This document shows, in pieces, positions 1 through 64,000 of a DNA stretch of 64,000 nt. How positions within the stretch are numbered: position 1 is the first letter of the stretch; every line of letters starts with the position of its first letter. The DNA comes from a virus. Its lineage: Duplodnaviria > Heunggongvirae > Uroviricota > Caudoviricetes. The stretch lies in IMG/VR virus record IMGVR_UViG_3300033463_000003, one strand, 5' to 3'. A program made the position numbers and the translations under genes. The notes below the pieces were generated by a model. That model saw only the letters and a list, made by a program, of their open reading frames with translations. It had not been told where the DNA came from and did not search any database.

Positions 1-3
1 CGA

Positions 4-507
4 ATGAATGAGTGTGGGGTGTTTGGCTCTCAGCTTACTATCGCGCCAGGTGGAATAATTTCAAATTGTCAAATGGCCAATGACTCATATATTCAAGAAT
101 GCCCTGAAAAAGTTATACTTGGTAATATTAAAGATGGTATTACAAATTTAGAGCATTTAGATGAAATGAGGCATTTGGAAGCAAGAAGAATTGAGCCAAA
201 ACAATGTACTAATTGTCCAATTCGCCATGCTTGTTCAGAGTGCCCAATGGAAAACTTAAAAATGCATGGTAACTTACACAAGTCATCTAAAAACTGTGGT
301 TTTATAGTTGCTCAAGCAAGATCACAAAAATATTTTGCTGAAAAAGCTGAAGCAACAGACTATCCATATTATAAGAAAACAATTCAACATATTAAAGAAA
401 CAAATATGTATGACCCAAATTATAGATATTGGTATCAAGATAATTATGAAACTGAGTGGGTAGATAAGTCTAAGTTTGATAATGAAGATAAAACTGATAT
501 TGAATAA
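4..507 (+). CDS. Radical SAM protein, C-terminal SPASM domain (5' end lies outside window)
   Basis: Cys-rich SPASM pattern C...C-x2-C-x5-C-x2-C (CTNCPIRHACSECP) after a 'LGNI' motif; frame open at window start. Confidence 0.7.
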   Translation: MNECGVFGSQLTIAPGGIISNCQMANDSYIQECPEKVILGNIKDGITNLEHLDEMRHLEARRIEPKQCTNCPIRHACSECPMENLKMHGNLHKSSKNCGFIVAQARSQKYFAEKAEATDYPYYKKTIQHIKETNMYDPNYRYWYQDNYETEWVDKSKFDNEDKTDIE

Positions 508-555
508 TTTAATATTTTAATAGCTTAATATTTTAATAAATTAATAAGAAAATGC

Positions 556-563
556 GCTAAATT
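556..563 (+). promoter_or_regulatory. Phage-specific (putative late) promoter motif GCTAAATT, representative of 13 intergenic copies
   Basis: Intergenic copies at 556, 3677, 6323, 12573-12580 (minus), 22377, 24035, 29696, 31987, 54316, 55060, 60498, 62303, 62970; upstream of structural/membrane genes and ncRNAs. Confidence 0.7.
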
Positions 564-608
564 AATTGATAAAAGGACCCCCAAGTTTTTTTGTCAAGGA
601 GGTTTAGT

Positions 609-1136
609 ATGATTCCTAACTGGTTAGCAATAGTGATCGCGGTCGTAGGCTTACTTGGTACAGTTTTAGGTGTATTAGGTATTTCTGGATACATTGGTGA
701 ACGAGCAAAGTATAAAGCCAATAAAGCAAATCGTAAAGAAGAAGCCGAAGAAGAGGCTGTCGAGGCTGCAAAGAAAAAAGAATTACAAGATACAGTTCGT
801 GGTGTTTTTCAAGAAGAAATGAAGCCAATTGAAATAAAGTTAAATAATATTACAGCTGAAATTGCGGATATTAAAAAGGATTTAGCTGATAATACTATTG
901 GAACTGTTACAATGCTTCGTGATAGAATGAAAGCGATTTTAGATGAATGTAGGGATGCTGGTTATGCTTCAACAGGCACAAAAGCAAACTGACATGAACT
1001 CTATGGCACATATAAAAGTTTAGGTGGAAATCACTTTAAAGAATATGTTGATGCTTGGAGGGAAGAATTAGATGAACTTCCAGTCGCAGCTATTAAGAAA
1101 ACAAGAAAAACAACAAAAACTCCTGAAACAAAATAA
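609..1136 (+). CDS. Membrane-anchored coiled-coil protein, holin-like (code 4; TGA 990-992 read as Trp)
   Basis: N-terminal TM helix; reading through TGA gives ANWHELYGTYKSLGGNHF, a Y-x2-LGGN motif common in phage holin-like proteins; ends TAA 1136. Confidence 0.7.
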
Positions 1137-1190
1137 AAGATATATTAAGTAAAAAAATTGGTAGAAATGTGTAGTTTCTATCTTTTTTTA

Positions 1191-1199
1191 TTGTATAAT
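1191..1199 (+). promoter_or_regulatory. Sigma70-type extended -10 promoter (TGTATAAT), representative of many early/middle promoters
   Basis: Same motif upstream of operons at about 4254, 4515, 12613, 14666, 32250, 35821, 46511, 52019 and within the tRNA cluster. Confidence 0.7.
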
Positions 1200-1207
1200 A
1201 TATCGAG

Positions 1208-1582
1208 GTGAAGTATATGAAAACAGAAGAATTTAATAAAGTAGTTGAAGAACAAATTGAAAAAATTAAGTCAGTTTTAATTAAAAAAGCTGATGAATAT
1301 AATTTAGAAGAGGACCGTTTAGGCTTCTTTAAGCGTTCGGCAGCATTTGCTCAGATAACTCCTGAACAAGCTCTCTATGGCTTCCTTTTAAAGCATTTAC
1401 AAAGTATTACAGACATGGTTATGAGTGGTAAGAGTTATTCAGAAGATTTGTGGAGAGAAAAGATCACAGATGCAATGAATTATTTAGTTTTATTACTTGG
1501 TTTATTAGAAGATACTGGTAGAGCAAAAGGAAAACCTGGACCAAAACCAGCTGGTAGAGTTAGACTTTTGGAGAATAAATAA
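1208..1582 (+). CDS. All-alpha nucleotide-modification-associated / DUF1599-like phage protein
   Basis: KK..EY, KH, EKI.D..NY motif pattern. Confidence 0.5.
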   Translation: MKYMKTEEFNKVVEEQIEKIKSVLIKKADEYNLEEDRLGFFKRSAAFAQITPEQALYGFLLKHLQSITDMVMSGKSYSEDLWREKITDAMNYLVLLLGLLEDTGRAKGKPGPKPAGRVRLLENK

Positions 1583-2010
1583 TGTTAAGAGACTACAATT
1601 CACAAGCATTTACACCAGAAGAAGTTGAGGCAGGCTTATTACAAGACCTTCTCAACTATCTTTTAGATCATAATAAAAAAGCTAAAGAACAATACTATGA
1701 TATTCATATTACTTCAGATGGCTATTGCACAATTATTGAGTGGACTGATGTTGATTATGATCAAAAATTTGGGCCAGATGGAAAGTTTGAATTTGTTCCT
1801 TATAATGGTCAAATAATGTTAGAATTTACTTTTCCAGATAATCATACAGAACTTTGTTATAATGAAGAAGACTACCAAGAAAGACTTGAAGAATTCTTAA
1901 AAGAAAATCCAGGTTGGGTAAAAACTTCTTATGGAACTTGGACTAATGATATAGAAAATGAAAAATTTAGAAAAGAACTTGAAGGAGAAGAAAATGAGTC
2001 AAGCAGATAA
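1582..2010 (+). CDS. Hypothetical protein, paralogue of 52809..53153
   Basis: Shared AGL...N.LL, DIHI and GKFEFV...PDN segments. Confidence 0.6.
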   Translation: MLRDYNSQAFTPEEVEAGLLQDLLNYLLDHNKKAKEQYYDIHITSDGYCTIIEWTDVDYDQKFGPDGKFEFVPYNGQIMLEFTFPDNHTELCYNEEDYQERLEEFLKENPGWVKTSYGTWTNDIENEKFRKELEGEENESSR

Positions 2011-2839
2011 ATACTTTATTGAAGAGGCAACTGAACTCTTAACAAATGGATTTAATGATAAAGACTACGAAGTTAGACCTAAATGGCCAGATGGAACTCC
2101 AGCTCACACAATTAAAACTCATTGTGTAGTTCGTAGATATGACTTATCAAAAGAGTTTCCAGCTTTAACTTTAAGAACTCAAGCATTCAAGGGAGTTGTT
2201 AGAGAGCTTTTATGGATGTGGCAAAAGAAGTCAAATGTTGTTGATGAATTAGGTAAATCAGCAGGCATTTGGAGAGCTTGGGAAAGACCTGATGGAACTA
2301 TTGGCAAAACTTATGGTTATCAATTAGGAAAAGTCTCTCATTATTCTTATGGAGATTTAGACCAAGTTGATAATTTAATTTATTTATTAAAGAATAAGCC
2401 AATGGACCGTAGAATGATTGTTACTATGTGGTGCCCAGGTGAGCTTCATGATATGGCTTTACCTCCATGTGTCTATGAAAGCCTTTGGGATGTGACTGAT
2501 GGAAAACTTAATTGTACTCTTATTCAACGTTCAGGTGATGTTTTAGCTGCTGCAAGTTCAGGTGGCTGGGACACAATGGAATATGCAATTTTAGTTCATA
2601 TGTTAGCTCAAGTTTGTGGCTATAAAGTTGGAACACTTGTGCATATTGTTCATAATTTACATATTTATGATAGACATATTGAAGTAGTTAAAAAGGTTAT
2701 GGAAAATCCAGAATATCCTGCACCTACACTTTGGATCAATCCTGAAGTCAAAGATTTTTATAGCTTCACCGAAGAAGATTTTAGATTAGACAACTATCAA
2801 TCAACAAAATTACAAGAAAAGTTTGAAGTTGCAGAATAG
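1994..2839 (+). CDS. thyA: Thymidylate synthase ThyA
   Basis: RYDL..FP.LT, ELLW, YGYQ, MALPPC (catalytic Cys), QRSGD, HIYDRH; ATG at 1994 with RBS. Confidence 0.95.
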   Translation: MSQADKYFIEEATELLTNGFNDKDYEVRPKWPDGTPAHTIKTHCVVRRYDLSKEFPALTLRTQAFKGVVRELLWMWQKKSNVVDELGKSAGIWRAWERPDGTIGKTYGYQLGKVSHYSYGDLDQVDNLIYLLKNKPMDRRMIVTMWCPGELHDMALPPCVYESLWDVTDGKLNCTLIQRSGDVLAAASSGGWDTMEYAILVHMLAQVCGYKVGTLVHIVHNLHIYDRHIEVVKKVMENPEYPAPTLWINPEVKDFYSFTEEDFRLDNYQSTKLQEKFEVAE

Positions 2840-2848
2840 GAAAAATTT

Positions 2849-3661
2849 ATGATAAGCAGTTTATACGAACCATTTAAAAAGTGGAGTGAAAACGGCTCAA
2901 TATATATTATTTCAGACCCACATTTTGGTGATGAAGAAATGAAACACCTACGTAAAGATTATATAGGTGACGATGAACAAGTAAATAGAATTAATAAAAA
3001 AGTTCATAAAAATGATACCATTATAATTCTTGGCGATATAGGTAATATTGAGTACGTTAAAAAGATAAATGGTTATAAAGTTTTAATTTTAGGAAATCAT
3101 GATAAAGGCAAATCTTATTATCAAAGAAAGATTGAACAAGTAAGAGTATTTTGTAGTCATGGAATTACTAAAGAAGAACATCAAATTATAGACTTATATA
3201 CTTCAAATCAATTAACAGGTATTAAAGATGTTGAGATTGAAAAGAAGGCAAAAGAAATCTATGATAAGTATTCTAAACTTGAAACTAGGGATAATCATTT
3301 ATTTGATGAAGTTTATGATGGTAGCTTATTAATAGCAAGTAATATTCTTTTATCACATGAGCCAGTTGACTATCCATTTGCATTAAATTTACACGGACAC
3401 GACCATTCTGGTGTAGAGTTTGTAAATAATGTTTTACAAAAATATGATGCCGATATGTCAATTGAAGATATTGTGCCAAGCTATATTGCTACTATTAAAG
3501 AAAATAAGTTAATGCATATGAATTTATGTACTGAATGGCTTAATTATACACCACTTAATTTAAAAGATTTAATTAAGTCTGGCATCTTAAAACATATACC
3601 AGATATGCATAAAACTTGTATTGAAAAAGCAACCAAAAGAAAACAAAAGCGCAGTGAGTAA
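2849..3661 (+). CDS. Calcineurin-like metallophosphoesterase
   Basis: SDPHFG, LGD, GNHD, SHEP, HGHDH motifs. Confidence 0.85.
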   Translation: MISSLYEPFKKWSENGSIYIISDPHFGDEEMKHLRKDYIGDDEQVNRINKKVHKNDTIIILGDIGNIEYVKKINGYKVLILGNHDKGKSYYQRKIEQVRVFCSHGITKEEHQIIDLYTSNQLTGIKDVEIEKKAKEIYDKYSKLETRDNHLFDEVYDGSLLIASNILLSHEPVDYPFALNLHGHDHSGVEFVNNVLQKYDADMSIEDIVPSYIATIKENKLMHMNLCTEWLNYTPLNLKDLIKSGILKHIPDMHKTCIEKATKRKQKRSE

Positions 3662-3703
3662 ACTGCGTTTTTTATTGCTAAATTAAATAAGTAGGTGAAG
3701 TAA

Positions 3704-3913
3704 ATGGGAAAGAAAATAAAAGAGTTTTTTATTTGTAATTGTGAAAGAATAATGGAAATTTGCTCTTTCTTATTTTTTATTTTCTTAGTTGCTGGTTTTT
3801 GTTGCTGTATTTTTGGAGCTCCAAATATATGGCCAATTATTTGTTTTAGTAGTTCAGTAGCTTCATTTATTTTACTTATGGTAAATGTAGTAATTTTCAC
3901 AAGAATAGATTAG
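3704..3913 (+). CDS. Small two-TM membrane protein
   Basis: Two hydrophobic stretches; RBS and GCTAAATT upstream. Confidence 0.55.
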   Translation: MGKKIKEFFICNCERIMEICSFLFFIFLVAGFCCCIFGAPNIWPIICFSSSVASFILLMVNVVIFTRID

Positions 3914-3980
3914 TACATTTTTAATAGCTTAAAATGAAAGGATTAAACAGTTTTGTTTAATTTTTTATTTGGAGTGTGCT

Positions 3981-4214
3981 ATGGAAAATTTTTATACTTA
4001 TGCTAATTATGAGGATGCTTATTGTCACCAAAGATGAGCTGATTGTAAGAAAATTGGGCTATATCTTTTACTTAAAATTAATGATAAATGGGCTAAAACT
4101 TTATATAAGAGGCTAAGCAAATTTACATGGGATTGGCAGGATTCAGACGAAAAGAAAAAAGAGGATGCCAAACTTTTATTAGATGTAAAAATTTGAATAA
4201 TGATAAATGAATAA
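3981..4214 (+). CDS. Hypothetical 77-aa protein (code 4; TGA at 4035 and 4194)
   Basis: GGAG RBS; frame open only with TGA=Trp; ends TAA. Confidence 0.6.
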
Positions 4215-4267
4215 GATCTTTAAAAAGATCTTTTTATTTTATAAAATATACTGTATAATATAAATGT

Positions 4268-4496
4268 AAAGTTGAGGGCGATGAGGTTCCCTTAAAAATA
4301 ACATCAACTTTATTATGTGAGGATGGCCCAGTGCATAGGGCACGTAAAGTCCAAACATAGATAATTGTTACTAAAAAAATTCTAGATACTATATGCACAT
4401 TTCCAATAATCTGATTGATACCCGACCGGTGAGGGAATTATGACTAGTGTAAAGGGTATGGGAGAGCTAGGTGTACAACTAGTTCTTTTTCTTTTA
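4268..4496 (+). ncRNA. Candidate structured non-coding RNA with own promoter and terminator
   Basis: TATAAT at 4254; stems AAAGTTGA/TCAACTTT, GCCC/GGGC, TACCC/GGGTA; terminator GAGCTAG/CTAGTTC + U-tract; no plausible ORF. Confidence 0.4.
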
Positions 4497-4528
4497 TTTT
4501 ATAATAAATTATTGTATAATATTAAAGT

Positions 4529-4987
4529 ATGAAAAAAACTTGTTTTAATTGTGTACATTTTCATGGTTGTTTAGCTGAGGAAGATCCATCACAATATCAT
4601 ATTCACAATTATTGTGAAAAGTTTAATATGGTTTTACCACATGATTTAGAAAGTGAAGTTAATCGTTTTTTAGAATCAAATTGGAAAACTATGTGTAAAG
4701 CATCTATTGATTGTGATTATGGCGTAAATGATGACTTTGAAACTGGTGAGGCTGGTTGCTGGATGTTTGATGAAGCTAGTAAGCCATTTTGGTCAGATGA
4801 AAAGTTTGAAGAAAATAAAAAACATAATATAGAATTAGCAATAAAAACTTTAGAATATATGTTTGAAAAAGGTGAAGTAATAGATGATTATGAGGGAGAC
4901 ATTTATCTTCTTGATGATTACTATAATGAAGATGAACAGAAATATTTTAGAGATTTATTGATTAAACTAAAAGAGGAGAATAAATAA
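4529..4987 (+). CDS. Hypothetical Cys-containing protein
   Basis: ORF track; first gene after a TATAAT promoter. Confidence 0.6.
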   Translation: MKKTCFNCVHFHGCLAEEDPSQYHIHNYCEKFNMVLPHDLESEVNRFLESNWKTMCKASIDCDYGVNDDFETGEAGCWMFDEASKPFWSDEKFEENKKHNIELAIKTLEYMFEKGEVIDDYEGDIYLLDDYYNEDEQKYFRDLLIKLKEENK

Positions 4988-5184
4988 TGGCAAGGGAATT
5001 AAGTTCAAAAGTCGAGCATTGTCCAAGATGTAGAAAGTTAAAAGCAAAAAATAGTCCTTGTAAATCTTGCGGTTATACTGGATCAAAGTCTGAAGGAGTT
5101 TTTCACAAAGCTTTCACAGTTCAAGGTTTAGATGCAACAAAGCTTACAAGTGTTAGTATTAATGGCGTTACTTTTAAGAGGTAA
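4987..5184 (+). CDS. Small Zn-ribbon protein
   Basis: CPRC...CKSC; TAATG coupling with upstream gene. Confidence 0.55.
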   Translation: MARELSSKVEHCPRCRKLKAKNSPCKSCGYTGSKSEGVFHKAFTVQGLDATKLTSVSINGVTFKR

Positions 5185-5190
5185 TTAAGG

Positions 5191-5466
5191 ATGTGCTTAT
5201 TTAATAATAGAGTATTAAAGGCATATTTACATGACAAGTATGGTATTAAAGTAGCTAGAACAAAAGGTGGCTGCTATAAATATTATACTCTTTCTGATCA
5301 TGGTGATATGTATGGACCTGACTGGGGACCAACACTTGATACAGATGATTATGGTTCAATTTTATCTAGTAGGCTATTTAATAAAATTTCAGATATTATT
5401 GATGTTTTAGATCAAGCTAAAGATTTAAAAAAAGAATTTAGAAAGGGAAAAAAAGATGGCAAATAA
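5191..5466 (+). CDS. Hypothetical protein
   Basis: ORF track, operon spacing. Confidence 0.55.
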   Translation: MCLFNNRVLKAYLHDKYGIKVARTKGGCYKYYTLSDHGDMYGPDWGPTLDTDDYGSILSSRLFNKISDIIDVLDQAKDLKKEFRKGKKDGK

Positions 5467-5731
5467 AACTAAACTTATTACTGCCCATGAAGCTAAGCAA
5501 TTAGCCGATACTACAAATGATGTCATTAAAAGAATAAGTCATGATATTCATTTAGCAGCTTTAAATGGGTCAACAAAAGTATATTGTAATATTCCATTTC
5601 CAAGTAGAAAATTGCTTAAAAATATTGAAAGTACTTTAATTAGAAATGGCTATGATGTAAGCATTCTTCCAAATAGTGAAGATGATGCAAGTTTAGAATA
5701 TGTAGATATTTTAGTTAGCTGGGATAAGTAA
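5456..5731 (+). CDS. Hypothetical protein
   Basis: ORF track, overlapping operon spacing. Confidence 0.55.
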   Translation: MANKTKLITAHEAKQLADTTNDVIKRISHDIHLAALNGSTKVYCNIPFPSRKLLKNIESTLIRNGYDVSILPNSEDDASLEYVDILVSWDK

Positions 5732-5745
5732 TTAAGGAGTAAATT

Positions 5746-6270
5746 ATGGCAATTAAAGTAATTAAACATGGTAAGAAACCAGCACTTAAAAAAGTATGTT
5801 CAGTTTGTGGATGTGAATTTGAATTTGATGTTTCTGATTTACAAGAAGAGTATTGTTTAAATGCTTATCCATCATACAAACGTAGATATATTGTTTGCCC
5901 AGATTGTGGTGAAAAGATTTTTTATGATACTGTATCTGACCCTATAATTTATCCACAACCATATTATCCAACAACCCAACCATTAGAGCCTTGGTGGCCA
6001 AATAAACCATATGTTACTTGGACTTCTACTAAGTCGGCAGATCCATGTAAAGATTGTCCTTATAAAGATGGCTTAAAAGATACTTTAGGTAATCCTGTTG
6101 TTGGCGATAGCCCATGTGATTGGTGCTATAAAAATCCTAATAAATGGACTTGTATAAATACTAATACATCAGATTATAATACAGCAGTTAATTCTACATG
6201 TTCATATAACTCTTCTATTGCTGATTATAAAGCCACAGATTGGACAATTGGCTTAGGCATTAAAAAATAA
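5746..6270 (+). CDS. Zn-finger (CxxC) phage protein
   Basis: CSVC, CPDC, CKDC, CDWC pairs; RBS AAGGAG. Confidence 0.6.
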   Translation: MAIKVIKHGKKPALKKVCSVCGCEFEFDVSDLQEEYCLNAYPSYKRRYIVCPDCGEKIFYDTVSDPIIYPQPYYPTTQPLEPWWPNKPYVTWTSTKSADPCKDCPYKDGLKDTLGNPVVGDSPCDWCYKNPNKWTCINTNTSDYNTAVNSTCSYNSSIADYKATDWTIGLGIKK

Positions 6271-6351
6271 ATTAAAATTAAATAATTAATAGACAGGGGG
6301 TATTCTCTGTCTATTTTTTATTGCTAAATTATTTGATGAAGTGGTGTAAAA

Positions 6352-6627
6352 ATGACTAACGGGCAAGAGTTTAGACGTGATCAAATAGCTAAAAATTATA
6401 CACAGGCAGAATGGAACCAGATGTATAATAAGGCAGGAAAACAGGCTGATGATTTAGTCACAGTTTGAAATATGCTTTATACAGCAACATCCCATGCTGC
6501 AGTTTTATTTTACAATAAAATGTATAATGCAGTAGTGTCTGGTAAAAAGCTATCTGACCCAGAACTTCAGGCCGAGATTGATGCATGGAACCGCAGTCAA
6601 TCTACCACATCATTTGCTAGGGGCTAA
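6352..6627 (+). CDS. Small helical protein (code 4; TGA 6466-6468 = Trp), tandem paralogue of 6639..6890
   Basis: QADDLVTV[TGA]NMLY aligns with QADDLVKLWNTIY of the neighbour. Confidence 0.85.
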
Positions 6628-6638
6628 CATTAAGTATT

Positions 6639-6890
6639 ATGGAACCAGAATTTAGACGTGACCAAATAGCTAAAAATTATACCCAAGAGCAATGGAATCA
6701 GATGTATGAGAACGCTAGCTCTCAAGCTGATGATTTAGTTAAACTCTGGAATACAATTTATAACCAGCCGTCAAATGCTGCAGTTTTGTTCTACAATAAA
6801 ATGTATATGGCCGTAGCTTCAGGTAAAAAATTATCCGACCCTGACCTCCAAGAAGAAATTAGAGCTTGGAATGAGCAGGCGGCAAGGTAG
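6639..6890 (+). CDS. Small helical protein, tandem paralogue of 6352..6627
   Basis: Shares EFRRDQIAKNYTQ and AAVLFYNKMY. Confidence 0.8.
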   Translation: MEPEFRRDQIAKNYTQEQWNQMYENASSQADDLVKLWNTIYNQPSNAAVLFYNKMYMAVASGKKLSDPDLQEEIRAWNEQAAR

Positions 6891-6902
6891 GAGGGCGAGC
6901 AG

Positions 6903-7097
6903 ATGATTACTCCAGTAAATGAACGCTGCTTAGACCTCCGCGGTTTGAGTACAGATAAGAAGCCATTAAAGAAGGATTATAGCTTATTAGGTAATGGTTC
7001 CACCTTCTTAGAAATGGATACAGCCCAACTTTGGATGTATGACGAACAAAATGATCGTTGGTTAAATGTTACAAAGGCTCAATTAGGTATTAAGTAA
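6903..7097 (+). CDS. Small putative virion protein
   Basis: GLSTD.KP...NGS.F.EMDT...YD motif seen in small phage tail-associated proteins. Confidence 0.5.
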   Translation: MITPVNERCLDLRGLSTDKKPLKKDYSLLGNGSTFLEMDTAQLWMYDEQNDRWLNVTKAQLGIK

Positions 7098-7112
7098 TCG
7101 GAGGTTAATTCT

Positions 7113-7592
7113 ATGTTAGATGTAATATCATATGCATTAGCCCGAGGTTACACAAATGCTGCAATTAGTCAAGCTGGCAGCGGCTCTAAAGAAATTGAAG
7201 TTGAGGAAATTTCAGGAGCCGTTCCAAAAGATAAATTAGATGAGCTATTAAAGTCAAATAGAAACATAATTGTATGTAATGGTAGATACTACTGTTTAGC
7301 TCGTATTGAAGGAAATAACTACAAATATATAAACTCAACAACAAATGGTGCAGGCCAAGTTATTAATATGACTGAGCTTGACATTGATAAAAATACTGGT
7401 GATTTCTTCACAAAACAAATTGTATTTGAAGGCTCATCAGTTCAATACTTAGAAGATGCGTTAAACGCACACATTAATGATAATAATGTTCACATTACTG
7501 CAACGGAGCGTAATTACTGAAATAACAAGGTCTCCGCTGAGGCAGAAAGTATTTCAGGTGAACAAGATTATAAATTAAAGTTAAAGCATTAA
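7113..7592 (+). CDS. Putative tail-associated protein (code 4; TGA 7518-7520 = Trp)
   Basis: Read-through gives HITATERNYWNNK, the common H-x3-ER-x2-WN-x-K phage tail motif; ends TAA 7592. Confidence 0.75.
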
Positions 7593-7605
7593 GAAGGAGA
7601 AAAAT

Positions 7606-8880
7606 ATGGCTGACAAACTTTATATTTCACAAATTGCGCTTCCAGATGGTAATACGTATGAGTTAAAGGACTTAGAAGCGCGTGGTCTTATTGCAGACCT
7701 TGCTGCTGGTAGTTTAGCATTTGTTAAATCTACTGCTGCTGCTGATACCCCTTATGGTGTCACATGGAATGATGGTTCATCTGATATTACAGGTACATTA
7801 GTTGCCAGTGCAGACACAAAAGGTAAAATTTATTTAGTTCCAACTACAACTGGTTCTGGTAAAGATATTCATGCTGAATATGTTACTATTGTTTCTGGTG
7901 GAACATCACAAAATCCAACATTTGCTTGGGAAAAACTTGGTGATACTGAAATGGATTTCAGCTCACTTGGTGCCTTAGCATATAAGAATTCTGTTTCTTT
8001 AGCAAAAGGTAGTGGAGACCAAGTTCTTGGTGAATCTACTACATTTACAGCTGCTGCCTCAGCTGTTTCATTCACTGGTGGTTCAAGTGATACATTTGTT
8101 AAATCTTATCCAGGTTCAACAAATAAATTAGCTACAACTTCTATTAAAGGTGTTGGTACTGATATTACATTTAATGCTGTTAGTGCTGATCCAGGCACAG
8201 TTACTGCAACAAATACTGTTTTTGGAACTGATACAACTGCTTCTAAAGTTACTACAACTTCTAAAACAGCTACTAATTTAGTTCTTGATACAGCTACTAC
8301 TGCTTCTAAAGCAACTGCTGGCACAGCAAAAACATTGGCTAAAGCTGCTTCTGCTGCTACCCCAATCAGTTATGTTGGTGATGCAAATACAACATCTATT
8401 TTAAAAACAGCTACAGTTAATGGTGAAGTTTTAAGCTTTGGAACAGCTGCTGTTTCTCAAGGTTCTGTTACAGGAACAAATGGAACAGAATCCATTACAC
8501 CTTATACATTTACCGATGTCACAGTTCCAGTTATTACTTCTAACACTGAAGTTACATTTGATGCTGTTGGTTCTGCTACTGATGTTACAGTTCCAGTTGT
8601 TTCAAGCAATAGTGCTGTTACTGCTGCAGGTCAAATTACACTTGCATCCAAAACTGCTGCTACAAGTGCTGCTAATGCTACAGTTGTTGCTACTGGTAAA
8701 GTAGCTGCTTCTGATGCTAATGGTGATAGTGTTTTAGTTGGGCTTGGCACTGCTACAACTGCTTCTGCTGTTACAGGTATCGGAACTGGTGAAGCTGCTG
8801 CTCAAACAATTACTGTTGGAACAAATGACAAAGTTAAAGTTGCTGTTTATGGCGACCTCTCTGTCAGCGCTAACGACTAG
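7606..8880 (+). CDS. Thr/Ala-rich tail fibre-like structural protein
   Basis: I-x2-I-x-LPDG..Y..KD..AR N-terminus, WEKLG motif, low-complexity T/A/S/V beta-rich body. Confidence 0.6.
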   Translation: MADKLYISQIALPDGNTYELKDLEARGLIADLAAGSLAFVKSTAAADTPYGVTWNDGSSDITGTLVASADTKGKIYLVPTTTGSGKDIHAEYVTIVSGGTSQNPTFAWEKLGDTEMDFSSLGALAYKNSVSLAKGSGDQVLGESTTFTAAASAVSFTGGSSDTFVKSYPGSTNKLATTSIKGVGTDITFNAVSADPGTVTATNTVFGTDTTASKVTTTSKTATNLVLDTATTASKATAGTAKTLAKAASAATPISYVGDANTTSILKTATVNGEVLSFGTAAVSQGSVTGTNGTESITPYTFTDVTVPVITSNTEVTFDAVGSATDVTVPVVSSNSAVTAAGQITLASKTAATSAANATVVATGKVAASDANGDSVLVGLGTATTASAVTGIGTGEAAAQTITVGTNDKVKVAVYGDLSVSAND

Positions 8881-8896
8881 TAAACAAAAACAAAAT

Positions 8897-8924
8897 AAAA
8901 GAACCTCAAATTGAGGTTCTTTTT
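8897..8924. terminator. Bidirectional intrinsic terminator
   Basis: AAAAGAACCTC-AAATT-GAGGTTCTTTT between convergent genes. Confidence 0.8.
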
Positions 8925-8925
8925 A

Positions 8926-9159
8926 TTATAATCTTTTAAATGCTGCTTGATAATATTCTTTGTCTTTAGTTGGCAGAGCTTCAAAAGCTTCAAGTCAACC
9001 GGCTCCAAAATCTATTATTTCATAGATTAAGTCGTGATCAATTTCATCACGAAGTCTGTCTGTATTATCTGGGTCATCGCGAAGAATTTCTAGTGAGCGT
9101 TGATAATTTGCAGCAGTTCAATTTTCTATTTGTTGTAATTCTTTAATTTCATCTAACAT
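8926..9159 (-). CDS. Hypothetical 77-aa protein (code 4; TGA at 9118-9120 and 8995-8997)
   Basis: GAGG RBS; frame open only with TGA=Trp; ends TAA at the terminator. Confidence 0.65.
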
Positions 9160-9170
9160 AATTTACCTCG

Positions 9171-12100
9171 CTAATCTACTGAAAGTCATTCACCAGCAAC
9201 TTTTACAAATACTTTTTTAACTCGTTTATGTAGGCCATTAATTTTTGGGAACATTGAAGTTAAAGTTTGGCCAACTCAATGTCTATTTACTTTTACATAG
9301 AAATCTGGCCCATACTTTACATAAATTTCTTTAGCTTCATAAACAGTGGTGGTATAATAATATCTTGTAGCATTTATTTCATATTCAATTACCAATGAAA
9401 TACCATAAATCATGCCACCATAATAGCCAACTGTAACTACAAATGTAAGATTATTTAAGTCACTTCTTGATCAGGTTCCACAATCAGGAATGGCAACAAT
9501 ACTATTAGAAGTAGATGAATATTGGCCAGCTTCTCCAACCGCAGTGCCATTTTTGTATAATTGAATTTTACAGAAACGTGAATCATTCATAGTAGTGCTT
9601 TCAGCATGACCATAAGCTCTACAGCTAATACCTGTAATAACAGCATCATTTGGGATACTACTGAAATTAAATGTATAAGTAATAGTACCTGTTGTACCAT
9701 TGCCTGAAGAATATGAGTTAGAGGAAGTGCTAGTAGTGCTTGGACTTTCTGCCGTTTTACCAACAGCATTTGCCCATAAACCATTGTTACTACTATTTAA
9801 GCTTGTATATGAAGAATTTGTAGCAGTATATGTTGAACTTGCCGTATCTTTTCTTGCAACTAATTCATCAACAACCTCTACATAATTATCTGAAACTGAT
9901 AGTGGAATTGTAGCTGTTGTTTGATAGTCAGTTGGAGTAATTCTTAAAGTATACTCTTCACCCTCATTAATTGTTGTTGTAGTTGGTGTAATAGTTCCAA
10001 ATGTATCAATATAAGCATTAACTGCAACTGGTTCAGGAACTTTTGAGGTGAATGTAATTGAGCCAGCATGTATCAGCTCAAATGAATAAGTATAAGTAGT
10101 TCCTGATTTAGTAGCTTTTGCTGAAACATTTTCACCATTATGCACAATAAGTAAGATATTGCTACTTGGAACACTAGAAACTGTAAATGTAATAGTTTTA
10201 CCGGCATAATCTGTAATAGAATTATCTGATAGTGTGCCTGTGCCAGTTAAAGTGGCTGTTGTAGTAAATTGTGGTAAAACTGAAAACTTAAAAGCTAAAG
10301 CATGGTCTGCTGCAATATTACTTAATGTGTAATTGACAGCATGAACGTCGCCTGGAATAATATAATAAATAGCTTTTTCTATATTATTTTCTAATACTGT
10401 AATTTGGCCACTTGTGCTTGGAGTAATTGTAAGTGTTAAACTTTCACCAAGATATTTAGTTTGTGGTAATGTTGGGCTGATTGTTAATTCTGGCTCAGTT
10501 GCTGCTAAAGAAATGGTGTATTGAGGTAATGATTCATAGGTGATAGCTAATGTATGAGATTCACTAATACCATCAATAGTATAATAAACAGCAGCCACTT
10601 GGCCTAATGGAATTTCAAAAACTCCTGTTTCAGTTCCATTATCTACAACTCTAATAACACCTGGATTGCTTGGTGTAAGTGTTAAAGCTAAGTCATCACC
10701 AGTATAGAGAGTTTGAGGCAAGCTTGGTGAACAAGTAACTCCAGAACCAACTGTACCAGAAACTGTAAATTGTTCTGGTGGTTCATAAGTAATAGCTAAT
10801 ATATGAGCTTCAGCAACATCAGCGATATAGTGAGTTACTGGTTGAACATCAGTTCTTGAAATGGTGTAAATATAATCTTGACCGTTATCATTAACTATAA
10901 TAGCGCCACCAGCACTTGGTGTAATAGTAAATGAAATATCATCACCAGTATAAACTGATTGAGGAAGTGTTGGACTAATAGATAAACCAGATTGAACAGT
11001 ACCAGTAATTTGGAATTGTTGAGTTGGAACAAATGTAATACTTAAAGTGTGATTTGTTGTAATATTACTAATAGCATACTCAACAGTATGAACGTTTCCT
11101 CTTGGAATAGTATAGACTGTATCTACTCCATTATCGGTAACAGTAATAGCACCACTATCATTTGGTGTAATAGTAAATGCTTGGTCTGTGCCTTCATATT
11201 TATTATTAACTGGTAAGCTTGGGCTAATTGTTAAACCAGACCCAATAGAACCAGTAATATTATATTTAGCAAGCTCAGTAAATGTAATATTTAATGTATG
11301 AGCTGCCTGAACATTTTCAATAGTATAAACAACCGGTGTATAATCGTCAACTGGAATGGTAAATGTTTCAGTGACCACATTATTATCACGAACTATAATA
11401 GTGCCTGGTTTAGTTGGAGTAATTGTTAAGTCAAAGTCATTGCCTTCATAGGCAGTTGTTGGAAGACTTGGGCTAACAGATAAACCAGAAGCAATAGTTC
11501 CAGAAATATTATAGGTTACTGGGTTAACAAATGTAACAATAATAGTATGGTCAGCCGCTAAACCTGTTAAAGTATAAGTAAAATTATTACCAGAGGCAAC
11601 AATTTGTGAAGTAACATCAACATTATTATCTAAAACTTTAGACGGGCTTAAACCAGCTACATTTGGGGATAATGTGACTACACAGTTAGTTCCTGCCTCA
11701 CCTTCTTGTGAAGCGGGTGAAACAGAACCAAAAGCATTACAAGAGGCAGTAATTGAATAATATGTTATAGTATAAGAATATTCAACAGTAACATCCGCAC
11801 CATAAGTTCTCCAATATCTGTTATTACCAGTTGAAGAACCTGCCAGATATAAGCGAAGGTTATCAAAGTCTGACGGTGACCAAGTACTAGCCGCACCAGG
11901 TGTTAAAGTGTTTACAGCACCATAAGATGCAGTAGATGCAGAATATGCTTTACTTGAGCCCATAGCTGTAGAGCCAACATAAAGTCGAGCCGCCCTATCA
12001 GCAGGAACAGAAGTACTGTAAGTTCTAATTCTAACACGGCCACTTACACTTGTAATTGTTGCATTACTTGGAATATTGGCTGCATCAAAAGTAAGGTAAA

Positions 12101-12263
12101 CGGAACCAGTAGTATTTTTAGTAATAGTATATTGAGCATAGTTAGTGGTTCAATCAGCATTATGATATGCTCTAGATTCATTAGATATACTTAAATTACT
12201 ACTTCCAGTTGTACCAGAAGGAATAAGCGTTACCGAATCAGTTACTGTTTCAATTCTACTCAT
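9171..12263 (-). CDS. 1030-aa Ig-like/beta-sandwich repeat tail fibre or adhesin (code 4; four TGA=Trp)
   Basis: Extends the 830-aa track ORF in both directions; several ~83-aa repeats; GT[TGA]SRSDLNNL mirrors internal STWSPSDFDNL; C-terminal YVKVNRH[W] and FVKVAGE[W] motifs. Confidence 0.8.
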
Positions 12264-12295
12264 TGAATGTTTCCTTTACAAAATAAAAAGATAGA

Positions 12296-12538
12296 TTATT
12301 CTTTATAAACAATCCAAATATCTCCATTTGCGCCATCAGAGTCTGTTGGTTCGGAAGTACTTAAAATGATATTTCTAACTTGTGCTGTAGAATAAGCAAC
12401 ATTGTTTTGTGCAATAAGTTGACCTGTCATTGTATCGCCAGACTTATTAACTTTTGTAGTTCTAGCAGTTGCGTCTTTAATATCATGTGTGACCCCATCA
12501 GTAGTGGTAATTTGACTAATTTCGCTTGGATCTGGCAT
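12296..12538 (-). CDS. Small tail-associated protein
   Basis: DIKDATAR, KVNKSGDTMTG and STSEP..G.NGDIWI motifs typical of tail-fibre proteins. Confidence 0.6.
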   Translation of the reverse strand: MPDPSEISQITTTDGVTHDIKDATARTTKVNKSGDTMTGQLIAQNNVAYSTAQVRNIILSTSEPTDSDGANGDIWIVYKE

Positions 12539-12643
12539 AATATTTACTCCTTTTTTAAGTTGTTCTCAGTATAATTTAGCAAAATTATAGGCTTTTTATT
12601 ATAATAAAATTGTATAATATATATATATATAGGTTTTTTATTT

Positions 12644-13108
12644 ATGATTGAAATTATTAAAGCACCAAATCCAATTTTACATCAGAAGTCAGAGCCAGTT
12701 AAGCTTCCTTTAAGTCAAGAGGACAAAGCTTTACTTGATGAAATGTATAACTATTTAAAAGTTAATTCTGATATTGCTGCTGGTATAAGTGCAGTTCAAG
12801 TTGGTGTTTTAAAAAGAATGTGTGCTATTAAAACTATTATTGGTACGACAGTTCACAGTTATAAATTAGTTAACCCAAGAATTGTAAAGCATTCATCTAA
12901 GAAGTATTATTTAGAAGAAGGCTGTTTATCTGTAGACGAAGAGCATCATGAATTAATTGGCCGTTATGATGAAATTATGGTTATTGGCTATGATGCTATT
13001 ACAAATAAAAATATTACTATTAATACATCTGGTTGGCTAGCTCGACTATTACAGCATGAGATCGATCATATGGACGGAATTTTATTTACAAATAGGATTG
13101 AAGAATAA
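12644..13108 (+). CDS. def: Peptide deformylase
   Basis: GISAVQVG, EGCLS, HEIDH motifs. Confidence 0.92.
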   Translation: MIEIIKAPNPILHQKSEPVKLPLSQEDKALLDEMYNYLKVNSDIAAGISAVQVGVLKRMCAIKTIIGTTVHSYKLVNPRIVKHSSKKYYLEEGCLSVDEEHHELIGRYDEIMVIGYDAITNKNITINTSGWLARLLQHEIDHMDGILFTNRIEE

Positions 13109-13109
13109 T

Positions 13110-14426
13110 ATGGAAATGTTAAGTAAATTCAATATATTTTTTCAAGAAATCAATGCAAATACTGGACGAAACTATAAGATTTCAGTTTTAGAGTATTATA
13201 AAGATGACGAAGATATTAGGTATCTTTTAGATTTTATTTTTAATCCATACATTACAAGCGGCCTATCAACAAAGAAGCTAAATAAAGAAACTTGGTATAT
13301 TCTTGATACAACCCCAGACACTGTATTTGGAAGCTTTAAAGATTTATTAGAATATATAAAAGTTCATAATACTGGCCGTGATGTTGATATTGCTAATGTT
13401 AAATCCTGGTTTATGTCTGGTAATTCAATTATTAGGCACGTTACTTTAGAGGCTTTTGATGGTCAACTTTTAAACTTAGCATTTAATATTATTATCAAGA
13501 ATATTCAATTAGGTGTTGATGCTAAAACAATAAATAAAGTTATCCCAGGTTTAATTCCAGAATTTAATGTTCAGCTAAGTAATAAATACTTTGATAAACC
13601 AGATTTTGTTGAAGGTAAAGAATTCGCTATTACAACTAAGATTGATGGCTCAAGAATTATTGCTATTAAGGAAGCAGGCCAAGTTAGTTTCTATACACGT
13701 CAAGGACAAAAGTATGAAGGCCTAGTTGATTTAGAAGAGGAATTAAAAATAATGCCATTTGATAATTTTGTTTTGGATGGCGAAATTGTTGCTATTAATA
13801 CAGATAAAGAAAACACATATAAAAATACTATGAAGCTTTCTAGGACTAAGGATTTAGAAAAGCACGGGCTTAAAATGTTAGTATTTGATTATATGCCTGT
13901 AGCAAATTGGAAAATCCAAAAATGTCCATTAGCTTATCATACTCGTAGAACTACATTATCTTTTATGTTTGAGCCTGCGATAAAGTATGAATACTTTGAA
14001 TTATTACCACTTCTTTATGTTGGTAATGATACTTCTATGATTACTAAAATTTTAGATGAACAAGTAGCCGAAGGTGAAGAAGGTATTATGATTAATATCT
14101 GGGACGCACCTTATGAATTCAAAAGAACAAATAATCTTTTAAAGGTAAAAAAGTTCCAAGATACTGAAGTTGAAATCATTGGTTTTGAAGAAGGAACGAA
14201 TAAATTAGCTGGAACATTAGGTGCATTCATATGTAAATATAAAAATAATGAATTACGCGTAGGCTCAGGTTTGTCAGACGCTGATAGAGCTTATTTTTGG
14301 GCTCATAGGGACGCTTTTTTAGGAAAGATGATTACAATTAAGTATTTTGAAGAAAGTGTTGATTCAAGGACAAATTTACCATCACTCAGGTTTCCAATAT
14401 TTTTAAGAGTTAGGGAGGATATATAA
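13110..14426 (+). CDS. ATP-dependent DNA ligase
   Basis: KIDG (motif I), LDGE, EGIM, LLKVK, OB-fold VGSG and LRFP. Confidence 0.9.
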   Translation: MEMLSKFNIFFQEINANTGRNYKISVLEYYKDDEDIRYLLDFIFNPYITSGLSTKKLNKETWYILDTTPDTVFGSFKDLLEYIKVHNTGRDVDIANVKSWFMSGNSIIRHVTLEAFDGQLLNLAFNIIIKNIQLGVDAKTINKVIPGLIPEFNVQLSNKYFDKPDFVEGKEFAITTKIDGSRIIAIKEAGQVSFYTRQGQKYEGLVDLEEELKIMPFDNFVLDGEIVAINTDKENTYKNTMKLSRTKDLEKHGLKMLVFDYMPVANWKIQKCPLAYHTRRTTLSFMFEPAIKYEYFELLPLLYVGNDTSMITKILDEQVAEGEEGIMINIWDAPYEFKRTNNLLKVKKFQDTEVEIIGFEEGTNKLAGTLGAFICKYKNNELRVGSGLSDADRAYFWAHRDAFLGKMITIKYFEESVDSRTNLPSLRFPIFLRVREDI

Positions 14427-14611
14427 TGGCAAAGAAAAAAGAAAATAGCTTAAAATGGTGCTATATTGGTGAAAATAAAGATCAGGTAATGATGGTCTGT
14501 AGTAAGGAAGATTGGGAAGCTATTTGTGATATAGTTGAATGGGCTAAGAAACAGAGTATGCTACGTGAGTCTGATAATTGGAACTATTCTTATACTGCAG
14601 AAAATAGATAA
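14426..14611 (+). CDS. Hypothetical protein
   Basis: TAATG coupling. Confidence 0.5.
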   Translation: MAKKKENSLKWCYIGENKDQVMMVCSKEDWEAICDIVEWAKKQSMLRESDNWNYSYTAENR

Positions 14612-14688
14612 AATAAATAGGTTAAAAAAATGGCCACTTATTAAAAAAGCGGTCATTTTTTATTGTATAATATATTTGAGGTGTTAGA

Positions 14689-16170
14689 ATGTTTATAAAG
14701 AAAGTAGAACTAATCAAACCAATTAATTATCCTAAGGACATTCCAATGAATGAAGCTTTTGCTTATGGCCAAGATAATAGACTTTATAGAAGTTTAATTA
14801 GACTTTTTGAAGCCTTCTGGGTATATAATAAGAAAGAACTCTATTTAGTTGGGGGCGTTGTAAGAGACCTATTACTTGGCAAAGAGCCAAAAGATTATGA
14901 TTTAACAACTAATGCCACTCCAGAAGAAGTTAAAGCAATTTGTGAAGCTTTTGGATTAAAAACTTTTGACTCTGGAATTAAACATGGCACCTTAACTATT
15001 ATTGATGATTTTTATAAGCAAAGCTATGAAATTACAACTTACCGAACTGAATCTAAATATACGGATCATAGACATCCAGATAAAGTTGAGTTTGTAAGTA
15101 GCTTAGAAGAAGATTTAAAGCGCCGTGACTTCACAGTTAACTCATTTGCTTATAATCTATTAACACATGAAGTTTTAGCCTTAGAAGAGTCATTTTTCAA
15201 GGATTTAGAATATGGAATCATTAGAGCTGTTGGTGATCCAGCTGAAAGATATGAGGAAGATGCTTTAAGAATGTTACGTGCCTTACGTTTTATGGCCCAA
15301 TTAAATTTCAGCATTGAAAGATATACTTATTCAGCAATTGGTATGTGTAAAACTCTTCTTGGAAATATATCAAAAGAAAGAATCCGTGATGAATTAACCA
15401 AGATTTTATTAAGTGATAACCCTCAGATTTTAGAGCTTATTGCTTTGAATAGACTTGAAGATTATATTGGGGACTTTGAACATCCATACTTAAGTTGCAT
15501 GCTTGATTGTGAGCACCAAAACCCATGGCATTATACAGACGTTTTTCATCACACAATGGATGTAGTTAAAAGAGTGCCTAAAACATTTGAGCTTCGTTGG
15601 GCAGCACTTCTTCATGATATTGGAAAGCCTTTTGTTAAGCAATTAAAAGAAGGCACCAGAGATCATTATAGATATTTAGGCCACCAAGAAAAGTCAGCTG
15701 AAATTGCTCTTGAAATTATGGACCAACTTAAATTTTCAAATGACCAAAAAGATTTGATTTATAAGTTTGTTAAATACCATGATGATGATTTAGTTGAATG
15801 TAGAAATGCAACTTTTAAAAGAGTAGTTGTTGATATTGGCAAAGAGCACTTCAAGGATTTTATGAAACTAAGATTTGCTGATGCTATGGCTCACAGATTA
15901 ATTCACAGCACTAAATATGCCATTGAATATGTTGATAAAGTAATTGCCAGATTTGATAAGGTAATTTCTGAAGAGCAAGCCATGACTGTTAAAGATTTGG
16001 CTATTGATGGTAATGATATTCTTGCTGATGGTTTCTTACAAGGCAAAGAAATTGGTGAATGTTTAAGATGGATGCTTCAAATCGTGTTAGAGCACCCAGA
16101 ATACAATACACGTGAAAAATTATTAGAATATTTGGAGCTTTTTAAAGAAATGAGCTTCCAAAGTAGTTAA
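14689..16170 (+). CDS. cca: CCA-adding tRNA nucleotidyltransferase with HD domain
   Basis: VGGVVRD, DYD, RRDFTVN, EDALRMLRA, ERIRDE, LLHDIGK. Confidence 0.92.
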   Translation: MFIKKVELIKPINYPKDIPMNEAFAYGQDNRLYRSLIRLFEAFWVYNKKELYLVGGVVRDLLLGKEPKDYDLTTNATPEEVKAICEAFGLKTFDSGIKHGTLTIIDDFYKQSYEITTYRTESKYTDHRHPDKVEFVSSLEEDLKRRDFTVNSFAYNLLTHEVLALEESFFKDLEYGIIRAVGDPAERYEEDALRMLRALRFMAQLNFSIERYTYSAIGMCKTLLGNISKERIRDELTKILLSDNPQILELIALNRLEDYIGDFEHPYLSCMLDCEHQNPWHYTDVFHHTMDVVKRVPKTFELRWAALLHDIGKPFVKQLKEGTRDHYRYLGHQEKSAEIALEIMDQLKFSNDQKDLIYKFVKYHDDDLVECRNATFKRVVVDIGKEHFKDFMKLRFADAMAHRLIHSTKYAIEYVDKVIARFDKVISEEQAMTVKDLAIDGNDILADGFLQGKEIGECLRWMLQIVLEHPEYNTREKLLEYLELFKEMSFQSS

Positions 16171-16181
16171 AAGGAAAAAAT

Positions 16182-16700
16182 ATGAAAGTATTATTTTTAG
16201 ATATTGATGGCGTTTTAAATAGTGATAGGACCCTCTATGATGATGTTTCTTTAGAGGACGATTTAATCATGAATTTAAAGGCAATAATTGATAAAACAGG
16301 TGCAAAGATCATACTTTCTTCCTCTTGGCGCTGTATTCCTTCTGCTGTTCAAAAATTAATGGGTAAATTAGATGAGCATGATTTATATTTATCTGGATTA
16401 ACTAAGGACGGTGTTGAGGTTAGCACAGTTGAAGCTTTAGGATTTAAGCCAACTGAAAGATACACAGATACTGATTATAGTGGTAGCTGTCCAAAAGATA
16501 TTACACATGATAGAGGTGCTGAAATTGCTGTTTGGTTAGACGAGCACCAAGATAGAGTAGATAGTTTTGTTATTTTAGATGATGAAGATTATGATATTAA
16601 ACTATACTACCCAAGTCATTTAGTTTTAACAAGATACGAAACAGGTTTAACAGAGGCTAATGTTGAAGAGGCAATAAAGATATTAAATAAAGGAAAGTAA
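16182..16700 (+). CDS. HAD-family phosphatase (RNA-repair-type HAD_SAK-like)
   Basis: FLDIDGVLN, SSSWR, RG.EI..WL, FVILDD. Confidence 0.75.
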   Translation: MKVLFLDIDGVLNSDRTLYDDVSLEDDLIMNLKAIIDKTGAKIILSSSWRCIPSAVQKLMGKLDEHDLYLSGLTKDGVEVSTVEALGFKPTERYTDTDYSGSCPKDITHDRGAEIAVWLDEHQDRVDSFVILDDEDYDIKLYYPSHLVLTRYETGLTEANVEEAIKILNKGK

Positions 16701-16702
16701 TT

Positions 16703-17785
16703 ATGGAAGACAGAGAAACAAAATTTTTTATTAATCATATTGATAAATGGGATATAATGCAAAATATTAATTTTACAGAAGAAGACCAAAAGAAATTTTT
16801 AGAAGCTTTAGCAAATGCTCCTGAGGCAAATAAAGCTCTTAAAGATTTAATGAGCCCAATGTATCAAATGATTGCTGACGAAAATGAATTACGTTGGTTT
16901 TTTGATCATGTTTTAGTTAAGCCACAAGTAAATGAATCATATTCAGCTGTTTTTGTTAGCCGCCATAAGAAGCTCACAAAAGAAGAGCAAGAAGTAGTTG
17001 GCCTTACAAGAAAAGAAGCAGAATTTTTAGCAACACAAACTTTTAGACAAGCAAAATTCAAGGATGCTTTTAATATTGATGAAGAAAATAGTTGGACTTT
17101 TGATAGGTTTTTACAAAGAATTAGAAGATTTAATGTAGATAAATATGCTTATACAACTTCTAAGGGTGAACCAATTCCAACTAAAACTTTGGCTGTAATT
17201 TTCTATGTTAACCCATGTGATGATATTAAAGTTGTTAGGGAATTTGTTAATCAATACTTAGATGTTAGTCAATCAATTTCAAAAGCTATGTTAGGCGGAA
17301 AAACTTATACTGATAATTTACATGGTTATCAATGGTTTGGAAACGCTGAAAATAATCTTAAACACCTTAAAGCAAATCAAAAAGGCACAAGATATTGGAT
17401 GGATTTTGACTTAGACTGCCCAACTTGGTTTAGAGATCAAGATGGCAAAGGCGATGGCACGGGCTATTACTTCGATATGATGAAACGTGAATTAAATACT
17501 AGATTTGGAAAAGGCAATTATGTTATTGTTTCTACTTCTGGCGGCTATCATATTTTAGTTAAAACAAGTGCTATTAAGGCAAATCCGCATGATTTCTGTA
17601 AACAAATGGAAAAACTTTATAAACAAGGTGTCAAAGATGGCGAGTATCCACCATATTTAGATGAAAAAGGCGTTTGTAAGTTTGAGTGTATTGTTAATGA
17701 TAGTCAAATTCCAGGTTTACCACTTCCAGGCACATATCAATATGATAGACCAGTCGTAGTTTTAAATAAGGAGGACTTTGAATAA
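16703..17785 (+). CDS. Hypothetical protein, possibly AEP/prim-pol-like
   Basis: DFDLD and STSGGYH resemble AEP motifs I and II. Confidence 0.4.
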   Translation: MEDRETKFFINHIDKWDIMQNINFTEEDQKKFLEALANAPEANKALKDLMSPMYQMIADENELRWFFDHVLVKPQVNESYSAVFVSRHKKLTKEEQEVVGLTRKEAEFLATQTFRQAKFKDAFNIDEENSWTFDRFLQRIRRFNVDKYAYTTSKGEPIPTKTLAVIFYVNPCDDIKVVREFVNQYLDVSQSISKAMLGGKTYTDNLHGYQWFGNAENNLKHLKANQKGTRYWMDFDLDCPTWFRDQDGKGDGTGYYFDMMKRELNTRFGKGNYVIVSTSGGYHILVKTSAIKANPHDFCKQMEKLYKQGVKDGEYPPYLDEKGVCKFECIVNDSQIPGLPLPGTYQYDRPVVVLNKEDFE

Positions 17786-17900
17786 TGAGTTTCTTTATGA
17801 TTATTGGAATTATTACAGTAGCAACTATTATTGGGACTATTGCTGGAGTTTGTTTAGGTATTCCTCTTAGCAATTATATTAAAGAAAGAGTTAAATAATT

Positions 17901-18218
17901 ATGCCTCATTATTGTTTTAAGCAACCAAATAGAAAATATAGCGTCTGGTCAACTATTGTAGATGCTCCTATTTTTTATGATGCTACAAAAGCTGAAATCT
18001 GGGAGCATGAAAATGTCCGTGATGAGTTAGAGTGGAAGCAATGGGTAAAACCAAGCTTAGAAGCAGCTCTTGACAAAGGTGATATTGAATGCTGCCTTTA
18101 TAATGGTAATATGACTAAAGAAGAATTATTAGATTACTTTAAAGAAATAGGTTATCATGGCCAATATTATGATTATGCTGTGAATTGGAAACCCGATGAT
18201 GAGGAGGATTTTGAATAA
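17901..18218 (+). CDS. Hypothetical protein
   Basis: ORF track. Confidence 0.55.
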   Translation: MPHYCFKQPNRKYSVWSTIVDAPIFYDATKAEIWEHENVRDELEWKQWVKPSLEAALDKGDIECCLYNGNMTKEELLDYFKEIGYHGQYYDYAVNWKPDDEEDFE

Positions 18219-18691
18219 TGGAAAAGATTAAAATTAAAAAAACTACAAGATGTGATACTAGAACTTTGCCACCAGGCGCTGTTGTTTCTGAAGCTGATGC
18301 CACATTAGATACAAAACTACATATTCAAGCAGTTCAAAAATGTGCTATTGCATTAATTAATATGTTATTAGAGCAAGTAAAACAACATGATCATACAAAA
18401 TTAGATAGTATTTCTAAGTTTACAGCTGGTTTAAATAAAGGAATTGACAGTAAGGAATTTGATGATTGGTACGAAATGCATGTCGCCTCAGAGCGTCATC
18501 ATTTACTAAAAAATTGCCCAGAAGATGTTAATTTAGTCGATGTCATTGAAATGATTTGTGATTGTGTTTCTGCTGGTATGGCAAGAACTGGAAAAGTATT
18601 TGATATTGAAATTCCAGCTGATATTCTTACTAAAGCTGTTGCTAATACTGCTAAGATGCTTATAGATAATATTGAAGTAGATGAAGACTAA
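18218..18691 (+). CDS. HD-like (DUF5662-type) protein
   Basis: HDHTK, H..SERHH, D..EMICD. Confidence 0.55.
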   Translation: MEKIKIKKTTRCDTRTLPPGAVVSEADATLDTKLHIQAVQKCAIALINMLLEQVKQHDHTKLDSISKFTAGLNKGIDSKEFDDWYEMHVASERHHLLKNCPEDVNLVDVIEMICDCVSAGMARTGKVFDIEIPADILTKAVANTAKMLIDNIEVDED

Positions 18692-18992
18692 TATGAAATA
18701 CGGTTATCATTTTTATGACTGGGGCTTATGGGAAATAGATGAGCTCTTAGAAGTAGAAGAATTAAAAGAAGACTATATTACTAAAGATGCTTTTGGAACC
18801 CATAAATTCAAGAAAGAAGATTGGTGTTTGGTAAAAGCTTCTAAACCAATATTTATACTTCCACAATATAAGGATGGCAATTTTGTTTATACTGAAGTTA
18901 ATGAAGGTCCTTATTATAAAAAGAATATCTTTGATACAAAAGAAGAAGCTGAAGATTATGGTAGAAAACATAGTAGTTGTAATTTTATTTAA
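18681..18992 (+). CDS. Hypothetical protein
   Basis: ORF track, overlapping operon. Confidence 0.55.
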   Translation: MKTNMKYGYHFYDWGLWEIDELLEVEELKEDYITKDAFGTHKFKKEDWCLVKASKPIFILPQYKDGNFVYTEVNEGPYYKKNIFDTKEEAEDYGRKHSSCNFI

Positions 18993-19004
18993 GGAGATTA
19001 AATA

Positions 19005-19247
19005 ATGGTAGAATATACAGTTGAAACATTAGTTCATTTATATGACAGCTTAAATAATCAAATTGAAAGTGCTCAAAATGACCTATGCATGTGTAATTTA
19101 AATGTTAGTGTTATTCCAGATGAAAATAGAGCTGAAATTGAAGCGGCTTATGCAAAAACAGAAAAAAGACTTGAAAAACTTGTTAGCATGAGAGATGATG
19201 TTGAAAGTCTTCTTAATAAAATTTTAAAAGTTGAGGTTAATGAATAA
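19005..19247 (+). CDS. Hypothetical protein
   Basis: RBS AAGGAG. Confidence 0.55.
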   Translation: MVEYTVETLVHLYDSLNNQIESAQNDLCMCNLNVSVIPDENRAEIEAAYAKTEKRLEKLVSMRDDVESLLNKILKVEVNE

Positions 19248-19804
19248 TGTTAGAAAATGAATATAGTTTAAATGAAGAAATTCATCATTGGGAAGATGAC
19301 CCATTAAAAACAAAAATTATTCCACTATTTGAAGATGATAGAGTAAAACTTTATTATACAAAACAATGCACTAAAGATGAAAAAGGCCATGGTTATATTC
19401 AAAGGGATGTTTTAGCAGTTAATATTAAAGATAAAAATATTACTATTACACACCAGCCACATCTTGACCCATATGTTTCAGTTGAAGAAAATATTGTTTG
19501 TATGACCAGTGATGGTGAATGCTGGGTTTGTGACATTAATACTGGTAAAGAAAATAGTATTGATATGCCAATTGTTGCTTTTGACCATTACATAGACTTT
19601 GATACAGAAAATCAACGTAGAAATATTCCAAATACTTTTATTGTTAGTGGCGAAGGCTGCTATTGGGCCTGTGAAGCTTGGCCACAAGGTTTTGAAATCT
19701 ACATTGATAAAGATACTTTAGAAGAAAAAGCTCAAGATGTTTGGGACGAAGAGGAGGGCTATGAAGCTTATAGAAAAGAACTCGATGAAAGTAGCGAGGA
19801 TTAA
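19247..19804 (+). CDS. Hypothetical acidic protein
   Basis: ORF track, TAATG coupling. Confidence 0.55.
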   Translation: MLENEYSLNEEIHHWEDDPLKTKIIPLFEDDRVKLYYTKQCTKDEKGHGYIQRDVLAVNIKDKNITITHQPHLDPYVSVEENIVCMTSDGECWVCDINTGKENSIDMPIVAFDHYIDFDTENQRRNIPNTFIVSGEGCYWACEAWPQGFEIYIDKDTLEEKAQDVWDEEEGYEAYRKELDESSED

Positions 19805-19904
19805 ATATGTTTAGTCATGAATTAGAATATATTACAAATAAAGATTACCAAGAATGGTGGGATAAAATTATAGAAGAACTTAATAAGAAAGAGGACTTTG
19901 AATA

Positions 19905-20162
19905 ATGATCAAAGAAGAATTTATTAAAGCATTGGAGTCTGCACAAGTAGATGAACATGGCAGATTATATCTTCAAGGAAAGTATGATAACAAAATCTAC
20001 TTTGGAATTATTACTACTATTTGTGCTGACCTATTTGATGAATATATTTGTGATGATGAAACAGATGAAATTTATGATAGACATTTCTGGGATGATGATA
20101 CATTAGAAGTGCGTGTTATAAATAATCAAAGTTTCAATATAAAAGAAATGACAAAGGAGTAA
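19905..20162 (+). CDS. Hypothetical protein
   Basis: ORF track. Confidence 0.5.
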   Translation: MIKEEFIKALESAQVDEHGRLYLQGKYDNKIYFGIITTICADLFDEYICDDETDEIYDRHFWDDDTLEVRVINNQSFNIKEMTKE

Positions 20163-20165
20163 GTT

Positions 20166-20837
20166 ATGTTAGATTATAGTAAATTTGATCATATTTGGGG
20201 CTTAGACTGGGAACAACGCCATGAAGCTGAATCACAATTTGTTTTAGATGAAATTAAAAAGCGTCAAGATATGCTCAAAGAAAAAAGAGACCAACTTGAC
20301 CAACTTAATTATGAAGCTAATTTAATTACAGCTGATATCTGTAATGTTATTCGTGATGATCTTTGGGGAGCTTCTAAGTTTAATATGTTTTTTGGTATTA
20401 ATGATGAAGCATTTTGGAAAGCTTGGCGTTATTTTAATCATCATAAAGATAAAGATTTTGAAGATTATAAGGACCCAGAAGTTAAAAAAGAAGAAAAGAA
20501 TGCACTTAATTTCATTGATGGCATGATTAAACAATATATTTTTTCAGACAAAGATGAAGCTAAGTTAGTTGAATGCCTAAGTTATTGTTATGGTATTGGC
20601 TATGATTTTACGTATTCATATAAAGGTGAAACAATTCAAGTATATATTCCGCTCTATCAAAAAACTACATGTGATAATTATTTAGATATGCTTGCTGGTT
20701 ATAGACTTAATTTCAAAGAGTCAGAATATAGCTGGGGCTGGATTGCAGGTGGACTAGACTATAGAGCATTAAAAGAAAAACTTGATGCTTGGCTAGAAAC
20801 CCGTCAGGCAAAAAAAGAGGAGCAAAACAATGGATAA
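20166..20837 (+). CDS. Hypothetical protein
   Basis: ORF track. Confidence 0.6.
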   Translation: MLDYSKFDHIWGLDWEQRHEAESQFVLDEIKKRQDMLKEKRDQLDQLNYEANLITADICNVIRDDLWGASKFNMFFGINDEAFWKAWRYFNHHKDKDFEDYKDPEVKKEEKNALNFIDGMIKQYIFSDKDEAKLVECLSYCYGIGYDFTYSYKGETIQVYIPLYQKTTCDNYLDMLAGYRLNFKESEYSWGWIAGGLDYRALKEKLDAWLETRQAKKEEQNNG

Positions 20838-21162
20838 ACGTCATTTTAAAACAAATTTAATTCTGGGCACATATATTCCAAATATTTTCTTTGAATTACT
20901 TTGGGCCTCACAGCTAACCTATCTTACTTATATTGCAGTTAATCCACTTCCTCATATGGCAGAATGGCAATGTAAAGCTTGTATTATTGTGCTCCCAATT
21001 TTAGCTATTATATTAACTCTTGTTTCAATTATAAATATCCAAACAATTATAAGGGATACTAAGCAATATTTTAATACATTAGAGTTACTTGAAAAAGTGA
21101 AAATAGAAATGAAACCATATATAGAAGAAACATTAGAAAAAGTTAAAAAGGAGATTCATTAA
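20830..21162 (+). CDS. Two-TM membrane protein
   Basis: Hydrophobic segments. Confidence 0.55.
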   Translation: MDKRHFKTNLILGTYIPNIFFELLWASQLTYLTYIAVNPLPHMAEWQCKACIIVLPILAIILTLVSIINIQTIIRDTKQYFNTLELLEKVKIEMKPYIEETLEKVKKEIH

Positions 21163-21164
21163 TT

Positions 21165-21734
21165 ATGGCAAAGTTCAAAAAAGGACAAGTAGTTTATTTC
21201 TACGAACAAACAGGCGAATATGAAGGACAAATCAGATCTGGAAATATTACAGCTGCTACTAAAGATTTATTAACAGGCGTAATAAAATATAAGGTTAAAG
21301 TATGTCCTGTCATGGGTAATTTATGGAGCTATTTCTGTGAATATGAACGCGAATTAGATTTTGACCAACTTTATACTAGCCGTAAGCAAATTGAAAAAGA
21401 GTATAAAGAAGAAATTATCTATGGTGATTTGTCAAGAAAGCTTGCTAAGTTAGAAGAATTATTAGTAAGAACTATTGCAGAGGCCAAACCAAAATTTGAA
21501 AACGGCTCTTGGGGAACTACCATAACTTTAAACGGTGGCGAAATTACTTCTAAGATTGTTGTTAATGCTAAGGATGTTGAAATTGAAGGCATTGGAAGCT
21601 TACAAGAAGAATTTAAAAAGCTAAAGAAAGATGTTACTGATTTAAAGAAAAAAATTAAACCAAAAACAAAGAAGCCAGTTGTTAAAGAAAAAGAAAGTAA
21701 AACTGAAGAGCAAACAGTTACGGGGACAAAATAA
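21165..21734 (+). CDS. Hypothetical protein
   Basis: ORF track. Confidence 0.55.
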   Translation: MAKFKKGQVVYFYEQTGEYEGQIRSGNITAATKDLLTGVIKYKVKVCPVMGNLWSYFCEYERELDFDQLYTSRKQIEKEYKEEIIYGDLSRKLAKLEELLVRTIAEAKPKFENGSWGTTITLNGGEITSKIVVNAKDVEIEGIGSLQEEFKKLKKDVTDLKKKIKPKTKKPVVKEKESKTEEQTVTGTK

Positions 21735-21979
21735 TGACAGATTTCGAAGCATTAGAATATATTAAAAAACACTTAGTTGATATTGATAAGGCATTTGGTA
21801 CAGGTAGAACTCTTATTGGTGCTTGGTGTGATTATAGTAAAGAGTTTGAAGAATGGCTAGAATCAGTTTTAGCTAATAGACCAACAAACAAACCAAAAGT
21901 TGAGCAGCCGACACTCTGGGAAACTAGTAGTGAAGAGCACCCAATTGAAGATGATTGGAAGAATTTCTTAAATGATTAG
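21734..21979 (+). CDS. Hypothetical protein
   Basis: ORF track. Confidence 0.5.
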   Translation: MTDFEALEYIKKHLVDIDKAFGTGRTLIGAWCDYSKEFEEWLESVLANRPTNKPKVEQPTLWETSSEEHPIEDDWKNFLND

Positions 21980-22373
21980 CTGGATTTCATTTTTAATTTT
22001 AGTAGCTATGTTTTTTGCCCATCTTGTTGATGACTATTATTTACAAGGGTGATTAGCAAGCGGAAAACAAAAAAGCTGGTGGGAAAAGAATGCACCAGAC
22101 CCACTTTATAGACATGATTATAAAATGGCCTTATCTTGTCATGCTATGTCATGGTCTATTATGATTAGTGCCCCAATTATTATTTATAGTTTATATGCAG
22201 GAATAAACCTTGATTGGTTTTTATTAATAATTCCTGTAAATATGGCTATTCATGCTGTTGTTGATGATTTAAAAGCAAATAGACATAAAATAAATTTAAT
22301 TGCAGATCAAAGTATACATTTCAGCCAAATATTACTTACTTGGCTATTATTTATATTAATATTTGTCATGTAA
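21972..22373 (+). CDS. DUF3307-like membrane protein (code 4; TGA 22050-22052 = Trp)
   Basis: AH..DDYYLQG[TGA]LASGKQKSWW; later H..VDDLKAN and DQ..H motifs. Confidence 0.75.
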
Positions 22374-22460
22374 AGAGCTAAATTAAATGATAACTTTGGC
22401 AATTGTTTAGGACATGATGTGTCAATTTAATGCTGAGTTAATCTATAAAGGGAGACTAAT

Positions 22461-23363
22461 ATGGATAATTCAGGTTATACTGGCTGAAGAAAATGGAAGC
22501 CCAGCTCTGATGAATGGGTAGAACTATATACATCAAATAAAATTCCATTTCAACTCAAAGAAAATGAATATTTAATTGCAGAGTCAAGTGATGGTGTCTG
22601 TACATTCTACTGTAATGAAAATGGCAGTCTAAGAAAGTTTACAGGTGGGTCAATTAAAACAATTAAAGATATGACCCCTGTTTTCTTAGAAGAACAAAAA
22701 GAAACAGATAAAAAACCAGCTCCTAAAAAGTATTCAAAAGGCAAAAATGTAGTAATAACACCAAAAAATGTTGAACAGGTATGTGCCTTTGATTTAATGA
22801 AAGATCCAACAAAAACAATTAAGCTTTTGACTGGAACTTGAGGCACAGGTAAAACTTTAATCTTAGTATCTGCAGCATTAGAAGCATTAAAGCAAGGCAG
22901 ATTTGATAGAATTGTCTGGATTAGAAATAATGTTGATGTTAAGGATACAAAAGATTTAGGTGCGCTTCCTGGTGATGTGATTGATAAATTACTTCCATTC
23001 TTGGGGCCATTTATCGACCATGCTGGTGAAGCAAGCGTAAGAACTATGTTAAATAAAGGAACACTTGTTGTTGAACCACTTCAATCCTTGCGAGGTAGAA
23101 ATTTCAATAATACATTAATTATGTGTTCTGAAGCCGAAAACTTAACAAAAGAGCATATACAGCTTATTATTGCTAGAGCTGCGGAAGGCTCAGAGGTTTG
23201 GTTTGATGCAGATAATAGACAACGTGATAAAGCAACCTTTGAAAAATCAAAAGGTATTGAAACATTAATAGAAAGATTTGCTGGACAAAAGCTATTTGGG
23301 TATGTTCATTTAGTTAAAAGTGAACGTTCTGAAACAGCTGCTATGGCAGATTTACTTAATTAA
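22461..23363 (+). CDS. phoH: PhoH-family ATPase (code 4; TGA at 22485 and 22839, the latter in the P-loop)
   Basis: TGT[TGA]GTGKT P-loop, LGALPG..KL.P, LRGRNF, EAENLT. Confidence 0.88.
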
Positions 23364-23375
23364 GAGGTGATAATA

Positions 23376-24026
23376 ATGAGTTTAGTGGTCGCAATTAAAC
23401 ATAAAGATAGATTTGTTATTGGTGCTGATAAACAAGTTAGCACTGGTTTAAACAAAGATCATACTGCAATTAAGCTTTGGACTCTTTCTGAACTTCCAGA
23501 TGCAGTTATGGGAAGTGTTGGAACAATTAGAGCAATGCAAGTTATTCAATATTCAGATATTATTGATAAAAATTGCTTTGGTGAAGAAATTACAACTGAA
23601 TTTATTGTTAAGTCCCTTGTTCCAACTATTATAGCAACTTTAGAAGGTAATGGTGTTGAATGTTCTGAAGGCGATGAAAAGAAATCAATTAAATATATGC
23701 CTAACTCATTTATTTTTGCAATTAAGGATAAAGCTTGGCTTATTTGGAATGATTTAAGTGTTACAGAAATTACAGATGCTATGGCTATTGGCTCCGGCTC
23801 TGATATTGCTAAAGGTGTTTTATATGCAACAAAAGATAAGGACCCATTTAGCCGTATTGTAACTTGTATTGATGCTGCTGCTGAAGCAACTTTATATGTT
23901 GATGATGGTATTGACTTATTAGCAACAAAAGTTTATTCTGATGATGAAAAATTAATTAAAAAAGCATTAGGTATTGAGCTTACAGAAGAAAAGAAAAAAG
24001 CTAAGAAAAAGGTCAGCAAAAAGTAA
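23376..24026 (+). CDS. Ntn-hydrolase (proteasome beta/HslV-like) protein
   Basis: N-terminal S-L-V-V-A-I, GAD.Q, AIGSG. Confidence 0.6.
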   Translation: MSLVVAIKHKDRFVIGADKQVSTGLNKDHTAIKLWTLSELPDAVMGSVGTIRAMQVIQYSDIIDKNCFGEEITTEFIVKSLVPTIIATLEGNGVECSEGDEKKSIKYMPNSFIFAIKDKAWLIWNDLSVTEITDAMAIGSGSDIAKGVLYATKDKDPFSRIVTCIDAAAEATLYVDDGIDLLATKVYSDDEKLIKKALGIELTEEKKKAKKKVSKK

Positions 24027-24059
24027 ATAAAATTGCTAAATTTATTGTATAATAAATTG

Positions 24060-24130
24060 TTATCAATGAATCTTATTGTCGAGATTCAGGGTATAGATGT
24101 TCATTGATAATCATGGAAAAGGATCCATGA
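24060..24130 (+). promoter_or_regulatory. Structured 5' leader
   Basis: Perfect 11-bp stem TTATCAATGAA/TTCATTGATAA with a competing GAATCT/AGATTC stem, followed by TCATGGA/TCCATGA hairpin. Confidence 0.35.
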
Positions 24131-24159
24131 AAAATACTTAATAGGAGAGGTAATTATTA

Positions 24160-24603
24160 ATGAAAACAATTGAAAAAGAAGCTTGTAGTTATGGCTACTA
24201 CAGCAAATTACTTAAAAAGCCATTTGATTCTTTAGATGAATTAAAAGCAGCTGAAGATGAGTATAATAAAGCTCATGAAGCTGAAATTAAGGCTAAAGAA
24301 GAACGTAAAGCTGAAGCTGAAGAAGTTAAAGCTGCAATTAAAGCTCGTTATGAAGCTGAAATTGCTGCTAATACTGCAAAGAAAGATGCCTATAAGGCTT
24401 ATCTTGAAGCTTGTGATAAAGCTGATAATGCAGTTAAGGAAGCAAAACATGCTGAGCATGAAAAGTTAACAGCTTTCTGTGCAAAGCATCCTGAAGGTTT
24501 CCACGATACCATTCAAATTGGTAATGCAACTTATAACTATAACTATTCAACTAGTACAAGCTCAGCAGTAGACCCATTTATTAGATTACTTAGCTGGTTT
24601 TAA
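24160..24603 (+). CDS. Ala/Glu/Lys-rich coiled-coil protein
   Basis: Strong RBS, helical low-complexity composition. Confidence 0.6.
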   Translation: MKTIEKEACSYGYYSKLLKKPFDSLDELKAAEDEYNKAHEAEIKAKEERKAEAEEVKAAIKARYEAEIAANTAKKDAYKAYLEACDKADNAVKEAKHAEHEKLTAFCAKHPEGFHDTIQIGNATYNYNYSTSTSSAVDPFIRLLSWF

Positions 24604-24716
24604 TTAATTAAATAGTTAAAACAATATTAATAAAACTGAATCTTAATGGCACATTTTGTGCCATTTTTTATTTATTTTTAATGTATAATATAGTAATAAG
24701 TGAGGTTTATTTATTA

Positions 24717-25223
24717 ATGATTTCAGGTATTGTATGTTGCGATAAAGCTTGGGGAATTGGAAAGAAGAATAGTTTACTCTTCAATCTTCCAGCTGATATG
24801 AGCTATTTTAAGAAAAAAACAGAGCACCATATAGTAGTAATGGGTTATAATACCTATCTTAGCCTCCCGAAAAAGTTTAGACCGCTTCCAAATAGAGTTA
24901 ATTTAATTCTTTGGGATAAAGCACCATTACCAGATTGTTTAGATGGGTGTATAGTATTTAATGATTTTAACAACTTAGTTAACTTTGTTAAAATACTTGC
25001 TGAGGAATATGAAGTATTTATTTGTGGCGGGCAAATGTTATATCATAGCTTTATTGATTTATATGATAGAGTTTATGTTACATTAGTTGATACAATTGAC
25101 CAAGAAGCAACAGCATTCTTTCCAAATTTAGATGAAGCAGGTTTTGAATGCTTCCAGGAAACAGATTGGAAAGAAGATAATGGTTATAATATTAAATTTA
25201 CAGTTTATGAGAGGGCAAGATAA
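24717..25223 (+). CDS. folA: Dihydrofolate reductase
   Basis: GIG...L.F..P.DM..F, VMG..T, RPLPNR.N, ICGG, DAFFP-like motif. Confidence 0.92.
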   Translation: MISGIVCCDKAWGIGKKNSLLFNLPADMSYFKKKTEHHIVVMGYNTYLSLPKKFRPLPNRVNLILWDKAPLPDCLDGCIVFNDFNNLVNFVKILAEEYEVFICGGQMLYHSFIDLYDRVYVTLVDTIDQEATAFFPNLDEAGFECFQETDWKEDNGYNIKFTVYERAR

Positions 25224-25924
25224 TGATTAAAGATATTCCAAATAATGAATTTATTAAAATTAGACAAGAATTGGATAGTTATCCAGCCAATAGTGCAGAA
25301 CGAAGCATAGCAGCTCAAGGATATTTACTTACTTATGAATTACCAGATGAGGTAAGTAATAAAGATTTACTTGTATATTTCTATGGTGGCCAAACTTCAC
25401 AAAGAGTTTGGAAATGGTTATATCTTATTGAAAGAAGCATTCCATATTATAGTAGCAGCCAACCAGAATGGCAAAAACGTCTACTTTACTTTCCAGCAAC
25501 TTATATTTTTGAAGATTATTTACTTGATAAGAAGTTTAATTATAGAGGTCAGGAAGTAAAATTATTATTTTCAAGGCATTCTGGCGACCATAATACTTTA
25601 CATACTGGCCCAAATGAACAAGATGCTCCAGATTATTATATTTGGGTAGATGGTAAGCATATATTTATAGACTATAAATTTGCATCAGTTGCAAGGTTTT
25701 CTAATATACAGCAAGTCGCAGAGTATTATTCAGACGGCAAACATATGCATAATGCTAAGATATTATTATCATTTTTAGAAGCTGAAAATAAATTTTATCT
25801 TATTGATTATCTTAATAATGAGTATTATCCATTAGATATTCCTGCTCCGGCCACATATATTACAACTGCAGATAATAATAGTTATCAAGATCCGTTAGCA
25901 GTTTTAGTTGAAGAAGAAATTTAA
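25223..25924 (+). CDS. Hypothetical protein, possible PD-(D/E)xK nuclease fold
   Basis: PD-x9-IDYK. Confidence 0.35.
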   Translation: MIKDIPNNEFIKIRQELDSYPANSAERSIAAQGYLLTYELPDEVSNKDLLVYFYGGQTSQRVWKWLYLIERSIPYYSSSQPEWQKRLLYFPATYIFEDYLLDKKFNYRGQEVKLLFSRHSGDHNTLHTGPNEQDAPDYYIWVDGKHIFIDYKFASVARFSNIQQVAEYYSDGKHMHNAKILLSFLEAENKFYLIDYLNNEYYPLDIPAPATYITTADNNSYQDPLAVLVEEEI

Positions 25925-26425
25925 ATGCAAATTTATATATCTTATTTTTATAATATTAGATTTTTTACGCCAAATATGATTCCGGTGTCCACAGCAATTT
26001 GGGATCCAAAATGGATTCGTGAAAAAACACATAATAAATCATATTTTCTAAATGAGGATAATATTATGCTTGGGATTAAAGAAGAAAGCTTAATATTTAA
26101 TCCTGAAGTATTTGAAAGTATGGATGAGCAATGCCAGAAAGATTGCCCATATCGTAATAAAATTCCAAACTGTGACTTTATGATTAAGTATACAGAGCAG
26201 CTAAGGAAAGTCGATTTTAAGAATTATTTATTGCCGGAATTAGCTAGAGTTGCAGAGGATGTAAGAAAAATAACTCATTATGAAGGTGAGCCAATTATTG
26301 TATTAATGGTGCACGAGGCTCCAACAGTTCCATGTTCAGAAAGGCCAGTACTACAAAAAGTATTTAAAGAAAATGGAATTGAGTTAAAAGAATGGTCTAA
26401 AGAATTATCTGGGGAGGTACTTTAA
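25925..26425 (+). CDS. Hypothetical phage protein (DUF488-like)
   Basis: ISYF...P.STA.W.PKW; HE...PCSER. Confidence 0.45.
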   Translation: MQIYISYFYNIRFFTPNMIPVSTAIWDPKWIREKTHNKSYFLNEDNIMLGIKEESLIFNPEVFESMDEQCQKDCPYRNKIPNCDFMIKYTEQLRKVDFKNYLLPELARVAEDVRKITHYEGEPIIVLMVHEAPTVPCSERPVLQKVFKENGIELKEWSKELSGEVL

Positions 26426-26676
26426 TGGGTATATTCTTAATTATTATTGGTGCTATATTAGCATTTTGTTGCGGAATAGTTTATTTTGGTACTGCTCTAG
26501 CTACAAAAAGTCAAGAAAACTGGGATGACTTTATGAAGAGCTTTGAAGAAAATAATTTATCTGTCCCAGAAGAAACAGTTTATTCAATGGTATCAAGAAT
26601 GAAATTAATATCTGGCTGTGCTGCAGTATTTGGTATTATTTGCCTTCTTGGTGGCATTTTATTACAAATTTTTTAA
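26425..26676 (+). CDS. Two-TM membrane protein
   Basis: Hydrophobic N- and C-terminal helices. Confidence 0.55.
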   Translation: MGIFLIIIGAILAFCCGIVYFGTALATKSQENWDDFMKSFEENNLSVPEETVYSMVSRMKLISGCAAVFGIICLLGGILLQIF

Positions 26677-26868
26677 TTGAAAGGAATTGAAATTATGGAA
26701 GTCAAGAAAATTGCAGAATTTACAACAGCAGAAGTTGAAACATTAACAGCAGCTGGTAAGATTTTAGGTACTTTAGCAAATGCTATTGCTGCTTCAGAAG
26801 TTGACGGCCTTGATGTTGACTCAACAAACTTAATTATGGCTTTAAAAGATGTTATTGCCAGGGTGTAA
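26677..26868 (+). CDS. Hypothetical protein
   Basis: ORF track; true start probably ATG of MEVKK. Confidence 0.5.
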   Translation: MKGIEIMEVKKIAEFTTAEVETLTAAGKILGTLANAIAASEVDGLDVDSTNLIMALKDVIARV

Positions 26869-27012
26869 TTTATGTCAAGAAAAGATTATATTAATAGACG
26901 CCTCATGGAATTAGCTTGTATTGTAGAAACAAGAGGGCTTGATCCGGTTGAAGCAGAAGAAGAAAAAAGATTAGAAATTGAATTAGAAACTTTATCTAAG
27001 GAGGAGTAGATA

Positions 27013-28749
27013 ATGAAGAATATTTTAGATTTAGCTGCTGAGCTAAAAATCCCTCAGGAGTATGTTTTACCATATGGCTGGGATAAAGCTAAGATTGATT
27101 TTAAATATAGAGACGAATTAAAAGATAGGCCAGATGGAAAACTTATCTTAGTTACAGCTATTACTCCAACAAAAGCAGGTGAAGGTAAAACTACAACTAC
27201 AATTGGCTTACATGATGGCTTACGTAGAATTGGCGTTAATTCACTTGCTTGTTTACGTGAACCTTCTTTAGGGCCTGTTTGGGGAATTAAAGGTGGAGCT
27301 GTTGGTGCTTTAAAATCAACCATTGTTCCAAGTGATGATATTAATTTACATTTTACAGGTGATTTTCATGCATTAACTTCTACTATTAATTTAATGGCAG
27401 CTATTATTGAAAATCATATCTGGCAGGGCAATGAATTAAATATTGATCCTGAAAGAATTGTTTGGCCAAGAGCATTAGATGTTAATGACCGTTCAATTAG
27501 AAGCATTGCCGTTAATGCTGATGGCACAGCTGGCGATGATATGGATAATAGGGGCTTGGATATTGAACTTCAAAAGCTTGACCTTAAAGGTAAAGATGAA
27601 GCTACAATAGAAAAAACTCGTGTTAGAAAAACAAATCATAAATCGGAGTTTGTTATTACAGTTGCCTCTGAACTTATGACAATTCTTACTATTTCACAAT
27701 CTGAAGAAGAGTTTATGGATAGAGTTAATAAGATTTTGGTTGCATATAACAAAGATGGTGAGCCAGTTTATTTTGGACAATTCAATTGTAGCAAAGCAAT
27801 TCTTAAAATGATGCGAAATGCAATGAATCCAAATTTAGTGCAAACTCTTGAAGAAAACCCAGTTTTAGTGCACTGCGGGCCATTTGCTAACATTTCAATT
27901 GGTGTTAACTCAATTAATGCAACAAAATTAGCACTTAAAATGTCTGATGTTGTTGTTACAGAAGCCGGATTTGGTGGTGATTTAGGAGCTGAAAAGTTCT
28001 TAGACATCAAATGTCAGCTAGCTGGAATTCATCCAAATGTTATTGTTTTAGTAGCCACCGCAAGAGCTCTTAAACTTCATGGTGGTATTAAATTTGAAGA
28101 TCTTGAAAAAGAAAATGTTGAAGCCGTTAAAGCTGGTATTTGTAACCTTGAAAAACATTATAATAATATGAAATTATATGGCGTTCCAGTTGTCGTTGCT
28201 ATTAACCGTTTTCCAAGTGATACTAATGCTGAAGTAGAAGCTATTGGTCGATGGTGTGTTGAAAACCGAGCACCTTGGGCAATTAATTCAGCTGCTTTAG
28301 ATGGAAGTGCAGGGGCAGTAAGCTTAGCTAATACTATTAAAGGCATTTTAAATAGCCAAAGCATGCCAAATTTATTTCCAGATTTTGCTGATAATTTTAA
28401 ACCATTAATTCCAATAGATAAAAAAGAACAATGGACAATAAAAGAAAAAATTGGTTATATTTGTCAACAAATTTATGGTGCTGGAAATGTAGAATATACA
28501 GAATTAGCCAACCAACAAATTAATGAGTATGAAAATCTTGGCTATAATGCATTACCAATTTGTATTTCTAAAACTCCAAATTCATTAACTGATGATGCTA
28601 AGATACTAGGTGCGCCAACAGGCTTTACGATTCATATTAGGGAAGTTAGATTATATAATGGTGCTGGGCTATTAGTTCCATTATCTGGTAGTTTATTATT
28701 AATGCCAGGTTTACCAAAAGAGCCAAGGTGTTTAGATAAGTTTAATTAA
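27013..28749 (+). CDS. fhs: Formate--tetrahydrofolate ligase
   Basis: TAITPTKAGEGKTTT, REPSLGP..GIKGGA, HFTGD.HA, VHCGPFANI, TEAGFG, MPGLP. Confidence 0.96.
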   Translation: MKNILDLAAELKIPQEYVLPYGWDKAKIDFKYRDELKDRPDGKLILVTAITPTKAGEGKTTTTIGLHDGLRRIGVNSLACLREPSLGPVWGIKGGAVGALKSTIVPSDDINLHFTGDFHALTSTINLMAAIIENHIWQGNELNIDPERIVWPRALDVNDRSIRSIAVNADGTAGDDMDNRGLDIELQKLDLKGKDEATIEKTRVRKTNHKSEFVITVASELMTILTISQSEEEFMDRVNKILVAYNKDGEPVYFGQFNCSKAILKMMRNAMNPNLVQTLEENPVLVHCGPFANISIGVNSINATKLALKMSDVVVTEAGFGGDLGAEKFLDIKCQLAGIHPNVIVLVATARALKLHGGIKFEDLEKENVEAVKAGICNLEKHYNNMKLYGVPVVVAINRFPSDTNAEVEAIGRWCVENRAPWAINSAALDGSAGAVSLANTIKGILNSQSMPNLFPDFADNFKPLIPIDKKEQWTIKEKIGYICQQIYGAGNVEYTELANQQINEYENLGYNALPICISKTPNSLTDDAKILGAPTGFTIHIREVRLYNGAGLLVPLSGSLLLMPGLPKEPRCLDKFN

Positions 28750-28898
28750 TATGGAATATAAAAAATATACTAAATGTGATTTTTGCCAATATAGAGCTGG
28801 TGGAAGATGCACTGTAAAGCCAGACTCATTTTATTGTCGTGATGCACAAAATGAATTTTATCAATGGCTTAAAGAAAGAAAACAAGGAAGGAAATAGT

Positions 28899-29684
28899 AT
28901 GCAAGTAATTAAAGAATACGTTGCTGAAAAGAAAGAAAAACTTAAAAAAGAATTAGCTGATAAAAAATTAGTTATGGTAATTGTTCAAGTTGGCCATGTT
29001 CCTGCTTCCGACCGCTATGTAAGAAATAAAATTAAAGATGCAGAAGAAGTTGGAATTGAGTGCGACCTTATCAATTTGCCAGAAACTATTTCAGAAGATG
29101 ATTTATTAGTTCAACTTCATATCTTAAATAGTAGAAGAGACGTTGATGGATATTTAGTACAATTGCCTCTTCCAAAACATATCAGTGAAGAAAAAGTTAA
29201 GCTAGCCATTGCTCCTGATAAAGATATTGATGGCTTCCATCCTTTATCAAAAACAACTCCAGCAACTCCTCTTGGAATATATAATTATTTAAAAGATATG
29301 AACTATGACTTTGTTGGTAAAAATGCTGTTGTTATTGGTCGTTCTAATATTGTTGGAAAACCAATGGCACACTTATTGCTAAAAGAAAGCTGCAATGTTA
29401 CGGTTCTTCACAGTAAAACAAAAGAAGCTGATAAAGCGTTTTATTTGGAACATGCTGACTTAATAGTATCAGCAGTTGGAAAAAGAAATATTATTACTCC
29501 AGATTATGAACTAAAGCCAACTGCCACTATTATAGATGTTGGTATAAACCAAAATGATGAAGGTAAACTTTGTGGCGATATAGAGCAAGATTTACCTGTT
29601 GCATTCCAAAGTCCAGTTCCATCTGGTGTAGGTCTTCTAACAAGAATGTCTGTTATAGATAATTTAATAGAGCTTAGTAAATAA
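28899..29684 (+). CDS. folD: Methylene-THF dehydrogenase/cyclohydrolase
   Basis: VQLPLP, KDIDGF, IGRSNIVGKP, DVGIN, PVPSGVG; ATG of MQVIK preceded by RBS. Confidence 0.94.
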   Translation: MQVIKEYVAEKKEKLKKELADKKLVMVIVQVGHVPASDRYVRNKIKDAEEVGIECDLINLPETISEDDLLVQLHILNSRRDVDGYLVQLPLPKHISEEKVKLAIAPDKDIDGFHPLSKTTPATPLGIYNYLKDMNYDFVGKNAVVIGRSNIVGKPMAHLLLKESCNVTVLHSKTKEADKAFYLEHADLIVSAVGKRNIITPDYELKPTATIIDVGINQNDEGKLCGDIEQDLPVAFQSPVPSGVGLLTRMSVIDNLIELSK

Positions 29685-29723
29685 GCTCTTTTTTTGCTAA
29701 ATTATATACAGAGGTAAAAATTT

Positions 29724-30134
29724 ATGAGTAGATATATTGATAGAGAAGATTCAGGGACTCCAATTTTATTTTTAGATGCTTTTAGTGTAGTTCCAGGAGT
29801 TGGTCCAGATTCTGATATGGATGGGCACGATTTATCTGGTTTAACTTATAGTGAAGAAATGAGATTAGATGATTTCATTGAACATTTTAATGAAAATTAT
29901 GCAGAAAAAGCTTCTGAAGTCAGATATATGGGAATGAGAATGATTTTAGTAAAAGATTTCTGGGATGATGAATTAATGGGAATGGAACCACAAGATGATG
30001 ATGGTGTTGAAGCACAAGATTATGAACAAATGGTTCAGTCTGCTAAAGATAGCTGGGATCAATTATTTAATTTAACTCCCCAAGAAAAGGTTGAATTTGA
30101 AAAGCAACTTAGACAAAAATATCATATAAAATAA
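29724..30134 (+). CDS. Acidic hypothetical protein
   Basis: Follows GCTAAATT motif, GAGG RBS. Confidence 0.6.
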   Translation: MSRYIDREDSGTPILFLDAFSVVPGVGPDSDMDGHDLSGLTYSEEMRLDDFIEHFNENYAEKASEVRYMGMRMILVKDFWDDELMGMEPQDDDGVEAQDYEQMVQSAKDSWDQLFNLTPQEKVEFEKQLRQKYHIK

Positions 30135-30154
30135 ATTATATTGAGGTATATGAA

Positions 30155-30877
30155 ATGGAATATAAAAGATTAAATTTTGAAGATTATTTTACAATTTGCT
30201 CTCGTAACTGGAATCATATCGAAACAGATTTATGGCTTGCAGAATATAAGCAAGTCAAGTATACTTATAAAAAGCGTGAATTTATTGCTGAATATCAAGT
30301 AAGATTTGATGAGGCACGTAATTGTATTCAAGTTATTTTGCAAGAAACAAATGAAAAGTCTGACTGGCTTGTTAATTTTAGTTTTCCAAAAAATATTTAT
30401 GATAAATTTACTTATGAAGGTGAAGTCATTCAATTAAAAGCTCACGGTGGTTGGAGTAGAATGTGGCTTGCCCTTCAAGATATTGTTAGAGGTGAAGTTA
30501 GAGAACTTTTAATTAGACATCCAGGTTGCTTTATTGAAGTTTTTGGTTGGTCTCTTGGCTCTGGTATTGCAAGTTTAGCCGCAGAAGATATTCATTTTAA
30601 ATTTGGTGTAAAACCTTATTTATATACATTTGGAAGTGTACGACCATTTTTTGGTAAAAAAACTCTAAACTATGTAAGAAATTGTTGTGAAAAAGCTTAT
30701 AATTTCTATGATCATTGTGATATTGTTGGTTACATGGTTCCATTTATAGGTTGAGGCGCAATTAATCACTATAAAGTTAAATTAGAAAAGCATTTCTGCA
30801 TTACAAAATTATTTAAACCAATTAAATATCATACACAATATCAAACACCTGAATTATATGAATGGATTGACGAATAA
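30155..30877 (+). CDS. Class 3 lipase / alpha-beta hydrolase (code 4; TGA 30752-30754 = Trp)
   Basis: GWSLG nucleophile elbow, AH.G, TFGS.R, D-I-V; candidate catalytic His (KYHTQY) lies after the TGA; read-through restores TAATG coupling at 30875-30879. Confidence 0.82.
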
Positions 30878-31656
30878 TGAGCCTACCAAGAATTGCAGAA
30901 AGCAGAGTTGCTGAAATCGTTAAAGAATGTGTCCAGGTGCTAAATAATATTGGGCCAGATTTTTACTTATCTGAAGATGACTTTGAATTTGCTGGCTTAT
31001 TTGAAGCAACTGGTTTACAAGGTCAAACAGGCTTAGGAACAGATGATGGCCAAACATTTAAGCAAAAAGTATTATTTAATGCTAATTTGCTTCGTGAAGG
31101 TTTAGAAAATGCTTATCTTAACACAATTTATCATGAGCTTCTTCATGTTATTGTTAATAAATATATGATTGAGCATAATATTATTAAGCTAGATGAAAAG
31201 GGTGATTTTAAAGTCCTTGATGAAAAATTCTTTAAAGCTATTGAAGAAGATAATGGTCATGGCGGACTTTGGCTAGAGCTTGCTGTTAGAGTAAATAAAG
31301 TTTTAGGCTTAGAAATTCCAATTACTCCATACTGTAATAAGCGTGAAGTTAATGCAGTTATTGAGGCCAGTATTGAAGATTATGGGGAATTTGCTATTGA
31401 AATTACTTGTCAAAACTGTGATTCAAGCTTAAAATTATTATCTGCAACAAATCGTGAAGAACTGCCAGTTTTACCAATGCTTATAGAAATGTATTTAGAT
31501 ACAAAAGAAAAAAGATCTAATAAATTTTGTAAAAAATGTGGTGGAACATTGTATATTATTATAAGGGATAATAGGCTTATTGATTATTTAGAAGATAAAA
31601 TCAATAATGATTTATTAGGTGTATTTATTTCCCTTAGAAGGCAGTTTCTAAATTAG
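30877..31656 (+). CDS. SprT-like zinc metalloprotease
   Basis: HELLH, distal H (NGHGG.W), C-terminal CxxC pairs. Confidence 0.65.
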   Translation: MSLPRIAESRVAEIVKECVQVLNNIGPDFYLSEDDFEFAGLFEATGLQGQTGLGTDDGQTFKQKVLFNANLLREGLENAYLNTIYHELLHVIVNKYMIEHNIIKLDEKGDFKVLDEKFFKAIEEDNGHGGLWLELAVRVNKVLGLEIPITPYCNKREVNAVIEASIEDYGEFAIEITCQNCDSSLKLLSATNREELPVLPMLIEMYLDTKEKRSNKFCKKCGGTLYIIIRDNRLIDYLEDKINNDLLGVFISLRRQFLN

Positions 31657-31669
31657 GAGGCCGTAGATC

Positions 31670-31984
31670 ATGAAGATGTTTATTGAACATAAAGATTATC
31701 TTCCAGAGGGTTGGACTTTTGACAGAATTATTGAAGCTATTGAAGCAAAACAAGCTAAGCCATTTACTCGTGAAGCTTTAGCTGAAATTGTTTCAGAAGA
31801 AGCATTAAATCTAACTGAAGATGATTTAATAGAATATTTAGTTAAACACTACCAAGAAGAAGAGGAACCAGTTCCACCATTCTTAACTAGTTTAATGCCA
31901 CAGCAAAGATTTGCTTATGCGGAAAATCTTGATAAAGATGATGAATTAAATCAAGAATTTCCTGATCCAAAAGAAGAAAAATAA
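31670..31984 (+). CDS. Hypothetical acidic protein
   Basis: RBS AGGAGG. Confidence 0.55.
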   Translation: MKMFIEHKDYLPEGWTFDRIIEAIEAKQAKPFTREALAEIVSEEALNLTEDDLIEYLVKHYQEEEEPVPPFLTSLMPQQRFAYAENLDKDDELNQEFPDPKEEK

Positions 31985-32036
31985 TTGCTAAATTAAATAG
32001 ATGCTCAGGGGTGATTTGGCTTTTAAATCTGCCTCA

Positions 32037-32091
32037 GAAACTATACTTATTTCTACAGATAAACTTTGAAAATTTAGCCGCTAGTTAGTTC
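32037..32091 (+). ncRNA. Conserved carrier element copy F (no tRNA cargo)
   Basis: GAAACTATACTTATTTCTA...CTAGTTAGTTC; AACTA/TAGTT is a compensatory variant of the family stem; nested in ATGCTC/GAGCAT stem after a GCTAAATT motif. Confidence 0.65.
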
Positions 32092-32186
32092 GAGCATTTA
32101 AGATAAAATATCAACGATATTTAACTTAAAAGATACTGTAAATGATACCCAAAAATACTTCCTTACAAGATTCTATTATTAAGTTA

Positions 32187-32220
32187 AATATCGCTCAAAA
32201 AAATGAGCGATATTTTATTT
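32187..32220 (+). terminator. Intrinsic terminator overlapping a competing 15-bp helix
   Basis: AATATCGCTC/GAGCGATATT + U-rich tail. Confidence 0.7.
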
Positions 32221-32289
32221 TTATACCAATTTTAAGAAAAATATTATTGTATAATAAAATGAAGTATTGTAAAGATAGGAGCAAGTAAG

Positions 32290-32844
32290 ATGCAATTTAT
32301 TAAAACAAGACAAGTTAAAGATCCAGTTAGAGTAGTCGGTGAAAATGCTGGAATTGATATTTATATTCCAGAAAATACTGATGAATTTAAGAAAGACTTT
32401 TTAGCAAAAAACCCAAATTTTGAGGCACCTGAGGTATTAGATGAATCAGATGTAACACCAAGACTACTTGGTAAAAGCTATTTTTATAAAGGACAAATTA
32501 TTATTGCACCTCATCAAGATGCTATTATTCCAAGTGGTATTAGAAGTAAATTTGGGCCAGAACTTGCTTTAATTGCAAATAATAAGTCTGGTATTGCAAC
32601 AAAGAAAAAACTTGTTTTTGGCGCATCTGTTATTGATTGCTCATATCAAGGTGAGTGGCATCTACATTTAATTAATACTTCTGATACATATCAAGTGCTT
32701 AAGTGTGGTGAAAAAGCTATTCAGTTTATTCCACATTTAATTTCAACTGAACCTGTAGAAATTTTGGATTTATCACCAGAAGAATTTTACACAGAAAAAA
32801 CAAGTCGTGGTGAGGGTTGGCAAGGAAGCACAGGTTTAAAATAA
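32290..32844 (+). CDS. dut: Trimeric dUTPase
   Basis: AGID, NKSG, IDCSYQGE, RGEGWQGSTG. Confidence 0.9.
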   Translation: MQFIKTRQVKDPVRVVGENAGIDIYIPENTDEFKKDFLAKNPNFEAPEVLDESDVTPRLLGKSYFYKGQIIIAPHQDAIIPSGIRSKFGPELALIANNKSGIATKKKLVFGASVIDCSYQGEWHLHLINTSDTYQVLKCGEKAIQFIPHLISTEPVEILDLSPEEFYTEKTSRGEGWQGSTGLK

Positions 32845-32856
32845 GGGAGGAGTTTT

Positions 32857-33540
32857 ATGGAGTGTTTTTTATACGATAATTGTAATCATAAAGATTGTAA
32901 TGCTCCAGTCTGTTTACGTAGATATAAATTAGAATATTTATATAATGCTTCTTTATTATCAGGGCAGCAACGTAAGCATCTAGTTTTGAAAATTGACGAA
33001 GATGGTACAGACTTTGAAGAGTTTACAAAGTTAGCTTCAATAGCTCAAAATATTGATACCTTTGTTTCAGAAGGTCAAAATCTTTTCTTACACTCAAGTG
33101 TTTGTGGCAATGGTAAATCAAGTTGGGCCATTAGAATGATTGAAGCATATTTAAATAGAATTTGGCCACAAGCAGATTTATCTTGTAAGGCTTTATTTAT
33201 TAGTGTTCCAAGATTTTTGTTAGCTTTAAAAGAAGGCATTTCATCACATAACACATATGCAGAATATATTAAAGAAAATATAATGACTGCTGATTTAGTT
33301 GTTTGGGATGATATTGCAGCTAAAGTAGGAACTGAGTTTGAGTTAAATCATTTATTAAGTTTGATCGAAGGTAGAACATCTGCTGGTAAATCAAATATTT
33401 ATACTTCCAATTTAAATGCAAATGAAATTAAAGTTGCATTAGGTGATCGCGTTGCAAGCCGTGTTTGTAATTTATCTATTGATATTGAGCTTCATGGAAA
33501 AGATAAACGTAATTTAGGTTCACAAGGAGGTAATAAATAA
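32857..33540 (+). CDS. DnaC/IstB-like helicase loader ATPase
   Basis: CGNGKS P-loop, VWDD, YTSN, LGDRVASR. Confidence 0.8.
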   Translation: MECFLYDNCNHKDCNAPVCLRRYKLEYLYNASLLSGQQRKHLVLKIDEDGTDFEEFTKLASIAQNIDTFVSEGQNLFLHSSVCGNGKSSWAIRMIEAYLNRIWPQADLSCKALFISVPRFLLALKEGISSHNTYAEYIKENIMTADLVVWDDIAAKVGTEFELNHLLSLIEGRTSAGKSNIYTSNLNANEIKVALGDRVASRVCNLSIDIELHGKDKRNLGSQGGNK

Positions 33541-34829
33541 TGATTAGTCAAGTACAATTTATTAATAAAATTTTACAAGATAAAGATTTTTCATTGGTCA
33601 CTTTGAATAATCTATCAGCTGATTATTTCTTTAATTACCGCGCTGAATTTAATTATATTAAGAACCATTATGACTTATATAAAACGGTTCCAGATAAGTT
33701 AACATTTGCTAATGCTTTCCCAGATTTTGACTTTGTGGAAGTTAATGAGCCAATTGAATATTTGCTTGACCAATTATATAAAGATTATAACCAAAGCTAC
33801 TTAGCAACAAGATTTAATCAGGTTAAGAAGTTATTAGAGCAAGATAAGATTGATGATGCTGTTAAATACTTTATGGATTCAACAGAAAATATTCATCAAG
33901 GTGCTGCTATGACTTGTACCGATTTAACTACTGATACATCACGTTATGACCGTTATGTTGAAAAAACTAAAGATTGGAGCAAAGGTTATATTTCAACTGG
34001 TTTTCCAGAAGTTGATAAGTTAATTGGTGGTATTGACCGTGAAAATGAAAACATGGTTATTGCTGCTAGAACAGGTATAGGTAAAACTTATACTATGTTA
34101 AAGATGGCTGCTTCGGCTTCAGAACAAGGTTTTACAGTTGGTATTTATGAAGGTGAAATGACTGCTGATAAAGTTGGTTATCGTATTGATACATTATTAG
34201 GAAATATTAATAACTCCTATATTACAAGAGGCCGCTCAGAAGTTAATTATGAATATCAAAACTATATTAAAGGTTTGGCAGGTCGTAATCTTGGGCCAAT
34301 TAAAGTTATTACACCAACTGATGTATCTGGTCCTGTAACTGTTAATACTTTAAGAGCATTTATTATCAGAGAGCATATTCAAATTATGTTTGTTGACCAA
34401 TATTCTTTACTTGAAGATACAAGTCATGCAAGAACATCATTTGAGCGTGTTGGTAATATTGCTAAAGAAATTAAAAAGCTTCAAGTTGAGTTGGGTATTC
34501 CAATTATTGCTGTTTCCCAAATGAATAGAACTAAAACAGATAGTGGTGAACAAGATACAACTCAAATTGGCTTGTCTGATATGATCCCACAATATGCTAC
34601 AGTGCTTTTAATGCTTGATAGAAAAGATGAAGATAAATTAGTTATCAATATCGTTAAGTCACGTGATGGTGGCGGAAATAAGAAATTAACATATATCTGT
34701 GATTGGAATAACGGTATATTTACATATTTACCAGATGAAAAGGATTCAGTATCAACACATGAAGATATTGAAAATATTCGTGAAAGCTATAATATGCCAT
34801 TAGCAGATAATGATGGAACAGTATTCTAA
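33540..34829 (+). CDS. dnaB: Replicative helicase (DnaB family)
   Basis: AARTGIGKT, VDQY, SQMNR, KSRDG. Confidence 0.9.
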   Translation: MISQVQFINKILQDKDFSLVTLNNLSADYFFNYRAEFNYIKNHYDLYKTVPDKLTFANAFPDFDFVEVNEPIEYLLDQLYKDYNQSYLATRFNQVKKLLEQDKIDDAVKYFMDSTENIHQGAAMTCTDLTTDTSRYDRYVEKTKDWSKGYISTGFPEVDKLIGGIDRENENMVIAARTGIGKTYTMLKMAASASEQGFTVGIYEGEMTADKVGYRIDTLLGNINNSYITRGRSEVNYEYQNYIKGLAGRNLGPIKVITPTDVSGPVTVNTLRAFIIREHIQIMFVDQYSLLEDTSHARTSFERVGNIAKEIKKLQVELGIPIIAVSQMNRTKTDSGEQDTTQIGLSDMIPQYATVLLMLDRKDEDKLVINIVKSRDGGGNKKLTYICDWNNGIFTYLPDEKDSVSTHEDIENIRESYNMPLADNDGTVF

Positions 34830-34830
34830 T

Positions 34831-35802
34831 ATGCTTAAAATTGAAGATTATATTTTAGAAACAGATGTTGAAAGTGTACTTTCCAAACTACAATTAGCTT
34901 TAACAAATGGTAAGTTATCAAACTTTAGACGAACATCATCTGGTATAAGTGTGCCTTGCCCATTCCATGCTGATGGACATGAACAACATAATTCTTGCTT
35001 TATTACAGATGAAGGCATTTATCACTGCTTTACTTGTAATAGTGCTGGCACATTTTTAAAGTTTGTTGCAGGATGCTTTGGATCTTCTGAAGATTATGCT
35101 AAAAATTGGTTAACTTCTAACTTTCCAGCTACTAAAGAAGAGGTAGTAAGTATTGGTGAAGATATTATTATTCCAAGAAAGCAAGTAAAGATATTACAAC
35201 AGCCAAAGCAAAAAGTAGTAGATAATTCGCCATTAGATGGGTATCAAAGTTGGTGCCCATATTTAGGCCAAAGAAAACTTAGTCGAGCTGTTTGTGAAAA
35301 GTTTAATGTTAAGTATGATCCAAAATATCGCCAAGTCATATTTCCATGTTATGATAATAATGGTAATTTAATCACAATGCCAAGAAGAAATATTGATACA
35401 AAAGTATTCTACTTAGATAAAGATTTAGAAAAGCCATTATATTGTATGCATTATATTAAACAAAAAAATATTCAACAATGTATGATTGTAGAAGGTCCAA
35501 TTGATTGCTTAACTTGCTGGACAAATGGCGTTCCTGCAATAGCGACTATGGGCTCTGTTACAGAAGAGCAAATACAAAAATTGAATAAATCAAATATTAA
35601 TATTTTATATTTATGCTTTGATAATGATGATGCTGGAAGAAAGTTTGCTGCCAGGGTCAAATCAAAATTAAACAGAAGGATATTAACTATTGATGTCAAC
35701 CTTCCAAAAAACAGAAAAGATGTTAATGATCTTACAATTGATGAGTGGGAAAATTTAATTTCTACTTATAATTTGCCAAAATTTGATATTAAAACAGCTT
35801 AA
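34831..35802 (+). CDS. dnaG: DNA primase (CHC2 Zn finger + TOPRIM)
   Basis: CPFH, HCFTC, VEG.ID, FDND.AG, KDVND. Confidence 0.88.
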   Translation: MLKIEDYILETDVESVLSKLQLALTNGKLSNFRRTSSGISVPCPFHADGHEQHNSCFITDEGIYHCFTCNSAGTFLKFVAGCFGSSEDYAKNWLTSNFPATKEEVVSIGEDIIIPRKQVKILQQPKQKVVDNSPLDGYQSWCPYLGQRKLSRAVCEKFNVKYDPKYRQVIFPCYDNNGNLITMPRRNIDTKVFYLDKDLEKPLYCMHYIKQKNIQQCMIVEGPIDCLTCWTNGVPAIATMGSVTEEQIQKLNKSNINILYLCFDNDDAGRKFAARVKSKLNRRILTIDVNLPKNRKDVNDLTIDEWENLISTYNLPKFDIKTA

Positions 35803-35885
35803 AATAGAAAAATAAAGCTGTATAATATAATGTGTTAAAATACACAAAGATAAAATTAAAGATACTATAAAAGGAGTAAAACACA

Positions 35886-36758
35886 ATGAGTCAATTTAAT
35901 TTTAATGATTATCAAAAAGTGGTTACAAAGGCTCAATCAGGCCCAGCCACAAATTCCGTGAAAATCGGTTTCTTCAAACTTGCTCCAGGTGCAGAAGCAT
36001 TAGTTCGTATTGATTGTTCTTCACTTGATAGCCTCAAGTTTGCTACAGTCCATGCCCCAGCTTTTGGTAAAAAATTCGAAGGCCTTGGTTCTGGATTCAC
36101 ACCAGTTAGCTGCTTAAATGAAGTCGGTTCCTATTCTGATAGTTGCCCATTCTGTAAAGCTGCTGCTGAAGGCCATGAAGTTGTTGGCAAAGCTGCTAAG
36201 AAAGTTTATGTCCAAATGCTCGTTTCTTATAAAGATGCAAGTACAGGTCAATGGGCTGCTCCACTTCCAGTTGTTTGGGAACGTCCTGCAGGATTTTCAA
36301 CCGAACTTGCTGCAAAGTTAAACAATTACGGTGATTTAAGAAAAGTTTTATTTAAAGTCACACGTATTGGCGCTGGTAAAGATACTAAGTATTCATTTGA
36401 TTATGCAATGCCTGCAGTATTTAAACCAGAATTAGTTCCAGAAGATTTTTCTGCCTTTGATAACTTCAGCATTAATAAACATAGTTATTGGGAAAAATCA
36501 GCAGAAGAATTACAAGCTTATTTAGACACTGGTTCATTCCCAGCTGTTGAAGCAAAGCAAGTTGGTCCTAATGAAGCTGCTAAGGCTATTGTTGAACAAG
36601 CAGGTGGCGAAGCCAAAGTTGAAGAAGCTTTATTTGGTACAGCTGCTCCAGCTCCTCAACCAGCCCCAGCACCAGTTGCTACACCAGTTGTTGAGCAACC
36701 AGCTCCTGCTCCAGCAGAAGAAAAACCAGTTAGAAACTTTTCTGGATTTTCATTCTAA
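35886..36758 (+). CDS. Single-stranded DNA-binding protein
   Basis: Position in replication operon, C/H Zn-like motif, Pro/Ala-rich tail ending in aromatic residue. Confidence 0.65.
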   Translation: MSQFNFNDYQKVVTKAQSGPATNSVKIGFFKLAPGAEALVRIDCSSLDSLKFATVHAPAFGKKFEGLGSGFTPVSCLNEVGSYSDSCPFCKAAAEGHEVVGKAAKKVYVQMLVSYKDASTGQWAAPLPVVWERPAGFSTELAAKLNNYGDLRKVLFKVTRIGAGKDTKYSFDYAMPAVFKPELVPEDFSAFDNFSINKHSYWEKSAEELQAYLDTGSFPAVEAKQVGPNEAAKAIVEQAGGEAKVEEALFGTAAPAPQPAPAPVATPVVEQPAPAPAEEKPVRNFSGFSF

Positions 36759-36859
36759 GGTAATCTAAAAATAAATAAAAGATCCTGCAAAAATAGGATC
36801 TTTTTTATTGTATGATATAATGTGATAATTTGCGAAAATAAGCGAGGTTTATTATATAA

Positions 36860-39568
36860 ATGGTAGGATTATTTGGTGAAGAGTTTGAAATAAATGTACC
36901 AAAGCCTAAAGTAAAAGATTTAGTTAAAAAAACTAAAAAAACTGAAGAGGCTGGTAATAGTACTGAAAAACTTTTAAAGTCTAAAAAGGTTGATATTAAA
37001 GCAAAACTTGAGCTTGTTAGGCAAGAGGTTCATAAAGTATTAGGCAAGCAACAAAAAAATGTTGTTGTTATTCGTGATATTCTAACTTTTTATGCTTACA
37101 TTGATAAAGCTATTGAAAAAAAGATTATTGCTATTGATACTGAAACAAATAACTCAACAGACCCAGCTACTTGTAAAATGATGGGACTTTGTTTATATGT
37201 TCCAGGTGAAAAACAAGCATATATTCCTATTAACCATGTAAATATTGATACAGGTGAACTTTTACTAAACCAATTAACATATGAAGATTGTAGAGCTCAG
37301 TTGCAAAGGGTTCTAGACAATAATGTTTATATTTTAATGCATAATGGTAAGTTCGACTATGAGGTATTAAAAACAACTTGTAGTATTTGTGTTCCGCCTC
37401 ATTGGGATACACTTATCGGAGCAAGATTAATTGATGAAAATCTATATAGTGATAAGAAAACAAGTTTAAAATATCTATATGTTACTTTAATTGACCCAAC
37501 ACAAACAAAGTATGATATTGAAAACTTATTTCAGCATTTACCATATAGATTAGTTGACCCTGATTTATTTGCTTTATATGCTGCTACTGACTCTTTCATG
37601 ACATATAAGGTTTGGGAATGGGAAAAACCATATTTTGAAGGTCCTGAAAATGCTAGACTTAAATGGTTGGCTGAAAATATTGAAATGCCAATTGTCCAAG
37701 TTACAGCAGAAATGGAACTTTGTGGTGTCTGTATTGACCAAGAATTTGGTGCAAAGCTTAAAGATAAATATAATAAACAATTAACTAAAATCGATGAAGA
37801 AATTGCAAATGAGTTAAAAGTTTTGGAGCCAACAATTAAAGCTTGGAAACTTACACCAGATGCAACCAATAAATCAAAAACATATGTTCCGGCTAAGTCT
37901 AAGATGACAGCAGAAAAAATTGAACAAATGTATCCATTAGTCGAGGCTGATGGTAGACGTTATAAAGAGTCAAAGCCAAAATCTGAGCAACTTGAAGATC
38001 CAATTAATTTAGGCTCACCAGTTCAATTAGCTATTCTTTTCTATGATATTTTAGGCTGTCCTCAAGTAAGTAAAAAATCACCAAGAGGCACAGGTGAAGA
38101 AGAGCTTGAAGCTATTGCTGAAAAGATGCCTGATTTAAGAATTTGTAAGTTATTAGTTGAACGTCGTGGTGTTGTTAAGTTAATTACTACATATATTGAT
38201 GTTATTCCTGAACTTGCTAAACACTGGCCTGACGGAAGAATTAGATATAGATTAAGCTCAATGGGAACTGACACTGGACGTTTTGCTTCAGGTGGTAAAT
38301 TTAGATTCCTTGATGAAAATGATGAGCCAGTTATATTAAATTCTATTAACTCACAAAATATTCCATCGCATAACCCAGAAGTTAGATTATTATTCAAAGC
38401 AGCTCCAGGTTATAAAATTGTTGGTTCAGACTATTCTGGACAAGAGCTAAGATTAGCCGCTTTCCTTAGCCAAGATAAAACATTATTGGAAGCTTATGCA
38501 AAAGATAGGGATGCTTATGCTATGATTGCAAGTGCTATGTTTGGTGTCCCATATGAAGATTGCCTTGAATTTTATCCAGAAGGTACTGAATTAGAAATTG
38601 ATGGCCAAAAAGTTATTGCTGGTAAGAAAACCCATGTTAACAAAGCAGGTAAAGAAAGAAGATCAGTTGGTAAAACATGTGTCCTTGCTGGAAACTACGG
38701 TATGGGTGGTGCAGGTGCTGGTTCACTTATGGGTAAATCTGCAAAAGAAGGTACTGAGTTATTAAATAAATACTTTACAATGTTTAGTGGCTTAAAAACT
38801 GCTATTGACCAATCTAAAGAAAATTTAAAGCGTGTTGGCTATGTTGAAGATGTAGCTGGACGTAGAAGAAGATTGCCTGATATTTATTTAAAGCCATATG
38901 AAGTTAATTTATTAAACCCAGCTGATGTTAAAGTTGATGTTAATCCATTTATTAATTGTCCAGATATTGTAATTAAAGACCCAAGAATAACTAAATGGGA
39001 AAATGCACTTAATAATAAAATTGCTGAACTTCGTCGTGCAGGTAAAGCATTTACAAATAAAAACTATGAAGATATTGCCTTAGAAGCTAAAAAAGAAGGC
39101 GTATTAATTCAAGCAAATACGGGTAGAATTGCACAAGCTGAACGTCAATGCTTTAATGCTATGATTCAAGGTTCAGCTGGTACATTAACTAAAAAAGCTA
39201 TGTTAGACATCTTCCATGATGAACAACTAAGAGCTTGGGATGCACATTTAATTATTACTGTCCATGATGAAGTTTTAGTTGAATGTAAAGAAGAATATGC
39301 AAGTTTAGTTGAAAAAAGATTGCCAGAAATTATGATTAAAGCGGCAGTTGAACTTGGTATTGTGGCTCCAAAAATGAAGTGCGACCCTTATTGTGTTAGC
39401 CGTTGGTATGCAGATACAGCAGCAGTAAGTGTCAGAGCTGAATTTGAAAAGCTAGAAAAGAAAGAAACAAGGGATGAAGCTATTATTGATTTATGCAATA
39501 ATCACCCTGAGTATACAAAAGAATGTATGCTTCAAGCTATTGAAACTGGTTCAGACCTAGAATTTTAA
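36860..39568 (+). CDS. polA: DNA polymerase family A (3'-5' exonuclease + polymerase)
   Basis: DTET, HNGKFD, YAA.D; TGRFAS, DYSGQELR, motif B R..GK...LA.NYG, IQG.A, VHDE. Confidence 0.95.
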   Translation: MVGLFGEEFEINVPKPKVKDLVKKTKKTEEAGNSTEKLLKSKKVDIKAKLELVRQEVHKVLGKQQKNVVVIRDILTFYAYIDKAIEKKIIAIDTETNNSTDPATCKMMGLCLYVPGEKQAYIPINHVNIDTGELLLNQLTYEDCRAQLQRVLDNNVYILMHNGKFDYEVLKTTCSICVPPHWDTLIGARLIDENLYSDKKTSLKYLYVTLIDPTQTKYDIENLFQHLPYRLVDPDLFALYAATDSFMTYKVWEWEKPYFEGPENARLKWLAENIEMPIVQVTAEMELCGVCIDQEFGAKLKDKYNKQLTKIDEEIANELKVLEPTIKAWKLTPDATNKSKTYVPAKSKMTAEKIEQMYPLVEADGRRYKESKPKSEQLEDPINLGSPVQLAILFYDILGCPQVSKKSPRGTGEEELEAIAEKMPDLRICKLLVERRGVVKLITTYIDVIPELAKHWPDGRIRYRLSSMGTDTGRFASGGKFRFLDENDEPVILNSINSQNIPSHNPEVRLLFKAAPGYKIVGSDYSGQELRLAAFLSQDKTLLEAYAKDRDAYAMIASAMFGVPYEDCLEFYPEGTELEIDGQKVIAGKKTHVNKAGKERRSVGKTCVLAGNYGMGGAGAGSLMGKSAKEGTELLNKYFTMFSGLKTAIDQSKENLKRVGYVEDVAGRRRRLPDIYLKPYEVNLLNPADVKVDVNPFINCPDIVIKDPRITKWENALNNKIAELRRAGKAFTNKNYEDIALEAKKEGVLIQANTGRIAQAERQCFNAMIQGSAGTLTKKAMLDIFHDEQLRAWDAHLIITVHDEVLVECKEEYASLVEKRLPEIMIKAAVELGIVAPKMKCDPYCVSRWYADTAAVSVRAEFEKLEKKETRDEAIIDLCNNHPEYTKECMLQAIETGSDLEF

Positions 39569-39579
39569 GGAGTAGTATT

Positions 39580-40707
39580 ATGCAAATTAAGACAAAAGAT
39601 TTTAAAGAGGTTGTTGACAAAATTTTATTTGCGGCAGACTTAGACAAAACAGCTGCAAACTTAGAAATCTTAGCAAAAGGTAATTCATTATATTTAACTG
39701 TTACCAATAGAGCTGAGTATTATGTTTCTGTTAAGTTTAATTTAGAGCAAGAAACAGAATTTAGAGCAGTTGTTGATGCTGCATTGTTCTTAAATCTTAT
39801 TTCTGGAATTACAACAGATGCATTTGATTTAACTATTGATAAAAATGTAGTTAAAGTTAAAGCAGGTAAGAGTAATTATAAGTTAGCCATGATTTATGAT
39901 AATGATAAGCTTATGACTTTACCTGTTATTGCTATTGGAAATAAAACAGTTGAAATGCCAATTAGTAATGATATTTTAAAGAGCATTCTTAATGTTAACA
40001 GTAAAGAATTATTAAAAGTTAAAAATATTGATGTTAGCGAATTACAACGTTTATATTATATTGATGAAACTGGCTGCTTTACATTTACAACTGGTGCATG
40101 CTTAAATTCATTTACATTAGAAAAACCTGTTAAAATGCTTCTTACTGATAGAATTGTTAAGCTATTTAAGTTATTTGATGAAGATGTTTTATTTAGTTTC
40201 GGTTATGATGCTTTACCAAACTCAATGATTCAAACTAAAGCAACATTTGAAACAGCAAATATTTATGTTGCAGCAATTCTTCCTGTTCGTGATGACTTAT
40301 TAGCTCAAGTAGTTGGTCCATGTTCAGCAACTAAAAATTATATTAATACAACATATACAAATCATTTAGTTTTATCAGTTAGTGCTTTAAATGCAGCTGT
40401 TTCAAGATTAATGTTATTTGCAAAGAATAGTGTTGAAAAAGCTAATATGCTTCGTGTTCCAGCAACTGTTGTTTTATCAGCCAATGAACTTTCTATGACT
40501 GATACTTTAGGAAATACTGAAGTTGTTGCAGTTGAAAATGAAAGCTATGTTGAAGATGGCTATACAATGATTATTAACTTAGCTGATTTAAAACTTGTCC
40601 TTGATTCATGTAAAGAAGATCATATTACTGTAAATTGTGGTAATCATAGATCTGTTATCATTTCAAGAGGTACAATTAGTAATTTAATTCCAGAAGGTAG
40701 TAAATAA
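39580..40707 (+). CDS. dnaN: Sliding clamp (DNA pol III beta-like)
   Basis: 375 aa three-domain size, C-terminal LIP-like tail, adjacent to polymerase. Confidence 0.65.
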   Translation: MQIKTKDFKEVVDKILFAADLDKTAANLEILAKGNSLYLTVTNRAEYYVSVKFNLEQETEFRAVVDAALFLNLISGITTDAFDLTIDKNVVKVKAGKSNYKLAMIYDNDKLMTLPVIAIGNKTVEMPISNDILKSILNVNSKELLKVKNIDVSELQRLYYIDETGCFTFTTGACLNSFTLEKPVKMLLTDRIVKLFKLFDEDVLFSFGYDALPNSMIQTKATFETANIYVAAILPVRDDLLAQVVGPCSATKNYINTTYTNHLVLSVSALNAAVSRLMLFAKNSVEKANMLRVPATVVLSANELSMTDTLGNTEVVAVENESYVEDGYTMIINLADLKLVLDSCKEDHITVNCGNHRSVIISRGTISNLIPEGSK

Positions 40708-41180
40708 TGGCAAATAATAGAGGCAAGGCTTGGGAACAAAAGTTTAAAGAAGATTTTAAACGATCTTTTCCTGGCGGCACTATAGACAGAATTTATGACA
40801 CTACTAATGGCTTTAAAACAATAAGTAATATTTCTGACTTTATTGGCTATAACTATCCTAATATCTTTTATTTAGAGTGTAAAAGTCATTTAGGCAATAC
40901 ATTCCCATTCCAAAACTTAACCCAATATGATAAACTAAAAGAAAAAGTAGGAATTAAAGGTGTTAGAGTTGGTGTTATTCTTTGGTTTATAGAGCATGAT
41001 AGAGTGCTTTATATTCCAATTAGCTCAATTACAAAAATGAAAGAAGATGGAAAAAAGTCAATTAATGTTAAAATGGCCGATGAAAAGCTGTATAATATTA
41101 TAGAAATTCCGTCAACTAAGAAGCGTGTATTTCTTGATTCAGATTACTCTATCTTAGCTAATTTACAGGAGGGCGAATAG
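40707..41180 (+). CDS. recU: RecU-like Holliday junction resolvase
   Basis: NRG..WE, DF.G, LECKS. Confidence 0.75.
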   Translation: MANNRGKAWEQKFKEDFKRSFPGGTIDRIYDTTNGFKTISNISDFIGYNYPNIFYLECKSHLGNTFPFQNLTQYDKLKEKVGIKGVRVGVILWFIEHDRVLYIPISSITKMKEDGKKSINVKMADEKLYNIIEIPSTKKRVFLDSDYSILANLQEGE

Positions 41181-41181
41181 T

Positions 41182-41703
41182 ATGAATGCAAAATTAGAAG
41201 CAGCATTAAATAACGTGGAAATGACATATGGTGAACTTGTAGAAATTTCAAATAGCATGTTAAAGCCAATGTTTGATCCAATTAACACATTAGTTTCAAC
41301 AATTAATTCAAGTATTAATTCATTATCTATTGACCAAATTCGTGATTATATCTTACAACTTCAATTAAAGGCTTTTGAAATAAGTGAAATTAAAGAAAAA
41401 GCAGCTCTTAAAGCTGAACTTGCTGAAACACTCCAAAAAGAAAAGTTTGCAGTTGAATTTAATGGTTTAGATGGTTCAGCGGCAGTTAAAGATAAGTTAG
41501 CTCTTGTTGCGACTTCTTCTGAAACTGTATCTGAAGCTTTGTATAACCTCGTTGCAAACCTCCTTAAAACAAAGCTTGACCAATTACATAGATTAGTAGC
41601 AGCTCTTACATCTATCTTAATGAGTAGAATGTCTGAAGCCAAGTTTATTAATGCTAATACCTCTGTTGGCCAGCCAGGTGAAAAAACATATTTAACAGAA
41701 TAA
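41182..41703 (+). CDS. Helical hypothetical protein
   Basis: ORF track. Confidence 0.55.
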   Translation: MNAKLEAALNNVEMTYGELVEISNSMLKPMFDPINTLVSTINSSINSLSIDQIRDYILQLQLKAFEISEIKEKAALKAELAETLQKEKFAVEFNGLDGSAAVKDKLALVATSSETVSEALYNLVANLLKTKLDQLHRLVAALTSILMSRMSEAKFINANTSVGQPGEKTYLTE

Positions 41704-41817
41704 TTATTAGATTATTTTGACTCAAATGTAGCTATAAAAGGCTACATTTTTTATATAAAAACATTAAAAATATTAAAATTATACCGTATAATATAATATA
41801 GGATAGGAGCAAAAGCT

Positions 41818-43323
41818 ATGTTAAAGAAAGAAAATTCATATTATATTTTAAAAGCTGATGCTGCATGTGGTAGAAGTCACTACCTTCACTATAAAATTGG
41901 TGAAGCTGATAAGCCGGTTAGACCACAAGATTTGTGTAGCAAATATACAAAAACTACCAAAAATCTTACATCAAAAACAATCCAGTTAGATTATCAACCA
42001 TTGCCACATAATAGTAAAAAACGACTTAATGATAAGACAATTCATAAAGCCTTAGATAAAAATATTTTCAAAAAGGTTGACCCAAATTTAATTAAGGGCA
42101 TCTATGGAGAAACAGATGGCTATGATGAATTTTTTGAAGTTTTAGATAAAAGTTTAACTGATGCTGATATTGTAAGATTAGTTGCAGAAACAGTTGATAA
42201 ACTAGCGCAAGATCCAAATAACTTTACAGCAAAGCTAACACAAGTAAATAATATTGTATTAGATTATAAACAACAAAAGCATTTAGTTGATGATAATATT
42301 GTTAGCCAACTTGAAACAAAGTTTAAATTAGATTTAAGTAAAGCTCAAGGAAAAAATATTTTGCTGATTGGGCAGTTTTTACCTGATTGGATTGCTACTT
42401 TTGCTCTTAATAATAATATAGTAATCTGGCATGATGAAAAAGATCAGATAGTTGCTTATGGCTATGAAAAACTAAATAAACAAATTAAATATATAAATGA
42501 TATAGAGGAGCTTCTTGATATGGAAATTAAATTTGATAATATTATTGCCAATCCGCCATATGGTTCAGTAGGTGCTAATATTGCTGATACTATTAGGCAA
42601 GAAGTTGATTATGTTGAATTCATTAATCTTCTTCCAGCAAATGATTATAAAAGAAATACAAATAAAGATTTATTTAATTATCAATCAGATATGGTTGCAA
42701 TTAATAAAGGTTTTGCTGATGCAACTGTTACTACACATTGTGCTTTAATTCATAAAACTAAAGTTAATAACTACACAGAAGCTGAATTTTTAGGTACAAC
42801 TTATCTTTATAGGTCATTAGATAAATACTTTATGTATGTTGCAGATAATCCAGTTCAAGGATACAACTCAGGAACTGCCCCAGAAAATTGGACTCCATAT
42901 AATACTTTTGTTATTGGCCAACGTGTTATTGCCTCGGGTAATTTACCAAAAGGCACAAATAATGATGCATATAAATGGAATATTGAAAAGTCATTAACAA
43001 TAGAAGAGCTAATTAAAGAACATAATGCTAACTGGTATGTTGAACGTAATAAAGTTAGAATTGACTTATGTGGATTAACCAGAACAGAAGAAGAAATTAA
43101 AAATATTAATGCATTAGTTTATAATAATAGAGCTTTCTGGGCGTTAGTATTTACCTCTATTAATACAGATGCTGGCGTATTCCCATTAACAAGAGTTTTC
43201 CCAGAAGTTGATTATACAAAAATTAAAACAGTTCATGATTTATTAGCTGCATGTAATTATACAGAGGCAGAAATTCAAGAAGTAATGAATGATGTTGAAA
43301 ATTTTAAGCATTTAGAGGATTAG
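41818..43323 (+). CDS. Protein with amino-methyltransferase motif IV (NPPY) and N-terminal GIY-YIG/T5orf172-like segment
   Basis: FDNIIANPPYG; YKIGE near N-terminus; no SAM-binding motif I seen. Confidence 0.5.
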   Translation: MLKKENSYYILKADAACGRSHYLHYKIGEADKPVRPQDLCSKYTKTTKNLTSKTIQLDYQPLPHNSKKRLNDKTIHKALDKNIFKKVDPNLIKGIYGETDGYDEFFEVLDKSLTDADIVRLVAETVDKLAQDPNNFTAKLTQVNNIVLDYKQQKHLVDDNIVSQLETKFKLDLSKAQGKNILLIGQFLPDWIATFALNNNIVIWHDEKDQIVAYGYEKLNKQIKYINDIEELLDMEIKFDNIIANPPYGSVGANIADTIRQEVDYVEFINLLPANDYKRNTNKDLFNYQSDMVAINKGFADATVTTHCALIHKTKVNNYTEAEFLGTTYLYRSLDKYFMYVADNPVQGYNSGTAPENWTPYNTFVIGQRVIASGNLPKGTNNDAYKWNIEKSLTIEELIKEHNANWYVERNKVRIDLCGLTRTEEEIKNINALVYNNRAFWALVFTSINTDAGVFPLTRVFPEVDYTKIKTVHDLLAACNYTEAEIQEVMNDVENFKHLED

Positions 43324-43324
43324 T

Positions 43325-43837
43325 ATGAAATTATCAGAAGAAGTAAAAAATAAAATAATTGAAATACTTGATTCTAAAGAGTTTATGTCTGACCTTTATG
43401 AAGGCTTAGATCCGGCTAAACGTGAGGAGCTTGGACAGTTTTATACTCCAGCTGATATTTGTATTACTATGATTGAAAAGTTTCATACAGATAGTCTGGC
43501 CAATAAAAATATTTTAGATCCCACAGTTGGTTCAGGTAATCTTCTTATTGCTTGTTTAATTGCAGGAGCAGATAGCGATAAAATATATGGTAATGAACTT
43601 GATGCCATTGCTGTTAAACTTTGTAGAAAAAGAATTAATAGAGCTTGTGATATTTTGAGCAAACCACATATTCAAGATTGGCAAATTCACAAAGGTAATG
43701 CTTTAGATAGTTTTTGTTTAAAGGAATTTGGTCCAGATTATAGACAAAAATTAGAACAGCATTATTTAGATGAGCAATTTAGTTTATTTCCAATGCTTTC
43801 AAAAGAACAACAAGAGTTTTTAAAAGAGGTAGATTAA
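43325..43837 (+). CDS. N6-adenine DNA methyltransferase SAM-binding half
   Basis: GQFYTP, LDPTVGSGNLL, IYGNELD; no NPPY. Confidence 0.7.
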   Translation: MKLSEEVKNKIIEILDSKEFMSDLYEGLDPAKREELGQFYTPADICITMIEKFHTDSLANKNILDPTVGSGNLLIACLIAGADSDKIYGNELDAIAVKLCRKRINRACDILSKPHIQDWQIHKGNALDSFCLKEFGPDYRQKLEQHYLDEQFSLFPMLSKEQQEFLKEVD

Positions 43838-44095
43838 ATGAAATATATACAAGTAAATAATAATAAATATGTAGTTGAATTTGACTCAGAGCTTGAACGT
43901 AGCCGTTTTGAAAGCTTTGTTACTACAGATAATTCATTAAGGGCTGCTGATGTTATGAAAATGCTTAATATTACACGTCCTACACTCTGTCATTATGTTA
44001 AAAAGGGCCTTATTAAAATTGATAAGAGCTATACTGGAAAACAATATAGATATGAACGCGAATCAGTTATGGCATTAATGGAGGAAAAGAAATAA
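43838..44095 (+). CDS. MerR/excisionase-like HTH protein
   Basis: VM..LNITR.TL..YVKKG.I. Confidence 0.65.
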   Translation: MKYIQVNNNKYVVEFDSELERSRFESFVTTDNSLRAADVMKMLNITRPTLCHYVKKGLIKIDKSYTGKQYRYERESVMALMEEKK

Positions 44096-44096
44096 T

Positions 44097-44918
44097 ATGT
44101 TTGAAAAAGTTTCTAAATTTCATCCTGATAAAGTAGCTGATCGTATTGCAGGTGCTCTTGTTGACTTAGCATATAAAAAGCAAGAAAATCCAAAAATTGC
44201 AGTTGAAGTTTTATTAGGTCATGGTGATTGTCATATTATAAGTGAAACATCTTGTACCTTTTATCCAAATGAAGTAACAGAAATAGTCCACAGGATAGCT
44301 GGTGAAAAAATTAAGGTTGACTATGCTGAGGTTGGGCAAGATATTTATTTAGCTCGAAATCAAGAAAAAGAATTTAGATGTGGTGACAACGGTATTTTTA
44401 GGGGTGTACCAGTATCAAATGAGCAGGTAAGCTTAATTAAATTGGCTGAAGATTTTGATAAAAAATATGCTTCAGATGGTAAATATATTGTAGATAAAGG
44501 TGATGTTATTATTTGTCAATCAAATGCAAAAACATCTGCAATTCAGCGTTTTACAAAAAGATATGGACAATCAATTAGAGTTAAAAAAATTAACCCATTA
44601 GGTGATTGGACAGGCGGAACTGATGTTGACTGTGGTGCCACTAATAGAAAACTTGGTTCAGATATGGGCGATAGTGTAACTGGTGGTGGCTTACATGGTA
44701 AAGATTTATCCAAAGCTGATGTAGCAATTAATATTTATTGCTGGCTACAAGCACAAGAAACAAAAAGAACTATTACAGCATCTTGCGCTATTGGGGATAC
44801 AACTGTTATGATTGATGGCAGATTTATAAAATATAAAGATATAGTAGAAATTGCTAAGAATTATATACAAAAAATTGGTGGTTTTGAAAAGTTTGCTGAA
44901 TATGGCTTACTAAGATAA
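44097..44918 (+). CDS. metK: S-adenosylmethionine synthetase (short form)
   Basis: HPDK.AD.I, GD.GI, NPLG.W.GG...D.G.TNRKL, GGG.HGKD.SK.D. Confidence 0.85.
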   Translation: MFEKVSKFHPDKVADRIAGALVDLAYKKQENPKIAVEVLLGHGDCHIISETSCTFYPNEVTEIVHRIAGEKIKVDYAEVGQDIYLARNQEKEFRCGDNGIFRGVPVSNEQVSLIKLAEDFDKKYASDGKYIVDKGDVIICQSNAKTSAIQRFTKRYGQSIRVKKINPLGDWTGGTDVDCGATNRKLGSDMGDSVTGGGLHGKDLSKADVAINIYCWLQAQETKRTITASCAIGDTTVMIDGRFIKYKDIVEIAKNYIQKIGGFEKFAEYGLLR

Positions 44919-44951
44919 AAAATATTGTATAATAATAAGAAGGAGTTTTTT

Positions 44952-46115
44952 ATGGCATCTGTATTAGAATTAGCAAAGAAAATTAATAAAACTTATAAGG
45001 ATGATAAATTAGCTATTACAGCTGATATTACACCTAAATACACAAGGGTAGCAACTGGAGCTTTCGGTTTTGACTATCCGCTTCAAGGAGGCTTGCCAGA
45101 AGGTAGAATTGTTACTTTTGCAGGTCTATTCCATTCAGGTAAAACAACTGCTGCATGTTTAGCTGTTGCTGCTTACCAAAGAAAATATCCAGATAAAACT
45201 TGTGTCTATATTGATATGGAGCATTCACTTGATCTTCAATTCCAAGCAAGAATGACTGGTATGCAATTAGACAAAATGGTTTATATGTCACCAACTACTT
45301 TAACAGGTGAACAAGTATTAGATACAATTTTAGAATTCCAACAATCAGACGATATTGGTATTATTGTTTTAGACAGTATTCCAGCACTTCTTCCAGCCCA
45401 AGCCTTAGAAAATGATATGACTAAGGACCCAGGTATGAGGGGAACTATTGCTAAACCACTTCATAGATTCTTAATTGCTATGTCTGGTTTAGTTGCTCAA
45501 AAACAAAATATCTTCATTATGGTTAACCAAGTTCGTGTTGCAGGTATGACATTTACTGGTGCTCCAATTTATGCTGAACCAGGTGGTCAAGGTCCTCAAT
45601 ACTATTCTTCAGTTAAAGTTCGTTTTGGTACAAGAACATTCATCAAGGGTGATAAGAATGATGCCTCTGATGGTGAAGGTGCTGACGGATTTAGATTAAA
45701 ATTTGTCATTACTAAAAATAAATGTGGTAATGTTGCTCGTGGTGGTGGCTTTATGTCATTCAGCTATGATAAAGGCTTAATGTGGTTAGAAGATTTAATT
45801 GAAATTGCTTCTAAGTTTGATTTTATTAAGAAAAATGGTTCATATTGCACTTTAATTAATCTTGAAACAGGTGAAGCTTACAATGATGAAGAAGGTAAGC
45901 CATTAAAAGGTTATTTAAAAGATTTAAAGGCCTATATTTATGAACATCCAGCTTTCCAAAATGAATATATTGCTATGTTAAATAAATTCATTTCTGGTGA
46001 TGATACTTCTTATGGTGATATCCTTGATGCTCGTGAAAAAGCTGAAATTAAGGAACAAGAAGAGTCAGTAGAAGCTCATAATTCAGGCGCGGTAATTTCA
46101 GATGGCACTAATTAA
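44952..46115 (+). CDS. recA: RecA/UvsX recombinase
   Basis: GGLPEGR, HSGKTT, D.EH.LD, VLDSI, NQVR, KNK. Confidence 0.92.
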   Translation: MASVLELAKKINKTYKDDKLAITADITPKYTRVATGAFGFDYPLQGGLPEGRIVTFAGLFHSGKTTAACLAVAAYQRKYPDKTCVYIDMEHSLDLQFQARMTGMQLDKMVYMSPTTLTGEQVLDTILEFQQSDDIGIIVLDSIPALLPAQALENDMTKDPGMRGTIAKPLHRFLIAMSGLVAQKQNIFIMVNQVRVAGMTFTGAPIYAEPGGQGPQYYSSVKVRFGTRTFIKGDKNDASDGEGADGFRLKFVITKNKCGNVARGGGFMSFSYDKGLMWLEDLIEIASKFDFIKKNGSYCTLINLETGEAYNDEEGKPLKGYLKDLKAYIYEHPAFQNEYIAMLNKFISGDDTSYGDILDAREKAEIKEQEESVEAHNSGAVISDGTN

Positions 46116-46476
46116 AAATCTTGCAGTAGATAAAGATAAACCTACTCGTCATTACTCAAAAAAACAGGAAGATGCTGTTGCTAAAACACTTGATGGTACC
46201 ACGACTAAAAATTCTGGTGCTACAATGTTTGGTGGCAAAGGTGATGTTTATACTAATGATGGCTTATTCTTGATTGAGTGCAAAACAAAAATGACCCACG
46301 CAGATTCAATCACAATTAGAAAAGATTGGTTTGAAAAGAATAAGCAAGAAATGGTATTTGAAGGTAAAGATCATGAAACTCTTGCTTTCAACTTTGGGCC
46401 AAATGAGCCTATGCACTATATTATAGATGAATATCTATTCTTAGAGCTCCTTGAATATCTAAGAAGTAAAAAATAA
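46102..46476 (+). CDS. Hjc-like PD-(D/E)xK resolvase
   Basis: SGA..G.KGDV, IECKT. Confidence 0.7.
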   Translation: MALIKNLAVDKDKPTRHYSKKQEDAVAKTLDGTTTKNSGATMFGGKGDVYTNDGLFLIECKTKMTHADSITIRKDWFEKNKQEMVFEGKDHETLAFNFGPNEPMHYIIDEYLFLELLEYLRSKK

Positions 46477-46523
46477 TTAAAAAGGGCCAAAATCTACGGC
46501 CCTTTTATTGTATAATATATTGT

Positions 46524-46892
46524 ATGAGATCGAAAATTGTTAAAGAACAACTTGATAACTGTAGCTTTGCGGATTTGTCAGATTACAATCAAGCAACTAT
46601 GACATACCATATTCCAAGATATGTAAAACCAAATTATGTTGTTGGTAAAGGATATCTTGTTAGAATTGATAGTCAGCTAGTTGATAATCCAAATTCTATT
46701 TTAGCTACAAATTGGAATAGCGGAACGTACCCGAAATATCCTTATTATAAAATATATGTTTCAAAGAGTTTAGGTAAAATGATTTATCTTGATGGCCTAG
46801 CATTTGATATGGCTACAAATAGCGATCTATCAACAATGTGGTCAGGCTGGATTAGCGTAGACAATTTAACATTAATTAAGGAATTACAATAG
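46524..46892 (+). CDS. Hypothetical protein
   Basis: ORF track. Confidence 0.55.
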   Translation: MRSKIVKEQLDNCSFADLSDYNQATMTYHIPRYVKPNYVVGKGYLVRIDSQLVDNPNSILATNWNSGTYPKYPYYKIYVSKSLGKMIYLDGLAFDMATNSDLSTMWSGWISVDNLTLIKELQ

Positions 46893-46901
46893 GAGGCAGT
46901 T

Positions 46902-47927
46902 ATGGGACAAAGTTTAGCGGTTAAATATAGACCAACAGTATTTGAAGATGTAGTAGAACAAACAACTACAGTAACAATACTTAAAAGAGTTTTAGAAACA
47001 AAAAACTTTAAAAATTGTTATTTATTTTCAGGAAAAACAGGTTCAGGTAAAACAACTTGTGCCAGACTTTTTGCTAAAGCAATTAACCAAGGTGTAGGCG
47101 ATCCAATTGAGCTTGACTGTGCTTCTAATGGTGGTGTTGATAATGTTAGAGCTATTATTGATTCAGCAAATCAAAGAAGTTTAATGGGTGAATATAAAAT
47201 CTTTATTTTAGATGAATGCCATGCTATTACATCTGCAGGTTGGCAAGCATTCTTAAAAGGTATTGAAGAAACTCCTAAGTATACAATCTTTATTTTCTGC
47301 ACAACAGAGCCAAATAAAGTGCCAGCTACAGTATTAAATAGAATGCAAAGATATAATTTTTCAGCTATTTCAAATTCAGGTATTCGTGATAGATTAATTA
47401 AAGTTTGTCAAGCTGAAGGTTTTATCAATTATAATGAAACATGTGATTTAATTAGTAAGATGGTTCAGGGTAGTATGCGTGATGCTTTAACTTATCTTGA
47501 ACAATGTGCTGATTATTCAACAGATTTATCTTTAAATAATTCTAAAAATGTTTTAGGTAATTTGTCATATGAAACTATGTTTAAGTTAACTTGGGCATTA
47601 AATTCTGGTGAAGAGGGTAAAGTTTTAGCAACTATTGATGACCTTTATAATAGTGGTGCAGACTTAAAGAATTTTGTTAACAGCTATTTAGAATTTGTAT
47701 TAGACTTAATTAAATATATTACATTTAAAGATATTGTTTTAACAAATATTCCAGCTTACTTAGCAACAGAAGAAAATGCGGTCGTTCAATATACAGTTGA
47801 AATTCCAGATGCTTTAAATAGATTTAATGAGTTTGCAAAGAGCTTATTAGATTTAAAAGCAGCAATTAAATATGATTCTTCATATAAGTCAACAATTGAA
47901 GCATCTTTAATTAGATTAATGAGGTAA
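46902..47927 (+). CDS. dnaX: Clamp loader gamma/tau subunit
   Basis: KYRP..F.DV, G.TGSGKTT.AR, DE.H, EE.P, CTTE, G.MRDA. Confidence 0.9.
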   Translation: MGQSLAVKYRPTVFEDVVEQTTTVTILKRVLETKNFKNCYLFSGKTGSGKTTCARLFAKAINQGVGDPIELDCASNGGVDNVRAIIDSANQRSLMGEYKIFILDECHAITSAGWQAFLKGIEETPKYTIFIFCTTEPNKVPATVLNRMQRYNFSAISNSGIRDRLIKVCQAEGFINYNETCDLISKMVQGSMRDALTYLEQCADYSTDLSLNNSKNVLGNLSYETMFKLTWALNSGEEGKVLATIDDLYNSGADLKNFVNSYLEFVLDLIKYITFKDIVLTNIPAYLATEENAVVQYTVEIPDALNRFNEFAKSLLDLKAAIKYDSSYKSTIEASLIRLMR

Positions 47928-47929
47928 TT

Positions 47930-48730
47930 ATGGAGCTTATTGGACAACAACATATATTAGCTGCTTTAGAAAAATACACTCTTAGAACATTACCAAAAAC
48001 ATTATTATTTATTGGTGATGCAGGAAGTGAAAAACATCTGCTTGCTCAAAAGCTTGCAGAACGTTTTGGTTTAGAAGTCGTTGAAATTACAAATAAGGTT
48101 ACAGATGAAGATATTATTAGCTTCCAACAAGATCCTAATACAAAGTTCTATACAATCTTATTAAATAACTTTACAGAAAAACAACAAAACCAATTTTTAA
48201 AGTTTATTGAAGAGCCATCACCAAATGTTTATATTATTTTAATGGCCAGAACAACTGTTGGTATTCTTCCTACGATTTTAAATAGATGCATTAAGTTCTA
48301 TTGCAGCGAATATACACAAGAGCAATTAGAAAAAGTTGCTTCATTTGCTGTTAGAAACCCAAATGATCTTGTATATAAAATTTGTAAAACGCCAGGCCAA
48401 TTAATGGATGTTGACGGTGATATAATTGCAGCCCTTTATAAGCGCTGTGTAGAAATTGTCACCTTAATTTCAAAAGCTAACTATGCTAATGCTATTAAAG
48501 TAGCAACTGAAGTAAATTGTAAAGAAGAGTATGATAAATATGATTATAACCAATTCTTTGCAATGATGGAGTATGTTGCTTTTGAAAATTTCTTAAAAAC
48601 AAAAAGTGATCTAAGTTATAAAATTTATACTTTAACAAATAGCTATCGTCAAAAGATGATAACATTACCACTTGCTAAAGAAGCTTTATTACTAAACTAT
48701 TTAACTAATTTATGGGAGGCTACAAGATAA
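47930..48730 (+). CDS. holB: Clamp loader delta'-like subunit
   Basis: LIGQ, degenerate P-loop, LK.IEEP, LPTI.NRC. Confidence 0.7.
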   Translation: MELIGQQHILAALEKYTLRTLPKTLLFIGDAGSEKHLLAQKLAERFGLEVVEITNKVTDEDIISFQQDPNTKFYTILLNNFTEKQQNQFLKFIEEPSPNVYIILMARTTVGILPTILNRCIKFYCSEYTQEQLEKVASFAVRNPNDLVYKICKTPGQLMDVDGDIIAALYKRCVEIVTLISKANYANAIKVATEVNCKEEYDKYDYNQFFAMMEYVAFENFLKTKSDLSYKIYTLTNSYRQKMITLPLAKEALLLNYLTNLWEATR

Positions 48731-49635
48731 TGACATTTAAAGAATTAAAAGATAACCTCCTAAAAGGCTTCGTTCCAACAGATTTATTGATTTTTGTTTG
48801 TAAGGATAATCATTTTTTAGCTGACCAATACCTTAATGAAATATGTATAAAAGCAGGTAAAGAAGCAAATACAGTTAAGAGTATTTTTGAACCAACTAAT
48901 TCTGCATTAGCTTTAGTTTTTGATTATAGTTCAGCAATAAATGTTGTTAGAACTGAAGTGTTTGAAGAAGTTGCCGAGGATTACTCTATCTTTGAAAATA
49001 CTATTGTTATTTGTGATAAAGTAGATAAGAAAATATTACCTCTTGTTGAAGATTATATTATTGAATTACCAAAACCAACAGAAGGTCACATTAAAGCTTA
49101 TATGCAAGTAATTTGTCCAGAGCTTTTGCCAACAGATATTAATTGGCTATATAAAGCTGCTAATGGTGATATTTATAAAATTAAAAATGAATTAGATAAA
49201 GTTAATTTATTTTATGGTAAAACCAAAAAAGAAATCTTAAATGAATTAAGATTCAATACATCTTCAGACTTATACTCAGCAACTATATTTGATTTACTTG
49301 AATTTGTTGCTATGAATAATCGTGTTGAAATTATGGAGTTTTTTAAGCATAGGGAAGCTTGTGATTTTGACCCGATTGCATTTACTAATTTACTGCTAAA
49401 GAAGTTTAAAGAAATATTATTAATTAAACATAGAAGTAATGTTAATTTAAAGCTTCTTGGTATAACTGATTGGCAAGCTAAAAAAATTCGTGAAAATTAT
49501 CCATATTATCCAGAGGATTATTTATTTAGTGTAATTAAATTCTTATCAGGTATTGATCAGGATTTGAAGTTAGGAAGATTAGATTTGCCTAAAGCACAGT
49601 TGTTAGATTACATCATCTTAAATGTAGTCAGATAG
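48730..49635 (+). CDS. Clamp loader delta-like subunit (putative)
   Basis: G-D-I-x2-I-x-NELDK motif, D.DLK.G C-terminus, follows dnaX and holB. Confidence 0.6.
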   Translation: MTFKELKDNLLKGFVPTDLLIFVCKDNHFLADQYLNEICIKAGKEANTVKSIFEPTNSALALVFDYSSAINVVRTEVFEEVAEDYSIFENTIVICDKVDKKILPLVEDYIIELPKPTEGHIKAYMQVICPELLPTDINWLYKAANGDIYKIKNELDKVNLFYGKTKKEILNELRFNTSSDLYSATIFDLLEFVAMNNRVEIMEFFKHREACDFDPIAFTNLLLKKFKEILLIKHRSNVNLKLLGITDWQAKKIRENYPYYPEDYLFSVIKFLSGIDQDLKLGRLDLPKAQLLDYIILNVVR

Positions 49636-49645
49636 GAATTATTGT

Positions 49646-50560
49646 ATGTCAGAAAATTTTTCATATTCAAAACTAGAAACATATGACCAATGTTCTTTTA
49701 AGTATAAATTAAAATATGTTGATGGGCATTATATTTACAGTGCTAATATTGCAACAGAGTTTGGAACAGCTATTCATGAAGCTGAAGAAACAATAGCAAA
49801 TAGCATTAAGGACGGAAAACCAATTGATTATATTGCTATTAAAAATAAATTAATTATGAAGCTTGCTGAGTTAGAACATAAATATCCAGAAGCTTACCGT
49901 GAAGAGCTAGATAAAGCATTTAAAACATATAAAGATAAAGCATATGACTATTTAGAACACGGCATTTATAGACTTGAAAATTTCTTAAAAGCAAATCCAC
50001 AAATTAAGGTGGTAGGAGCTGAGATTCCAATTAAGTTTGAATACAAAGATAAATATGTTTTTAAAGGTTTTATCGATAGATTACTTCTTGATACAAATAC
50101 TAATAAATATATTCTTCAAGATATTAAAACTTGGGGTGTGCCAAAAGAGCAAAAAGAATTAACAACGCCACTCCAATTTGTTATTTATTCAATGGCATTA
50201 AAAGATTTATACAAATGTACAACTGATGATATTAAATGCCAATATGATTTACCAGTATGTGATTTAGTTCAAGATGCTGGTACAAGTGGTTTTATCGGAC
50301 GTGGTATGAAGAAACTTGATAGCTTATTTGATAAAATTGAAAAGCAAGAATTTGAACCAAAGCCAAGTCCATTATGCCACTGGTGTGAATTCTGTGCAAC
50401 TAACCCAAATCAACCAGAAGATGGGAAGAACTTATGCCCATACCACTCTTTATGGACAAAAGATAGAAAAACATTTGAAAAAGCTTCTGAGTGGAAAGGA
50501 CTTGCTGAACATGGCATTGTCCTGGAGGCTTATATCAATAAAAACAAAAAAACTGTATAA
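49646..50560 (+). CDS. PD-(D/E)xK (RecB/Cas4-like) exonuclease
   Basis: SYS.L..Y.QC, G.AIH, G.IDR, DIKT, Q..IY, C.WC.F. Confidence 0.8.
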   Translation: MSENFSYSKLETYDQCSFKYKLKYVDGHYIYSANIATEFGTAIHEAEETIANSIKDGKPIDYIAIKNKLIMKLAELEHKYPEAYREELDKAFKTYKDKAYDYLEHGIYRLENFLKANPQIKVVGAEIPIKFEYKDKYVFKGFIDRLLLDTNTNKYILQDIKTWGVPKEQKELTTPLQFVIYSMALKDLYKCTTDDIKCQYDLPVCDLVQDAGTSGFIGRGMKKLDSLFDKIEKQEFEPKPSPLCHWCEFCATNPNQPEDGKNLCPYHSLWTKDRKTFEKASEWKGLAEHGIVLEAYINKNKKTV

Positions 50561-50590
50561 TATAATATAACTTGAAAGGAAATTTTAATT

Positions 50591-50779
50591 ATGGCTAAAA
50601 AAGAATTTGATATTAAAAAAGTATTTGAAGACACTTTAAAAGGTTTTAATAATGACCTTGTTGCAACTAATGCAAGAATTGGCCTTATTACAGAACTTGT
50701 TAACTTTTTTGAAACAAATAAATTAGTTGTTTATCAAGAAGTAGAAGAAGAATCAAAAGCTAAAAAGGAAGAAAAATAG
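50591..50779 (+). CDS. Hypothetical protein
   Basis: RBS AAAGGA. Confidence 0.5.
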   Translation: MAKKEFDIKKVFEDTLKGFNNDLVATNARIGLITELVNFFETNKLVVYQEVEEESKAKKEEK

Positions 50780-50783
50780 TTTA

Positions 50784-51380
50784 ATGTCAACTCCACAAGA
50801 AGAAATTACTGCAATTCGTGAAGCATTACAGCCTATTTCAAAAACACCAGAAGAAAATAAGACACTTTGTGAAAAATATCCATTTTTAAAGTGGTATGGT
50901 GATCCTCTTTATGTTGGCTATGACGAAGAACATGAGCTTGATTATAAATATACCTGGGAAGATGAAATACCTGATGGCTGGCGAAAAGCTTTTTGTCCAC
51001 AAATATGGGATGAGCTTAAAGCTATTTTAGAGCAAGGTGATTATCTTGATAAATTTAGATTTTCCCAAATTAAAGAAAAATTTGGAACTATTAGACTTTA
51101 TCATTGTGGCGTCCCAGAAGAAATATTTAATGAAATTATTAAGTGGGAATCTAAATGGGAAAAAGAGTCTGCAAAAACTTGTATTGACTGCGGTGCTCCT
51201 GCAACTCATATGTCAACTGGCTGGATAAACTTTATCTGTAGGGATTGTGCTAGAACTCGTGCTGCTGAACAAGAAAAGCATTATGGCGGGCATGATCATT
51301 TCGTTAAAATAGAAAATATTGACGAATTTTATAATGACCGTGAGGCTTATTGGAAAAAGCATAAAGATGAGGAAATCTAA
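50784..51380 (+). CDS. Conserved phage protein
   Basis: GW...QIKEKFG.IR.Y ... C..CG...GWI...C motif common in large phages. Confidence 0.65.
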   Translation: MSTPQEEITAIREALQPISKTPEENKTLCEKYPFLKWYGDPLYVGYDEEHELDYKYTWEDEIPDGWRKAFCPQIWDELKAILEQGDYLDKFRFSQIKEKFGTIRLYHCGVPEEIFNEIIKWESKWEKESAKTCIDCGAPATHMSTGWINFICRDCARTRAAEQEKHYGGHDHFVKIENIDEFYNDREAYWKKHKDEEI

Positions 51381-51977
51381 ATGATTAAGTTAAGTGCTTG
51401 GGATAGATTATATTGTAATACTATGGACTGAGCTTTAAGAAGAATGGCGCCCAATGATTTAGAATTTTATCATGATACTATTCAAGATTGGACTGATGCT
51501 TTATTAGCTTTTCAAAAAGTTAAAGAAGAATTGTTTAAAACTTATAGCATTACCTATAAGTCTGGCAATAAGTTTAAAAGAAGCTGTATTAAAGGTTTGG
51601 AATTAACTGCAGACCAATTATTTGAATTATTTCATAAACATTTAGAGCAATATACAAATAAAACTGTTAGATATTTTATCTTTCATTGGTGGAATGATCT
51701 AAGATATTATATTGAAGGTGCACAACCAACATTAGACTGTCCTTGGGAACTTTATAAAGAAGCTACTAAAGAAGAAATTGAACAAGCAAATAAAAATTTT
51801 ATTGGACATACATTCAATAGTGGTAGAATATTAGAGTATCGTGGTATCAGATTTCCTATTGATGATGAATGGAATGATGCTTGGATTGTTGCTAAAGATG
51901 GCCATGTTAGAAGCTTCCAGTTAGTCTGGGATTGGTGATACCCAATAGATGAATTCCTGGACTTATATAATCTTTAA
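51381..51977 (+). CDS. Hypothetical protein (code 4; TGA at 51429 and 51936)
   Basis: ATG directly follows the upstream stop; read-through joins both ends; ends TAA. Confidence 0.65.
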
Positions 51978-52045
51978 AAAGTAAGCCATAGTGCTTATTT
52001 TTTATTTACTTTTTATTGTATAATATATAGAAGAGGTAAATCAAC

Positions 52046-52189
52046 ATGGCAGAAGAAAAGAAGAAGAAAAAAATAGCAACAAGGCATATTCGCAAAGCAT
52101 TAAGAAAAAATGGCTTTGGTAAAAAGAAAAAAACTAAGAAAGAAATTGAAGAAGAGGCCTTAGCCGTGTGGATTTGGCCAGGAGAGTAA
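52046..52189 (+). CDS. Small basic protein
   Basis: GAGG RBS after TATAAT; 47 aa, Lys-rich. Confidence 0.45.
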   Translation: MAEEKKKKKIATRHIRKALRKNGFGKKKKTKKEIEEEALAVWIWPGE

Positions 52190-52191
52190 TA

Positions 52192-52797
52192 ATGGAACTT
52201 AGATTTGCAAAAAAAGAAGCTGAAGGTAAAGTTAAGGAAGTTCAAAATGTTTTAGATGACCTTATTGAAAAGCATAAAAAAGAAACAGCTGAAAATGAAG
52301 ATTACCAGGCTATGATGACTGAATATAAAAAGAGCCTTGGCAAAATCAATAAAGATGGTTGTAGTAGCCCTTGGGAATGGAGCTATGGACTAGATTATTT
52401 AGTTGAATTTCTTCGTTTCATGAAAGATTATTACACTTTAGGCGTGAATGTCTGGGCAATGGAAAGAAAGGATGAAGATCCTAAAAAATATAAAAATGCT
52501 CCAACCAGACTTCAGACTTTAACTAAAACTCTTGAATACTACGATAAATGGCAAAATCTTGAAGATGAATATATTACAGTAGTTGAACATCCAGAAACAT
52601 TTAAAGAACATGATAATGGCGATGGAACTGTTACTATTGATGACTTTGGTTTCCATTGTGAATATAAATATGGACCTAAAAATAATAGAAGAAAAGCTAT
52701 GAAAATTACATACAAAAAATTATATAAAGCCCAACAAAAATATAAAAAATTATTCTTCATGTCATTATTTGAACATATTGAAGAGTGGTGAGATTAA
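52192..52797 (+). CDS. Hypothetical protein ending W-W-D (code 4; TGA 52789)
   Basis: EEW[TGA]D-TAA; WWD C-termini are frequent in such phage proteins. Confidence 0.6.
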
Positions 52798-52808
52798 AGG
52801 GGGGCTCT

Positions 52809-53153
52809 ATGAAAGAATACAATAGAATTTATTTTAATAAAAATGACGTGGCAGCTGGTTTACACTTAAAGTTTGTAAATTTTCTTTTATCTAACCTTGA
52901 AACTAGTGACTATAGAGTTGATGTCCATATATTTACAGAAGATTGTGATGCTATTGTTGTTGAGTTTGCAAGGCAACTTTGGGATTGCATAGATGATATG
53001 GGCAAATTTGAATTTGTTAATGGTGATGAAGCTGTTGTAAAAGAAGTTATATTACCAGATAATACATTTACATATGCTGATAGCGAAGAAGAGGCAAAAT
53101 CATTAATTGATGATTGGTATAAAGCACGTAAGAAAGTAAAGGATAAAGAATAA
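52809..53153 (+). CDS. Hypothetical protein, paralogue of 1582..2010
   Basis: Shared motifs listed for 1582..2010. Confidence 0.6.
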   Translation: MKEYNRIYFNKNDVAAGLHLKFVNFLLSNLETSDYRVDVHIFTEDCDAIVVEFARQLWDCIDDMGKFEFVNGDEAVVKEVILPDNTFTYADSEEEAKSLIDDWYKARKKVKDKE

Positions 53154-53344
53154 TGAAAAAGTTTTGGGAAACAGTATTAAAAGTATTAGAAACAATTGTT
53201 GGTGTTATTTTAGCATTTATTGGTGCTATTTTAATTTCCCCATTTGTTGTTTTATATGTTTTATTTGCATTACCTTGTGCTGTTATTGCTGATATTTGGG
53301 ATAAGCCAGAAGTAATTTATAGTAGTTGGGGGAGTGAAGAATAG
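53153..53344 (+). CDS. Small membrane protein
   Basis: Long hydrophobic stretch. Confidence 0.5.
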   Translation: MKKFWETVLKVLETIVGVILAFIGAILISPFVVLYVLFALPCAVIADIWDKPEVIYSSWGSEE

Positions 53345-54261
53345 TGAAATATTTTATTGTATCAGACATCCATAGTTTTGCTACAGAATTAAAATACGCA
53401 TTAAAAGGTGCTGGTTTTGATAAGAAAAATAAAGATCACACATTAGTTGTAGTTGGTGATATTTTTGACCGTGGTGATGAAACAATTGAAACATATAATT
53501 TTCTTTCTTCAATTCCTAAAAAGCGTTGTATCTTAATTAAAGGCAATCATGAATTCTTATTTAGGGACTTACTTAGAAAGAGCTGGCCAGAAAGCCATGA
53601 TTTTTCTAACCATACAGTTGATACATTTTGTCAAATTGCCCATCGTGATATTGCTGATTTACACAATGGTGATGTAGACTGGGAAGAAATTAAAGCTTTT
53701 GTTAAAACAAGTAAAATCTGGGCATGGCTTCAATCAAAACAATGGAAAAACTATTTTGAATTAGGTCCTTATATTTTCTGTCATTCATTTATTCCCGTTA
53801 GTTTAAAACCAAAGTTTAAATCAGCAGCTATGTATTATGGGACTTGGAACCTATCTGGTAAAGCATTTAAATATTGGGATGATTGGCGTAATGCTATGGA
53901 TTTTCAATGGGAAGATGCAACCTGGGGAGACCCAATTGACTACTACCAAGCTGGATTATTTGAAGAAGAAAGTAAAAAAGGTAAAGTATTGGTAGTCGGG
54001 CACTGGCATGTTTCTGATTTCTGGAAGCGCCTTGCAAATATTAAAAGCTATGAAAGTCCAATTACTGAAATATATTATAGTAAAGATTTTATTGGACTTG
54101 ATTGTGGTGTATTTCGTGAACCATATGGAGGCTATTTCCACCCACAAAATGTCTTAGTTATTGATGATGCAGATTTTAGTAAGTGTTATGATACTTATGG
54201 TTATGAGCTTGAATATGTAAAACCTGCACGAATTATTGAAACTGTTACACCAAAAAGCTAA
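53344..54261 (+). CDS. Metallophosphoesterase (Ser/Thr phosphatase family)
   Basis: SDIHS, GDIFDRG, GNHE, GHWH. Confidence 0.85.
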   Translation: MKYFIVSDIHSFATELKYALKGAGFDKKNKDHTLVVVGDIFDRGDETIETYNFLSSIPKKRCILIKGNHEFLFRDLLRKSWPESHDFSNHTVDTFCQIAHRDIADLHNGDVDWEEIKAFVKTSKIWAWLQSKQWKNYFELGPYIFCHSFIPVSLKPKFKSAAMYYGTWNLSGKAFKYWDDWRNAMDFQWEDATWGDPIDYYQAGLFEEESKKGKVLVVGHWHVSDFWKRLANIKSYESPITEIYYSKDFIGLDCGVFREPYGGYFHPQNVLVIDDADFSKCYDTYGYELEYVKPARIIETVTPKS

Positions 54262-54338
54262 ATCTTAACTGGTAGCACAGTTAGATAAAGTTTTAGTTGT
54301 GCTACCATTTTATTTGCTAAATTTATTGAGGCAAAAGT

Positions 54339-54734
54339 ATGAAAACTAAAATTAAAAGATATTGCGAATGATGTGGAAATGAAATTAAAGATCGACATGC
54401 TAAAAAATTTTGTTGTAGAGCCTGTTATCTTGAAGCACATAAATTAGAACACTATAAAAAATATTTAGAAGATAATTCTATTGCATGGGGCATTCAAAAC
54501 ATGCAGCGATATAAAAAATATTTTTTAGAAGAACAAAATCATAAGTGTGCTATTTGTGGCTGCGATGATACTTGACAAGGTAAACAACTAGTATTTATAT
54601 TAGATCATATTGATGGCAATGCCGATAATAATAACCGAGATAATTTAAGGCTAATTTGCCCAAATTGTGACTCGCAATTAGATACTTATAAATCAAAAAA
54701 TAAAAATTCAGCTAGAAAAAAATATCGTAAATAA
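54339..54734 (+). CDS. HNH endonuclease (code 4; TGA at 54369 and 54573), absent from ORF track
   Basis: CAICG...T[TGA]QGKQL...LDHIDG..NN...NLRL.CPNC.SQ..TY..KN; Trp is typical at this position in the family. Confidence 0.88.
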
Positions 54735-54748
54735 TGTATATTATATTT

Positions 54749-55031
54749 AGGAGAGTGGTGTAACGGTAGCACAGCGGTCTTCTGTTAATTGGAGCACTTA
54801 TTAAGGGATTAGTAAGTGAATGGTGTAAATTCAATGAACCCTGTAAAATGGTAACGTTGAGCGAAGCCTCGAAAGAGGAACGTGCAGAGACTATAATCAC
54901 CCATCTAGACCAGATGAAAGCATAGTCCAGACCACAAACTGTTAGGCAATGAAAATTGTAGTGGTAAGCAAAACCGTAAAGAGGAGCTTCCAAAACTCCG
55001 GGCGCGGGTTCGAATCCTGTCTCTCCTGCCA
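54749..55031 (+). tRNA. tRNA with anticodon UCA (UGA-decoding, Trp-type), split by a group I intron, with 26-nt extra arm
   Basis: Exons 54749-54781 + 54969-55031 rejoin to GCGGT-CT-TCA-AA-ACCGT; acceptor AGGAGAG/CTCTCCT, G73, CCA; A1-U72, G2-C71, G3-C70 as in bacterial tRNA-Trp. Confidence 0.85.
54782..54968 (+). mobile_element. Group I intron (187 nt, resembling the tRNA-Leu(UAA) IC3 type), no ORF
   Basis: P/Q/R/S-like elements AAATTCAATGAA, GTTGAGCGAAG, GTGCAGAGACTA, GCATAGTCC; P7 GACTA/TAGTC; U.G wobble at 5' splice site; terminal G. Confidence 0.88.
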
Positions 55032-55097
55032 TAAGTTTATATTAATTTAAAAAATATAAGCTAAATTAAATGAGTTTGAGTAAATCAAACTTACATA

Positions 55098-55166
55098 GTG
55101 AAAAGCACACCCGTAGAAATGCGGGGTCGCAAAACTATAGGGTCTTATTAAAGATAGCCAGTTGCC
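55098..55166 (+). promoter_or_regulatory. GEMM-I (c-di-GMP-I family) riboswitch aptamer, A20 variant
   Basis: G-CACAC-CCGTA-GAAA-TGCGG-GGTCGC-AAAACTATAGGGTCT...AGATAGCCAGTTGCC fits P2 (GAAA tetraloop), P3 and junction pattern. Confidence 0.85.
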
Positions 55167-55252
55167 TCAATCAAAGTATTTTGGTTGGGGCTTTATTTTT
55201 AATAAGATAGCCAGCTGCCTCAATCGTTCTATACGGTTGGGCATTTTATTTT
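55164..55252 (+). terminator. Two tandem intrinsic terminators, each preceded by a copy of the aptamer 3' end
   Basis: GCCTCAATC..GGTTGGGGC-TTTATTTTT, then GATAGCCAGCTGCCTCAATC..GGTTGGGC-ATTTTATTTT. Confidence 0.75.
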
Positions 55253-55273
55253 GTAGAAAAGGAGGCAAGGTTA

Positions 55274-55975
55274 TTGGATAGAGATATTGCATTAAAGTAT
55301 GTCAGACGAAAAAAACGCAATAAAAGAGTCGCAATAATTTCAGGCATTAGCACAATAATTCTTACAATATTCATAATTATTGCCTTCAGTCTGATTCATG
55401 TTGATAGATTTACTATCACAACAAGTGAAGAGCCTGAGCTGTGCTTAACACTTAATCAAAAAGAGTTTACAACTAAACTTACAGCTCCTCCACTTCTTAA
55501 AGCAACAGATACTCAATATACTTACGTAATTGAAAATCTGGATGAAACTGAAGGGAGTAAAAACACAGATTATTATTTCGCTTATTCCTTCTATTTAGGT
55601 GGCCAGGGTAAATCAGAGAGTATAAACTATAACTTAGCTTTATCGCTTGATAAATACTCAAATAACATTGAAGAAGCAATAAGAGTGATGATAATAAGGA
55701 ATGGTATAAAAGAAGTTTATGCTAAACCAGACCAAAATGGAGAAGCTAAACCAATCTATTACGGTGAAACACATGAAAGTGCACCAGAACAAATTGGAAT
55801 AACAACACCATTTAGATCAAATAAAAACATTATAGTTGAAGCGTACGAAATCAAACCTGGCGACTTTGATAAATACACAATTGTAATGTGGATCGACGGT
55901 TGGGAATCCGTCAACGAAATGAAGGGCGGGGTGTTCTCAGCCAATATAAAATTCTCAACTCATTCAATTAATTAA
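55274..55975 (+). CDS. Membrane-anchored extracellular protein
   Basis: Basic N-terminus plus one TM helix; TTG start with GGAGG RBS. Confidence 0.65.
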   Translation: MDRDIALKYVRRKKRNKRVAIISGISTIILTIFIIIAFSLIHVDRFTITTSEEPELCLTLNQKEFTTKLTAPPLLKATDTQYTYVIENLDETEGSKNTDYYFAYSFYLGGQGKSESINYNLALSLDKYSNNIEEAIRVMIIRNGIKEVYAKPDQNGEAKPIYYGETHESAPEQIGITTPFRSNKNIIVEAYEIKPGDFDKYTIVMWIDGWESVNEMKGGVFSANIKFSTHSIN

Positions 55976-55995
55976 TTTTAAGGAGAAAAAGAAAA

Positions 55996-56892
55996 ATGAA
56001 AAGAAAATCAAAAATCTTAGCAGCTGCTATTGGATTATTAGCATTTAGCACAGCTGCATCGATCACAGGCACAGTCGCTTGGTTCACAGCTAGTAATGTT
56101 GTTTCTGCCGAAGGTATTTATGTTATGGCAGAAAAAGAAGATGGTATTGTTATGGCTAATGAAGACTTTGATTCTTGGTCAACAGCTGTTCAAGCTTCAC
56201 ACGATGGCACAATTGGTAGTCCAGCGGCTCAAGCAGGATTTATTCCAACAAGTACAAAAGATGCTTCTACATGGGCACATGCTAGTGCAGTTCAAGCAGA
56301 CGATGAATTAGCTGTTGAATCTTCATATGCATTAGTTACACCAACATTAAATGGTTCCGATACTGGTATTTATAAAGCTTCTATTAACAATGTTGATAAG
56401 AATATTTATTTATTAAATACTTTCTATCTTAAATCAGCAAGCACAGACCCAATTTCTGGCAATTTATATTCTTATGTTAAAGCTGAAGTTGTTGGTACAA
56501 GCGTTAGTGTTGAATTAAATAAAGCTTTAAGAGTTTTAGTTAAATATGGCTCTGATGTTAATGTCTATGCTCCAATTAATGGTGCAACTACTTCTTACTC
56601 TGTTTGTACAGCTATTAACTCTGGTGATAATCCAGCAACCACAGATGTTACTGAAACAAGCTATCCAACAAAAGAATCTGTTTCAGCTCTTACTGGTGCC
56701 ACTACAAACTTATTAAAGAGTAATGTTACAATTCCAGCAAATAATCCAGATAGTGTAAATGTTAATACTTTCCCAGTAAACGTTTACTGCTACTTTGAAG
56801 GTGAAGATGCTGCTTGCTTCTCTAATAACATTAAAGCAACATTAGATCAACTTTCAATTACTGTTAAACTTGGAACTAGTTCAACTCTTTAG
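55996..56892 (+). CDS. Secreted fibre/pilin-like protein with SipW-cognate-type signal peptide
   Basis: Basic-hydrophobic leader ending GTVAWF; Thr/Ser/Asn-rich beta body. Confidence 0.6.
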   Translation: MKRKSKILAAAIGLLAFSTAASITGTVAWFTASNVVSAEGIYVMAEKEDGIVMANEDFDSWSTAVQASHDGTIGSPAAQAGFIPTSTKDASTWAHASAVQADDELAVESSYALVTPTLNGSDTGIYKASINNVDKNIYLLNTFYLKSASTDPISGNLYSYVKAEVVGTSVSVELNKALRVLVKYGSDVNVYAPINGATTSYSVCTAINSGDNPATTDVTETSYPTKESVSALTGATTNLLKSNVTIPANNPDSVNVNTFPVNVYCYFEGEDAACFSNNIKATLDQLSITVKLGTSSTL

Positions 56893-56967
56893 TATCTAGT
56901 TTAATTAAATAACTTAGGGCTAGATACGCCAATCTAGCCCTTTATTTCCCTTAAAGGAGGCTTAAGT

Positions 56968-57642
56968 ATGTCTAAGAAAACAATTAAATTAATTGCAGCT
57001 ACTTCTATGGCTATCTTTAATTTACTTGCTTTATTTGCTGGTACTTTTGCCTGGTTTGTAAATACTAAAAAAATAGATGGTAATAATATAGCTGTGCAAA
57101 TGGAAGCACATGAATTAAATTTATCACATAGTATTTATAAATTTGATGATAATTTAAAATCTATAGTAGAAGTTAATACTTTAGATTTAAATCCATATGA
57201 TACTGTTATTACTGAAAGAAATGAAAATAATGCTATCATAATTAAAGCAACTTTGCAGAGTAATATGTTTAGTGACCAAGCTACAGCTGATGTAAATATT
57301 AAATTACACTGCTTAGAAGAATATGCCACTACAGATTATCTTTCAAATATTACACATTTTAAGTTTGCCCCACTTTCTATTACTTCTACCAACATTACAG
57401 ATATTTACAATCAAGCTGTAGCTGGTTTAGAAAATGAGACACCATTAAAATTTATTACAACAGTTAAATTAACTGAAATTGAAACAACTATTATAAATGC
57501 GCCAATTATTAATAATCAAGTAGTTATTTATGGCTTATTTAACTATGATGAACCATTAATTACTGCACGTGGAATTGACTTTGAAGAAGCACCAACATTT
57601 AGTAATGATATAGACTGGTTGAGGTTTGGAATACATGATTAA
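56968..57642 (+). CDS. Secreted protein with SipW-cognate-type signal peptide
   Basis: Leader ending GTFAWF. Confidence 0.6.
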   Translation: MSKKTIKLIAATSMAIFNLLALFAGTFAWFVNTKKIDGNNIAVQMEAHELNLSHSIYKFDDNLKSIVEVNTLDLNPYDTVITERNENNAIIIKATLQSNMFSDQATADVNIKLHCLEEYATTDYLSNITHFKFAPLSITSTNITDIYNQAVAGLENETPLKFITTVKLTEIETTIINAPIINNQVVIYGLFNYDEPLITARGIDFEEAPTFSNDIDWLRFGIHD

Positions 57643-59953
57643 AAAACGTTTTGCTTATATTTTAATCACTTTATTCTCTGGACTATTATTAGCATTGTCT
57701 GGAATTACTTTAGCTTGGTTTTTCAATACTACTGCAGATATTAATATTACTGCTGATGGTGAAATTTTTACAAATTATTTTCATTGCGGTAATGGTTCTG
57801 AGGATGAGCCATATGTAATTACTCGCCCAGTGCATTTATATAACTTAACAAAACTATATGAAGAACTTCCAGATTTTGCTTCTTCTAATCATCATTTTCA
57901 ACTTGGTTATGATTTAGAAAATAATGGTAATTTAGAATTCTATTCTTATAATGATGCCGGAGTTCAACAATCGGGATATTCTGATAGTTTAAACATGAAT
58001 TATTATGAAAACTTTGTTCCAATTGGCAGCGAAATAAAGCCATTTGGAGGCACTTTCGATGGTTCTAGCTTAACTATTAATAACTTAAATATTTCAGGCT
58101 CAGGAATTTCAGATATTGGTGTTTTTGGTTATGTTACTAAAGATGCTGAAATTAAGGATTTATATATTAATAACTTAGAAATTGATATTACAGATGCAGT
58201 TGATGATGAACATAATCATAGTAATGCTTATGTTGGTTATATTGCAGGCCATATTGATGATGCAACCTGTTTTACAAATACTTATGTAAATAACTGTGAA
58301 ATTACTGGTAATTCAGTATTAACCAAAAATGACTGGGGCTATTTCGGTTATTGTAAAAATGCTGCTTCTATTCAAGCTTTTATTGATAAAGCTAAAGAAG
58401 GTCAAGGTGAGGCCAGCACTTGGGGTGGCTCAATCGCTTTTGATGCTTTCAACCAAAGATTATATCATCACATAAGTTCAGCAAGCAATATTAGATTTAA
58501 AAACGGAAATTCTACATATACAAACGGTTTAATTAGAACTGAGTCCGATAGTGATAGTGCTATTACAGTTTATAGAGGCGGCAATGCTTCTACAGCAGCT
58601 ACTTATTTAAGTCAAGACCCAGCAAATAATTATGTTGTTTATAATATGATTGGTGCTGGAACTCACTCAATTAATAATAAGCAAAATAATTCTGGCACTA
58701 CTTATACTGCTACTTCTGCTGTTAATGGTACTTATGAGCCATTAATTATTGATAGTGATTATACTGTTGCTGATAGAAATACAGGTTATTTAACTAGCTC
58801 ACAATATACTCAAAATGGTTCAAGCCACTACTACAATGCCATTGATGGTACTGTTCGTTCAGCCTCTTATCCAAATGGTCAAATTGCAAACTCTTTAGAT
58901 GACAGTTATCATAATCAAAGCAGTCTATATAATGGTTCAACCGGTGGCCCAAAATTTACTTATGATGGTAGTAAGCTTGAAATCTTAACAAACAGCTCTG
59001 CTTCTTATGGTGCCAGTAATTATAGATTAATTAGCGATGATTATAATTCAGGCCACACTGTTTCTAATTCAGCTTTAACAGGTTATACAAAAACTAACTA
59101 TGACACATTAGGCTTAAAAAGATATAAGTCAGCTAGAGCTCATTTAGAACAAGTTTTATCCGGAAGTCAATATGTTCATGGTATTCACTTTATGGGTGAG
59201 GCTCCTGCTGCAAATAAAACAGTTAATGTCCCCCATGCAGTGATTAATGGTGAAGTGAACTCTAATTATCCAGTTTTATTAAGCACTGTTGACTTCGTAG
59301 TTCAAGAAGAAGGCTATATCACCTTATTTGCTGGCGCTTATTATCCAGCAACGCAAACTACTATTGCTGATAGTTTCTTTGATTTATATAAAGTAAATAG
59401 AAATGCTAACGGTGGTATTGCTTCTATTCAAAAAGTATATAAAATTTATAAAGATTCTAATAATAATTATACTTATACAAGTTCAGCTAATCAAACAGTA
59501 TCAGGTGCAACTTTAATGTTTGATATGAGCTATTTAACAAGTCAGCCACCAAAGAATAATGTTGCTTACTATTTTGAAATTCCAGTTGATGCTGGTGAAT
59601 TTGCTATTGGTGCTGTATCTGGAAAAACTGCTGGCGCTTATTTAATGTATCTTGACTTAGGAACAAATGGTGGTGAGGGCCAAGAAGAAACATTGGTTGA
59701 TGATTTTGGCTCAGTTGAATATAGAACAACGCCAGATACAGTAGAACATAATATAGTTTTAATTACTTATATTCAACAAGCGTCTCAAACAAACACATTA
59801 TCAGTTGTTTACATTGAAAGTGAAAAAAGATATAATATTTCATATTCTGGCACACTTACTCAAATTATAGTTACAGTTTTAAATACTGACTATTATGTCT
59901 ATTTTAATGGCACTCTATTGCTGCAGGAAATTCAATCAAATTACTTAAATTAA
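57635..59953 (+). CDS. Large adhesin-like secreted protein with SipW-type leader and GLUG-like segment
   Basis: Leader ending ITLAWF; G.G...PY.I, F.G.FDG...TI.NL.I, G.FGY pattern. Confidence 0.6.
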   Translation: MIKKRFAYILITLFSGLLLALSGITLAWFFNTTADINITADGEIFTNYFHCGNGSEDEPYVITRPVHLYNLTKLYEELPDFASSNHHFQLGYDLENNGNLEFYSYNDAGVQQSGYSDSLNMNYYENFVPIGSEIKPFGGTFDGSSLTINNLNISGSGISDIGVFGYVTKDAEIKDLYINNLEIDITDAVDDEHNHSNAYVGYIAGHIDDATCFTNTYVNNCEITGNSVLTKNDWGYFGYCKNAASIQAFIDKAKEGQGEASTWGGSIAFDAFNQRLYHHISSASNIRFKNGNSTYTNGLIRTESDSDSAITVYRGGNASTAATYLSQDPANNYVVYNMIGAGTHSINNKQNNSGTTYTATSAVNGTYEPLIIDSDYTVADRNTGYLTSSQYTQNGSSHYYNAIDGTVRSASYPNGQIANSLDDSYHNQSSLYNGSTGGPKFTYDGSKLEILTNSSASYGASNYRLISDDYNSGHTVSNSALTGYTKTNYDTLGLKRYKSARAHLEQVLSGSQYVHGIHFMGEAPAANKTVNVPHAVINGEVNSNYPVLLSTVDFVVQEEGYITLFAGAYYPATQTTIADSFFDLYKVNRNANGGIASIQKVYKIYKDSNNNYTYTSSANQTVSGATLMFDMSYLTSQPPKNNVAYYFEIPVDAGEFAIGAVSGKTAGAYLMYLDLGTNGGEGQEETLVDDFGSVEYRTTPDTVEHNIVLITYIQQASQTNTLSVVYIESEKRYNISYSGTLTQIIVTVLNTDYYVYFNGTLLLQEIQSNYLN

Positions 59954-59971
59954 TGTTGTATAATATTAAAT

Positions 59972-60181
59972 ATGATATATAGAATTTTTTGGATAAACCC
60001 AGATAAACAAAGACAAGAAGTATCTGAATTTGAAGACCAAACTATTGCATTATTTGTAGCGAAGAAAAAAGTAAATGAAGGTATGCAAAATGTTGTCATT
60101 CAGCTTTTTCCAGGTAGCCAAACAATTCCAGATGATGCTATACCTGTTGTAGATGCTAAAATAGAAGAAGAAAATAATTAA
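59972..60181 (+). CDS. Hypothetical protein
   Basis: Own TATAAT promoter. Confidence 0.5.
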   Translation: MIYRIFWINPDKQRQEVSEFEDQTIALFVAKKKVNEGMQNVVIQLFPGSQTIPDDAIPVVDAKIEEENN

Positions 60182-60230
60182 ATTTTAAAAAAGATATTTA
60201 CAATTATAAAAAATAGTTGTATATTATATA

Positions 60231-60476
60231 TGTAATCACCTGTGTCGGGGTTCCACAGCTATCTTGGCTGTCATTGCCTGCCCAGCTGCCTGAGCTAAAT
60301 GTATACTAGCTCATATAACCTGGTGTCATTGCGGGCTAAGTGTGGAATAACGAGCGTTAGCCAACCTAGTCGGAGGGTCAGATCGTAATCACCTGACGTT
60401 AAATCAAGGATACTCCGTGAATAAGTAGTTGGAGAAGAGTAGGATACAAATAGCAGAGCGCCCGCAGAAGATTACA
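60231..60476 (+). ncRNA. Candidate ~245-nt structured ncRNA
   Basis: GC-rich island closed by TGTAATC/GATTACA; internal stems GCGGG/CCCGC, CCAAC/GTTGG, CGGAG/CTCCG, GAGCTA/TAGCTC, TTCCACA/TGTGGAA; sigma70-like promoter upstream. Confidence 0.6.
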
Positions 60477-60548
60477 GCAATTCTTAAAAAAGAATGTGCT
60501 AAATTAAAAGTAAGCAAGTTAGCAAGGCTTACAACAGCTAATTTGCAT

Positions 60549-60605
60549 GAGCCTATACTTATTTCTATTTTTAAAGAGATCATGAAGAAAAAGGTTAGTT
60601 AGGCC
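60549..60605 (+). ncRNA. Conserved carrier element copy A (short cargo)
   Basis: GAGCCTATACTTATTTCT...GTTAGTTAGGCC. Confidence 0.7.
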
Positions 60606-60636
60606 AATAATTTTAAGAAGAAGGAGTTAAAAGAGT

Positions 60637-60717
60637 ATGTTAAGAAATGTTACTGTTAACGTTAGACCTACAGCAACAGCCAAACCAGCATTTGGTACTT
60701 TTGAACATGCTTGTTAA
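60637..60717 (+). CDS. Small 26-aa ORF
   Basis: AAGGAG RBS; followed by a terminator at about 60748-60786. Confidence 0.35.
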   Translation: MLRNVTVNVRPTATAKPAFGTFEHAC

Positions 60718-60786
60718 CTTCTAAACCTCTTATTCTTAAACAAATAAGCCGTGAGTGTTAATGAGCATTCACGGTTTTTATTTTTT

Positions 60787-60862
60787 GGGGGTGTAGCTCA
60801 ATTGGGAGAGCATCTGATTTGCATTCAGAGGGTTGGGAGATCGTGCCTCCTCACTTCCACCA
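60787..60862 (+). tRNA. tRNA-Ala(TGC)
   Basis: Cloverleaf, G3.U70, CCA; atypical T-loop ATCGTGC. Confidence 0.85.
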
Positions 60863-60866
60863 TTAT

Positions 60867-60941
60867 GGGCCGATAGTTTAATTGGGAAAACACCCGCCCT
60901 GCAAGCGGGAGTTACGGGTTCAATTCCCGCCGTGTCCACCA
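60867..60941 (+). tRNA. tRNA-Ala(TGC), imperfect acceptor stem
   Basis: CCCGC-CC-TGC-AA-GCGGG, CCA. Confidence 0.75.
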
Positions 60942-60946
60942 TTAAT

Positions 60947-61021
60947 GCCCCTGTAGTATAATGGCTATTACAGTTGTCTTGTAAACATCAGAAGGCCGTT
61001 CGATTCGACCCTGGGGCACCA
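60947..61021 (+). tRNA. tRNA-Thr(TGT)
   Basis: Cloverleaf, CT-TGT-AA loop, CCA. Confidence 0.85.
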
Positions 61022-61026
61022 TATAT

Positions 61027-61103
61027 CCGGGATTGGCTCAGTTTGGTAGAGCACTTGATTTGGGATCAAGGGGTCAAAAGTTCAAATCTTTTATCTCGGG
61101 CCA
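61027..61103 (+). tRNA. tRNA-Pro(TGG)
   Basis: CTTGA-TT-TGG-GA-TCAAG, CCA. Confidence 0.85.
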
Positions 61104-61108
61104 TAAAT

Positions 61109-61184
61109 GGGGCCATAGCTCAATTGGGAGAGCGCCACATTAGCATTGTGGAGGTTGCGAGATCGTCCCTCGTTGGTTCCACCA
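61109..61184 (+). tRNA. tRNA-Ala(AGC)
   Basis: CCACA-TT-AGC-AT-TGTGG, G3.U70, CCA; T-loop ATCGTCC. Confidence 0.85.
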
Positions 61185-61189
61185 TTATA

Positions 61190-61307
61190 GAACCTGTGCT
61201 TATTTCTAATAGGGCAAGCAGGTTGTCGCTGGTTCGAATCCAGCCTTCCCAACCATTATCGGGAAGTAGCTCAGTTGGCAGAGCACCCGCAAAATATTAG
61301 CCAGGTC
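61190..61307 (+). ncRNA. Carrier element copy B enclosing a circularly permuted tRNA (anticodon degenerate, possibly GGC)
   Basis: 3' half (T-arm, CTTCCCA-ACCA, ending 61255) precedes 5' half (CGGGAAG, D-arm, CCCGC; 61260-61290); closing stem ACCTG/CAGGT. Confidence 0.8.
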
Positions 61308-61312
61308 AAATT

Positions 61313-61388
61313 GCACTCTTAGCTCAGCTGGGAGAGCGACTGCTCGACGTGCAGTAGGTCATAGGTCCGAGCCCTATAGAGTGCACCA
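61313..61388 (+). tRNA. tRNA-Val(GAC) with C33
   Basis: ACTGC-TC-GAC-GT-GCAGT, CCA. Confidence 0.75.
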
Positions 61389-61559
61389 TTAAATTCATAG
61401 AAGGAGAAAAAGATTATGATGAATTTAACCAAAAAGATTAAAAATATAAGAAAAACCAAAAGAATTGGTTTCTTTCATCATGGCTTAATTAGTTAGTAAA
61501 AAACTTAAATTAATAGTTTATGCTGGGTAGTTAAGTCTGCTCAGCATTTTTATTAAATT

Positions 61560-61636
61560 GCCCCCATAACTCAACTGGATAGAGTAACGGTCTTCTAAAC
61601 CGTAAGTTGAAGGTCCGAGTCCTTCTGGGGGCGCCA
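61560..61636 (+). tRNA. tRNA-Arg(TCT)
   Basis: ACGGT-CT-TCT-AA-ACCGT, CCA. Confidence 0.9.
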
Positions 61637-61639
61637 TTA

Positions 61640-61697
61640 GAGCCTATACTTATTTCTAGCTTCAAGCAAACAACTTTTAATTGTTCATAGTTAGGCC
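61640..61697 (+). ncRNA. Carrier element copy C (two mini-hairpins as cargo)
   Basis: GAGCCTATACTTATTTCTA...ATAGTTAGGCC, spaced between two tRNAs. Confidence 0.7.
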
Positions 61698-61701
61698 ATA
61701 T

Positions 61702-61779
61702 GGGTCCATAACTCAGTTGGATTAGAGTACGAAACTTTTAATTTCGGAGTCGAGAGTTCGAGTCTCTCTGGACCCACCA
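61702..61779 (+). tRNA. tRNA-Lys(TTT)
   Basis: CGAAA-CT-TTT-AA-TTTCG, CCA. Confidence 0.88.
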
Positions 61780-61783
61780 ATAT

Positions 61784-61861
61784 GCACCCTTAGCTCAGTT
61801 GGCTAGCAGCACTACACTTTTAATGTAGGGGTCCTGGGTTCGAGTCCCAGAGGGTGCACCA
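61784..61861 (+). tRNA. tRNA-Lys(TTT)
   Basis: CTACA-CT-TTT-AA-TGTAG, CCA. Confidence 0.88.
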
Positions 61862-61864
61862 TAT

Positions 61865-61941
61865 ACCTCCTTAACTCAACTGGTTAGAGTACTTGCCTCT
61901 TAAGCATGGAGTTCTGGGTTCGAGTCCCAGAGGAGGTACCA
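61865..61941 (+). tRNA. tRNA-Lys(CTT)
   Basis: CT-CTT-AA loop, CCA. Confidence 0.88.
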
Positions 61942-61971
61942 TTAAAATAAATATATTGTATAATATATTAT

Positions 61972-62047
61972 GCCGGCTTAGCTCAGCTGTTAGAGCAACG
62001 CACTAGTAATGCGTAGGTCGGGGGTTAGAGTCCCTCAGCCGGCACCA
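61972..62047 (+). tRNA. tRNA-Thr(AGT)
   Basis: ACGCA-CT-AGT-AA-TGCGT, CCA. Confidence 0.85.
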
Positions 62048-62050
62048 TCA

Positions 62051-62158
62051 GAGCCCATGCTTATTTCTTTCGGCTTCTAACCGGGTGGTCGTTGGTTCGA
62101 ATCCAACCGTTCCAGTTGGAACGTAGCTCAGTGGGAGAGCACCTTATTTAGCTGGGCC
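62051..62158 (+). ncRNA. Carrier element copy D enclosing circularly permuted tRNA-Arg(TCT)
   Basis: 62071-62115 = positions 29-73; 62117-62143 = positions 1-28; rejoined CC|CGG-CT-TCT-AA-CCGGG; acceptor TGGAACG/CGTTCCA perfect; no CCA; closing stem GCCCA/TGGGC. Confidence 0.88.
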
Positions 62159-62211
62159 AAAACTAAAAAACTATATTATTTTAAGATTTTTCAATGTATA
62201 ATATAGTGCAT

Positions 62212-62286
62212 CCTCCTGTAGCTCAACAGTTAGAGCGGGCGCCTTATAAGCGTCATACCTTGGTGCGACTCCAGGCAGGAGGACCA
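62212..62286 (+). tRNA. tRNA-Ile(TAT)
   Basis: GGCGC-CT-TAT-AA-GCGTC, CCTCCTG/CAGGAGG, CCA. Confidence 0.8.
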
Positions 62287-62524
62287 ATAATAAAAAATAT
62301 ATGCTAAATTAAAATGCGAGGAGAGAACAAAATGATGATTAGAAGAAGTTATCAATTGAGCCAATTATCAGGTTTATGTGGTCATAACCAATTTTTGTTT
62401 TACTCCAATCGCGATTAAATAGAATAAGCTTAAAGTATAATATATAATTTAATGAGCAGCGATTGGAAAAATTGTTGCTCATTTTATTTACAAAGCAAAA
62501 ATTCTATGGTATAATATTAAATAC

Positions 62525-62599
62525 AGGGAAGTAGCCAAGTGGTAAGGCATGAGACTTTGACTCTCACATTCGAAGGTTCGACCCCTTCCTTCCCTGCCA
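62525..62599 (+). tRNA. tRNA-Gln(TTG)
   Basis: TGAGA-CT-TTG-AC-TCTCA, CCA. Confidence 0.88.
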
Positions 62600-62601
62600 A
62601 T

Positions 62602-62686
62602 GCTCTGGTGGTGGAACTGGCATACACATGGCACTTAAAATGCCACGCCGTAAGGATTGAGAGTTCAAATCTCTCCCGGAGCACCA
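62602..62686 (+). tRNA. tRNA-Leu(TAA)
   Basis: TGGCA-CT-TAA-AA-TGCCA, long variable arm, CCA. Confidence 0.9.
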
Positions 62687-62690
62687 TTAT

Positions 62691-62767
62691 GCTCCTCTAG
62701 CCCAACTGGCAGAGGCAATAAGCTCAAAACTTATTCAGTCTGAGTTCGAATCTCAGGGGGAGTACCA
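62691..62767 (+). tRNA. tRNA-Leu(CAA) with short variable loop
   Basis: ATAAG-CT-CAA-AA-CTTAT, CCA. Confidence 0.8.
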
Positions 62768-62770
62768 TAA

Positions 62771-62891
62771 GAGCCTATGCTTATTTCTTAAGGACTGAAA
62801 ATCCGCGTGTAGGTGGTTCAACTCCATCCCTTCCCGCCAAATATTTGGGAAGTGTAGCTCACCGGTAGAGCAGCGAACTATTAGCTAGGCC
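62771..62891 (+). ncRNA. Carrier element copy E enclosing circularly permuted tRNA-Phe(GAA)
   Basis: 62792-62839 = positions 29 to CCA; 62847-62874 = positions 1-28; rejoined GC|GGA-CT-GAA-AA-TCCGC; closing stem GCCTA/TAGGC. Confidence 0.85.
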
Positions 62892-63191
62892 AAAAAATAA
62901 AAAATTTCAGAAATATATTTACAATTAATTAAAAATGTTGTATAATATATGTGAGCGTTAAAAATATACGCTAAATTATAATGGCGCAAAGCTAGGAAGG
63001 AAAAGATTATGCAAAAACTATCTATCATGTCCCTTAATCGTGAACATAGTGATTCAGTATATTTCGGTTGCTGGAATATTTTTGCTACCATCGGATCATC
63101 TAGTTTTGAGCAGGTTAATGAATAAATAAATTAAAAACATTAACAAAAAATGAAATTAGGTGGTCTGAATAAGATCACCTTTTATTTTACT

Positions 63192-63277
63192 GGGTAGGTG
63201 GTAGAGTGGTCAATTACACCTGACTGTAAATCAGGCGCCACAGGCTTACGGTGGTTCGAATCCATCCCTGCCCACCA
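63192..63277 (+). tRNA. tRNA-Tyr(GTA)
   Basis: CCTGA-CT-GTA-AA-TCAGG, long variable arm, CCA. Confidence 0.9.
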
Positions 63278-63282
63278 GATAT

Positions 63283-63358
63283 GTGGACGTGAATCTGACG
63301 GTTTAGATGCTAGTCTGTGAAACTAGATTACTGAGTTCAACTCTCAGACATCCACCCA
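63283..63358 (+). tRNA. tRNA-His(GTG)
   Basis: CTAGT-CT-GTG-AA-ACTAG; G-1:C73; CCA. Confidence 0.85.
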
Positions 63359-63362
63359 AAAT

Positions 63363-63452
63363 GGTCTATTAGCTCAGTCTGGTAGAGCGGCCGACCAAAG
63401 TGTCGGTGACAAACAGCGCGCGAGTGCATTGGTTCAAATCCAATATAGACCA
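63363..63452 (+). tRNA. Atypical tRNA-like RNA (6-nt anticodon loop, 20-nt extra region, no CCA)
   Basis: Perfect acceptor GGTCTAT/ATAGACC, D- and T-arms; GCCGAC-CAAAGT-GTCGGT arm plus GCGC-GCGA-GTGC hairpin. Confidence 0.6.
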
Positions 63453-63460
63453 TCGTATAT

Positions 63461-63535
63461 GCTCCCATAGACAAGCGGTTAAGTCATGCGCCTTTCACGC
63501 GTATATCGCCGGTTCGAATCCGACTGGGAGTACCA
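63461..63535 (+). tRNA. tRNA-Glu(TTC)
   Basis: CT-TTC-AC loop, CCA. Confidence 0.88.
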
Positions 63536-63539
63536 AAAT

Positions 63540-63616
63540 GGGTCATTAGCTCAGCTGGTGGTAGCGACTGACTGTTAATCAGTAGGCCGAAGGTTCAAGT
63601 CCTTCATGACCCGCCA
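63540..63616 (+). tRNA. tRNA-Asn(GTT)
   Basis: ACTGA-CT-GTT-AA-TCAGT, CCA. Confidence 0.9.
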
Positions 63617-63620
63617 ATTT

Positions 63621-63694
63621 CCAGGCATAACTCAATGGTAGAGTGCACGACTGATAATCGTGATATCTTAGTTCAATTCTAGGTGCCTGGACCA
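63621..63694 (+). tRNA. tRNA-Ile(GAT)
   Basis: CACGA-CT-GAT-AA-TCGTG, CCA. Confidence 0.88.
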
Positions 63695-63697
63695 TAT

Positions 63698-63771
63698 AGG
63701 AGTTTGGTATATTGGCCGTGCCTTGGTCTCCAAAACCAATGAAGTGAGTTCGATTCTTACAACTCCTGCCA
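63698..63771 (+). tRNA. tRNA-Trp(CCA)
   Basis: TTGGT-CT-CCA-AA-ACCAA, G73, CCA. Confidence 0.88.
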
Positions 63772-63773
63772 AT

Positions 63774-63852
63774 GGCCCTGTAGCTCAGCCGTGGTGAGAG
63801 CACTGGTCTGAAAAACCAGGTGTCGGCGGTTCGACTCCGCCTGGGGCCACCA
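63774..63852 (+). tRNA. tRNA-Phe(GAA)
   Basis: CTGGT-CT-GAA-AA-ACCAG, CCA. Confidence 0.9.
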
Positions 63853-63902
63853 AATAGTTAATTTATTATAGATTAACTGTATAATATTATGTATTGCAAC
63901 AT

Positions 63903-63979
63903 TGCGGGGAAGTGTAACGGTTTGCATCTGAGGCTCATAACCTCAGGGTAGTGAGGTTCAACTCCCACCCCCGCGACCA
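63903..63979 (+). tRNA. tRNA-Met(CAT)
   Basis: TGAGG-CT-CAT-AA-CCTCA, CCA. Confidence 0.85.
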
Positions 63980-64000
63980 GGACCGTTGGTGTAGCGGTTT
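63980..64000 (+). tRNA. 5' fragment of a further tRNA, truncated by window end
   Basis: GGACCGT-TG-GTGTAGCGGTTT resembles an acceptor/D-arm start. Confidence 0.5.

Follow-up and report, generated by a model that had tools for sequence, protein, structure and literature searches.

A probable mobile group I intron within an opal-suppressor tRNA gene from a phage using UGA as a tryptophan codon

What is an intron doing in the middle of the anticodon of a tRNA which a phage appears to need for reading its own genes? This question is raised by a locus in a stretch of phage DNA of 64,000 nucleotides (referred to below as the window, always meaning the whole stretch), for which a preliminary description, made from the letters of the sequence, had placed a 187-nt group I intron between U34 and C35 of a tRNA with the anticodon UCA. 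It had gone on to propose that self-splicing could act as a timer for stop-codon read-through. As described below, the intron is exactly where it was said to be; the data taken together are, in our opinion, probably explained by a mobile, selfish group I intron which resides in the essential opal-suppressor tRNA gene of a rumen phage using UGA as a Trp codon.

Neither default ARAGORN nor the Rfam tRNA model called any tRNA at 54749-55031, and the 21-23 tRNAs which these tools did report in the window are all located at 60.7-64 kb. When introns were allowed, ARAGORN found one tRNA(tca) on the plus strand, in which an intron of 187 nt separates ‘gtctt’ from ‘caaaa’. The split gene is thus missed by standard tools because the intron interrupts it. 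The 5' exon provides the 5' strand of the acceptor stem, the D arm, the 5' strand of the anticodon stem and the loop bases C32, U33 and U34; the 3' exon provides C35 and A36, the 3' strand of the anticodon stem, a variable region of 26 nt, the T arm, the 3' strand of the acceptor stem, G73 and an encoded CCA (Table 1). The spliced product is a Trp-type tRNA(UCA) of 96 nt which folds as a cloverleaf with all its stems intact. Among 24 distinct sequences of this tRNA we found no mismatch in the acceptor stem, the D stem, the first (UCA) anticodon arm, the T stem or four of the five pairs of a second arm described below, the anticodon loop CUUCAAA was the same in all 24, and the exons displayed both purifying selection and compensatory changes. 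The exact intron junction of the window had no match in viral contigs, and a megablast search with positions 50000-60000 gave no match among GenBank phages.

Table 1. Positions of the split tRNA gene, its intron and neighbouring features in the window
Feature	Position	Strand	Basis or remark
Terminator-like hairpin	54270-54307		just 5' of the motif at 54316
Promoter-like motif GCTAAATTTATTGAG	54316..54330	+	5 occurrences in window vs 0.11 expected; 5' of HNH gene
HNH-type endonuclease gene, free-standing, 131 aa	54339..54734	+	weak Pfam matches; 70% identity to ORF in L034 intron
5' exon of tRNA(UCA)	54749..54781	+	ARAGORN with introns; covariation in 24 distinct mature sequences
Group I intron, 187 nt, without ORF	54782..54968	+	after U34; Rfam RF00028, consensus fold, U(-1)/G(omega) register, same-site homologs
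P7	54889-54894 paired with 54922-54927	+	group I intron feature
P9a with GAAA loop	54947-54958	+	group I intron feature
Omega-G, final intron base	54968	+	U(-1)/G(omega) register
3' exon of tRNA(UCA)	54969..55031	+	ARAGORN with introns; 24 distinct mature sequences
Arm 2 hairpin GGAGC-UUCCAAA-ACUCC	54983..54999	+	24 distinct sequences; unconstrained scan
c-di-GMP-I riboswitch	55094-55170		RF01051, 59 bits vs cut-off 35; 63 nt after tRNA
Tandem terminator-like hairpins	55164-55191, 55219-55241		repeat part of the c-di-GMP-I aptamer
ORF, 233 aa, without family match	55274-55975		after the tandem terminator-like hairpins

A search with group I models had been suggested in the preliminary description as a check, and the Rfam Intron_gpI model indeed matches 54771-54961 over its full length (1-253) with 42.9 bits and an E value of 1.5e-9, which falls short of the gathering score of 50 for RF00028. 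Same-site introns of relatives are likewise under this score in the eight relatives checked. It needs to be mentioned that, in the Williams 2020 survey, tRNA introns were accepted from 18-20 bits with the same model. Additional support comes from the splice sites. Out of eight splice registers, a single one has U at position -1 (U34, 54781) and G at omega (54968), and this register yields the anticodon UCA; the +1 register also yields UCA but has C at both positions, and those remaining yield GCA or UCU without a valid omega-G. Hence splicing at other sites to a non-UCA anticodon, an outcome which the preliminary description had listed against itself, is not what is predicted here, and both ARAGORN with introns and the register analysis agree with its statement that UCA exists only after splicing. 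A guide sequence GGAG (54791-54794) pairs with exon bases C32-U33-U34 and gives a U34.G wobble (with G54792) in P1; the GAG of this guide is kept in all family members. As read from the sequence, UUG at 54789-54791 could form P10 with the three bases which open the 3' exon.

The core of the intron is conserved in structure. Aligning ten related intron cores gave 33 consensus pairs, located in P6, P7, P8, P9 and P9a, and compensatory changes were seen at 16 of these pairs. The count leaves out P1-P3 because MAFFT shifts these helices between intron subgroups. When the sequences are read singly, P2 and P3 covary too, P3 being UGGUG/CACCCA in one case, GCGGAU/AUCCGC in another and CACGAU/AUCGUG in a third. 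On one hand, therefore, the U.G wobble in P1, the omega-G and the covarying core helices are those of a group I intron; on the other hand, the gathering score is not reached. The intron also falls into the tRNA intron class ‘3Ug’ as defined in Williams 2020, as it has the junction CUU/c...g/CAAA and leaves a regular tRNA after removal.

The phage needs such a tRNA, as can be judged from its genes. Most plus-strand genes of the window are open in the standard code, and about a dozen need TGA as a sense codon. TGA was found in tail-fibre-like ORFs (7113-7592; 9171-12263 minus strand), a membrane protein, PhoH, a lipase and the HNH gene which precedes the tRNA; the genes of DNA polymerase and of the CCA-adding enzyme are free of it. 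The TGA site of PhoH corresponds to W in nine of nine homologs (GTWGTGKT), and the second TGA of the HNH gene corresponds to W79, a residue shared by all 16 sequences compared, the most distant of which have 61% identity. Because TGA aligns with an invariant W in both proteins, we conclude that it is read as Trp.

In the window, which is a part of a genome, we found no second UCA tRNA, in line with the preliminary description. For a view of an entire genome we turned to a complete relative of 148,358 bp with terminal repeats (G004), whose ORFs add up to 192 kb under code 4 vs 125 kb under code 11. An intron-aware scan of this whole genome revealed a sole UCA tRNA, and it is the split one, with a 605-nt intron. 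As the only UCA tRNA of this phage is split, its own decoding of UGA depends on splicing. The intron-less junction was not found in the records of five relatives; a match to it with one mismatch in G004 lies in coding sequence and is not a tRNA. No bona fide bacterial chromosome carried the family tRNA in the genome contig scan. The second, intron-less UCA tRNA which had been named as an observation that would speak against the earlier idea is thus absent from both the window and G004.

The variable region of this tRNA, on which the preliminary description was silent, forms a second arm. It stands in the position of the variable arm, 5 nt after the UCA arm, and it copies the anticodon stem-loop of tRNA-Trp with the anticodon CCA. 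The four stem pairs which have no mismatch in the 24 distinct sequences include three that occur as 3-4 pair types each and one that is an invariant G-C. A scan in which the variable region was left unconstrained recovered 81 intron-less viral UCA tRNAs with this anticodon arm; 17 of them have a short variable loop, and most of the others have a hairpin with a UCCA loop, in about 40 distinct sequences. One might speculate that arm 2 helps a TrpRS which reads CCA to accept a tRNA with UCA.

The second arm is also the reason for a different reading of the gene. ARAGORN labels it tRNA-SeC because of its UCA anticodon and long variable region, and there are viral UCA tRNAs with long arms, few among the 81, which resemble a true tRNA-Sec. 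However, the stems are those of another molecule: acceptor, T and D stems have 7, 5 and 4 pairs here, vs 8 and 5 pairs with a D stem of 6 in bacterial tRNA-Sec (selC). The gene has instead the features of a bacterial-type tRNA-Trp in a UCA variant, with the loop CU-UCA-AA, G73 in all 24 distinct sequences and A1-U72 in 22 of them, and the in-frame TGAs align with invariant Trp, as shown above. It could also be imagined that the gene is a dead pseudogene inactivated by the insertion, but the exons are under purifying selection with compensatory changes, and in G004 this gene is the only UGA decoder of a genome which requires one. A selenocysteine tRNA or a pseudogene thus seems to us extremely improbable, and tRNA(UCA) is rather an opal suppressor, presumably charged with Trp by the TrpRS of the host.

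If the suppressor is so important, why should it be interrupted? The distribution of the intron is informative in this respect. A search pattern anchored in the 3' exon alone gave 47 viral contigs. An intron occupies exactly this site in about 27 large viral contigs, and in about 17 the tRNA is present uninterrupted. Most intron-bearing contigs have a common 3' end, ...GUAGUGGUAAG|CAAAACCGU, and the lengths of same-site introns are 187-194, 341-360, 527-633 and 706-707 nt. Presence and absence of the intron on near-identical exons can be seen when L022, an intron-less allele, is set against L048; their 5' exon is identical. In the long introns the P1 loop contains an ORF, placed 3' of the 5' splice site and 5' of the guide. 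The product is in most cases a PD-(D/E)XK endonuclease (PF11645, E about 1e-15); in L034, L051 and L055 it is an HNH protein instead. Within 2.5 kb of the 17 intron-less loci there was not a single endonuclease gene; such genes were found only in or beside intron-bearing copies. Stops, frameshifts or deletions have disrupted some of them, and at nine intron-bearing loci no endonuclease gene lies nearby. The phages themselves may differ widely, as none of seven TGA-containing proteins of the window had a tblastn match in the complete relative G004, so that the intron is present in phages which share none of the seven proteins tested. Presence and absence on near-identical exons, varied cargo, decay of this cargo and unrelated backbones together trace a life cycle which is classic for homing introns.

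With a looser core motif we found similar introns in viral genes for tRNA-Met/Ile(CAU), Leu(UAA), Gln(UUG), Pro(CGG) and Leu(CAG). Scanning genome contigs gave 44 loci, of which three were true family members, all three on small MAG contigs; several of the others were 3' halves of tRNA-Trp(CCA), described below. As a side observation, two of the relatives carry other, unrelated group I introns (L026 at 3660-3925 on the minus strand and L034 at 3310-3541 on the plus strand, with 84 and 62 bits, above the Rfam cut-off), and the genomes of these phage relatives thus bear several introns. In G004, which is the contig of locus L030, the gene for tRNA-Leu(UAG) (26672-27546, minus strand) is also split, by a 791-nt insert in its anticodon loop, and is located about 600 bp from the split suppressor.

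The window copy of the intron has no ORF of its own, and a candidate partner is found just outside it. The HNH gene ends 14 nt 5' of the tRNA gene. Its Pfam matches are weak and below the cut-offs (HNH_3, 21.4 bits vs 24.8; Endonuclease_7, 18 vs 23.6), the motif LDHIDGN...N..NLRL.CPNC is conserved in 16 homologs, and the closest database homolog is 80% identical (19 contigs). The product is also homologous to the ORF within the L034 intron, so we regard it as an endonuclease which in the window is free-standing, beside an ORF-less intron. The closest database homolog has the layout of the window, an HNH gene and, behind it, a UCA tRNA whose intron is also 187 nt long, with different flanking genes; this cassette occurs in L236-L240. 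HNH genes are thus associated with this mobile intron both from inside and as its neighbours, and the window HNH protein is likely to be the homing endonuclease partner of the intron, a putative role assigned from its sequence and position.

The endonucleases and the tRNA seem to be wired together by the genetic code. All Trp codons are TGA in the intron-encoded endonuclease ORFs, as are three of three in L236 and two of three in the window HNH gene (in-frame TGA at 54369-54371 and 54573-54575); the background frequency of TGA is 9% in the window and 32% in G004. The first TGA appears early, at codon 4-5 of the intron-encoded endonucleases, codon 9 in L236 and codon 11 in the window HNH gene. 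With Trp encoded almost wholly by TGA, these endonucleases can be translated only once splicing and charging have made the interrupted tRNA functional. Judged by codon usage, the endonuclease is coupled to the very tRNA which its intron interrupts; a consequence would be late expression of the endonuclease, and possibly ribosomes would be kept out of the ribozyme core. An intron endonuclease with a preference for TGA was also reported for Agate phages in a preprint (Borges 2021, 10.1101/2021.08.26.457843).

The scheme which we favour, that of a selfish intron in an essential suppressor gene, would work as follows. The primary transcript would decode nothing until the intron is excised. The intron would fold, with P1 containing the U34.G wobble and with a P3-P9 core, and as a self-splicing element it would take up guanosine as cofactor; cleavage would follow U34, and the exons would be joined once the intron has also been released behind its terminal G. 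Ligation would give the 96-nt tRNA with the anticodon UCA, to be charged with Trp, presumably by host TrpRS. The endonuclease, for its part, would cut intron-less alleles in co-infecting phages, probably at the invariant anticodon-arm sequence, and repair of the cut allele would copy the intron in. Regulation of the timing of splicing would have no part in this scheme.

The idea of a timer deserves closer attention, as it was the central proposal of the preliminary description. According to it, the intron would have been co-opted as a gate or timer, and slow, folding- or guanosine-dependent splicing would delay tRNA(UCA) and in this way stage the TGA-containing late, lysis and endonuclease genes. 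It is true that the anticodon is formed only by splicing and that the sole UCA tRNA of the complete, heavily recoded G004 is a split gene. Moreover, TGA is absent from replication genes and present in tail-fibre-like genes, which matches the published model for recoded phages, the early TGA codons couple the endonuclease ORFs to suppressor activity, and retention of the intron in many lineages, along with TGA-coded endonucleases, fits co-opted regulation. However, many homologous suppressor tRNAs have no intron, some of them with near-identical exons, and recoding is therefore possible in its absence. A selfish life cycle agrees with the endonuclease cargo and with the decay of this cargo; there is no regulatory element next to the intron, and the c-di-GMP riboswitch downstream is not beside the tRNA in eight relatives. 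Related tRNA introns also splice fast in vitro, reportedly within about a minute in the hands of Zaug, McEvoy and Cech in 1993. Transcript data bear on this to a limited degree: runs matching the window are DNA only, from bovine gut metagenomes, RNA-library contigs of relatives contain the unspliced intron contiguous with the 3' exon, and a contig from one run of unspecified type joins 54781 to 54969, which could be either an intron-less allele or spliced RNA. With about 17 intron-less contigs, homing endonucleases of which some have decayed, and unrelated backbones, the pattern is that of a selfish intron. Splicing is obligatory for UCA, and some delay might arise as its by-product, but a timer role is not needed to explain the data, and we consider it unlikely.

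Two further readings build upon the endonuclease. It could be a weapon in competition between phages: by cutting the suppressor gene of co-infecting relatives which have no intron in it, the HNH protein would deprive them of UGA decoding and bring the markers that flank its own locus into the progeny, with the main benefit going to the phage and not to the intron alone. Such marker exclusion has been described for T4 intron endonucleases. The target would be well chosen, being an essential, single-copy gene in G004 with a loop invariant in all 24 distinct sequences, the cassette is spread over unrelated phage backbones, and endonucleases accompany only intron-bearing alleles. Nevertheless, cleavage by the HNH protein is a prediction, many intron-bearing copies have lost the endonuclease, and the proposal extends the homing model and offers no separate mechanism. 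We regard it as quite improbable. Another idea, to which we give a somewhat better, still low chance, joins the tRNA, the intron and the TGA-coded endonuclease in a self-referential switch, with arm 2 making a two-headed tRNA. Before splicing, ribosomes would halt at the early TGA (codon 4-5 in intron-encoded endonucleases, 9-11 in free-standing ones) and, in the intron-encoded versions, would stay out of the ribozyme core; as spliced tRNA accumulates, read-through would turn on the endonuclease and other TGA genes. Of the two heads, arm 2 would serve the CCA-reading host TrpRS and the UCA arm the ribosome.

How does the intron compare with systems already known? Its insertion point is that of the cyanobacterial tRNA-Leu(UAA) intron, as the preliminary description had correctly stated (‘3Ug’ in Williams 2020), and it shares with this intron the insertion between bases 3 and 4 of the anticodon loop, the U(-1) and the omega-G. 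It is also small like the tRNA-Leu(UAA) type (about 190-250 nt), and its core strongly resembles, by eye and from the Rfam match, those of the Azoarcus and Anabaena introns. Unlike the tRNA-Leu(UAA) intron, it is hosted by a phage Trp-type stop-codon suppressor and not by a cellular sense tRNA; the phage family shows polymorphism and has endonuclease genes, in contrast to the Leu intron, which passes vertically between generations and mostly contains no ORF. The 21 classes of Williams 2020 come from a survey of bacterial and archaeal assemblies only. Another counterpart is the tRNA-fMet intron of Synechocystis, whose endonuclease I-Ssp6803I is a PD-(D/E)XK enzyme with a target in the anticodon region; L029, L030, L043 and others similarly encode PF11645 proteins. 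In contrast to that intron, the window copy has no internal ORF and is paired with an outside HNH gene, and, unlike I-Ssp6803I, the endonucleases of this family depend for their translation on UGA read-through by the interrupted tRNA.

The separate HNH gene brings to mind collaborative homing, in which a free-standing endonuclease is encoded beside an ORF-less intron, as in S-PM2 F-CphI/psbA and T4 mobE/I-TevIII (PMC3984707, PMC6083498). In the present family the endonuclease gene adjoins the intron in the window and in L236 and is contained in it in L034, so both states of the proposed pathway are found in one family; the difference is that the putative target of the HNH protein is a tRNA gene and not a protein gene. 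With recoded phages (crAss-like, Lak, Agate) the window phage has in common its own tRNA(UCA) which reads TGA as Trp, and early genes free of TGA, as described in papers on their suppressor tRNAs (Yutin 2021, PMC7886860; Borges 2021 preprint, 10.1101/2021.08.26.457843). Theta ribozymes are found beside suppressor tRNAs (PMC10879173). An intron in a suppressor tRNA is not described in the searchable parts of the recoded-phage papers, and we found no published description of one there or elsewhere; a 2026 paper mentions ‘intronic sequences’ in tRNAs of alternative-code jumbo phages, with no detail.

If our interpretation is true, several consequences would follow. Recoded phage genomes with no detectable suppressor have been remarked on in PMC7886860 and PMC12386605, and an intron which hides the gene from default tRNA finders would explain why some of them seem to lack it. 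A 2014 review (PMC3984707) placed every phage group I intron then known in protein-coding genes; such introns would also reside in phage tRNA genes, and in the very tRNA which defines the genetic code of the phage. The alternative code would then depend on a ribozyme reaction, and the intron endonuclease would depend on that code, forming a compact and testable circuit. Finally, a family with the endonuclease both inside and beside the intron would represent a natural series for the proposed collaborative-homing route to mobile introns.

The surroundings of the gene provide some further observations. The motif GCTAAATTWAWTGAG occurs five times on the plus strand of the window where 0.11 copies are expected (556-570, 3677-3691, 22377-22391, 54316-54330 and 55060-55074), each time upstream of a gene, and three of these genes contain TGA (ORF 591, PhoH and HNH). 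It may represent a class of phage promoters, and the copy at 54316-54330 is probably, judging from its position, the putative start of a transcription unit comprising the HNH gene and the tRNA. Just 5' of the HNH gene, within the terminator-like hairpin, positions 54266-54280 match the D-arm sequence of the tRNA itself, TAACTGGTAGCACAG, at 14 of 15 bases. No other secondary match to exon 1 in the window is as good, and none of 2000 shuffles equalled it, but L236 does not share it; possibly an older 5' exon has left this trace from a stage when the HNH gene was inside the intron.

On the other side of the tRNA there is the c-di-GMP-I riboswitch. A link between riboswitch and intron, as in the allosteric ribozyme of Clostridioides difficile, was considered and rejected, the riboswitch being located beyond the 3' exon here and absent from eight relatives. 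As it is not beside the tRNA in those relatives, it probably controls the ORF downstream and not the intron.

Other tRNA-related features of the window and its relatives should be mentioned as well. The phage encodes a CCA-adding enzyme (14689-16170; phrog_2244, E 2.7e-65), and the suppressor tRNAs of several relatives have no encoded CCA end. No fewer than 23 tRNA genes are arrayed at 60787-63976 in the window, and one of them, at 63698-63771, is an ordinary tRNA-Trp(CCA). An odd, 93-nt tRNA-like gene at 63362-63454 scores 48 bits with the Rfam tRNA model and was assigned no anticodon by ARAGORN; its loop is of 6 nt (CAAAGU), and its variable arm is long and ends in a GNRA-type loop. Finally, 3' halves of tRNA-Trp(CCA), extending from the anticodon arm to the CCA end and preceded by unrelated sequence, occur twice per record in one viral contig (L039 and L044) and in Desulfosporosinus sp. 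FKB (L136 and L148), and may be att-site duplications of an element which integrates into tRNA-Trp.

Follow-up and report, generated by a model that had tools for sequence, protein, structure and literature searches.

A split phage tRNA(UCA) with a second, CCA-presenting anticodon-like arm and a family of phage tRNAs in which this arm appears to be conserved by selection

The window analysed here, a 64,000-nucleotide stretch of DNA from a Caudoviricetes record of IMG/VR, encodes a split tRNA(UCA) that carries, between its UCA anticodon arm and its T arm, a second anticodon-like hairpin presenting CCA, the ordinary anticodon of tRNA-Trp. Comparison of homologous sequences indicates that this second hairpin is kept by selection across many phage tRNA(UCA) bodies that look unrelated, whether or not they contain an intron. 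The best reading of the window gene is that it encodes the phage's UGA-decoding (opal suppressor) tRNA-Trp, and we favour, with somewhat better than even confidence, the proposal that the CCA arm is a relocated identity element for tryptophanyl-tRNA synthetase (TrpRS), which would let the host TrpRS charge the UGA-reading tRNA. The window is AT-rich (32% G+C). Its contents include a large tRNA array and a module for phage DNA replication (RecA, clamp loader, PolA-type polymerase and PD-(D/E)XK nuclease), and its protein set is also found on contigs of 225-273 kb.

The gene, at 54749-55031, was detected with ARAGORN -i, which allows introns, and is missed by ARAGORN in its default mode. Exon 1 and exon 2 (54969-55031) would be spliced to a tRNA of 96 nt, with a 187-nt intron that ARAGORN -i places after U34. 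The product has five helices, with an acceptor/T branch of the 7/5 type, an acceptor AGGAGAG/CUCUCCU with A1-U72, a D stem of 4 bp and a UCA arm GCGGU-CUUCAAA-ACCGU; in the precursor all helices except the UCA arm are already complete before splicing. Positions 54969-55003 read CAAA-ACCGT-AAAGA-GGAGC-TTCCAAA-ACTCC-GGGC, in exact agreement with the sequence-only reading, which had noted that the 26-nt 'variable region' folds into an anticodon-like stem-loop (4 bp plus C.A) showing CCA. A hairpin of 4 bp could by itself be due to chance; its conservation in homologues implies that the second arm is not.

Table. Features of the split tRNA(UCA) and of associated genes, in window coordinates
Feature	Position	Strand	Basis or remark
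PhoH-like gene, in-frame TGA at 22839 in Walker A (G-T-[TGA]-G-T-G-K-T)	22488..23363	+	Pfam PhoH, PDB 3b85
HNH endonuclease-like gene preceding the tRNA; TGA codons in frame at 54369 and 54573	54339..54734	+	code 4 translation
Exon 1	54749..54781	+	ARAGORN -i
Exon 1, acceptor 5' strand	54749-54755	+	ARAGORN -i
Exon 1, U8 and G9	54756-54757	+	ARAGORN -i
Exon 1, D arm GUGU-AACGGUA-GCAC	54758-54772	+	ARAGORN -i
Exon 1, A26	54773	+	ARAGORN -i
Exon 1, UCA-arm 5' half GCGGU-CUU	54774-54781	+	ARAGORN -i
Probable group I intron of 187 nt, separating U34 from C35 in the loop of the UCA arm	54782..54968	+	Rfam RF00028, ARAGORN
UCA-arm 3' half CAAA + ACCGU; splicing would complete the anticodon UCA	54969..54977	+	sequence, ARAGORN
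Linker 1 AAAGA, between both arms	54978..54982	+	alignment with homologues
Second, anticodon-like arm, stem GGAGC/ACUCC (4 bp + C.A)	54983..54999	+	sequence, covariation
Second-arm 7-nt loop UUCCAAA	54988-54994	+	CCA at 54990-54992
Connector 2 GGGC, 4 nt, in the place of the class I variable loop	55000..55003	+	alignment
T arm GCGGG-UUCGAAU-CCUGU	55004-55020	+	ARAGORN
Acceptor 3' strand	55021-55027	+	ARAGORN
Discriminator G73	55028	+	ARAGORN
Encoded CCA	55029-55031	+	ARAGORN
Ordinary phage tRNA-Trp(CCA), 74 nt, class I	63698..63771	+	ARAGORN, sequence

Within the gene, positions 54771-54961 match the group I intron family RF00028 in Rfam at 42.9 bits (E 1.9e-9), under the gathering score of 50. 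The intron boundaries were set from ARAGORN, from reading of the splice sites and from intron-less homologues. At the 5' splice site the upstream U could pair with a G of the internal guide GGAG (U.G in P1), the intron ends in G, and the CAA that starts exon 2 can pair with the UUG directly 5' of the internal guide; in the intron-less homologue L085, exon 1 equals that of the window with one mismatch and is fused straight to CAAAACCGT. When a phage collection was searched by blastn with the window feature, similarity was confined to the intron, which is 69% identical over 158 nt to an intron in L001. That 205-nt group I intron splits a tRNA-Leu(UAA) (L001:527-817; LR756501, a 735-kb uncultured phage). 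The stretch 55094-55252 holds a c-di-GMP-I riboswitch aptamer (RF01051, 59 bits), 63 nt downstream of the window tRNA(UCA), with terminator-like hairpins after it at 55164-55191 and 55219-55241, the second of which repeats the 3' end of the aptamer; an operon of unannotated proteins begins at 55274, after these hairpins. Elsewhere in the window, a 93-nt tRNA-like gene (63362-63454; Rfam tRNA, 48 bits) has an extra region of roughly 20 nt and is given a 2-nt 'anticodon' in a 6-nt loop, CAAAGU, by ARAGORN, and two stretches within the tRNA array, 60867-60938 and 63903-63976, match Rfam tRNA at about 41 bits and are unreported by ARAGORN.

All 283 nt of the gene are identical in an ENA contig (L002, 225,736 bp) and a JGI contig (L003), and this agreement of three assemblies rules out the assembly chimera that had been raised as a possible origin. 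Exact-sequence scans of IMG/VR for the window tRNA gave no match, and IMG/VR relatives of its neighbour proteins were not found; relatives were traced through clamp-loader homologues. In L006/L007 and L010/L011, whose clamp loaders are about 67% identical, an intron-split UCA tRNA is located at other genomic positions, whereas in L009 and L013-L016 (four relatives in one count) a UCA tRNA was not found within 10 kb of the clamp loader. Both L006 and L010 retain the UCA arm, the intron and the second arm, which answers in the affirmative, for these two, whether related phages keep both arms. Their second-arm stems, GGAGG/CUUCC and ACAGU/GCUGU, differ by compensatory changes around the loop GUCCAAA.

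A first scan of IMG/VR with a degenerate pattern (CAAAAC, gap, TCCAAA, gap, T loop) found 87 stretches, mainly on contigs of 100-230 kb, corresponding to 70 distinct sequences, with two false positives among them. G73 is present in all 70 distinct pattern matches and A1-U72 or G1.U72 in most, the most frequent acceptor being AGGGG/CCCCU. Exon 1 is joined directly, with no intron, in 44 of the 68 true members; an intron of 183-210 nt is found in 8, and in the remaining 16 the upstream end is the same intron 3' sequence and the intron is longer. The intron is therefore a feature of about one-third of the family, invariably within the UCA arm, and since the second arm occurs both with and without it, the arm is independent of the intron. 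These counts refute the suggestion that the second arm is a recombination scar from intron transfer. They also leave a switch between the arms before and after splicing without support as a mechanism for the whole family, since splicing does not arise in most members. Second arms are mostly of 5 bp with linkers of 4-6 nt and 4 nt, those of the window included (its linker 1, AAAGA, is the most frequent in the family), and 10/70 members have a 7-bp arm with linkers of 0-2 nt. The family consensus of connector 2, RGGU, resembles a class I variable loop; its length is set by the search pattern and its sequence preference is free of it.

Matches in genome collections numbered 23, about half of which were left out as not dual-arm, being tRNA-Trp 3' halves (attachment-site-like) or other RNAs. 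Some of the matches are in Bacilli and other Bacillota, and assemblies of Bacteroides, Coriobacteriia and Treponema also yield members. The lone tRNA-Trp(CCA) 3' halves in L055, L065, L196, L201 and L205, which extend from the anticodon arm to the CCA end with no 5' half, look like attachment-site duplicates of integrated elements, and two such halves share one Desulfosporosinus scaffold. Dual-arm viral contigs also contain strong Rfam matches to OLE RNA (109 bits, L048:5822-6158), tmRNA (73 bits, L048:987-1411) and ROOL RNA (252 bits, L060:1356-1973).

Covariation was analysed in 73 distinct sequences, comprising the IMG/VR members, the relatives and the genome hits, which were anchored on the loop only, with complementarity unused. 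They contain 48 different 5-bp stems, in which pairs 2-5 are formed in 93-100% of sequences. Paired cells make up 92.6% of the ungapped alignment (A2), compared with 55.4% after shuffling (0 of 500 shuffles reach the observed value) and 28-46% in slid registers, and the second-arm stem shows 122 double changes against 36 expected. Given 52 full sequences, RNAalifold finds both the UCA and the CCA helix, along with those of the acceptor and the T arm. Stems are compensated and the UCCA loop is invariant, both among the relatives and across dozens of further phage tRNAs, and the comparison supports the 'functional design' branch of the sequence-only reading.

Conservation of the loop in the first scan is partly built in by the pattern, and only a second scan of IMG/VR, which asked solely for a UCA loop followed, after 8-38 free bases, by a T loop, is free of this bias. 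It returned at least 118 stretches. At least 37 of these are dual-arm tRNAs known from the first scan (118 minus 81 new loci), at least 12 are dual-arm variants with UCCA in the hairpin loop (UUCCAAC, GUCCAUA, GGUCCAAG) and at least 36 have an ordinary variable loop of 2-6 nt; among the matches listed, 18-24 stretches are of the 8/5 Sec type, a single stretch is long-armed, 7/5 and G73 but lacks UCCA, and about 9 are other. Accordingly, among the matches listed, UCCA is present in the arm of about 49 of 50 long-armed 7/5 G73 UCA tRNA stretches, and in the arm of the 18-24 Sec-type stretches neither CCA nor UCCA occurs (0 of 18-24). The reversed order, with the CCA arm first and the UCA arm second, gave two identical matches only, both non-tRNA. 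In the fetched loci, all 27 tRNA-Trp(CCA) genes and both tRNA(CUA) genes are of ordinary length; the long arm is specific to UCA tRNAs.

The dual-arm molecule consists of two overlapping cloverleaves: deletion of the UCA arm and linker in silico leaves a sequence that ARAGORN calls tRNA-Trp(CCA) in 44/52 cases, and deletion of the CCA arm leaves one that it calls tRNA(UCA), likewise in 44/52. These calls would suit a two-state tRNA, in which all five helices form and either arm can stack under the D stem, the CCA state serving TrpRS (and perhaps UGG) and the UCA state decoding UGA, as would the finding that the CCA arm plus its 4-nt connector (RGGU) occupies the exact place of a class I anticodon arm plus variable loop. 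We nevertheless consider this model unlikely. The 10 members of 70 with a 7-bp arm and 0-2-nt linkers have a rigid class II look that leaves little slack for exchange, and the reversed arm order was never seen among tRNAs in the pattern scan. Moreover, a separate tRNA-Trp(CCA) is present in the window and in 15/73 fetched loci; in the window, at least, decoding of UGG needs no CCA arm because this ordinary tRNA is available, and a UGG-reading state would be superfluous. The idea that the CCA arm serves TrpRS is common to the two-state model and to the relocated identity element that we favour; they differ in their structural claim.

Given the two overlapping cloverleaves, the second arm may plausibly have arisen when an anticodon arm was duplicated or inserted within a tRNA-Trp gene, and it could then be a functionless, neutral relic of such a duplication or recombination, if not an assembly artefact. 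This is extremely improbable, however, as the sequence is identical in three assemblies, the arm occurs with and without the intron, and 48 different compensated stems surround an invariant UCCA. Without selection the loop should have drifted along with the stems, and at the level of sequence comparison a relic is refuted.

ARAGORN labels the window tRNA as tRNA-SeC, and the UCA anticodon, the long extra arm and G73 are the features that would be expected of a class II Ser- or Sec-like suppressor, in which SerRS would be recruited through the arm and G73, and UGA would be translated as Ser or Sec. Both forms of this idea, of which SerRS charging had been put forward in the sequence-only reading, were rejected, and we hold it to be very improbable. 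The branch is 7/5 and not 8/5, the D stem has 4 bp, and the arm itself is un-Ser-like, with its 7-nt loop and 4-5-nt linkers. The window tRNA fits a cloverleaf of the RF00005 type, with arms found by ARAGORN -i, and intron-less homologues score 56-62 bits against RF00005 with no match to the tRNA-Sec family RF01852. Against a tRNA-Ser-type suppressor in particular, TGA in relatives never aligns with serine, as detailed below. Genes of the 8/5 tRNA-Sec type do occur on IMG/VR viral contigs: the UCA tRNAs of L127 and L162 match RF01852 in Rfam, and together with about 20 loci within L104-L184 they score 53-75 bits. In practice, tRNA finders mislabel dual-arm tRNAs as tRNA-Sec and, when no intron option is used, overlook the intron-bearing ones.

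The identity elements of the window tRNA are largely those of tRNA-Trp. The acceptor identity set of bacterial tRNA-Trp, as defined for B. subtilis, comprises A1-U72, G2-C71, G3-C70, G4-C69 and G5-C68 (PMC9976931). The window acceptor shares A1-U72, G2-C71, G3-C70 and G5-C68 with B. subtilis tRNA-Trp, with A4-U69 replacing G4-C69, and the G73 of the bacterial set is present. The decoding arm departs from the C34-C35-A36 of tRNA-Trp in having U34-C35-A36, and CCA is found only in the second arm.

In-frame TGA is absent from most genes of the window, and only 6 of the 77 long plus-strand reading frames end in TGA, but three clear exceptions indicate that TGA is a sense codon here. In the PhoH-like gene, both the Pfam PhoH domain and the alignment to PDB 3b85 span the TGA at 22839, which on this sequence evidence is a client codon of the window tRNA(UCA). 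The HNH endonuclease-like gene, which has weak Pfam matches to HNH_3 and Endonuclease_7, both under cut-offs, contains two in-frame TGA codons, one of which sits in C-E-[TGA]-C-G. The reading frame at 51444-51977 aligns with its L006 homologue beyond the TGA at 51936 (WDW[TGA]YPIDEFL compared with WDWDFPIDNYI), and this nominally 'terminal' TGA is likely to be read through. Around 50 IMG/VR dual-arm tRNAs, the median gain in long-ORF coverage is +0.12 when TGA is treated as sense and +0.05 for TAG. A search with the terminase family PF03237 for in-frame TGA in late genes gave no match. Where coding-strand TGA codons of related loci could be aligned (n=35, the count being restricted to the coding strand of relatives), the residue opposite is W in 22, F in 7, Y in 2, A in 2, D in 1, E in 1 and S in none. 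This distribution points to tryptophan as the residue inserted. According to Seki et al., all 13 phage tRNA(UCA) that they analysed inserted Trp in E. coli extract (PMC12636597).

The mechanism that we favour for the second arm starts from the premise that the major identity elements used by bacterial TrpRS include G73 and the CCA anticodon. Decoding of UGA would have forced C34 to U in the anticodon, with loss of the TrpRS determinant, and a copy of the CCA loop (N-U-CCA-A-A, like the anticodon loop of tRNA-Trp(CCA)) would have been kept elsewhere on the molecule. Host TrpRS would then bind the suppressor and charge it efficiently via the CCA arm, leaving the UCA arm to read UGA on the ribosome. 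The CCA loop might meet the anticodon-binding domain of TrpRS as an extra arm to which the linkers of 4-5 nt give flexibility; alternatively, the CCA arm might stack under the D stem, displacing the UCA arm, to reach the enzyme. A restored TrpRS determinant is the simplest account that the sequences suggest for an invariant anticodon-loop copy confined to UCA-decoding Trp-type tRNAs.

The same conserved look-alike, with its U33-like base, CCA and A37-like base, could in principle be read by any partner that reads the anticodon loop of tRNA-Trp, and the hairpin might instead be directed at an enzyme that modifies anticodon loops, at the Trp T-box leader of a host or, as a decoy, at a host anticodon nuclease. 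In the T-box variant of this explanation, uncharged phage tRNA would turn on host trpS or trp genes; T-boxes are common in Bacilli and other Bacillota, where some of the genome matches are found. However, nothing indicates such partners, members are also associated with assemblies of Bacteroides, Coriobacteriia and Treponema, and the strict tie to the UCA anticodon is most simply explained by the lost C34 determinant of TrpRS. A partner other than TrpRS therefore seems quite unlikely.

Charging by the host enzyme is consistent with the gene content of the phages. A gene of the TrpRS/TyrRS family (PF00579) was found in 0/30 dual-arm phage contigs, including 0/20 of those at least 90% complete, and because these phages encode none, the host TrpRS would be the sole TrpRS available to them. 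By comparison, PF00579 is present in 2/12 contigs with a short-variable-loop tRNA(UCA), a contrast (0/30 versus 2/12) whose direction fits but which is not significant (hypergeometric p ~0.08). The other 10 of these 12 contigs combine a short-variable-loop tRNA(UCA) with the lack of a TrpRS gene, which implies that the handle is not always needed. Similarly, B. subtilis tRNA-Trp(UCA) functions with B. subtilis TrpRS with no extra arm, as cited in PMC2965240, so that U34 must be tolerated to some degree and the CCA arm may only raise the efficiency of charging. In the canonical L-shape, moreover, the variable arm is not directed at the anticodon-binding site, and the rigid 7-bp arms with 0-2-nt linkers of a minority of members are a geometrical difficulty for a handle.

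Codon reassignment breaks tRNA identity for synthetases that read the anticodon, and the family suggests a way around this, in which the old loop is kept as a handle and a new one is used for decoding. If true, this would explain how UGA=Trp is imposed on standard-code hosts by phages without a TrpRS, and would provide both a new class of non-canonical tRNA and a rule by which suppressor tRNAs for genetic-code expansion could be designed. We are evenly divided on the broader proposition that viruses which rewrite a codon shift the anticodon determinant of the synthetase to a second arm, so that charging and decoding use separate loops, maybe in two states, as a general and engineerable uncoupling.

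Phage suppressor tRNA(UCA), TGA recoding, variable arms as identity elements, anticodon mimics in mRNA and group I introns in tRNA genes are already known; no description of a Trp-type tRNA with a second CCA-loop arm was found in the part of the literature covered, which is incomplete. The class I tRNA-Trp(UCA) of code 4 organisms (Mycoplasma, mitochondria) reads UGA as Trp, and these organisms have their own TrpRS co-evolving with the tRNA. Such tRNAs and the short-loop phage tRNA(UCA) perform the same decoding job as the dual-arm tRNAs, but with an ordinary variable loop of 4-6 nt. The variable arms of class II tRNAs, for their part, have short loops and linkers. In class II tRNAs (Ser, Leu and bacterial Tyr) and in tRNA-Sec, the long variable arm is an identity element for the synthetase (PMC9976931, PMC7609411), and like the CCA arm it is an extra helix between the anticodon and T arms that is possibly read by a synthetase. 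Those arms are read by size and orientation, whereas the CCA arm has the dimensions of an anticodon arm (5 bp, 7-nt loop) and a sequence-specific loop that reproduces another anticodon, and the dual-arm body, 7/5 and Trp-like with 4-5-nt linkers, is unlike class II tRNAs and tRNA-Sec.

The suppressor tRNA(UCA) of phages recoded from TGA to Trp likewise combines a UCA anticodon with in-frame TGA, and some of these phages pair it with their own TrpRS and RF1 (10.1101/2021.08.26.457843; PMC12636597). The second CCA-loop arm is unmentioned in the accessible texts of Borges et al. and Seki et al., and the dual-arm contigs differ in lacking TrpRS. Group I introns in the anticodon loops of bacterial and phage tRNAs, such as tRNA-Leu(UAA), are likewise inserted next to position 34; here it is a suppressor tRNA that is interrupted, and in every case the UCA arm, not the CCA arm, holds the intron. 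A protein-binding hairpin in the variable arm is tolerated, with translation activity kept, in engineered aptamer-tagged tRNAs (PMC7590224), although these are synthetic, use allo-tRNA bodies and carry a hairpin that is not a copy of an anticodon. Finally, anticodon-arm mimics bound by their own synthetase are found in mRNA, as in the E. coli thrS operator and yeast AspRS mRNA (PMC9976931). These likewise recruit the cognate synthetase outside its normal tRNA, but they are regulatory mRNA sites, whereas the CCA-arm mimic is located on a functional tRNA and would serve its charging.

Follow-up and report, generated by a model that had tools for sequence, protein, structure and literature searches.

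A phage-borne GEMM-I riboswitch with a repeated half-aptamer and two terminators ahead of an operon of predicted exported proteins

What does a cyclic-dinucleotide riboswitch do on a phage genome: which second messenger does it read, and how could its leader turn that reading into a decision about the genes that follow? We address this for a riboswitch in a 64,000-nucleotide stretch of DNA from a tailed phage (Caudoviricetes; IMG/VR record IMGVR_UViG_3300033463_000003), hereafter the window. A first-pass annotation had described it as a GEMM-I variant that is selective for c-AMP-GMP because of an adenine at position 20 (A20), and that couples a surface-protein operon to host cyclic dinucleotides. 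Phage-borne GEMM-I riboswitches are already known, so the A20 base is by itself a modest finding. What is new here is a conserved repeat of half the aptamer, complementary to the aptamer's 5′ half and provided with a terminator of its own.

The aptamer is a real cyclic-dinucleotide riboswitch. It lies at 55094 to 55169 on the + strand and aligns to the full c-di-GMP-I model RF01051 (positions 1 to 87, + strand), scoring 59.0 bits against a gathering score of 35 bits (E = 5.5e-9 for the whole window). Together with covariation among relatives, this bears out the annotation's claim of a genuine GEMM-I riboswitch on phage DNA. P1 is formed by G14 (55098) and C93 (55166), P2 spans 55105 to 55130 with a GAAA loop, and P3 spans 55133 to 55163; A47 (55131) and C92 (55165) are canonical. 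Model position 11, which corresponds to Vc2 G20 and immediately precedes the first G-C pair of P2, is A55104 in the cmscan alignment. The adenine had thus been read correctly, and RF01051 itself tolerates A at this position. The possibility that position 20 was misaligned can be rejected, as both Rfam models agree and the six-base spacing from the P1 pair to G21 (55105) equals that of Vc2. The annotation had also proposed a comparison with Rfam models; RF01051 scores above its cut-off, and the GGC variant model RF03167 falls below its own (54.5 bits against 59). Membership of the GGC variant was rejected on this score and because position 47 is A, not G. Neither Rfam nor a model built on the relatives (R1) found a second complete aptamer in the window's leader. 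The leader is therefore not a complete tandem, or doublet: its second element is a 16-base 3′ half.

The riboswitch belongs to a large phage genome. Among the genes of the window are those for a DNA polymerase and a tRNA nucleotidyltransferase, along with over 20 tRNA genes, and nearly all long frames lie on one strand. The exact sequence of the first gene of the operon (ORF1) is also recorded on a contig of 225,736 bases, so that the window covers 64 kb of about 226 kb. In-frame TGA is absent from the four genes of the riboswitch operon, as it is from most genes in the window. We collected related loci from IMG/VR, JGI metagenomes, ENA assemblies and GTDB genomes. Homologues of ORF1 form 120 clusters, which come mainly from rumen or gut assemblies and lie on contigs as long as 227 kb; one related contig is in IMG/VR. 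The phage GenBank collection yielded no close relatives, only short matches upstream of the riboswitch at 54511 to 54928. Part of that region (54511 to 54718) has 74 to 78% identity to the crAss-like phages cr53_1 and cr116_1, in stretches that carry an HNH endonuclease annotation there. The stretch from 54440 to 55032 is non-coding, and its last part resembles the T arm and acceptor end of a tRNA (GGTTCGAATCC...GCCA). Three related contigs carry tmRNA genes (RF00023, 81 to 84 bits; L007:33-448, L009:1349-1729 and L010:1279-1659), which, with tRNA arrays, adjoin the riboswitch module on its upstream side; no tmRNA was called in the window.

The riboswitch and its operon travel together. In over 20 related phage contigs, this riboswitch stands ahead of the same operon of four genes. 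RF01051 was found by Rfam search directly upstream of an ORF1 homologue in 19 of 20 loci tested, and a covariance model built from the relatives places an aptamer upstream of the orthologous gene at 29 phage-type loci. In the alignment of the relatives' aptamers, 97.8% of cells are standard-paired and 10 of the 16 pairs have changed on both sides, values that none of 500 shuffles matched. The RF01051 match is not a chance hit.

Just upstream of the leader, at 55060 to 55071 on the + strand, is a conserved promoter-like motif, GCTAAATTAAAT. It is kept before the riboswitch in nearly all related contigs, including one that is GC-rich. On the + strand of the window it has four exact copies (the others are at 3677, 22377 and 31987), and 10 matches with at most one mismatch were observed where 3.0 are expected. 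Because it recurs on this strand and is conserved before the leaders, the motif is probably a phage promoter element; a sigma-70 consensus promoter was not found in the leader region. Between the motif and the aptamer, at 55075 to 55089 (+ strand), lies a small hairpin (UUUGA/UCAAA). By eye, hairpins of variable sequence occupy the same place in most A20 relatives. Hairpins at this place occur in L004 to L007, L011, L013, L015, L021 and L024; the G20 single-terminator leaders L001, L020 and L025 have none.

Downstream, a ribosome-binding site (AAAGGAGG) and the TTG start of ORF1 occupy 55258 to 55276 on the + strand, the start agreeing with those of homologues. All four genes are on this strand. 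ORF1 (55274 to 55975, 233 amino acids) has an N-terminal membrane helix followed by a predicted β-sandwich. ORF2 (55996 to 56892, 298 amino acids) is predicted to be an exported all-β protein. ORF3 (56968 to 57642) and ORF4 (57626 to 59953) encode 224 and 775 amino acids. ORF2 to ORF4 each start with a hydrophobic segment, which ends in GTVAWF, GTFAWF and ITLAWF, respectively. Searches of Pfam, PHROGs, NCBIfam and PDB sequences returned nothing significant for any of the four, and Foldseek found no significant match for ORF2 in the PDB. The SipW-cognate signal model TIGR04088 matches ORF2 weakly (E = 0.096; 12.9 bits against a cut-off of 19). Structural models give a weak resemblance to the TasA fibre 8aur_A for both ORF1 (AF2 pLDDT 81.6; Z = 6.7 across 121 aligned residues, level with the top matches) and ORF2 (AF2 pLDDT 71; Z = 5.4, rank 2), at Z values that are below the level excluding a merely common β-sandwich and too low to prove kinship with TasA.

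Bacterial operons homologous to that of the phage encode a SipW signal peptidase in two cases (L097 and L120; NF046067, 1e-19; TIGR02228, 55 bits). A sipW gene is not among the four genes of the phage operon, which would thus depend on the host's enzyme. The operon products are predicted to be exported proteins with SipW-type signal peptides and a weak likeness to TasA fibres, and the annotation's surface-protein operon is upheld in this form. One of the bacterial loci, in Mycoplasmatota bacterium zrk7 (CP076021.1; L120:5546-5753), has two complete G20 GEMM-I riboswitches in tandem before its SipW-containing operon, and this genome reads TGA as sense in the genes of the homologous operon.

How might the aptamer act on these genes? 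A first terminator, T1, spans 55164 to 55201 on the + strand, with a 12-pair stem at 55164 to 55191 and a U tract at 55192 to 55201 (−15.0 kcal/mol). Its 5′ arm starts at G91 (55164) and takes up G91, C92 and C93 of the aptamer, so the annotation was right that a terminator arm overlaps the aptamer's 3′ end. RNAalifold recovers 11 pairs of T1 in 13 relatives, several of them changed on both sides. As T1 covers C92 and the C93 of P1, terminator formation and ligand binding are mutually exclusive. From this we infer, as did the annotation, that the riboswitch is likely a transcriptional ON switch.

A second terminator follows. T2 spans 55217 to 55252 (+ strand; −11.9 kcal/mol), with its stem-loop at 55217 to 55242 and its U tract at 55243 to 55252, so that both terminators stand between the aptamer and the start codon. 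Hairpins of differing sequence, each with a U tract, occupy the position of T2 in 13 of 13 dual-terminator relatives. Immediately before T2, at 55204 to 55219 (+ strand), lies the repeated 3′ half of the aptamer, AAGATAGCCAGCTGCC, comprising the 3′ strand of P3, the AG bulge, C92′ and C93′. This copy 2 matches 15 of the 16 bases of copy 1 (55151 to 55166), and the 5′ arm of T2 begins at its C92′/C93′.

The one-and-a-half-aptamer layout is kept in 13 A20 leaders, whose ORF1 proteins are 45 to 85% identical to that of the window. Across these 13 leaders, mean column identity is 0.85 for copy 2 (11 invariant columns) and 0.90 for copy 1, compared with 0.54 for the rest of T2 and 0.66 for the spacer. 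Within each genome, the arms of T1 and T2 have fully diverged from each other; the repeat is thus old, and recent gene conversion is unlikely. A search of 401 Bacillota genomes for the half-aptamer repeat pattern gave two chance-like matches, against seven for a reversed-pattern control. The repeated half-aptamer is likewise not described in a review of tandem architectures (PMC9481103) or in the report on the dual-terminator riboswitch Bc1 (PMC11218506).

Copy 2 can pair with the aptamer's 5′ half. When the two are joined, 93.5% of cells pair, compared with at most 52% for a slid partner, although any cause of conservation would give high pairing here, since copy 2 repeats a strand that pairs with the 5′ half. 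Only 2 of 500 shuffles attained the covariation score of copy 2. Substitutions in copy 2 preserve pairing (G-U to G-C and U-A to U-G). At P1′, A-U gives way to C-G in L013 and U-G in L026, where copy 1 has a mismatch, and in L013 a C55-G60′ pair forms where copy 1 would give C-A. Covariation specific to copy 2 comes from two or three such events. A43 and position 80′ are unpaired in 10 of the 13 leaders (alternative P3). When the aptamer is enforced in folding, 11 of 13 leaders favour T1 together with an aptamer that copy 2 completes over the copy-1 aptamer together with T2, the margin being 1.2 to 14.5 kcal/mol; the copy-2-completed aptamer removes the GCC base of T2.

The reading we lean towards is that of a c-di-GMP-type ON switch, captured with a host-type operon, in which one 5′ half gates two terminators in turn. 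A rumen jumbo-phage family would have acquired a GEMM-I ON riboswitch along with the host-type operon under its control. Without ligand, T1 would form and withdraw G91, C92 and C93 from the binding pocket. With ligand, the pocket would keep these bases, T1 would be blocked and the polymerase would continue. Once it is past T1, the stable T1 hairpin could extract copy 1 from the aptamer, and copy 2 could then complete the aptamer using the same 5′ half. Ligand bound to this second form would withhold the GCC base of T2 and so block T2 as well. When ligand is absent, both terminators would form, keeping leakage low. GEMM-I ligands dissociate slowly, which makes a swap of copies during transcription kinetically uncertain. 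Two full riboswitches stand in tandem before this operon in L018, L023 and L120, which suggests that a double check is recurrent, or favoured, there.

Copy 2 might instead have no sensing role. T2 would then be a ligand-blind fail-safe, and the conserved AGATAGCCAG upstream of it would be kept as a pause site for a protein or RNA polymerase, by conversion with copy 1, or as an extended base of T1. Such an arrangement has a precedent, as dual terminators are documented for c-di-GMP-I riboswitches and T2 of Bc1 is insensitive to ligand and masks the effect of the first terminator (PMC11218506). The free variation of position 80′, which is mostly unpaired, and the contribution of the copy 2 region to an extended T1 in the unconstrained fold fit this explanation too. 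However, an unregulated T2 would leave a useless switch, yet the aptamer is strongly selected. Furthermore, the pairing kept at 71′ and 72′, the pairing restored at 76′ and 60′ where copy 1 is mismatched, and the full divergence of the T1 and T2 arms, which makes recent conversion improbable, all count against this explanation. We consider a fail-safe T2 rather unlikely.

A relay between the terminators is a further alternative: an aptamer locked on copy 1 by ligand would free the 3′ arm of T1, which would pair with the emerging 5′ arm of T2 and act as an antiterminator. The helix between these arms reaches −13.6 to −16.7 kcal/mol in the window, L003, L007 and L011, equal to T2 itself, but only −6.9 to −8.5 kcal/mol in L005, L006, L008, L009, L024 and L026, where it roughly matches T2 in the best case (L006) and is far weaker in most. 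The relay would also leave the conservation of AGATAGCCAG unexplained. We regard it as improbable, and it lacks support as a general mechanism, the helix being weak in about half of the leaders.

Which ligand would the sequential switch described above respond to? That A20 marks a c-AMP-GMP-selective variant, as first proposed, is not supported. Vc2 carrying G20A is bispecific, binding c-di-GMP at 53 nM and 3′,3′-cGAMP at 120 nM, and under the conditions used for that RNA even Gs1761 prefers cGAMP only about threefold (PMC6140456). Cbe 1-2, a natural A20 aptamer from Clostridium beijerinckii, favours c-di-GMP 15-fold (30 nM compared with 463 nM for cGAMP), with recognition through a protonated adenine (PMC6140456). 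Position 20 has been described as a selectivity factor and not a hard filter (PMC9262584). For sensing cGAMP, A20 is necessary, not sufficient.

Comparison among relatives also bears on the ligand. A20 is present in the window and in L003 to L013, L016, L019, L021, L024, L026 and L027, and G20 stands ahead of the same operon in the related phage contigs L001/L017, L015, L018, L020, L022 and L025. On a tree of ORF1 that is poorly resolved, the two types interleave; its well-supported branches require no fewer than three changes to account for the G20 single-terminator group. Among bacterial homologous operons, G20 is found in L097, tandem G20 in L120 and A20 in L085, a Clostridia MAG whose sole GEMM-I is the A20 riboswitch before the homologous operon. 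All 13 dual-terminator leaders are A20, and every G20 leader has either one terminator or two complete riboswitches; this association may be due to shared ancestry.

More widely, 7 of the 43 GEMM-I aptamers that we sampled (about 16%) have A20, sometimes in tandem with G20; the sample is Firmicute-type and comprises three genomes derived from our loci and a set of Clostridia-class genomes. Two Clostridia-class contigs illustrate such arrangements: a triple tandem in the order A20, G20, G20 (L183:1498-1958) and a doublet of G20 then A20 in a single leader (L191:1348-1586). Mixed A/G tandems thus occur in Firmicute-type genomes.

The alternative for the ligand is that the A20 aptamer is a GEMM-Ib sensor selective for 3′,3′-cGAMP, made by a Hypr GGDEF enzyme or a CBASS CD-NTase of the host, which would switch the operon on. 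In Geobacter riboswitches A20 pairs with the adenine of cGAMP, and the A20G change flips Gm0970 to c-di-GMP (PMC6456294). A20 is also invariant across 16 diverged phage leaders (13 of 13 dual-terminator and three single-terminator). The base is thus selected for and might point to another ligand, which counts against c-di-GMP. Furthermore, of the three bacterial carriers of the homologous operon, two (G001 and G003) have a SMODS/CD-NTase gene, which leaves room for a CBASS-type nucleotide.

Against this stand the bispecific or c-di-GMP-preferring behaviour of RNAs in which A20 acts alone (Vc2 G20A and Cbe 1-2) and the fact that sister phages and bacterial homologues place G20 ahead of this operon. 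The synthases in the carrier genomes point the same way. Hypr GGDEF enzymes have Ser at the position of PleD D344; among readable residues, no Ser- or Asn-type GGDEF was seen in G001 to G003, and in the L085 genome the base-reading position is Asp wherever the residue can be read. On the contig that holds L085 (C38 of G001; also L147 and L158), two genes with GGDEF domains lie 2 to 4 kb from the A20 riboswitch operon. One is canonical, with Asp at the base-reading site, and lies 4 kb from the riboswitch; the other is degenerate. A secreted, SipW-dependent fibre operon would also seem an odd output for an abortive-infection alarm.

A cGAMP-selective sensor is, on this balance, quite unlikely. 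The physiological signal is fairly likely to be c-di-GMP, with A20 probably relaxing specificity or lowering affinity, and 3′,3′-cGAMP may bind too. That the phage riboswitch senses a CBASS immune signal is possible, but none of the present results favours it. Very unlikely, in our view, is the fuller version in which A20 makes a phage-borne 3′,3′-cGAMP sensor of a CBASS alarm or Hypr-GGDEF signal and the half-aptamer duplication provides two successive readings. Of the claim that the phage couples a surface operon to host cyclic dinucleotides, what is borne out is that a real GEMM-I heads an operon of exported proteins; its cGAMP selectivity lacks support.

If one 5′ half does serve two 3′ halves, the leader would be a compact two-checkpoint switch, and the hand-over between half-aptamers would extend the list of known tandem riboswitch architectures. 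The locus also suggests that, in a jumbo-phage family, an acquired operon for exported, TasA-like proteins has remained under a second-messenger input from the host. The module thus bears on how phage accessory genes are tied to the sessile or motile state of the host.

Compared with Vc2 and other members of RF01051, the phage RNA has the same fold, GNRA loop on P2, A47 and C92, as well as a terminator platform and control of surface or matrix genes. It differs in having A20 rather than G, a P1 of only one or two pairs, a phage genome as its carrier, and a duplicated 3′ half and terminator. With the Geobacter GEMM-Ib riboswitches (Gs1761/pgcA, Gm0970 and pilM) it shares A20 and the combination of ON switching with terminators; unlike them, it has sister orthologues that use G20 before the same operon, and Hypr GGDEF proteins were not seen in the bacterial carriers. 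For how the phage RNA is likely to behave, the best functional guide is Cbe 1-2, likewise an A20 aptamer of a Firmicute setting, whose affinities are measured values (PMC6140456).

The TasA/SipW operons of Bacillus and Clostridium share with the phage operon an AWF-type signal motif, SipW in the bacterial homologue operons and a weak fold likeness to ORF1 and ORF2. In contrast to them, the phage operon lacks sipW and has no sequence family match, and its products are candidate fibre proteins. Bc1 of Bacillus thuringiensis likewise places two intrinsic terminators after one aptamer in a single leader (PMC11218506). A 3′-half repeat is not described for Bc1, which we compared by its published description, and its T2 is reported to be ligand-insensitive (PMC11218506), whereas T2 of the phage would be gated by copy 2. 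Finally, tandem c-di-GMP-I riboswitches, of which 347 doublets and 12 triplets have been catalogued (PMC9481103; for example, Bc3-5), place two ligand-dependent checkpoints in series, and the relatives L018, L023 and L120 use such full tandems before the same operon. The phage leader repeats only the 3′ half, and its single 5′ half would serve both checkpoints.

What the first reader, a model, noticed from the sequence alone, without database searches (positions are those of the whole stretch)
60549..62891. Multi-copy covarying small-RNA 'carrier' element, some copies holding circularly permuted tRNAs
Seen in sequence: six copies (32037-32091, 60549-60605, 61190-61307, 61640-61697, 62051-62158, 62771-62891) share a 5' box GRRCYYR-TRCTTATTTCT and a 3' box TAG-Y-YRGKYC. 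The closing stem covaries four ways (GCCTA/TAGGC, ACCTG/CAGGT, GCCCA/TGGGC, AACTA/TAGTT) while the URCUUAUUU bulge is nearly invariant. The cargo varies: short hairpins in three copies, a complete tRNA in 3'-half-then-5'-half order in three. Four copies start 3-5 nt after a tRNA CCA, spaced like ordinary members of the tRNA operon. Established knowledge: permuted tRNA genes are known from algae and some archaea (BHB endonuclease route), permuted tRNA-like domains from YrlA Y RNAs, and two-piece tmRNA. I do not recognise this flanking motif from any of those. Inference: an undescribed RNA module, such as a protein-binding handle, cleavage/ligation signal or ribozyme, that presents or matures permuted tRNAs or tRNA decoys.
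Basis: partly seen in the sequence, partly recalled or inferred. Interest (0 to 1): 0.95.

Follow-up and report, generated by a model that had tools for sequence, protein, structure and literature searches.

The report
Phage handle RNAs carrying tRNA mimics
A rumen jumbo phage encodes six small RNAs that share one conserved, covarying "handle" helix and display pieces of tRNA (anticodon hairpins or whole, circularly permuted tRNA bodies); in relatives the same RNAs always flank an uncharacterised TerD-domain protein gene, so this looks like an undescribed counterpart of the Ro60/Y-RNA particle.

Summary
A covariance model of the handle finds exactly the six stated copies in the window and 83 more in related uncultured phage contigs. 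I found 71 unique elements with 17 different closing stems. None pairs when the stem is shuffled.

The handle matches no Rfam 15 family. Only the tRNA-like cargo gives sub-threshold YrlA hits.

The cargo is modular:
- anticodon-stem-loop mimics, whose stems covary while the loops stay like those of real tRNAs;
- a D-like hairpin plus an anticodon arm;
- whole tRNAs permuted at position 28/29;
- tRNA bodies with no anticodon loop;
- normal-order tRNAs;
- non-tRNA folds.

Maturation into working tRNAs is unlikely. There is no splicing endonuclease, the handle sits at varying positions, and many cargos cannot form a tRNA.

The Ro60 motif and the Ro60 gene are both absent. Instead, a roughly 660-aa protein (helical repeats plus a TerD-like domain, no Pfam family) is directly flanked by handle RNAs. 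This holds in 17 phage contigs and in all 7 distant homologue loci I fetched, two of them bacterial. In those distant loci the handle sequence has diverged too.

Best reading: a new Y-RNA-like ribonucleoprotein that presents tRNA mimics, plausibly as decoys or adaptors in tRNA-damage conflicts. Expression, binding and function are untested. Earlier notes from this scan describe the same RNA-protein pairing on other DNA.

The parts
32037..32091 (+). Copy 1. A short handle RNA (stem AACUA/UAGUU) outside the tRNA array, with an AU-rich cargo that is not clearly anticodon-like.
   Evidence: R1 51.9 bits; sequence; MFE keeps the handle.
31986..31997 (+). TGCTAAATTAAA box about 40 nt upstream of copy 1, probably the phage late promoter.
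   Evidence: Read. The same box lies upstream of copy 2. The promoter reading comes from earlier scan note e1-1850645; I did not test it.
32187..32224 (+). GC-stem hairpin followed by a U run, about 100 nt after copy 1. It is a likely terminator, which would make copy 1 its own short transcription unit.
   Evidence: Read directly. Inference.
60497..60508 (+). TGCTAAATTAAA box upstream of copy 2. A GUAAGC...GCUUAC 5' hairpin follows it.
   Evidence: The same 5' hairpin type precedes the isolated elements in relatives.
60549..60605 (+). Copy 2. A short handle RNA (stem GCCUA/UAGGC) with an AU-rich cargo. A 26-codon ORF and a terminator follow it.
   Evidence: R1 57.1 bits.
61190..61307 (+). Copy 3. 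The handle (ACCUG/CAGGU) takes the place of the anticodon loop of a permuted tRNA-like body. Order: variable loop, T arm, acceptor 3' strand with ACCA, UUAU linker, acceptor 5' strand, D arm.
   Evidence: R1 30.8 bits; YrlA 37.7 bits at 61221-61287; fold; near-identical orthologue at L043:968-1087.
61640..61697 (+). Copy 4. Handle, then a 3-bp D-like hairpin, an A26-like base, and an anticodon-arm mimic at 61669-61685 with loop CUUUUAA (Lys UUU).
   Evidence: R1 58.2 bits. In alignment A2 all 5 anticodon-stem pairs covary across 10 relatives.
62051..62158 (+). Copy 5. A whole tRNA-Arg(UCU)-like body permuted at 28/29. Parts: anticodon hairpin 62071-62083, T arm 62091-62107, acceptor stem closed by a 4-nt loop and lacking CCA 62108-62123, D arm 62126-62140.
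   Evidence: R1 32 bits; YrlA 41.7 bits over the full model; ARAGORN on the doubled cargo gives tRNA-Arg(tct). The orthologue L043:3004-3115 has anticodon UGU and a different acceptor stem.
62771..62891 (+). Copy 6. A whole tRNA-Phe(GAA)-like body permuted near 28/29. The acceptor 3' strand ends in GCCA and a 7-nt linker precedes the 5' strand.
   Evidence: R1 37.1 bits; YrlA 22.7 bits; ARAGORN on the doubled cargo gives tRNA-Phe(gaa).

Best explanation
These six elements belong to a new family of small non-coding RNAs built like Y RNAs. Each has a constant handle helix that joins the 5' and 3' ends, and a variable cargo that imitates part or all of a tRNA.

Transcription: they are made with the phage tRNA array or from their own promoters.

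Shown:
- The family exists.
- The handle structure is under selection.
- The cargo anticodon hairpins are under selection.
- A gene for a ~660-aa protein (helical repeats plus a TerD-like domain) is linked to the handle RNAs.

Inferred:
- The invariant handle bases (A2, U8, C10-U18, A-G) are the docking site of that protein. Relatives encode it between handle RNAs. It is not inside this 64-kb window.
- Cargos whose acceptor linker carries CCA are probably opened by RNase P and 3' trimming, as happens to Mycobacterium smegmatis YrlA. That would give two-piece tRNA-like molecules.
- The particle presents tRNA look-alikes to enzymes that act on tRNA. The most likely roles are decoy or competitive substrate for host anticodon nucleases, or adaptor for tRNA repair and quality control. 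This fits a phage that also carries tRNA arrays and RNA-repair genes.
For: Family and structure:
- R1 finds the 6 window copies and 83 copies in related contigs.
- 71 of 132 distinct 5' boxes have a perfect 3' partner, against 0 with shuffled stems. There are 17 distinct stems.
- Position -1 is A in 68 of 71 elements, whereas tRNAs in the window have T at -1 in 19 of 21.

Cargo is selected tRNA mimicry:
- 24 of 38 short unique cargos hold a stem of at least 4 bp with a 7-nt YU-NNN-R-N loop. Shuffles give 1.4 +/- 1.2.
- All 5 anticodon-stem pairs covary while the loop stays fixed.
- Doubled cargos read as Arg, Phe, Ser, Asn, Lys and Thr tRNAs.
- The permuted order matches YrlA.
- In L044:10895-11072 a complete short element is nested in the acceptor linker. 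The linker therefore behaves like an intergenic spacer.

Protein link:
- The ~660-aa gene has handle RNAs on both sides in 17 contigs, at 48-100% protein identity.
- All 7 distant homologue loci have 1-5 handle elements directly upstream. Two of these loci are bacterial chromosomal contexts.
- In those loci the handle has diverged: mostly CUUACUUC (L120-L122, L125, L126), with CUUAUUUC kept in L123 and L124, plus AGCUA or CCUA 5' flanks. The cargo types are the same.

Context:
- The window holds a CCA-adding enzyme, a HAD_SAK_2 RNA-repair phosphatase and a ligase-like gene.
- HAD_SAK_2 is in 4 of 5 related records, and RtcB sits inside the array of the fifth.
- Precedent: YrlA is cut by RNase P and receives CCA (PMC4201824).
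Against: - No expression or processing data exist.
- The protein gene is not in this window, and the rest of this phage genome is not available.
- The protein has no recognised RNA-binding domain. Its similarity to Ro60 is only weak structural likeness, at noise level for helical repeats.
- Gene adjacency can also mean cis-regulation of the protein gene. In relatives the upstream element lies between a promoter and a terminator-like hairpin.
- Window copies 1 and 2 have no clear tRNA-like cargo.
- No anticodon nuclease of the unknown host is identified, so the decoy role is conjecture.
Confidence: 0.5

Rival explanations
1. Cis-acting cassette only. On this view the handle is a processing, stability or attenuation module. 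It would punctuate tRNA-array transcripts and act as an operator in the leader of the TerD-domain protein gene. The tRNA-like cargos would be leftovers of tRNA gene duplication with no trans function.
For: - Isolated elements lie between a promoter and a terminator-like hairpin, just before the ribosome-binding site of the protein gene.
- The -1 A and the A-rich trailer suggest defined cleavage sites.
- Elements are spaced like tRNAs in the array.
Against: - Anticodon-mimic stems covary while the 7-nt loops are kept, so the cargo is itself selected.
- Many copies lie kilobases from the protein gene, in tRNA arrays.
- L124 elements have their own promoters and terminators, as sRNA genes do.
- Nine invariant single-stranded bases are more than a stability helix needs.
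Confidence: 0.17
2. Genuine Y RNAs (YrlA/YrlB class) that bind a Ro60 (Rsr) protein supplied by the host.
For: - The tRNA-like module has the same permuted order as YrlA, and YrlA gives sub-threshold hits of 41.7, 37.7 and 22.7 bits.
- Long and short versions share one stem, as YrlA and YrlB do (PMC4201824).
- In one relative, RtcB is embedded among the elements, which recalls the rsr-yrlBA-rtcBA operon.
Against: - All hits fall below the gathering score of 69 bits.
- The Ro60 recognition motif GNCGAAN0-1G is absent. The matching handle positions are the freely covarying stem.
- TROVE is absent from 5 related phage records, 3 of them complete, and from every window ORF of at least 90 aa.
- A different protein is the conserved neighbour.
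Confidence: 0.07
3. Permuted or split tRNA genes. The handle would be cut out and the ends ligated through a circular intermediate, and the acceptor linker then opened, yielding working tRNAs.
For: - Removing the handle from copies 5 and 6, and from six relatives, restores a 76-nt cloverleaf with a normal anticodon arm.
- Some acceptor linkers carry ACCA or GCCA.
- One relative has RtcB in the array.
- The phage encodes a CCA-adding enzyme.
Against: - There is no tRNA-intron endonuclease.
- The handle's two 1-nt bulges lie on one strand, so it is not a bulge-helix-bulge motif.
- RtcB is in only 1 of 5 genomes.
- The same handle sits at 28/29, in place of the anticodon loop, outside the acceptor ends of normal-order tRNAs, and on bare hairpins and non-tRNA folds.
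- Ordinary tRNAs for Arg-UCU, Phe-GAA, Lys-UUU and Pro-UGG are in the same array.
- Orthologues differ in anticodon (UCU against UGU) on one body.
- Copy 5 has no CCA and a closed acceptor stem.
Confidence: 0.07
4. A self-cleaving or self-ligating ribozyme, or the ends of a small mobile element that has captured tRNA fragments.
For: - About 15 invariant bases lie around an internal loop.
- The junction bases are conserved (-1 A, G1, terminal C).
- The element occurs in many copies with varied contents.
Against: - No Rfam ribozyme matches.
- The 3' side of the loop is not conserved.
- There are no target-site duplications and no transposase.
- Copies are orthologous and syntenic between phages rather than scattered.
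- Only 2 true hits, both in one MAG, turned up among 185,579 species genomes for the type-A pattern.
Confidence: 0.03

Closest known systems
YrlA / YrlB bacterial and phage Y RNAs with Ro60 (Rsr) (Rfam RF02553; Chen et al. 2014, PMC4201824)
   Same: - The 5' and 3' ends pair into a stem with conserved unpaired bases.
- The distal module is a tRNA mimic in the order T arm, closed acceptor stem, D arm.
- Long and short paralogues share the stem.
- The RNA genes flank the gene of the presumed partner protein.
- They lie close to RNA-repair genes.
- M. smegmatis YrlA is opened by RNase P and receives CCA, which parallels the CCA-plus-linker cargos here.
   Different: - The handle sequence differs and lacks the GNCGAAN0-1G motif.
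- There is no TROVE protein. The neighbour is a helical-repeat plus TerD-like protein with no Pfam family.
- Many cargos are bare anticodon-arm mimics, or keep a full anticodon arm beside the handle. YrlA has neither.
- There are up to about a dozen copies per genome, embedded in tRNA arrays.
Circularly permuted tRNA genes of Cyanidioschyzon merolae and some archaea (bulge-helix-bulge endonuclease plus ligase route; recalled from established knowledge, reviewed in PMC4090602)
   Same: The 3' part of a tRNA is encoded upstream of the 5' part. The leader and trailer pair with each other.
   Different: - There is no BHB geometry and no EndA homologue.
- This is a bacterial virus.
- The same leader/trailer pair also carries non-tRNA cargos.
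- Normal tRNAs make these copies redundant.
Two-piece (permuted) tmRNA (Rfam RF04321 and relatives)
   Same: A permuted gene order in which the acceptor/T-arm piece comes first and is released by tRNA end-processing.
   Different: There is no mRNA-like tag reading frame and no match above noise (16.6 bits against a gathering score of 47, elsewhere in the array). A D arm and an anticodon arm are present.
Phage-encoded nuclease-resistant tRNAs and RNA decoys (for example the T5 tRNA-Lys that neutralises PARIS, PMC11464382; RNA anti-CRISPRs, recalled from memory)
   Same: Phage small RNAs in or near tRNA arrays that would counter host systems acting on the anticodon loop.
   Different: Those are full decoding tRNAs or CRISPR-repeat mimics. 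Here the RNAs are non-decoding mimics on a common handle. No defence target is known for them.
ROOL and GOLLD large RNAs of phage tRNA regions (Rfam RF03087)
   Same: Structured RNAs of unknown function lying beside phage tRNA genes. A ROOL RNA lies 400 nt upstream of type-B handle RNAs in L120.
   Different: They are unrelated in size, sequence and structure. There is no ROOL in this window.

Membership tests
YrlA (Rfam RF02553) | Score at or above the curated gathering threshold of 69 bits | tested here: not met
   Best scores are 41.7 bits (62057-62173), 37.7 and 22.7 bits. The short copies give no hit at all.
YrlA (Rfam RF02553) | GNCGAAN0-1G Ro60-recognition motif on the 5' strand of the stem (PMC4201824) | tested here: not met
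   The 5' strand reads G-A-N5-U-R-CUUAUUUCU. The positions that would align with the motif are the variable, covarying stem.
YrlA (Rfam RF02553) | tRNA-like module in the order T arm, closed acceptor stem, D arm, set inside a terminal stem | tested here: met
   Copies 3, 5 and 6. The cmscan alignment covers the T arm, acceptor hairpin and D arm; see also the folds.
YrlA (Rfam RF02553) | Encoded next to a Ro60/TROVE gene | tested here: not met
   PF05731 is absent from 5 related phage records, 3 of them at least 96% complete, while the control genomes gave hits. It is also absent from every window ORF of at least 90 aa. The rest of this phage genome could not be searched.
Permuted tRNA genes matured by the BHB route | Leader and trailer form a bulge-helix-bulge motif (two 3-nt bulges on opposite strands, 4 bp apart) | tested here: not met
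   The handle has two 1-nt bulges (A2 and U8) on the same strand, 5 bp apart.
Permuted tRNA genes matured by the BHB route | A tRNA-splicing endonuclease (PF01974) is available | tested here: not met
   0 of 5 related phage records have it, while controls were positive in 4 archaea. The host is unknown.
Permuted tRNA genes matured by the BHB route | Joining the ends restores a complete tRNA | tested here: inconclusive
   This holds for copies 5 and 6 and six relatives. It fails for the anticodon-less, hairpin-only and non-tRNA cargos that sit on the same handle.
Ro60 / TROVE (for the linked ~660-aa protein) | Sequence match to PF05731 or to a solved Ro60 structure | tested here: not met
   No Pfam family for 3 full-length members. 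A profile search against PDB sequences gave nothing relevant.
Ro60 / TROVE (for the linked ~660-aa protein) | HEAT-like helical ring fold of the TROVE domain | tested here: inconclusive
   The N-terminal model has pLDDT 85.5. VIA-align lists three Ro60 entries with the longest alignments: 9l5y_B Z 6.7 over 204 aa, 1yvp_A Z 6.1 over 152 aa, 2nvo_A Z 5.8 over 237 aa. That Z range is noise for helical repeats. Foldseek and the Atlas show no TROVE.
TerD domain (PF02342; for the C-terminus of the linked protein) | TerD beta-sandwich fold | tested here: met
   Residues 427-586 align to 2qz7_B with Z 14.8, rmsd 2.4 over 144 aa, and to 2kxt with Z 13.1. Pfam itself gives no sequence hit.
New 'handle RNA' family (defined here) | G1-C closing pair, bulged A2, 5 covarying pairs, bulged U8, R9-Y/C10-G/U11-A, 5' UAUUUCU, 3' A-G | tested here: met
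   All six window copies meet it. 71 unique relatives also meet it.

The most novel reading that the evidence does not exclude
The handle RNAs and the TerD-domain protein form a previously unknown ribonucleoprotein class, found in gut and rumen phages and in bacteria. The protein holds a universal handle, and the RNA carries an exchangeable tRNA part as a programmable bait. The phage would use a set of anticodon-arm baits (Lys, Pro, Cys, Ser, Thr, Arg, Phe and others) to capture or jam host anticodon nucleases or tRNA-modifying enzymes. Copies driven by late promoters might even be packaged for the next infection.
Probability: 0.25. Interest if true: 0.95.

Novelty: new variant of a known kind. 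Interest (0 to 1): 0.85.

Why it matters
Y RNAs with Ro60 are the only known bacterial particles that pair a protein-binding stem with a tRNA mimic, and their role is still debated.

A second, unrelated handle-and-protein pair with the same design would show that presenting a tRNA look-alike on a handle is a general strategy. This pair is abundant in rumen and gut phages and is also found in bacteria.

The cargos here are unusually explicit: bare anticodon arms of named tRNAs, and whole permuted tRNAs. That gives direct hypotheses to test about which tRNA-directed enzymes are targeted.

It would also:
- explain unannotated gaps in phage tRNA arrays;
- give a first lead on the function of a large uncharacterised protein family (over 1,300 representative clusters);
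- warn annotators that these permuted tRNAs are probably not decoding tRNAs.

Tried and rejected
- **Expression data.** No RNA holder was listed for the region. DNA holders are bovine gut metagenomes.
- **Rfam.** Nothing on the handle at the gathering or E-value thresholds, in the window, in a four-element cluster of a relative or in the type-B loci.
- **Cultured phages.** Only tRNA-level DNA matches. The protein gave weak hits to its TerD part only. No isolate or host was found.
- **Whole genome.** Not held for this window.
- **Bacterial genomes.** The type-A pattern gave 3 loci. Two are real, on phage-like contigs of one Bacteroidales MAG. One, in Algoriphagus, is chance because the stem does not pair.
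- **IMG/VR scan.** About half of the 80 hits to the 16-mer were chance matches without a 3' box.
- **Splicing and repair enzymes.** No EndA. RtcB in one genome only. HAD_SAK_2 is common but not adjacent to the elements.
- **Window ORFs.** PHROGs and Pfam named no RNA-binding partner.
- **Antisense targets.** No exact complement of the RCTTATTTCT box (AGAAATAAGY) occurs in the window.
- **The 275-nt GC-richer stretch upstream of copy 2.** It has no Rfam hit and no homologue in the fetched loci.
- **A 551-aa 'conserved ORF' cluster.** This was an antisense artefact overlapping the 660-aa gene.
- **Anticodon-less cargos.** ARAGORN calls on them after trimming (for example 'Ala-GGC' for copy 3) came from trying 88 trims, so I do not trust them.
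- **Ro60 likeness of the protein.** Only weak VIA-align rows. Foldseek, the Atlas and a PDB sequence profile gave nothing.
- **Literature.** Seven searches found no description of this motif or pairing.

Full report
**1.

The six elements lie at the stated coordinates, all on the + strand. The exact word RCTTATTTCT occurs six times in the window, only in these copies.

Each element folds with the same terminal helix:
- G1 pairs with the last C.
- A2 is bulged.
- Positions 3-7 form five pairs.
- U8 is bulged.
- R9-Y, C10-G and U11-A follow.
- Then comes single-stranded UAUUUCU on the 5' side.

I built a covariance model of this handle (R1) from 25 short relatives. It finds exactly these six in 64 kb, at 30.8-58.2 bits. 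The next hit scores 9 bits.

Four copies begin 3-5 nt after a tRNA CCA.

**2. It is a real, widespread family**

A 16-nt pattern scan of IMG/VR, followed by R1, gave 83 further hits in about 45 loci. These come from uncultured phage contigs of up to 233 kb. My own scan lists 109 instances, 71 of them unique.

The set used for the pair counts was chosen by pairing, so I also made an unbiased count. Of 132 distinct 5' boxes in the fetched loci, 71 have a fully complementary 3' box within 200 nt. With the 5-nt stem shuffled, none does. There are 17 different stems.

Position -1 is A in 68 of 71 elements, and the trailer is A-rich. The window's tRNAs have T at -1 in 19 of 21 cases. The ends are therefore probably defined differently from tRNA 5' ends.

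The type-A pattern is nearly absent from 185,579 species genomes. It gave two true hits, both on phage-like contigs of one MAG.

The DNA is held by bovine gut metagenome runs. The window itself looks like part of a jumbo phage. It carries PolA, DnaB, primase, RecA-like and clamp-loader genes, folate and thymidylate enzymes, a CCA-adding enzyme, a HAD_SAK_2 phosphatase and a ligase-like protein.

**3. What the cargo is**

The cargo is modular and almost always drawn from tRNA.

(a) *Bare anticodon-arm mimics.*
- 24 of 38 short unique cargos hold a stem of at least 4 bp with a 7-nt loop of the form Y-U-NNN-R-N. Shuffles give 1.4 +/- 1.2.
- The loops equal real anticodon loops: CUUUUAA (Lys), UUUGGGA/U (Pro), CUGCAAA (Cys), and also Ser, Thr and Leu.

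(b) *A D-like hairpin, an A26-like base and an anticodon arm.* Window copy 4 is of this type. In an alignment of ten such elements all five anticodon-stem pairs covary while the loop is kept. This selection was not imposed by my search.

(c) *Whole tRNAs circularly permuted in the 5' strand of the anticodon stem, near 28/29.*
- Window copies 5 (Arg UCU) and 6 (Phe GAA) are of this type.
- ARAGORN run on doubled cargos recovers 76-nt tRNAs for Arg, Phe, Ser, Asn, Lys and Thr.

(d) *Permuted tRNA bodies in which the handle replaces the anticodon loop.* Window copy 3 is of this type.

(e) *Normal-order tRNA-like cargos held inside the handle,* at L029:2393-2503 and L066:801-905.

(f) *Cargos of about 100 nt that are not tRNA-like and match no Rfam family*.

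In L044:10895-11072 a complete short element sits inside the acceptor linker of a permuted tRNA. Its spacing is that of neighbouring genes in an array. The linker is therefore probably removed by ordinary tRNA end-processing.

Window copies 1 and 2 have AU-rich cargos that I could not assign.

**4. Why these are probably not tRNA genes awaiting splicing**

- The handle has two single-base bulges on one strand, not a bulge-helix-bulge.
- No tRNA-intron endonuclease is present in five related phage records.
- RtcB is in only one of them.
- One handle occurs at 28/29, in the anticodon-loop position, outside the acceptor ends, and on hairpins that can never be tRNAs.
- Normal tRNAs for the same anticodons are in the same array.
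- The orthologue of copy 5 in a close relative keeps the handle, anticodon stem and T arm. Its anticodon is UGU instead of UCU, and its acceptor stem is entirely different.
- Copy 5 has no CCA and a closed acceptor stem.

**5. Relation to Y RNAs**

Similarities:
- The tRNA-like cargos have the same permuted order as YrlA, and the Rfam YrlA model aligns to the T arm, closed acceptor and D arm. The scores of 41.7, 37.7 and 22.7 bits are all below the gathering score of 69.
- Chen et al. 2014 (PMC4201824) show that M. smegmatis YrlA is cut by RNase P and gains CCA. That is a precedent for the CCA-plus-linker cargos here.

Differences:
- The same paper defines the Ro60 recognition motif as GNCGAAN0-1G on the 5' strand. 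The handle has nothing like it. The corresponding positions vary freely.
- TROVE is absent from five related records, three of them essentially complete.
- TROVE is also absent from all window ORFs of at least 90 aa.

These RNAs work like Y RNAs in design but are not members of that family.

**6. A candidate partner protein**

I clustered the ORFs around the elements, reading TGA as Trp because these phages are recoded. One ~660-aa protein appeared in 17 contigs at 48-100% identity. It always had a short handle RNA just upstream and more handle RNAs just downstream.

In relatives, the upstream element lies between a promoter with a 5' hairpin and a terminator-like hairpin, just ahead of the ribosome-binding site.

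What the protein looks like:
- It has no Pfam family, and its only PHROG match has unknown function.
- It has more than 500 close unnamed homologues.
- A profile search finds 1,314 representative clusters.
- AlphaFold models show a helical-repeat domain and a C-terminal TerD-like beta-sandwich. The TerD match to 2qz7_B has Z 14.8.

I then fetched seven distant homologues at random levels of similarity. All seven genes are directly preceded by one to five handle elements. Two lie in bacterial chromosomal contexts:
- L124 sits among glycosidases, a class-I tRNA synthetase, RsmF and CdaA.
- L126 sits next to RecG.

In these loci the handle itself has diverged:
- Most carry a 'type B' form: AGCUA or CCUA, a 6-nt stem, CUUACUUC, then N-A-G, the complementary stem, then AAUAU or GAUAU. 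It has no U8/R9.
- L123 and L124 keep CUUAUUUC.

The cargos are the same kinds: Cys, Pro and Asn anticodon arms, a normal-order Ile-like tRNA, and a permuted T arm plus closed acceptor stem.

An RNA-gene pairing that survives this much divergence, while the RNA motif changes along with the protein, is the strongest evidence here for a functional pair. The protein gene is not inside this window. The rest of this genome is not available.

The protein's likeness to Ro60 is inconclusive. Three Ro60 structures give the longest structural alignments to the helical domain, but Z is 5.8-6.7, within the noise for helical repeats. Foldseek, the Atlas and sequence profiles show nothing.

**7. Mechanism, with the basis of each step**

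Shown:
- There is a conserved RNA family with a covarying handle and invariant unpaired bases.
- The cargo anticodon arms are under selection.
- The family is linked to the TerD-domain protein gene across phages and bacteria.
- It is co-located with tRNA arrays, and the genomes carry RNA-repair genes. One relative has RtcB inside the array.

Inferred:
- The protein docks on the handle.
- Linkers that carry CCA are opened by RNase P and 3' processing.
- The particle offers tRNA look-alikes to tRNA-directed enzymes.

I favour decoys for anticodon nucleases, or adaptors for tRNA repair and surveillance, because jumbo phages carry tRNA arrays and repair enzymes for exactly such conflicts (PMC7824862). 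No target enzyme is known here and no expression data exist.

The main rival is a purely cis-acting processing or attenuation cassette.

**8. Prior notes from this scan**

After I had found the protein link, a look-up showed that earlier notes on other genomes reached the same pairing. These are e1-5428032, e1-5414868, e1-5372281 and e1-5433131. They agree with my result but are not independent experimental support.

What this window adds:
- the clearest set of permuted whole-tRNA cargos;
- the classification of cargos as anticodon-arm mimics;
- a nested element in a relative contig;
- the contrast in the -1 base between elements and tRNAs.

**9. Verdict**

- The 'matures permuted tRNAs' and ribozyme readings are not supported.
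- I found no description of this family in Rfam 15 or in the searchable literature.

Noticed in passing
window 55094-55169 (+): A c-di-GMP-I (GEMM-I) riboswitch aptamer scoring 59 bits, above the gathering score, in a phage genome just upstream of ORF 55274-55975.
   Followed up: no
window 60226-60500 (+): A GC-richer stretch of about 275 nt behind a sigma-70-like promoter, with an internal GTAATCACCTG repeat. It lies directly upstream of copy 2. It has no long ORF, no Rfam hit and no homologue in the fetched loci. It may be another structured RNA.
   Followed up: partly
window 13056-17785 (+): A cluster that looks like RNA repair. It holds an ATP-dependent ligase-like protein, a CCA-adding enzyme with an HD domain (14689-16170), a HAD_SAK_2 phosphatase (16182-16700) and an unassigned 360-aa ORF. 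A peptide deformylase lies just upstream.
   Followed up: partly
window 63362-63454 (+): A 90-93-nt tRNA-like gene that ARAGORN cannot assign (two-base 'anticodon') but Rfam scores at 48 bits. It may carry an insertion or intron. Two further tRNAs (60867-60938, 63284-63355) are seen only by Rfam.
   Followed up: no
window 60637-60717, 61417-61506, 62333-62428, 63009-63125 (+): Four small ORFs of 26-38 codons with good Shine-Dalgarno sites are interspersed in the tRNA array. TGCTAAATT(A/T)(A/T)AA boxes precede three of them (not 61417) and terminators follow.
   Followed up: no
L120:1041-1655: A ROOL RNA (RF03087, 290.8 bits) lies about 400 nt upstream of three type-B handle RNAs and the TerD-domain protein gene, with tRNAs in between.
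   Followed up: no
L044:10895-11072: A complete 54-nt handle RNA with a Pro-like anticodon arm is nested inside the acceptor linker of a permuted tRNA-like handle RNA.
   Followed up: yes
L010:550-650 and equivalents in L011, L016, L019, L024, L001: The terminator-like hairpin between the leader handle RNA and the TerD-domain gene has a conserved UUUUGGU at the 5' side of its loop. This hints at a further conserved RNA feature or an attenuator.
   Followed up: no
L018:11043-11374, L038:9859-10221, L082:3352-3697, L010:10133-10384: A conserved tandem cluster of four handle RNAs, each with a different closing stem (GCUUG, GCCUA, GCUCA/G, ACCUA). Two of them carry cargos of about 70-100 nt that are not tRNA-like and have no known family.
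   Followed up: partly
L018:11250-11303 and L043:1661-1725: Two anticodon-arm mimics have A instead of the universal U at loop position 2 (UAUGGGA and CAUUUAA). Such a change would be expected to disturb the U-turn.
   Followed up: no
window 1958-2839, 24681-25223, 27013-28749, 28839-29684: The phage carries thymidylate synthase, dihydrofolate reductase, formate-tetrahydrofolate ligase and FolD. Together these make an unusually complete one-carbon and thymidylate module.
   Followed up: no
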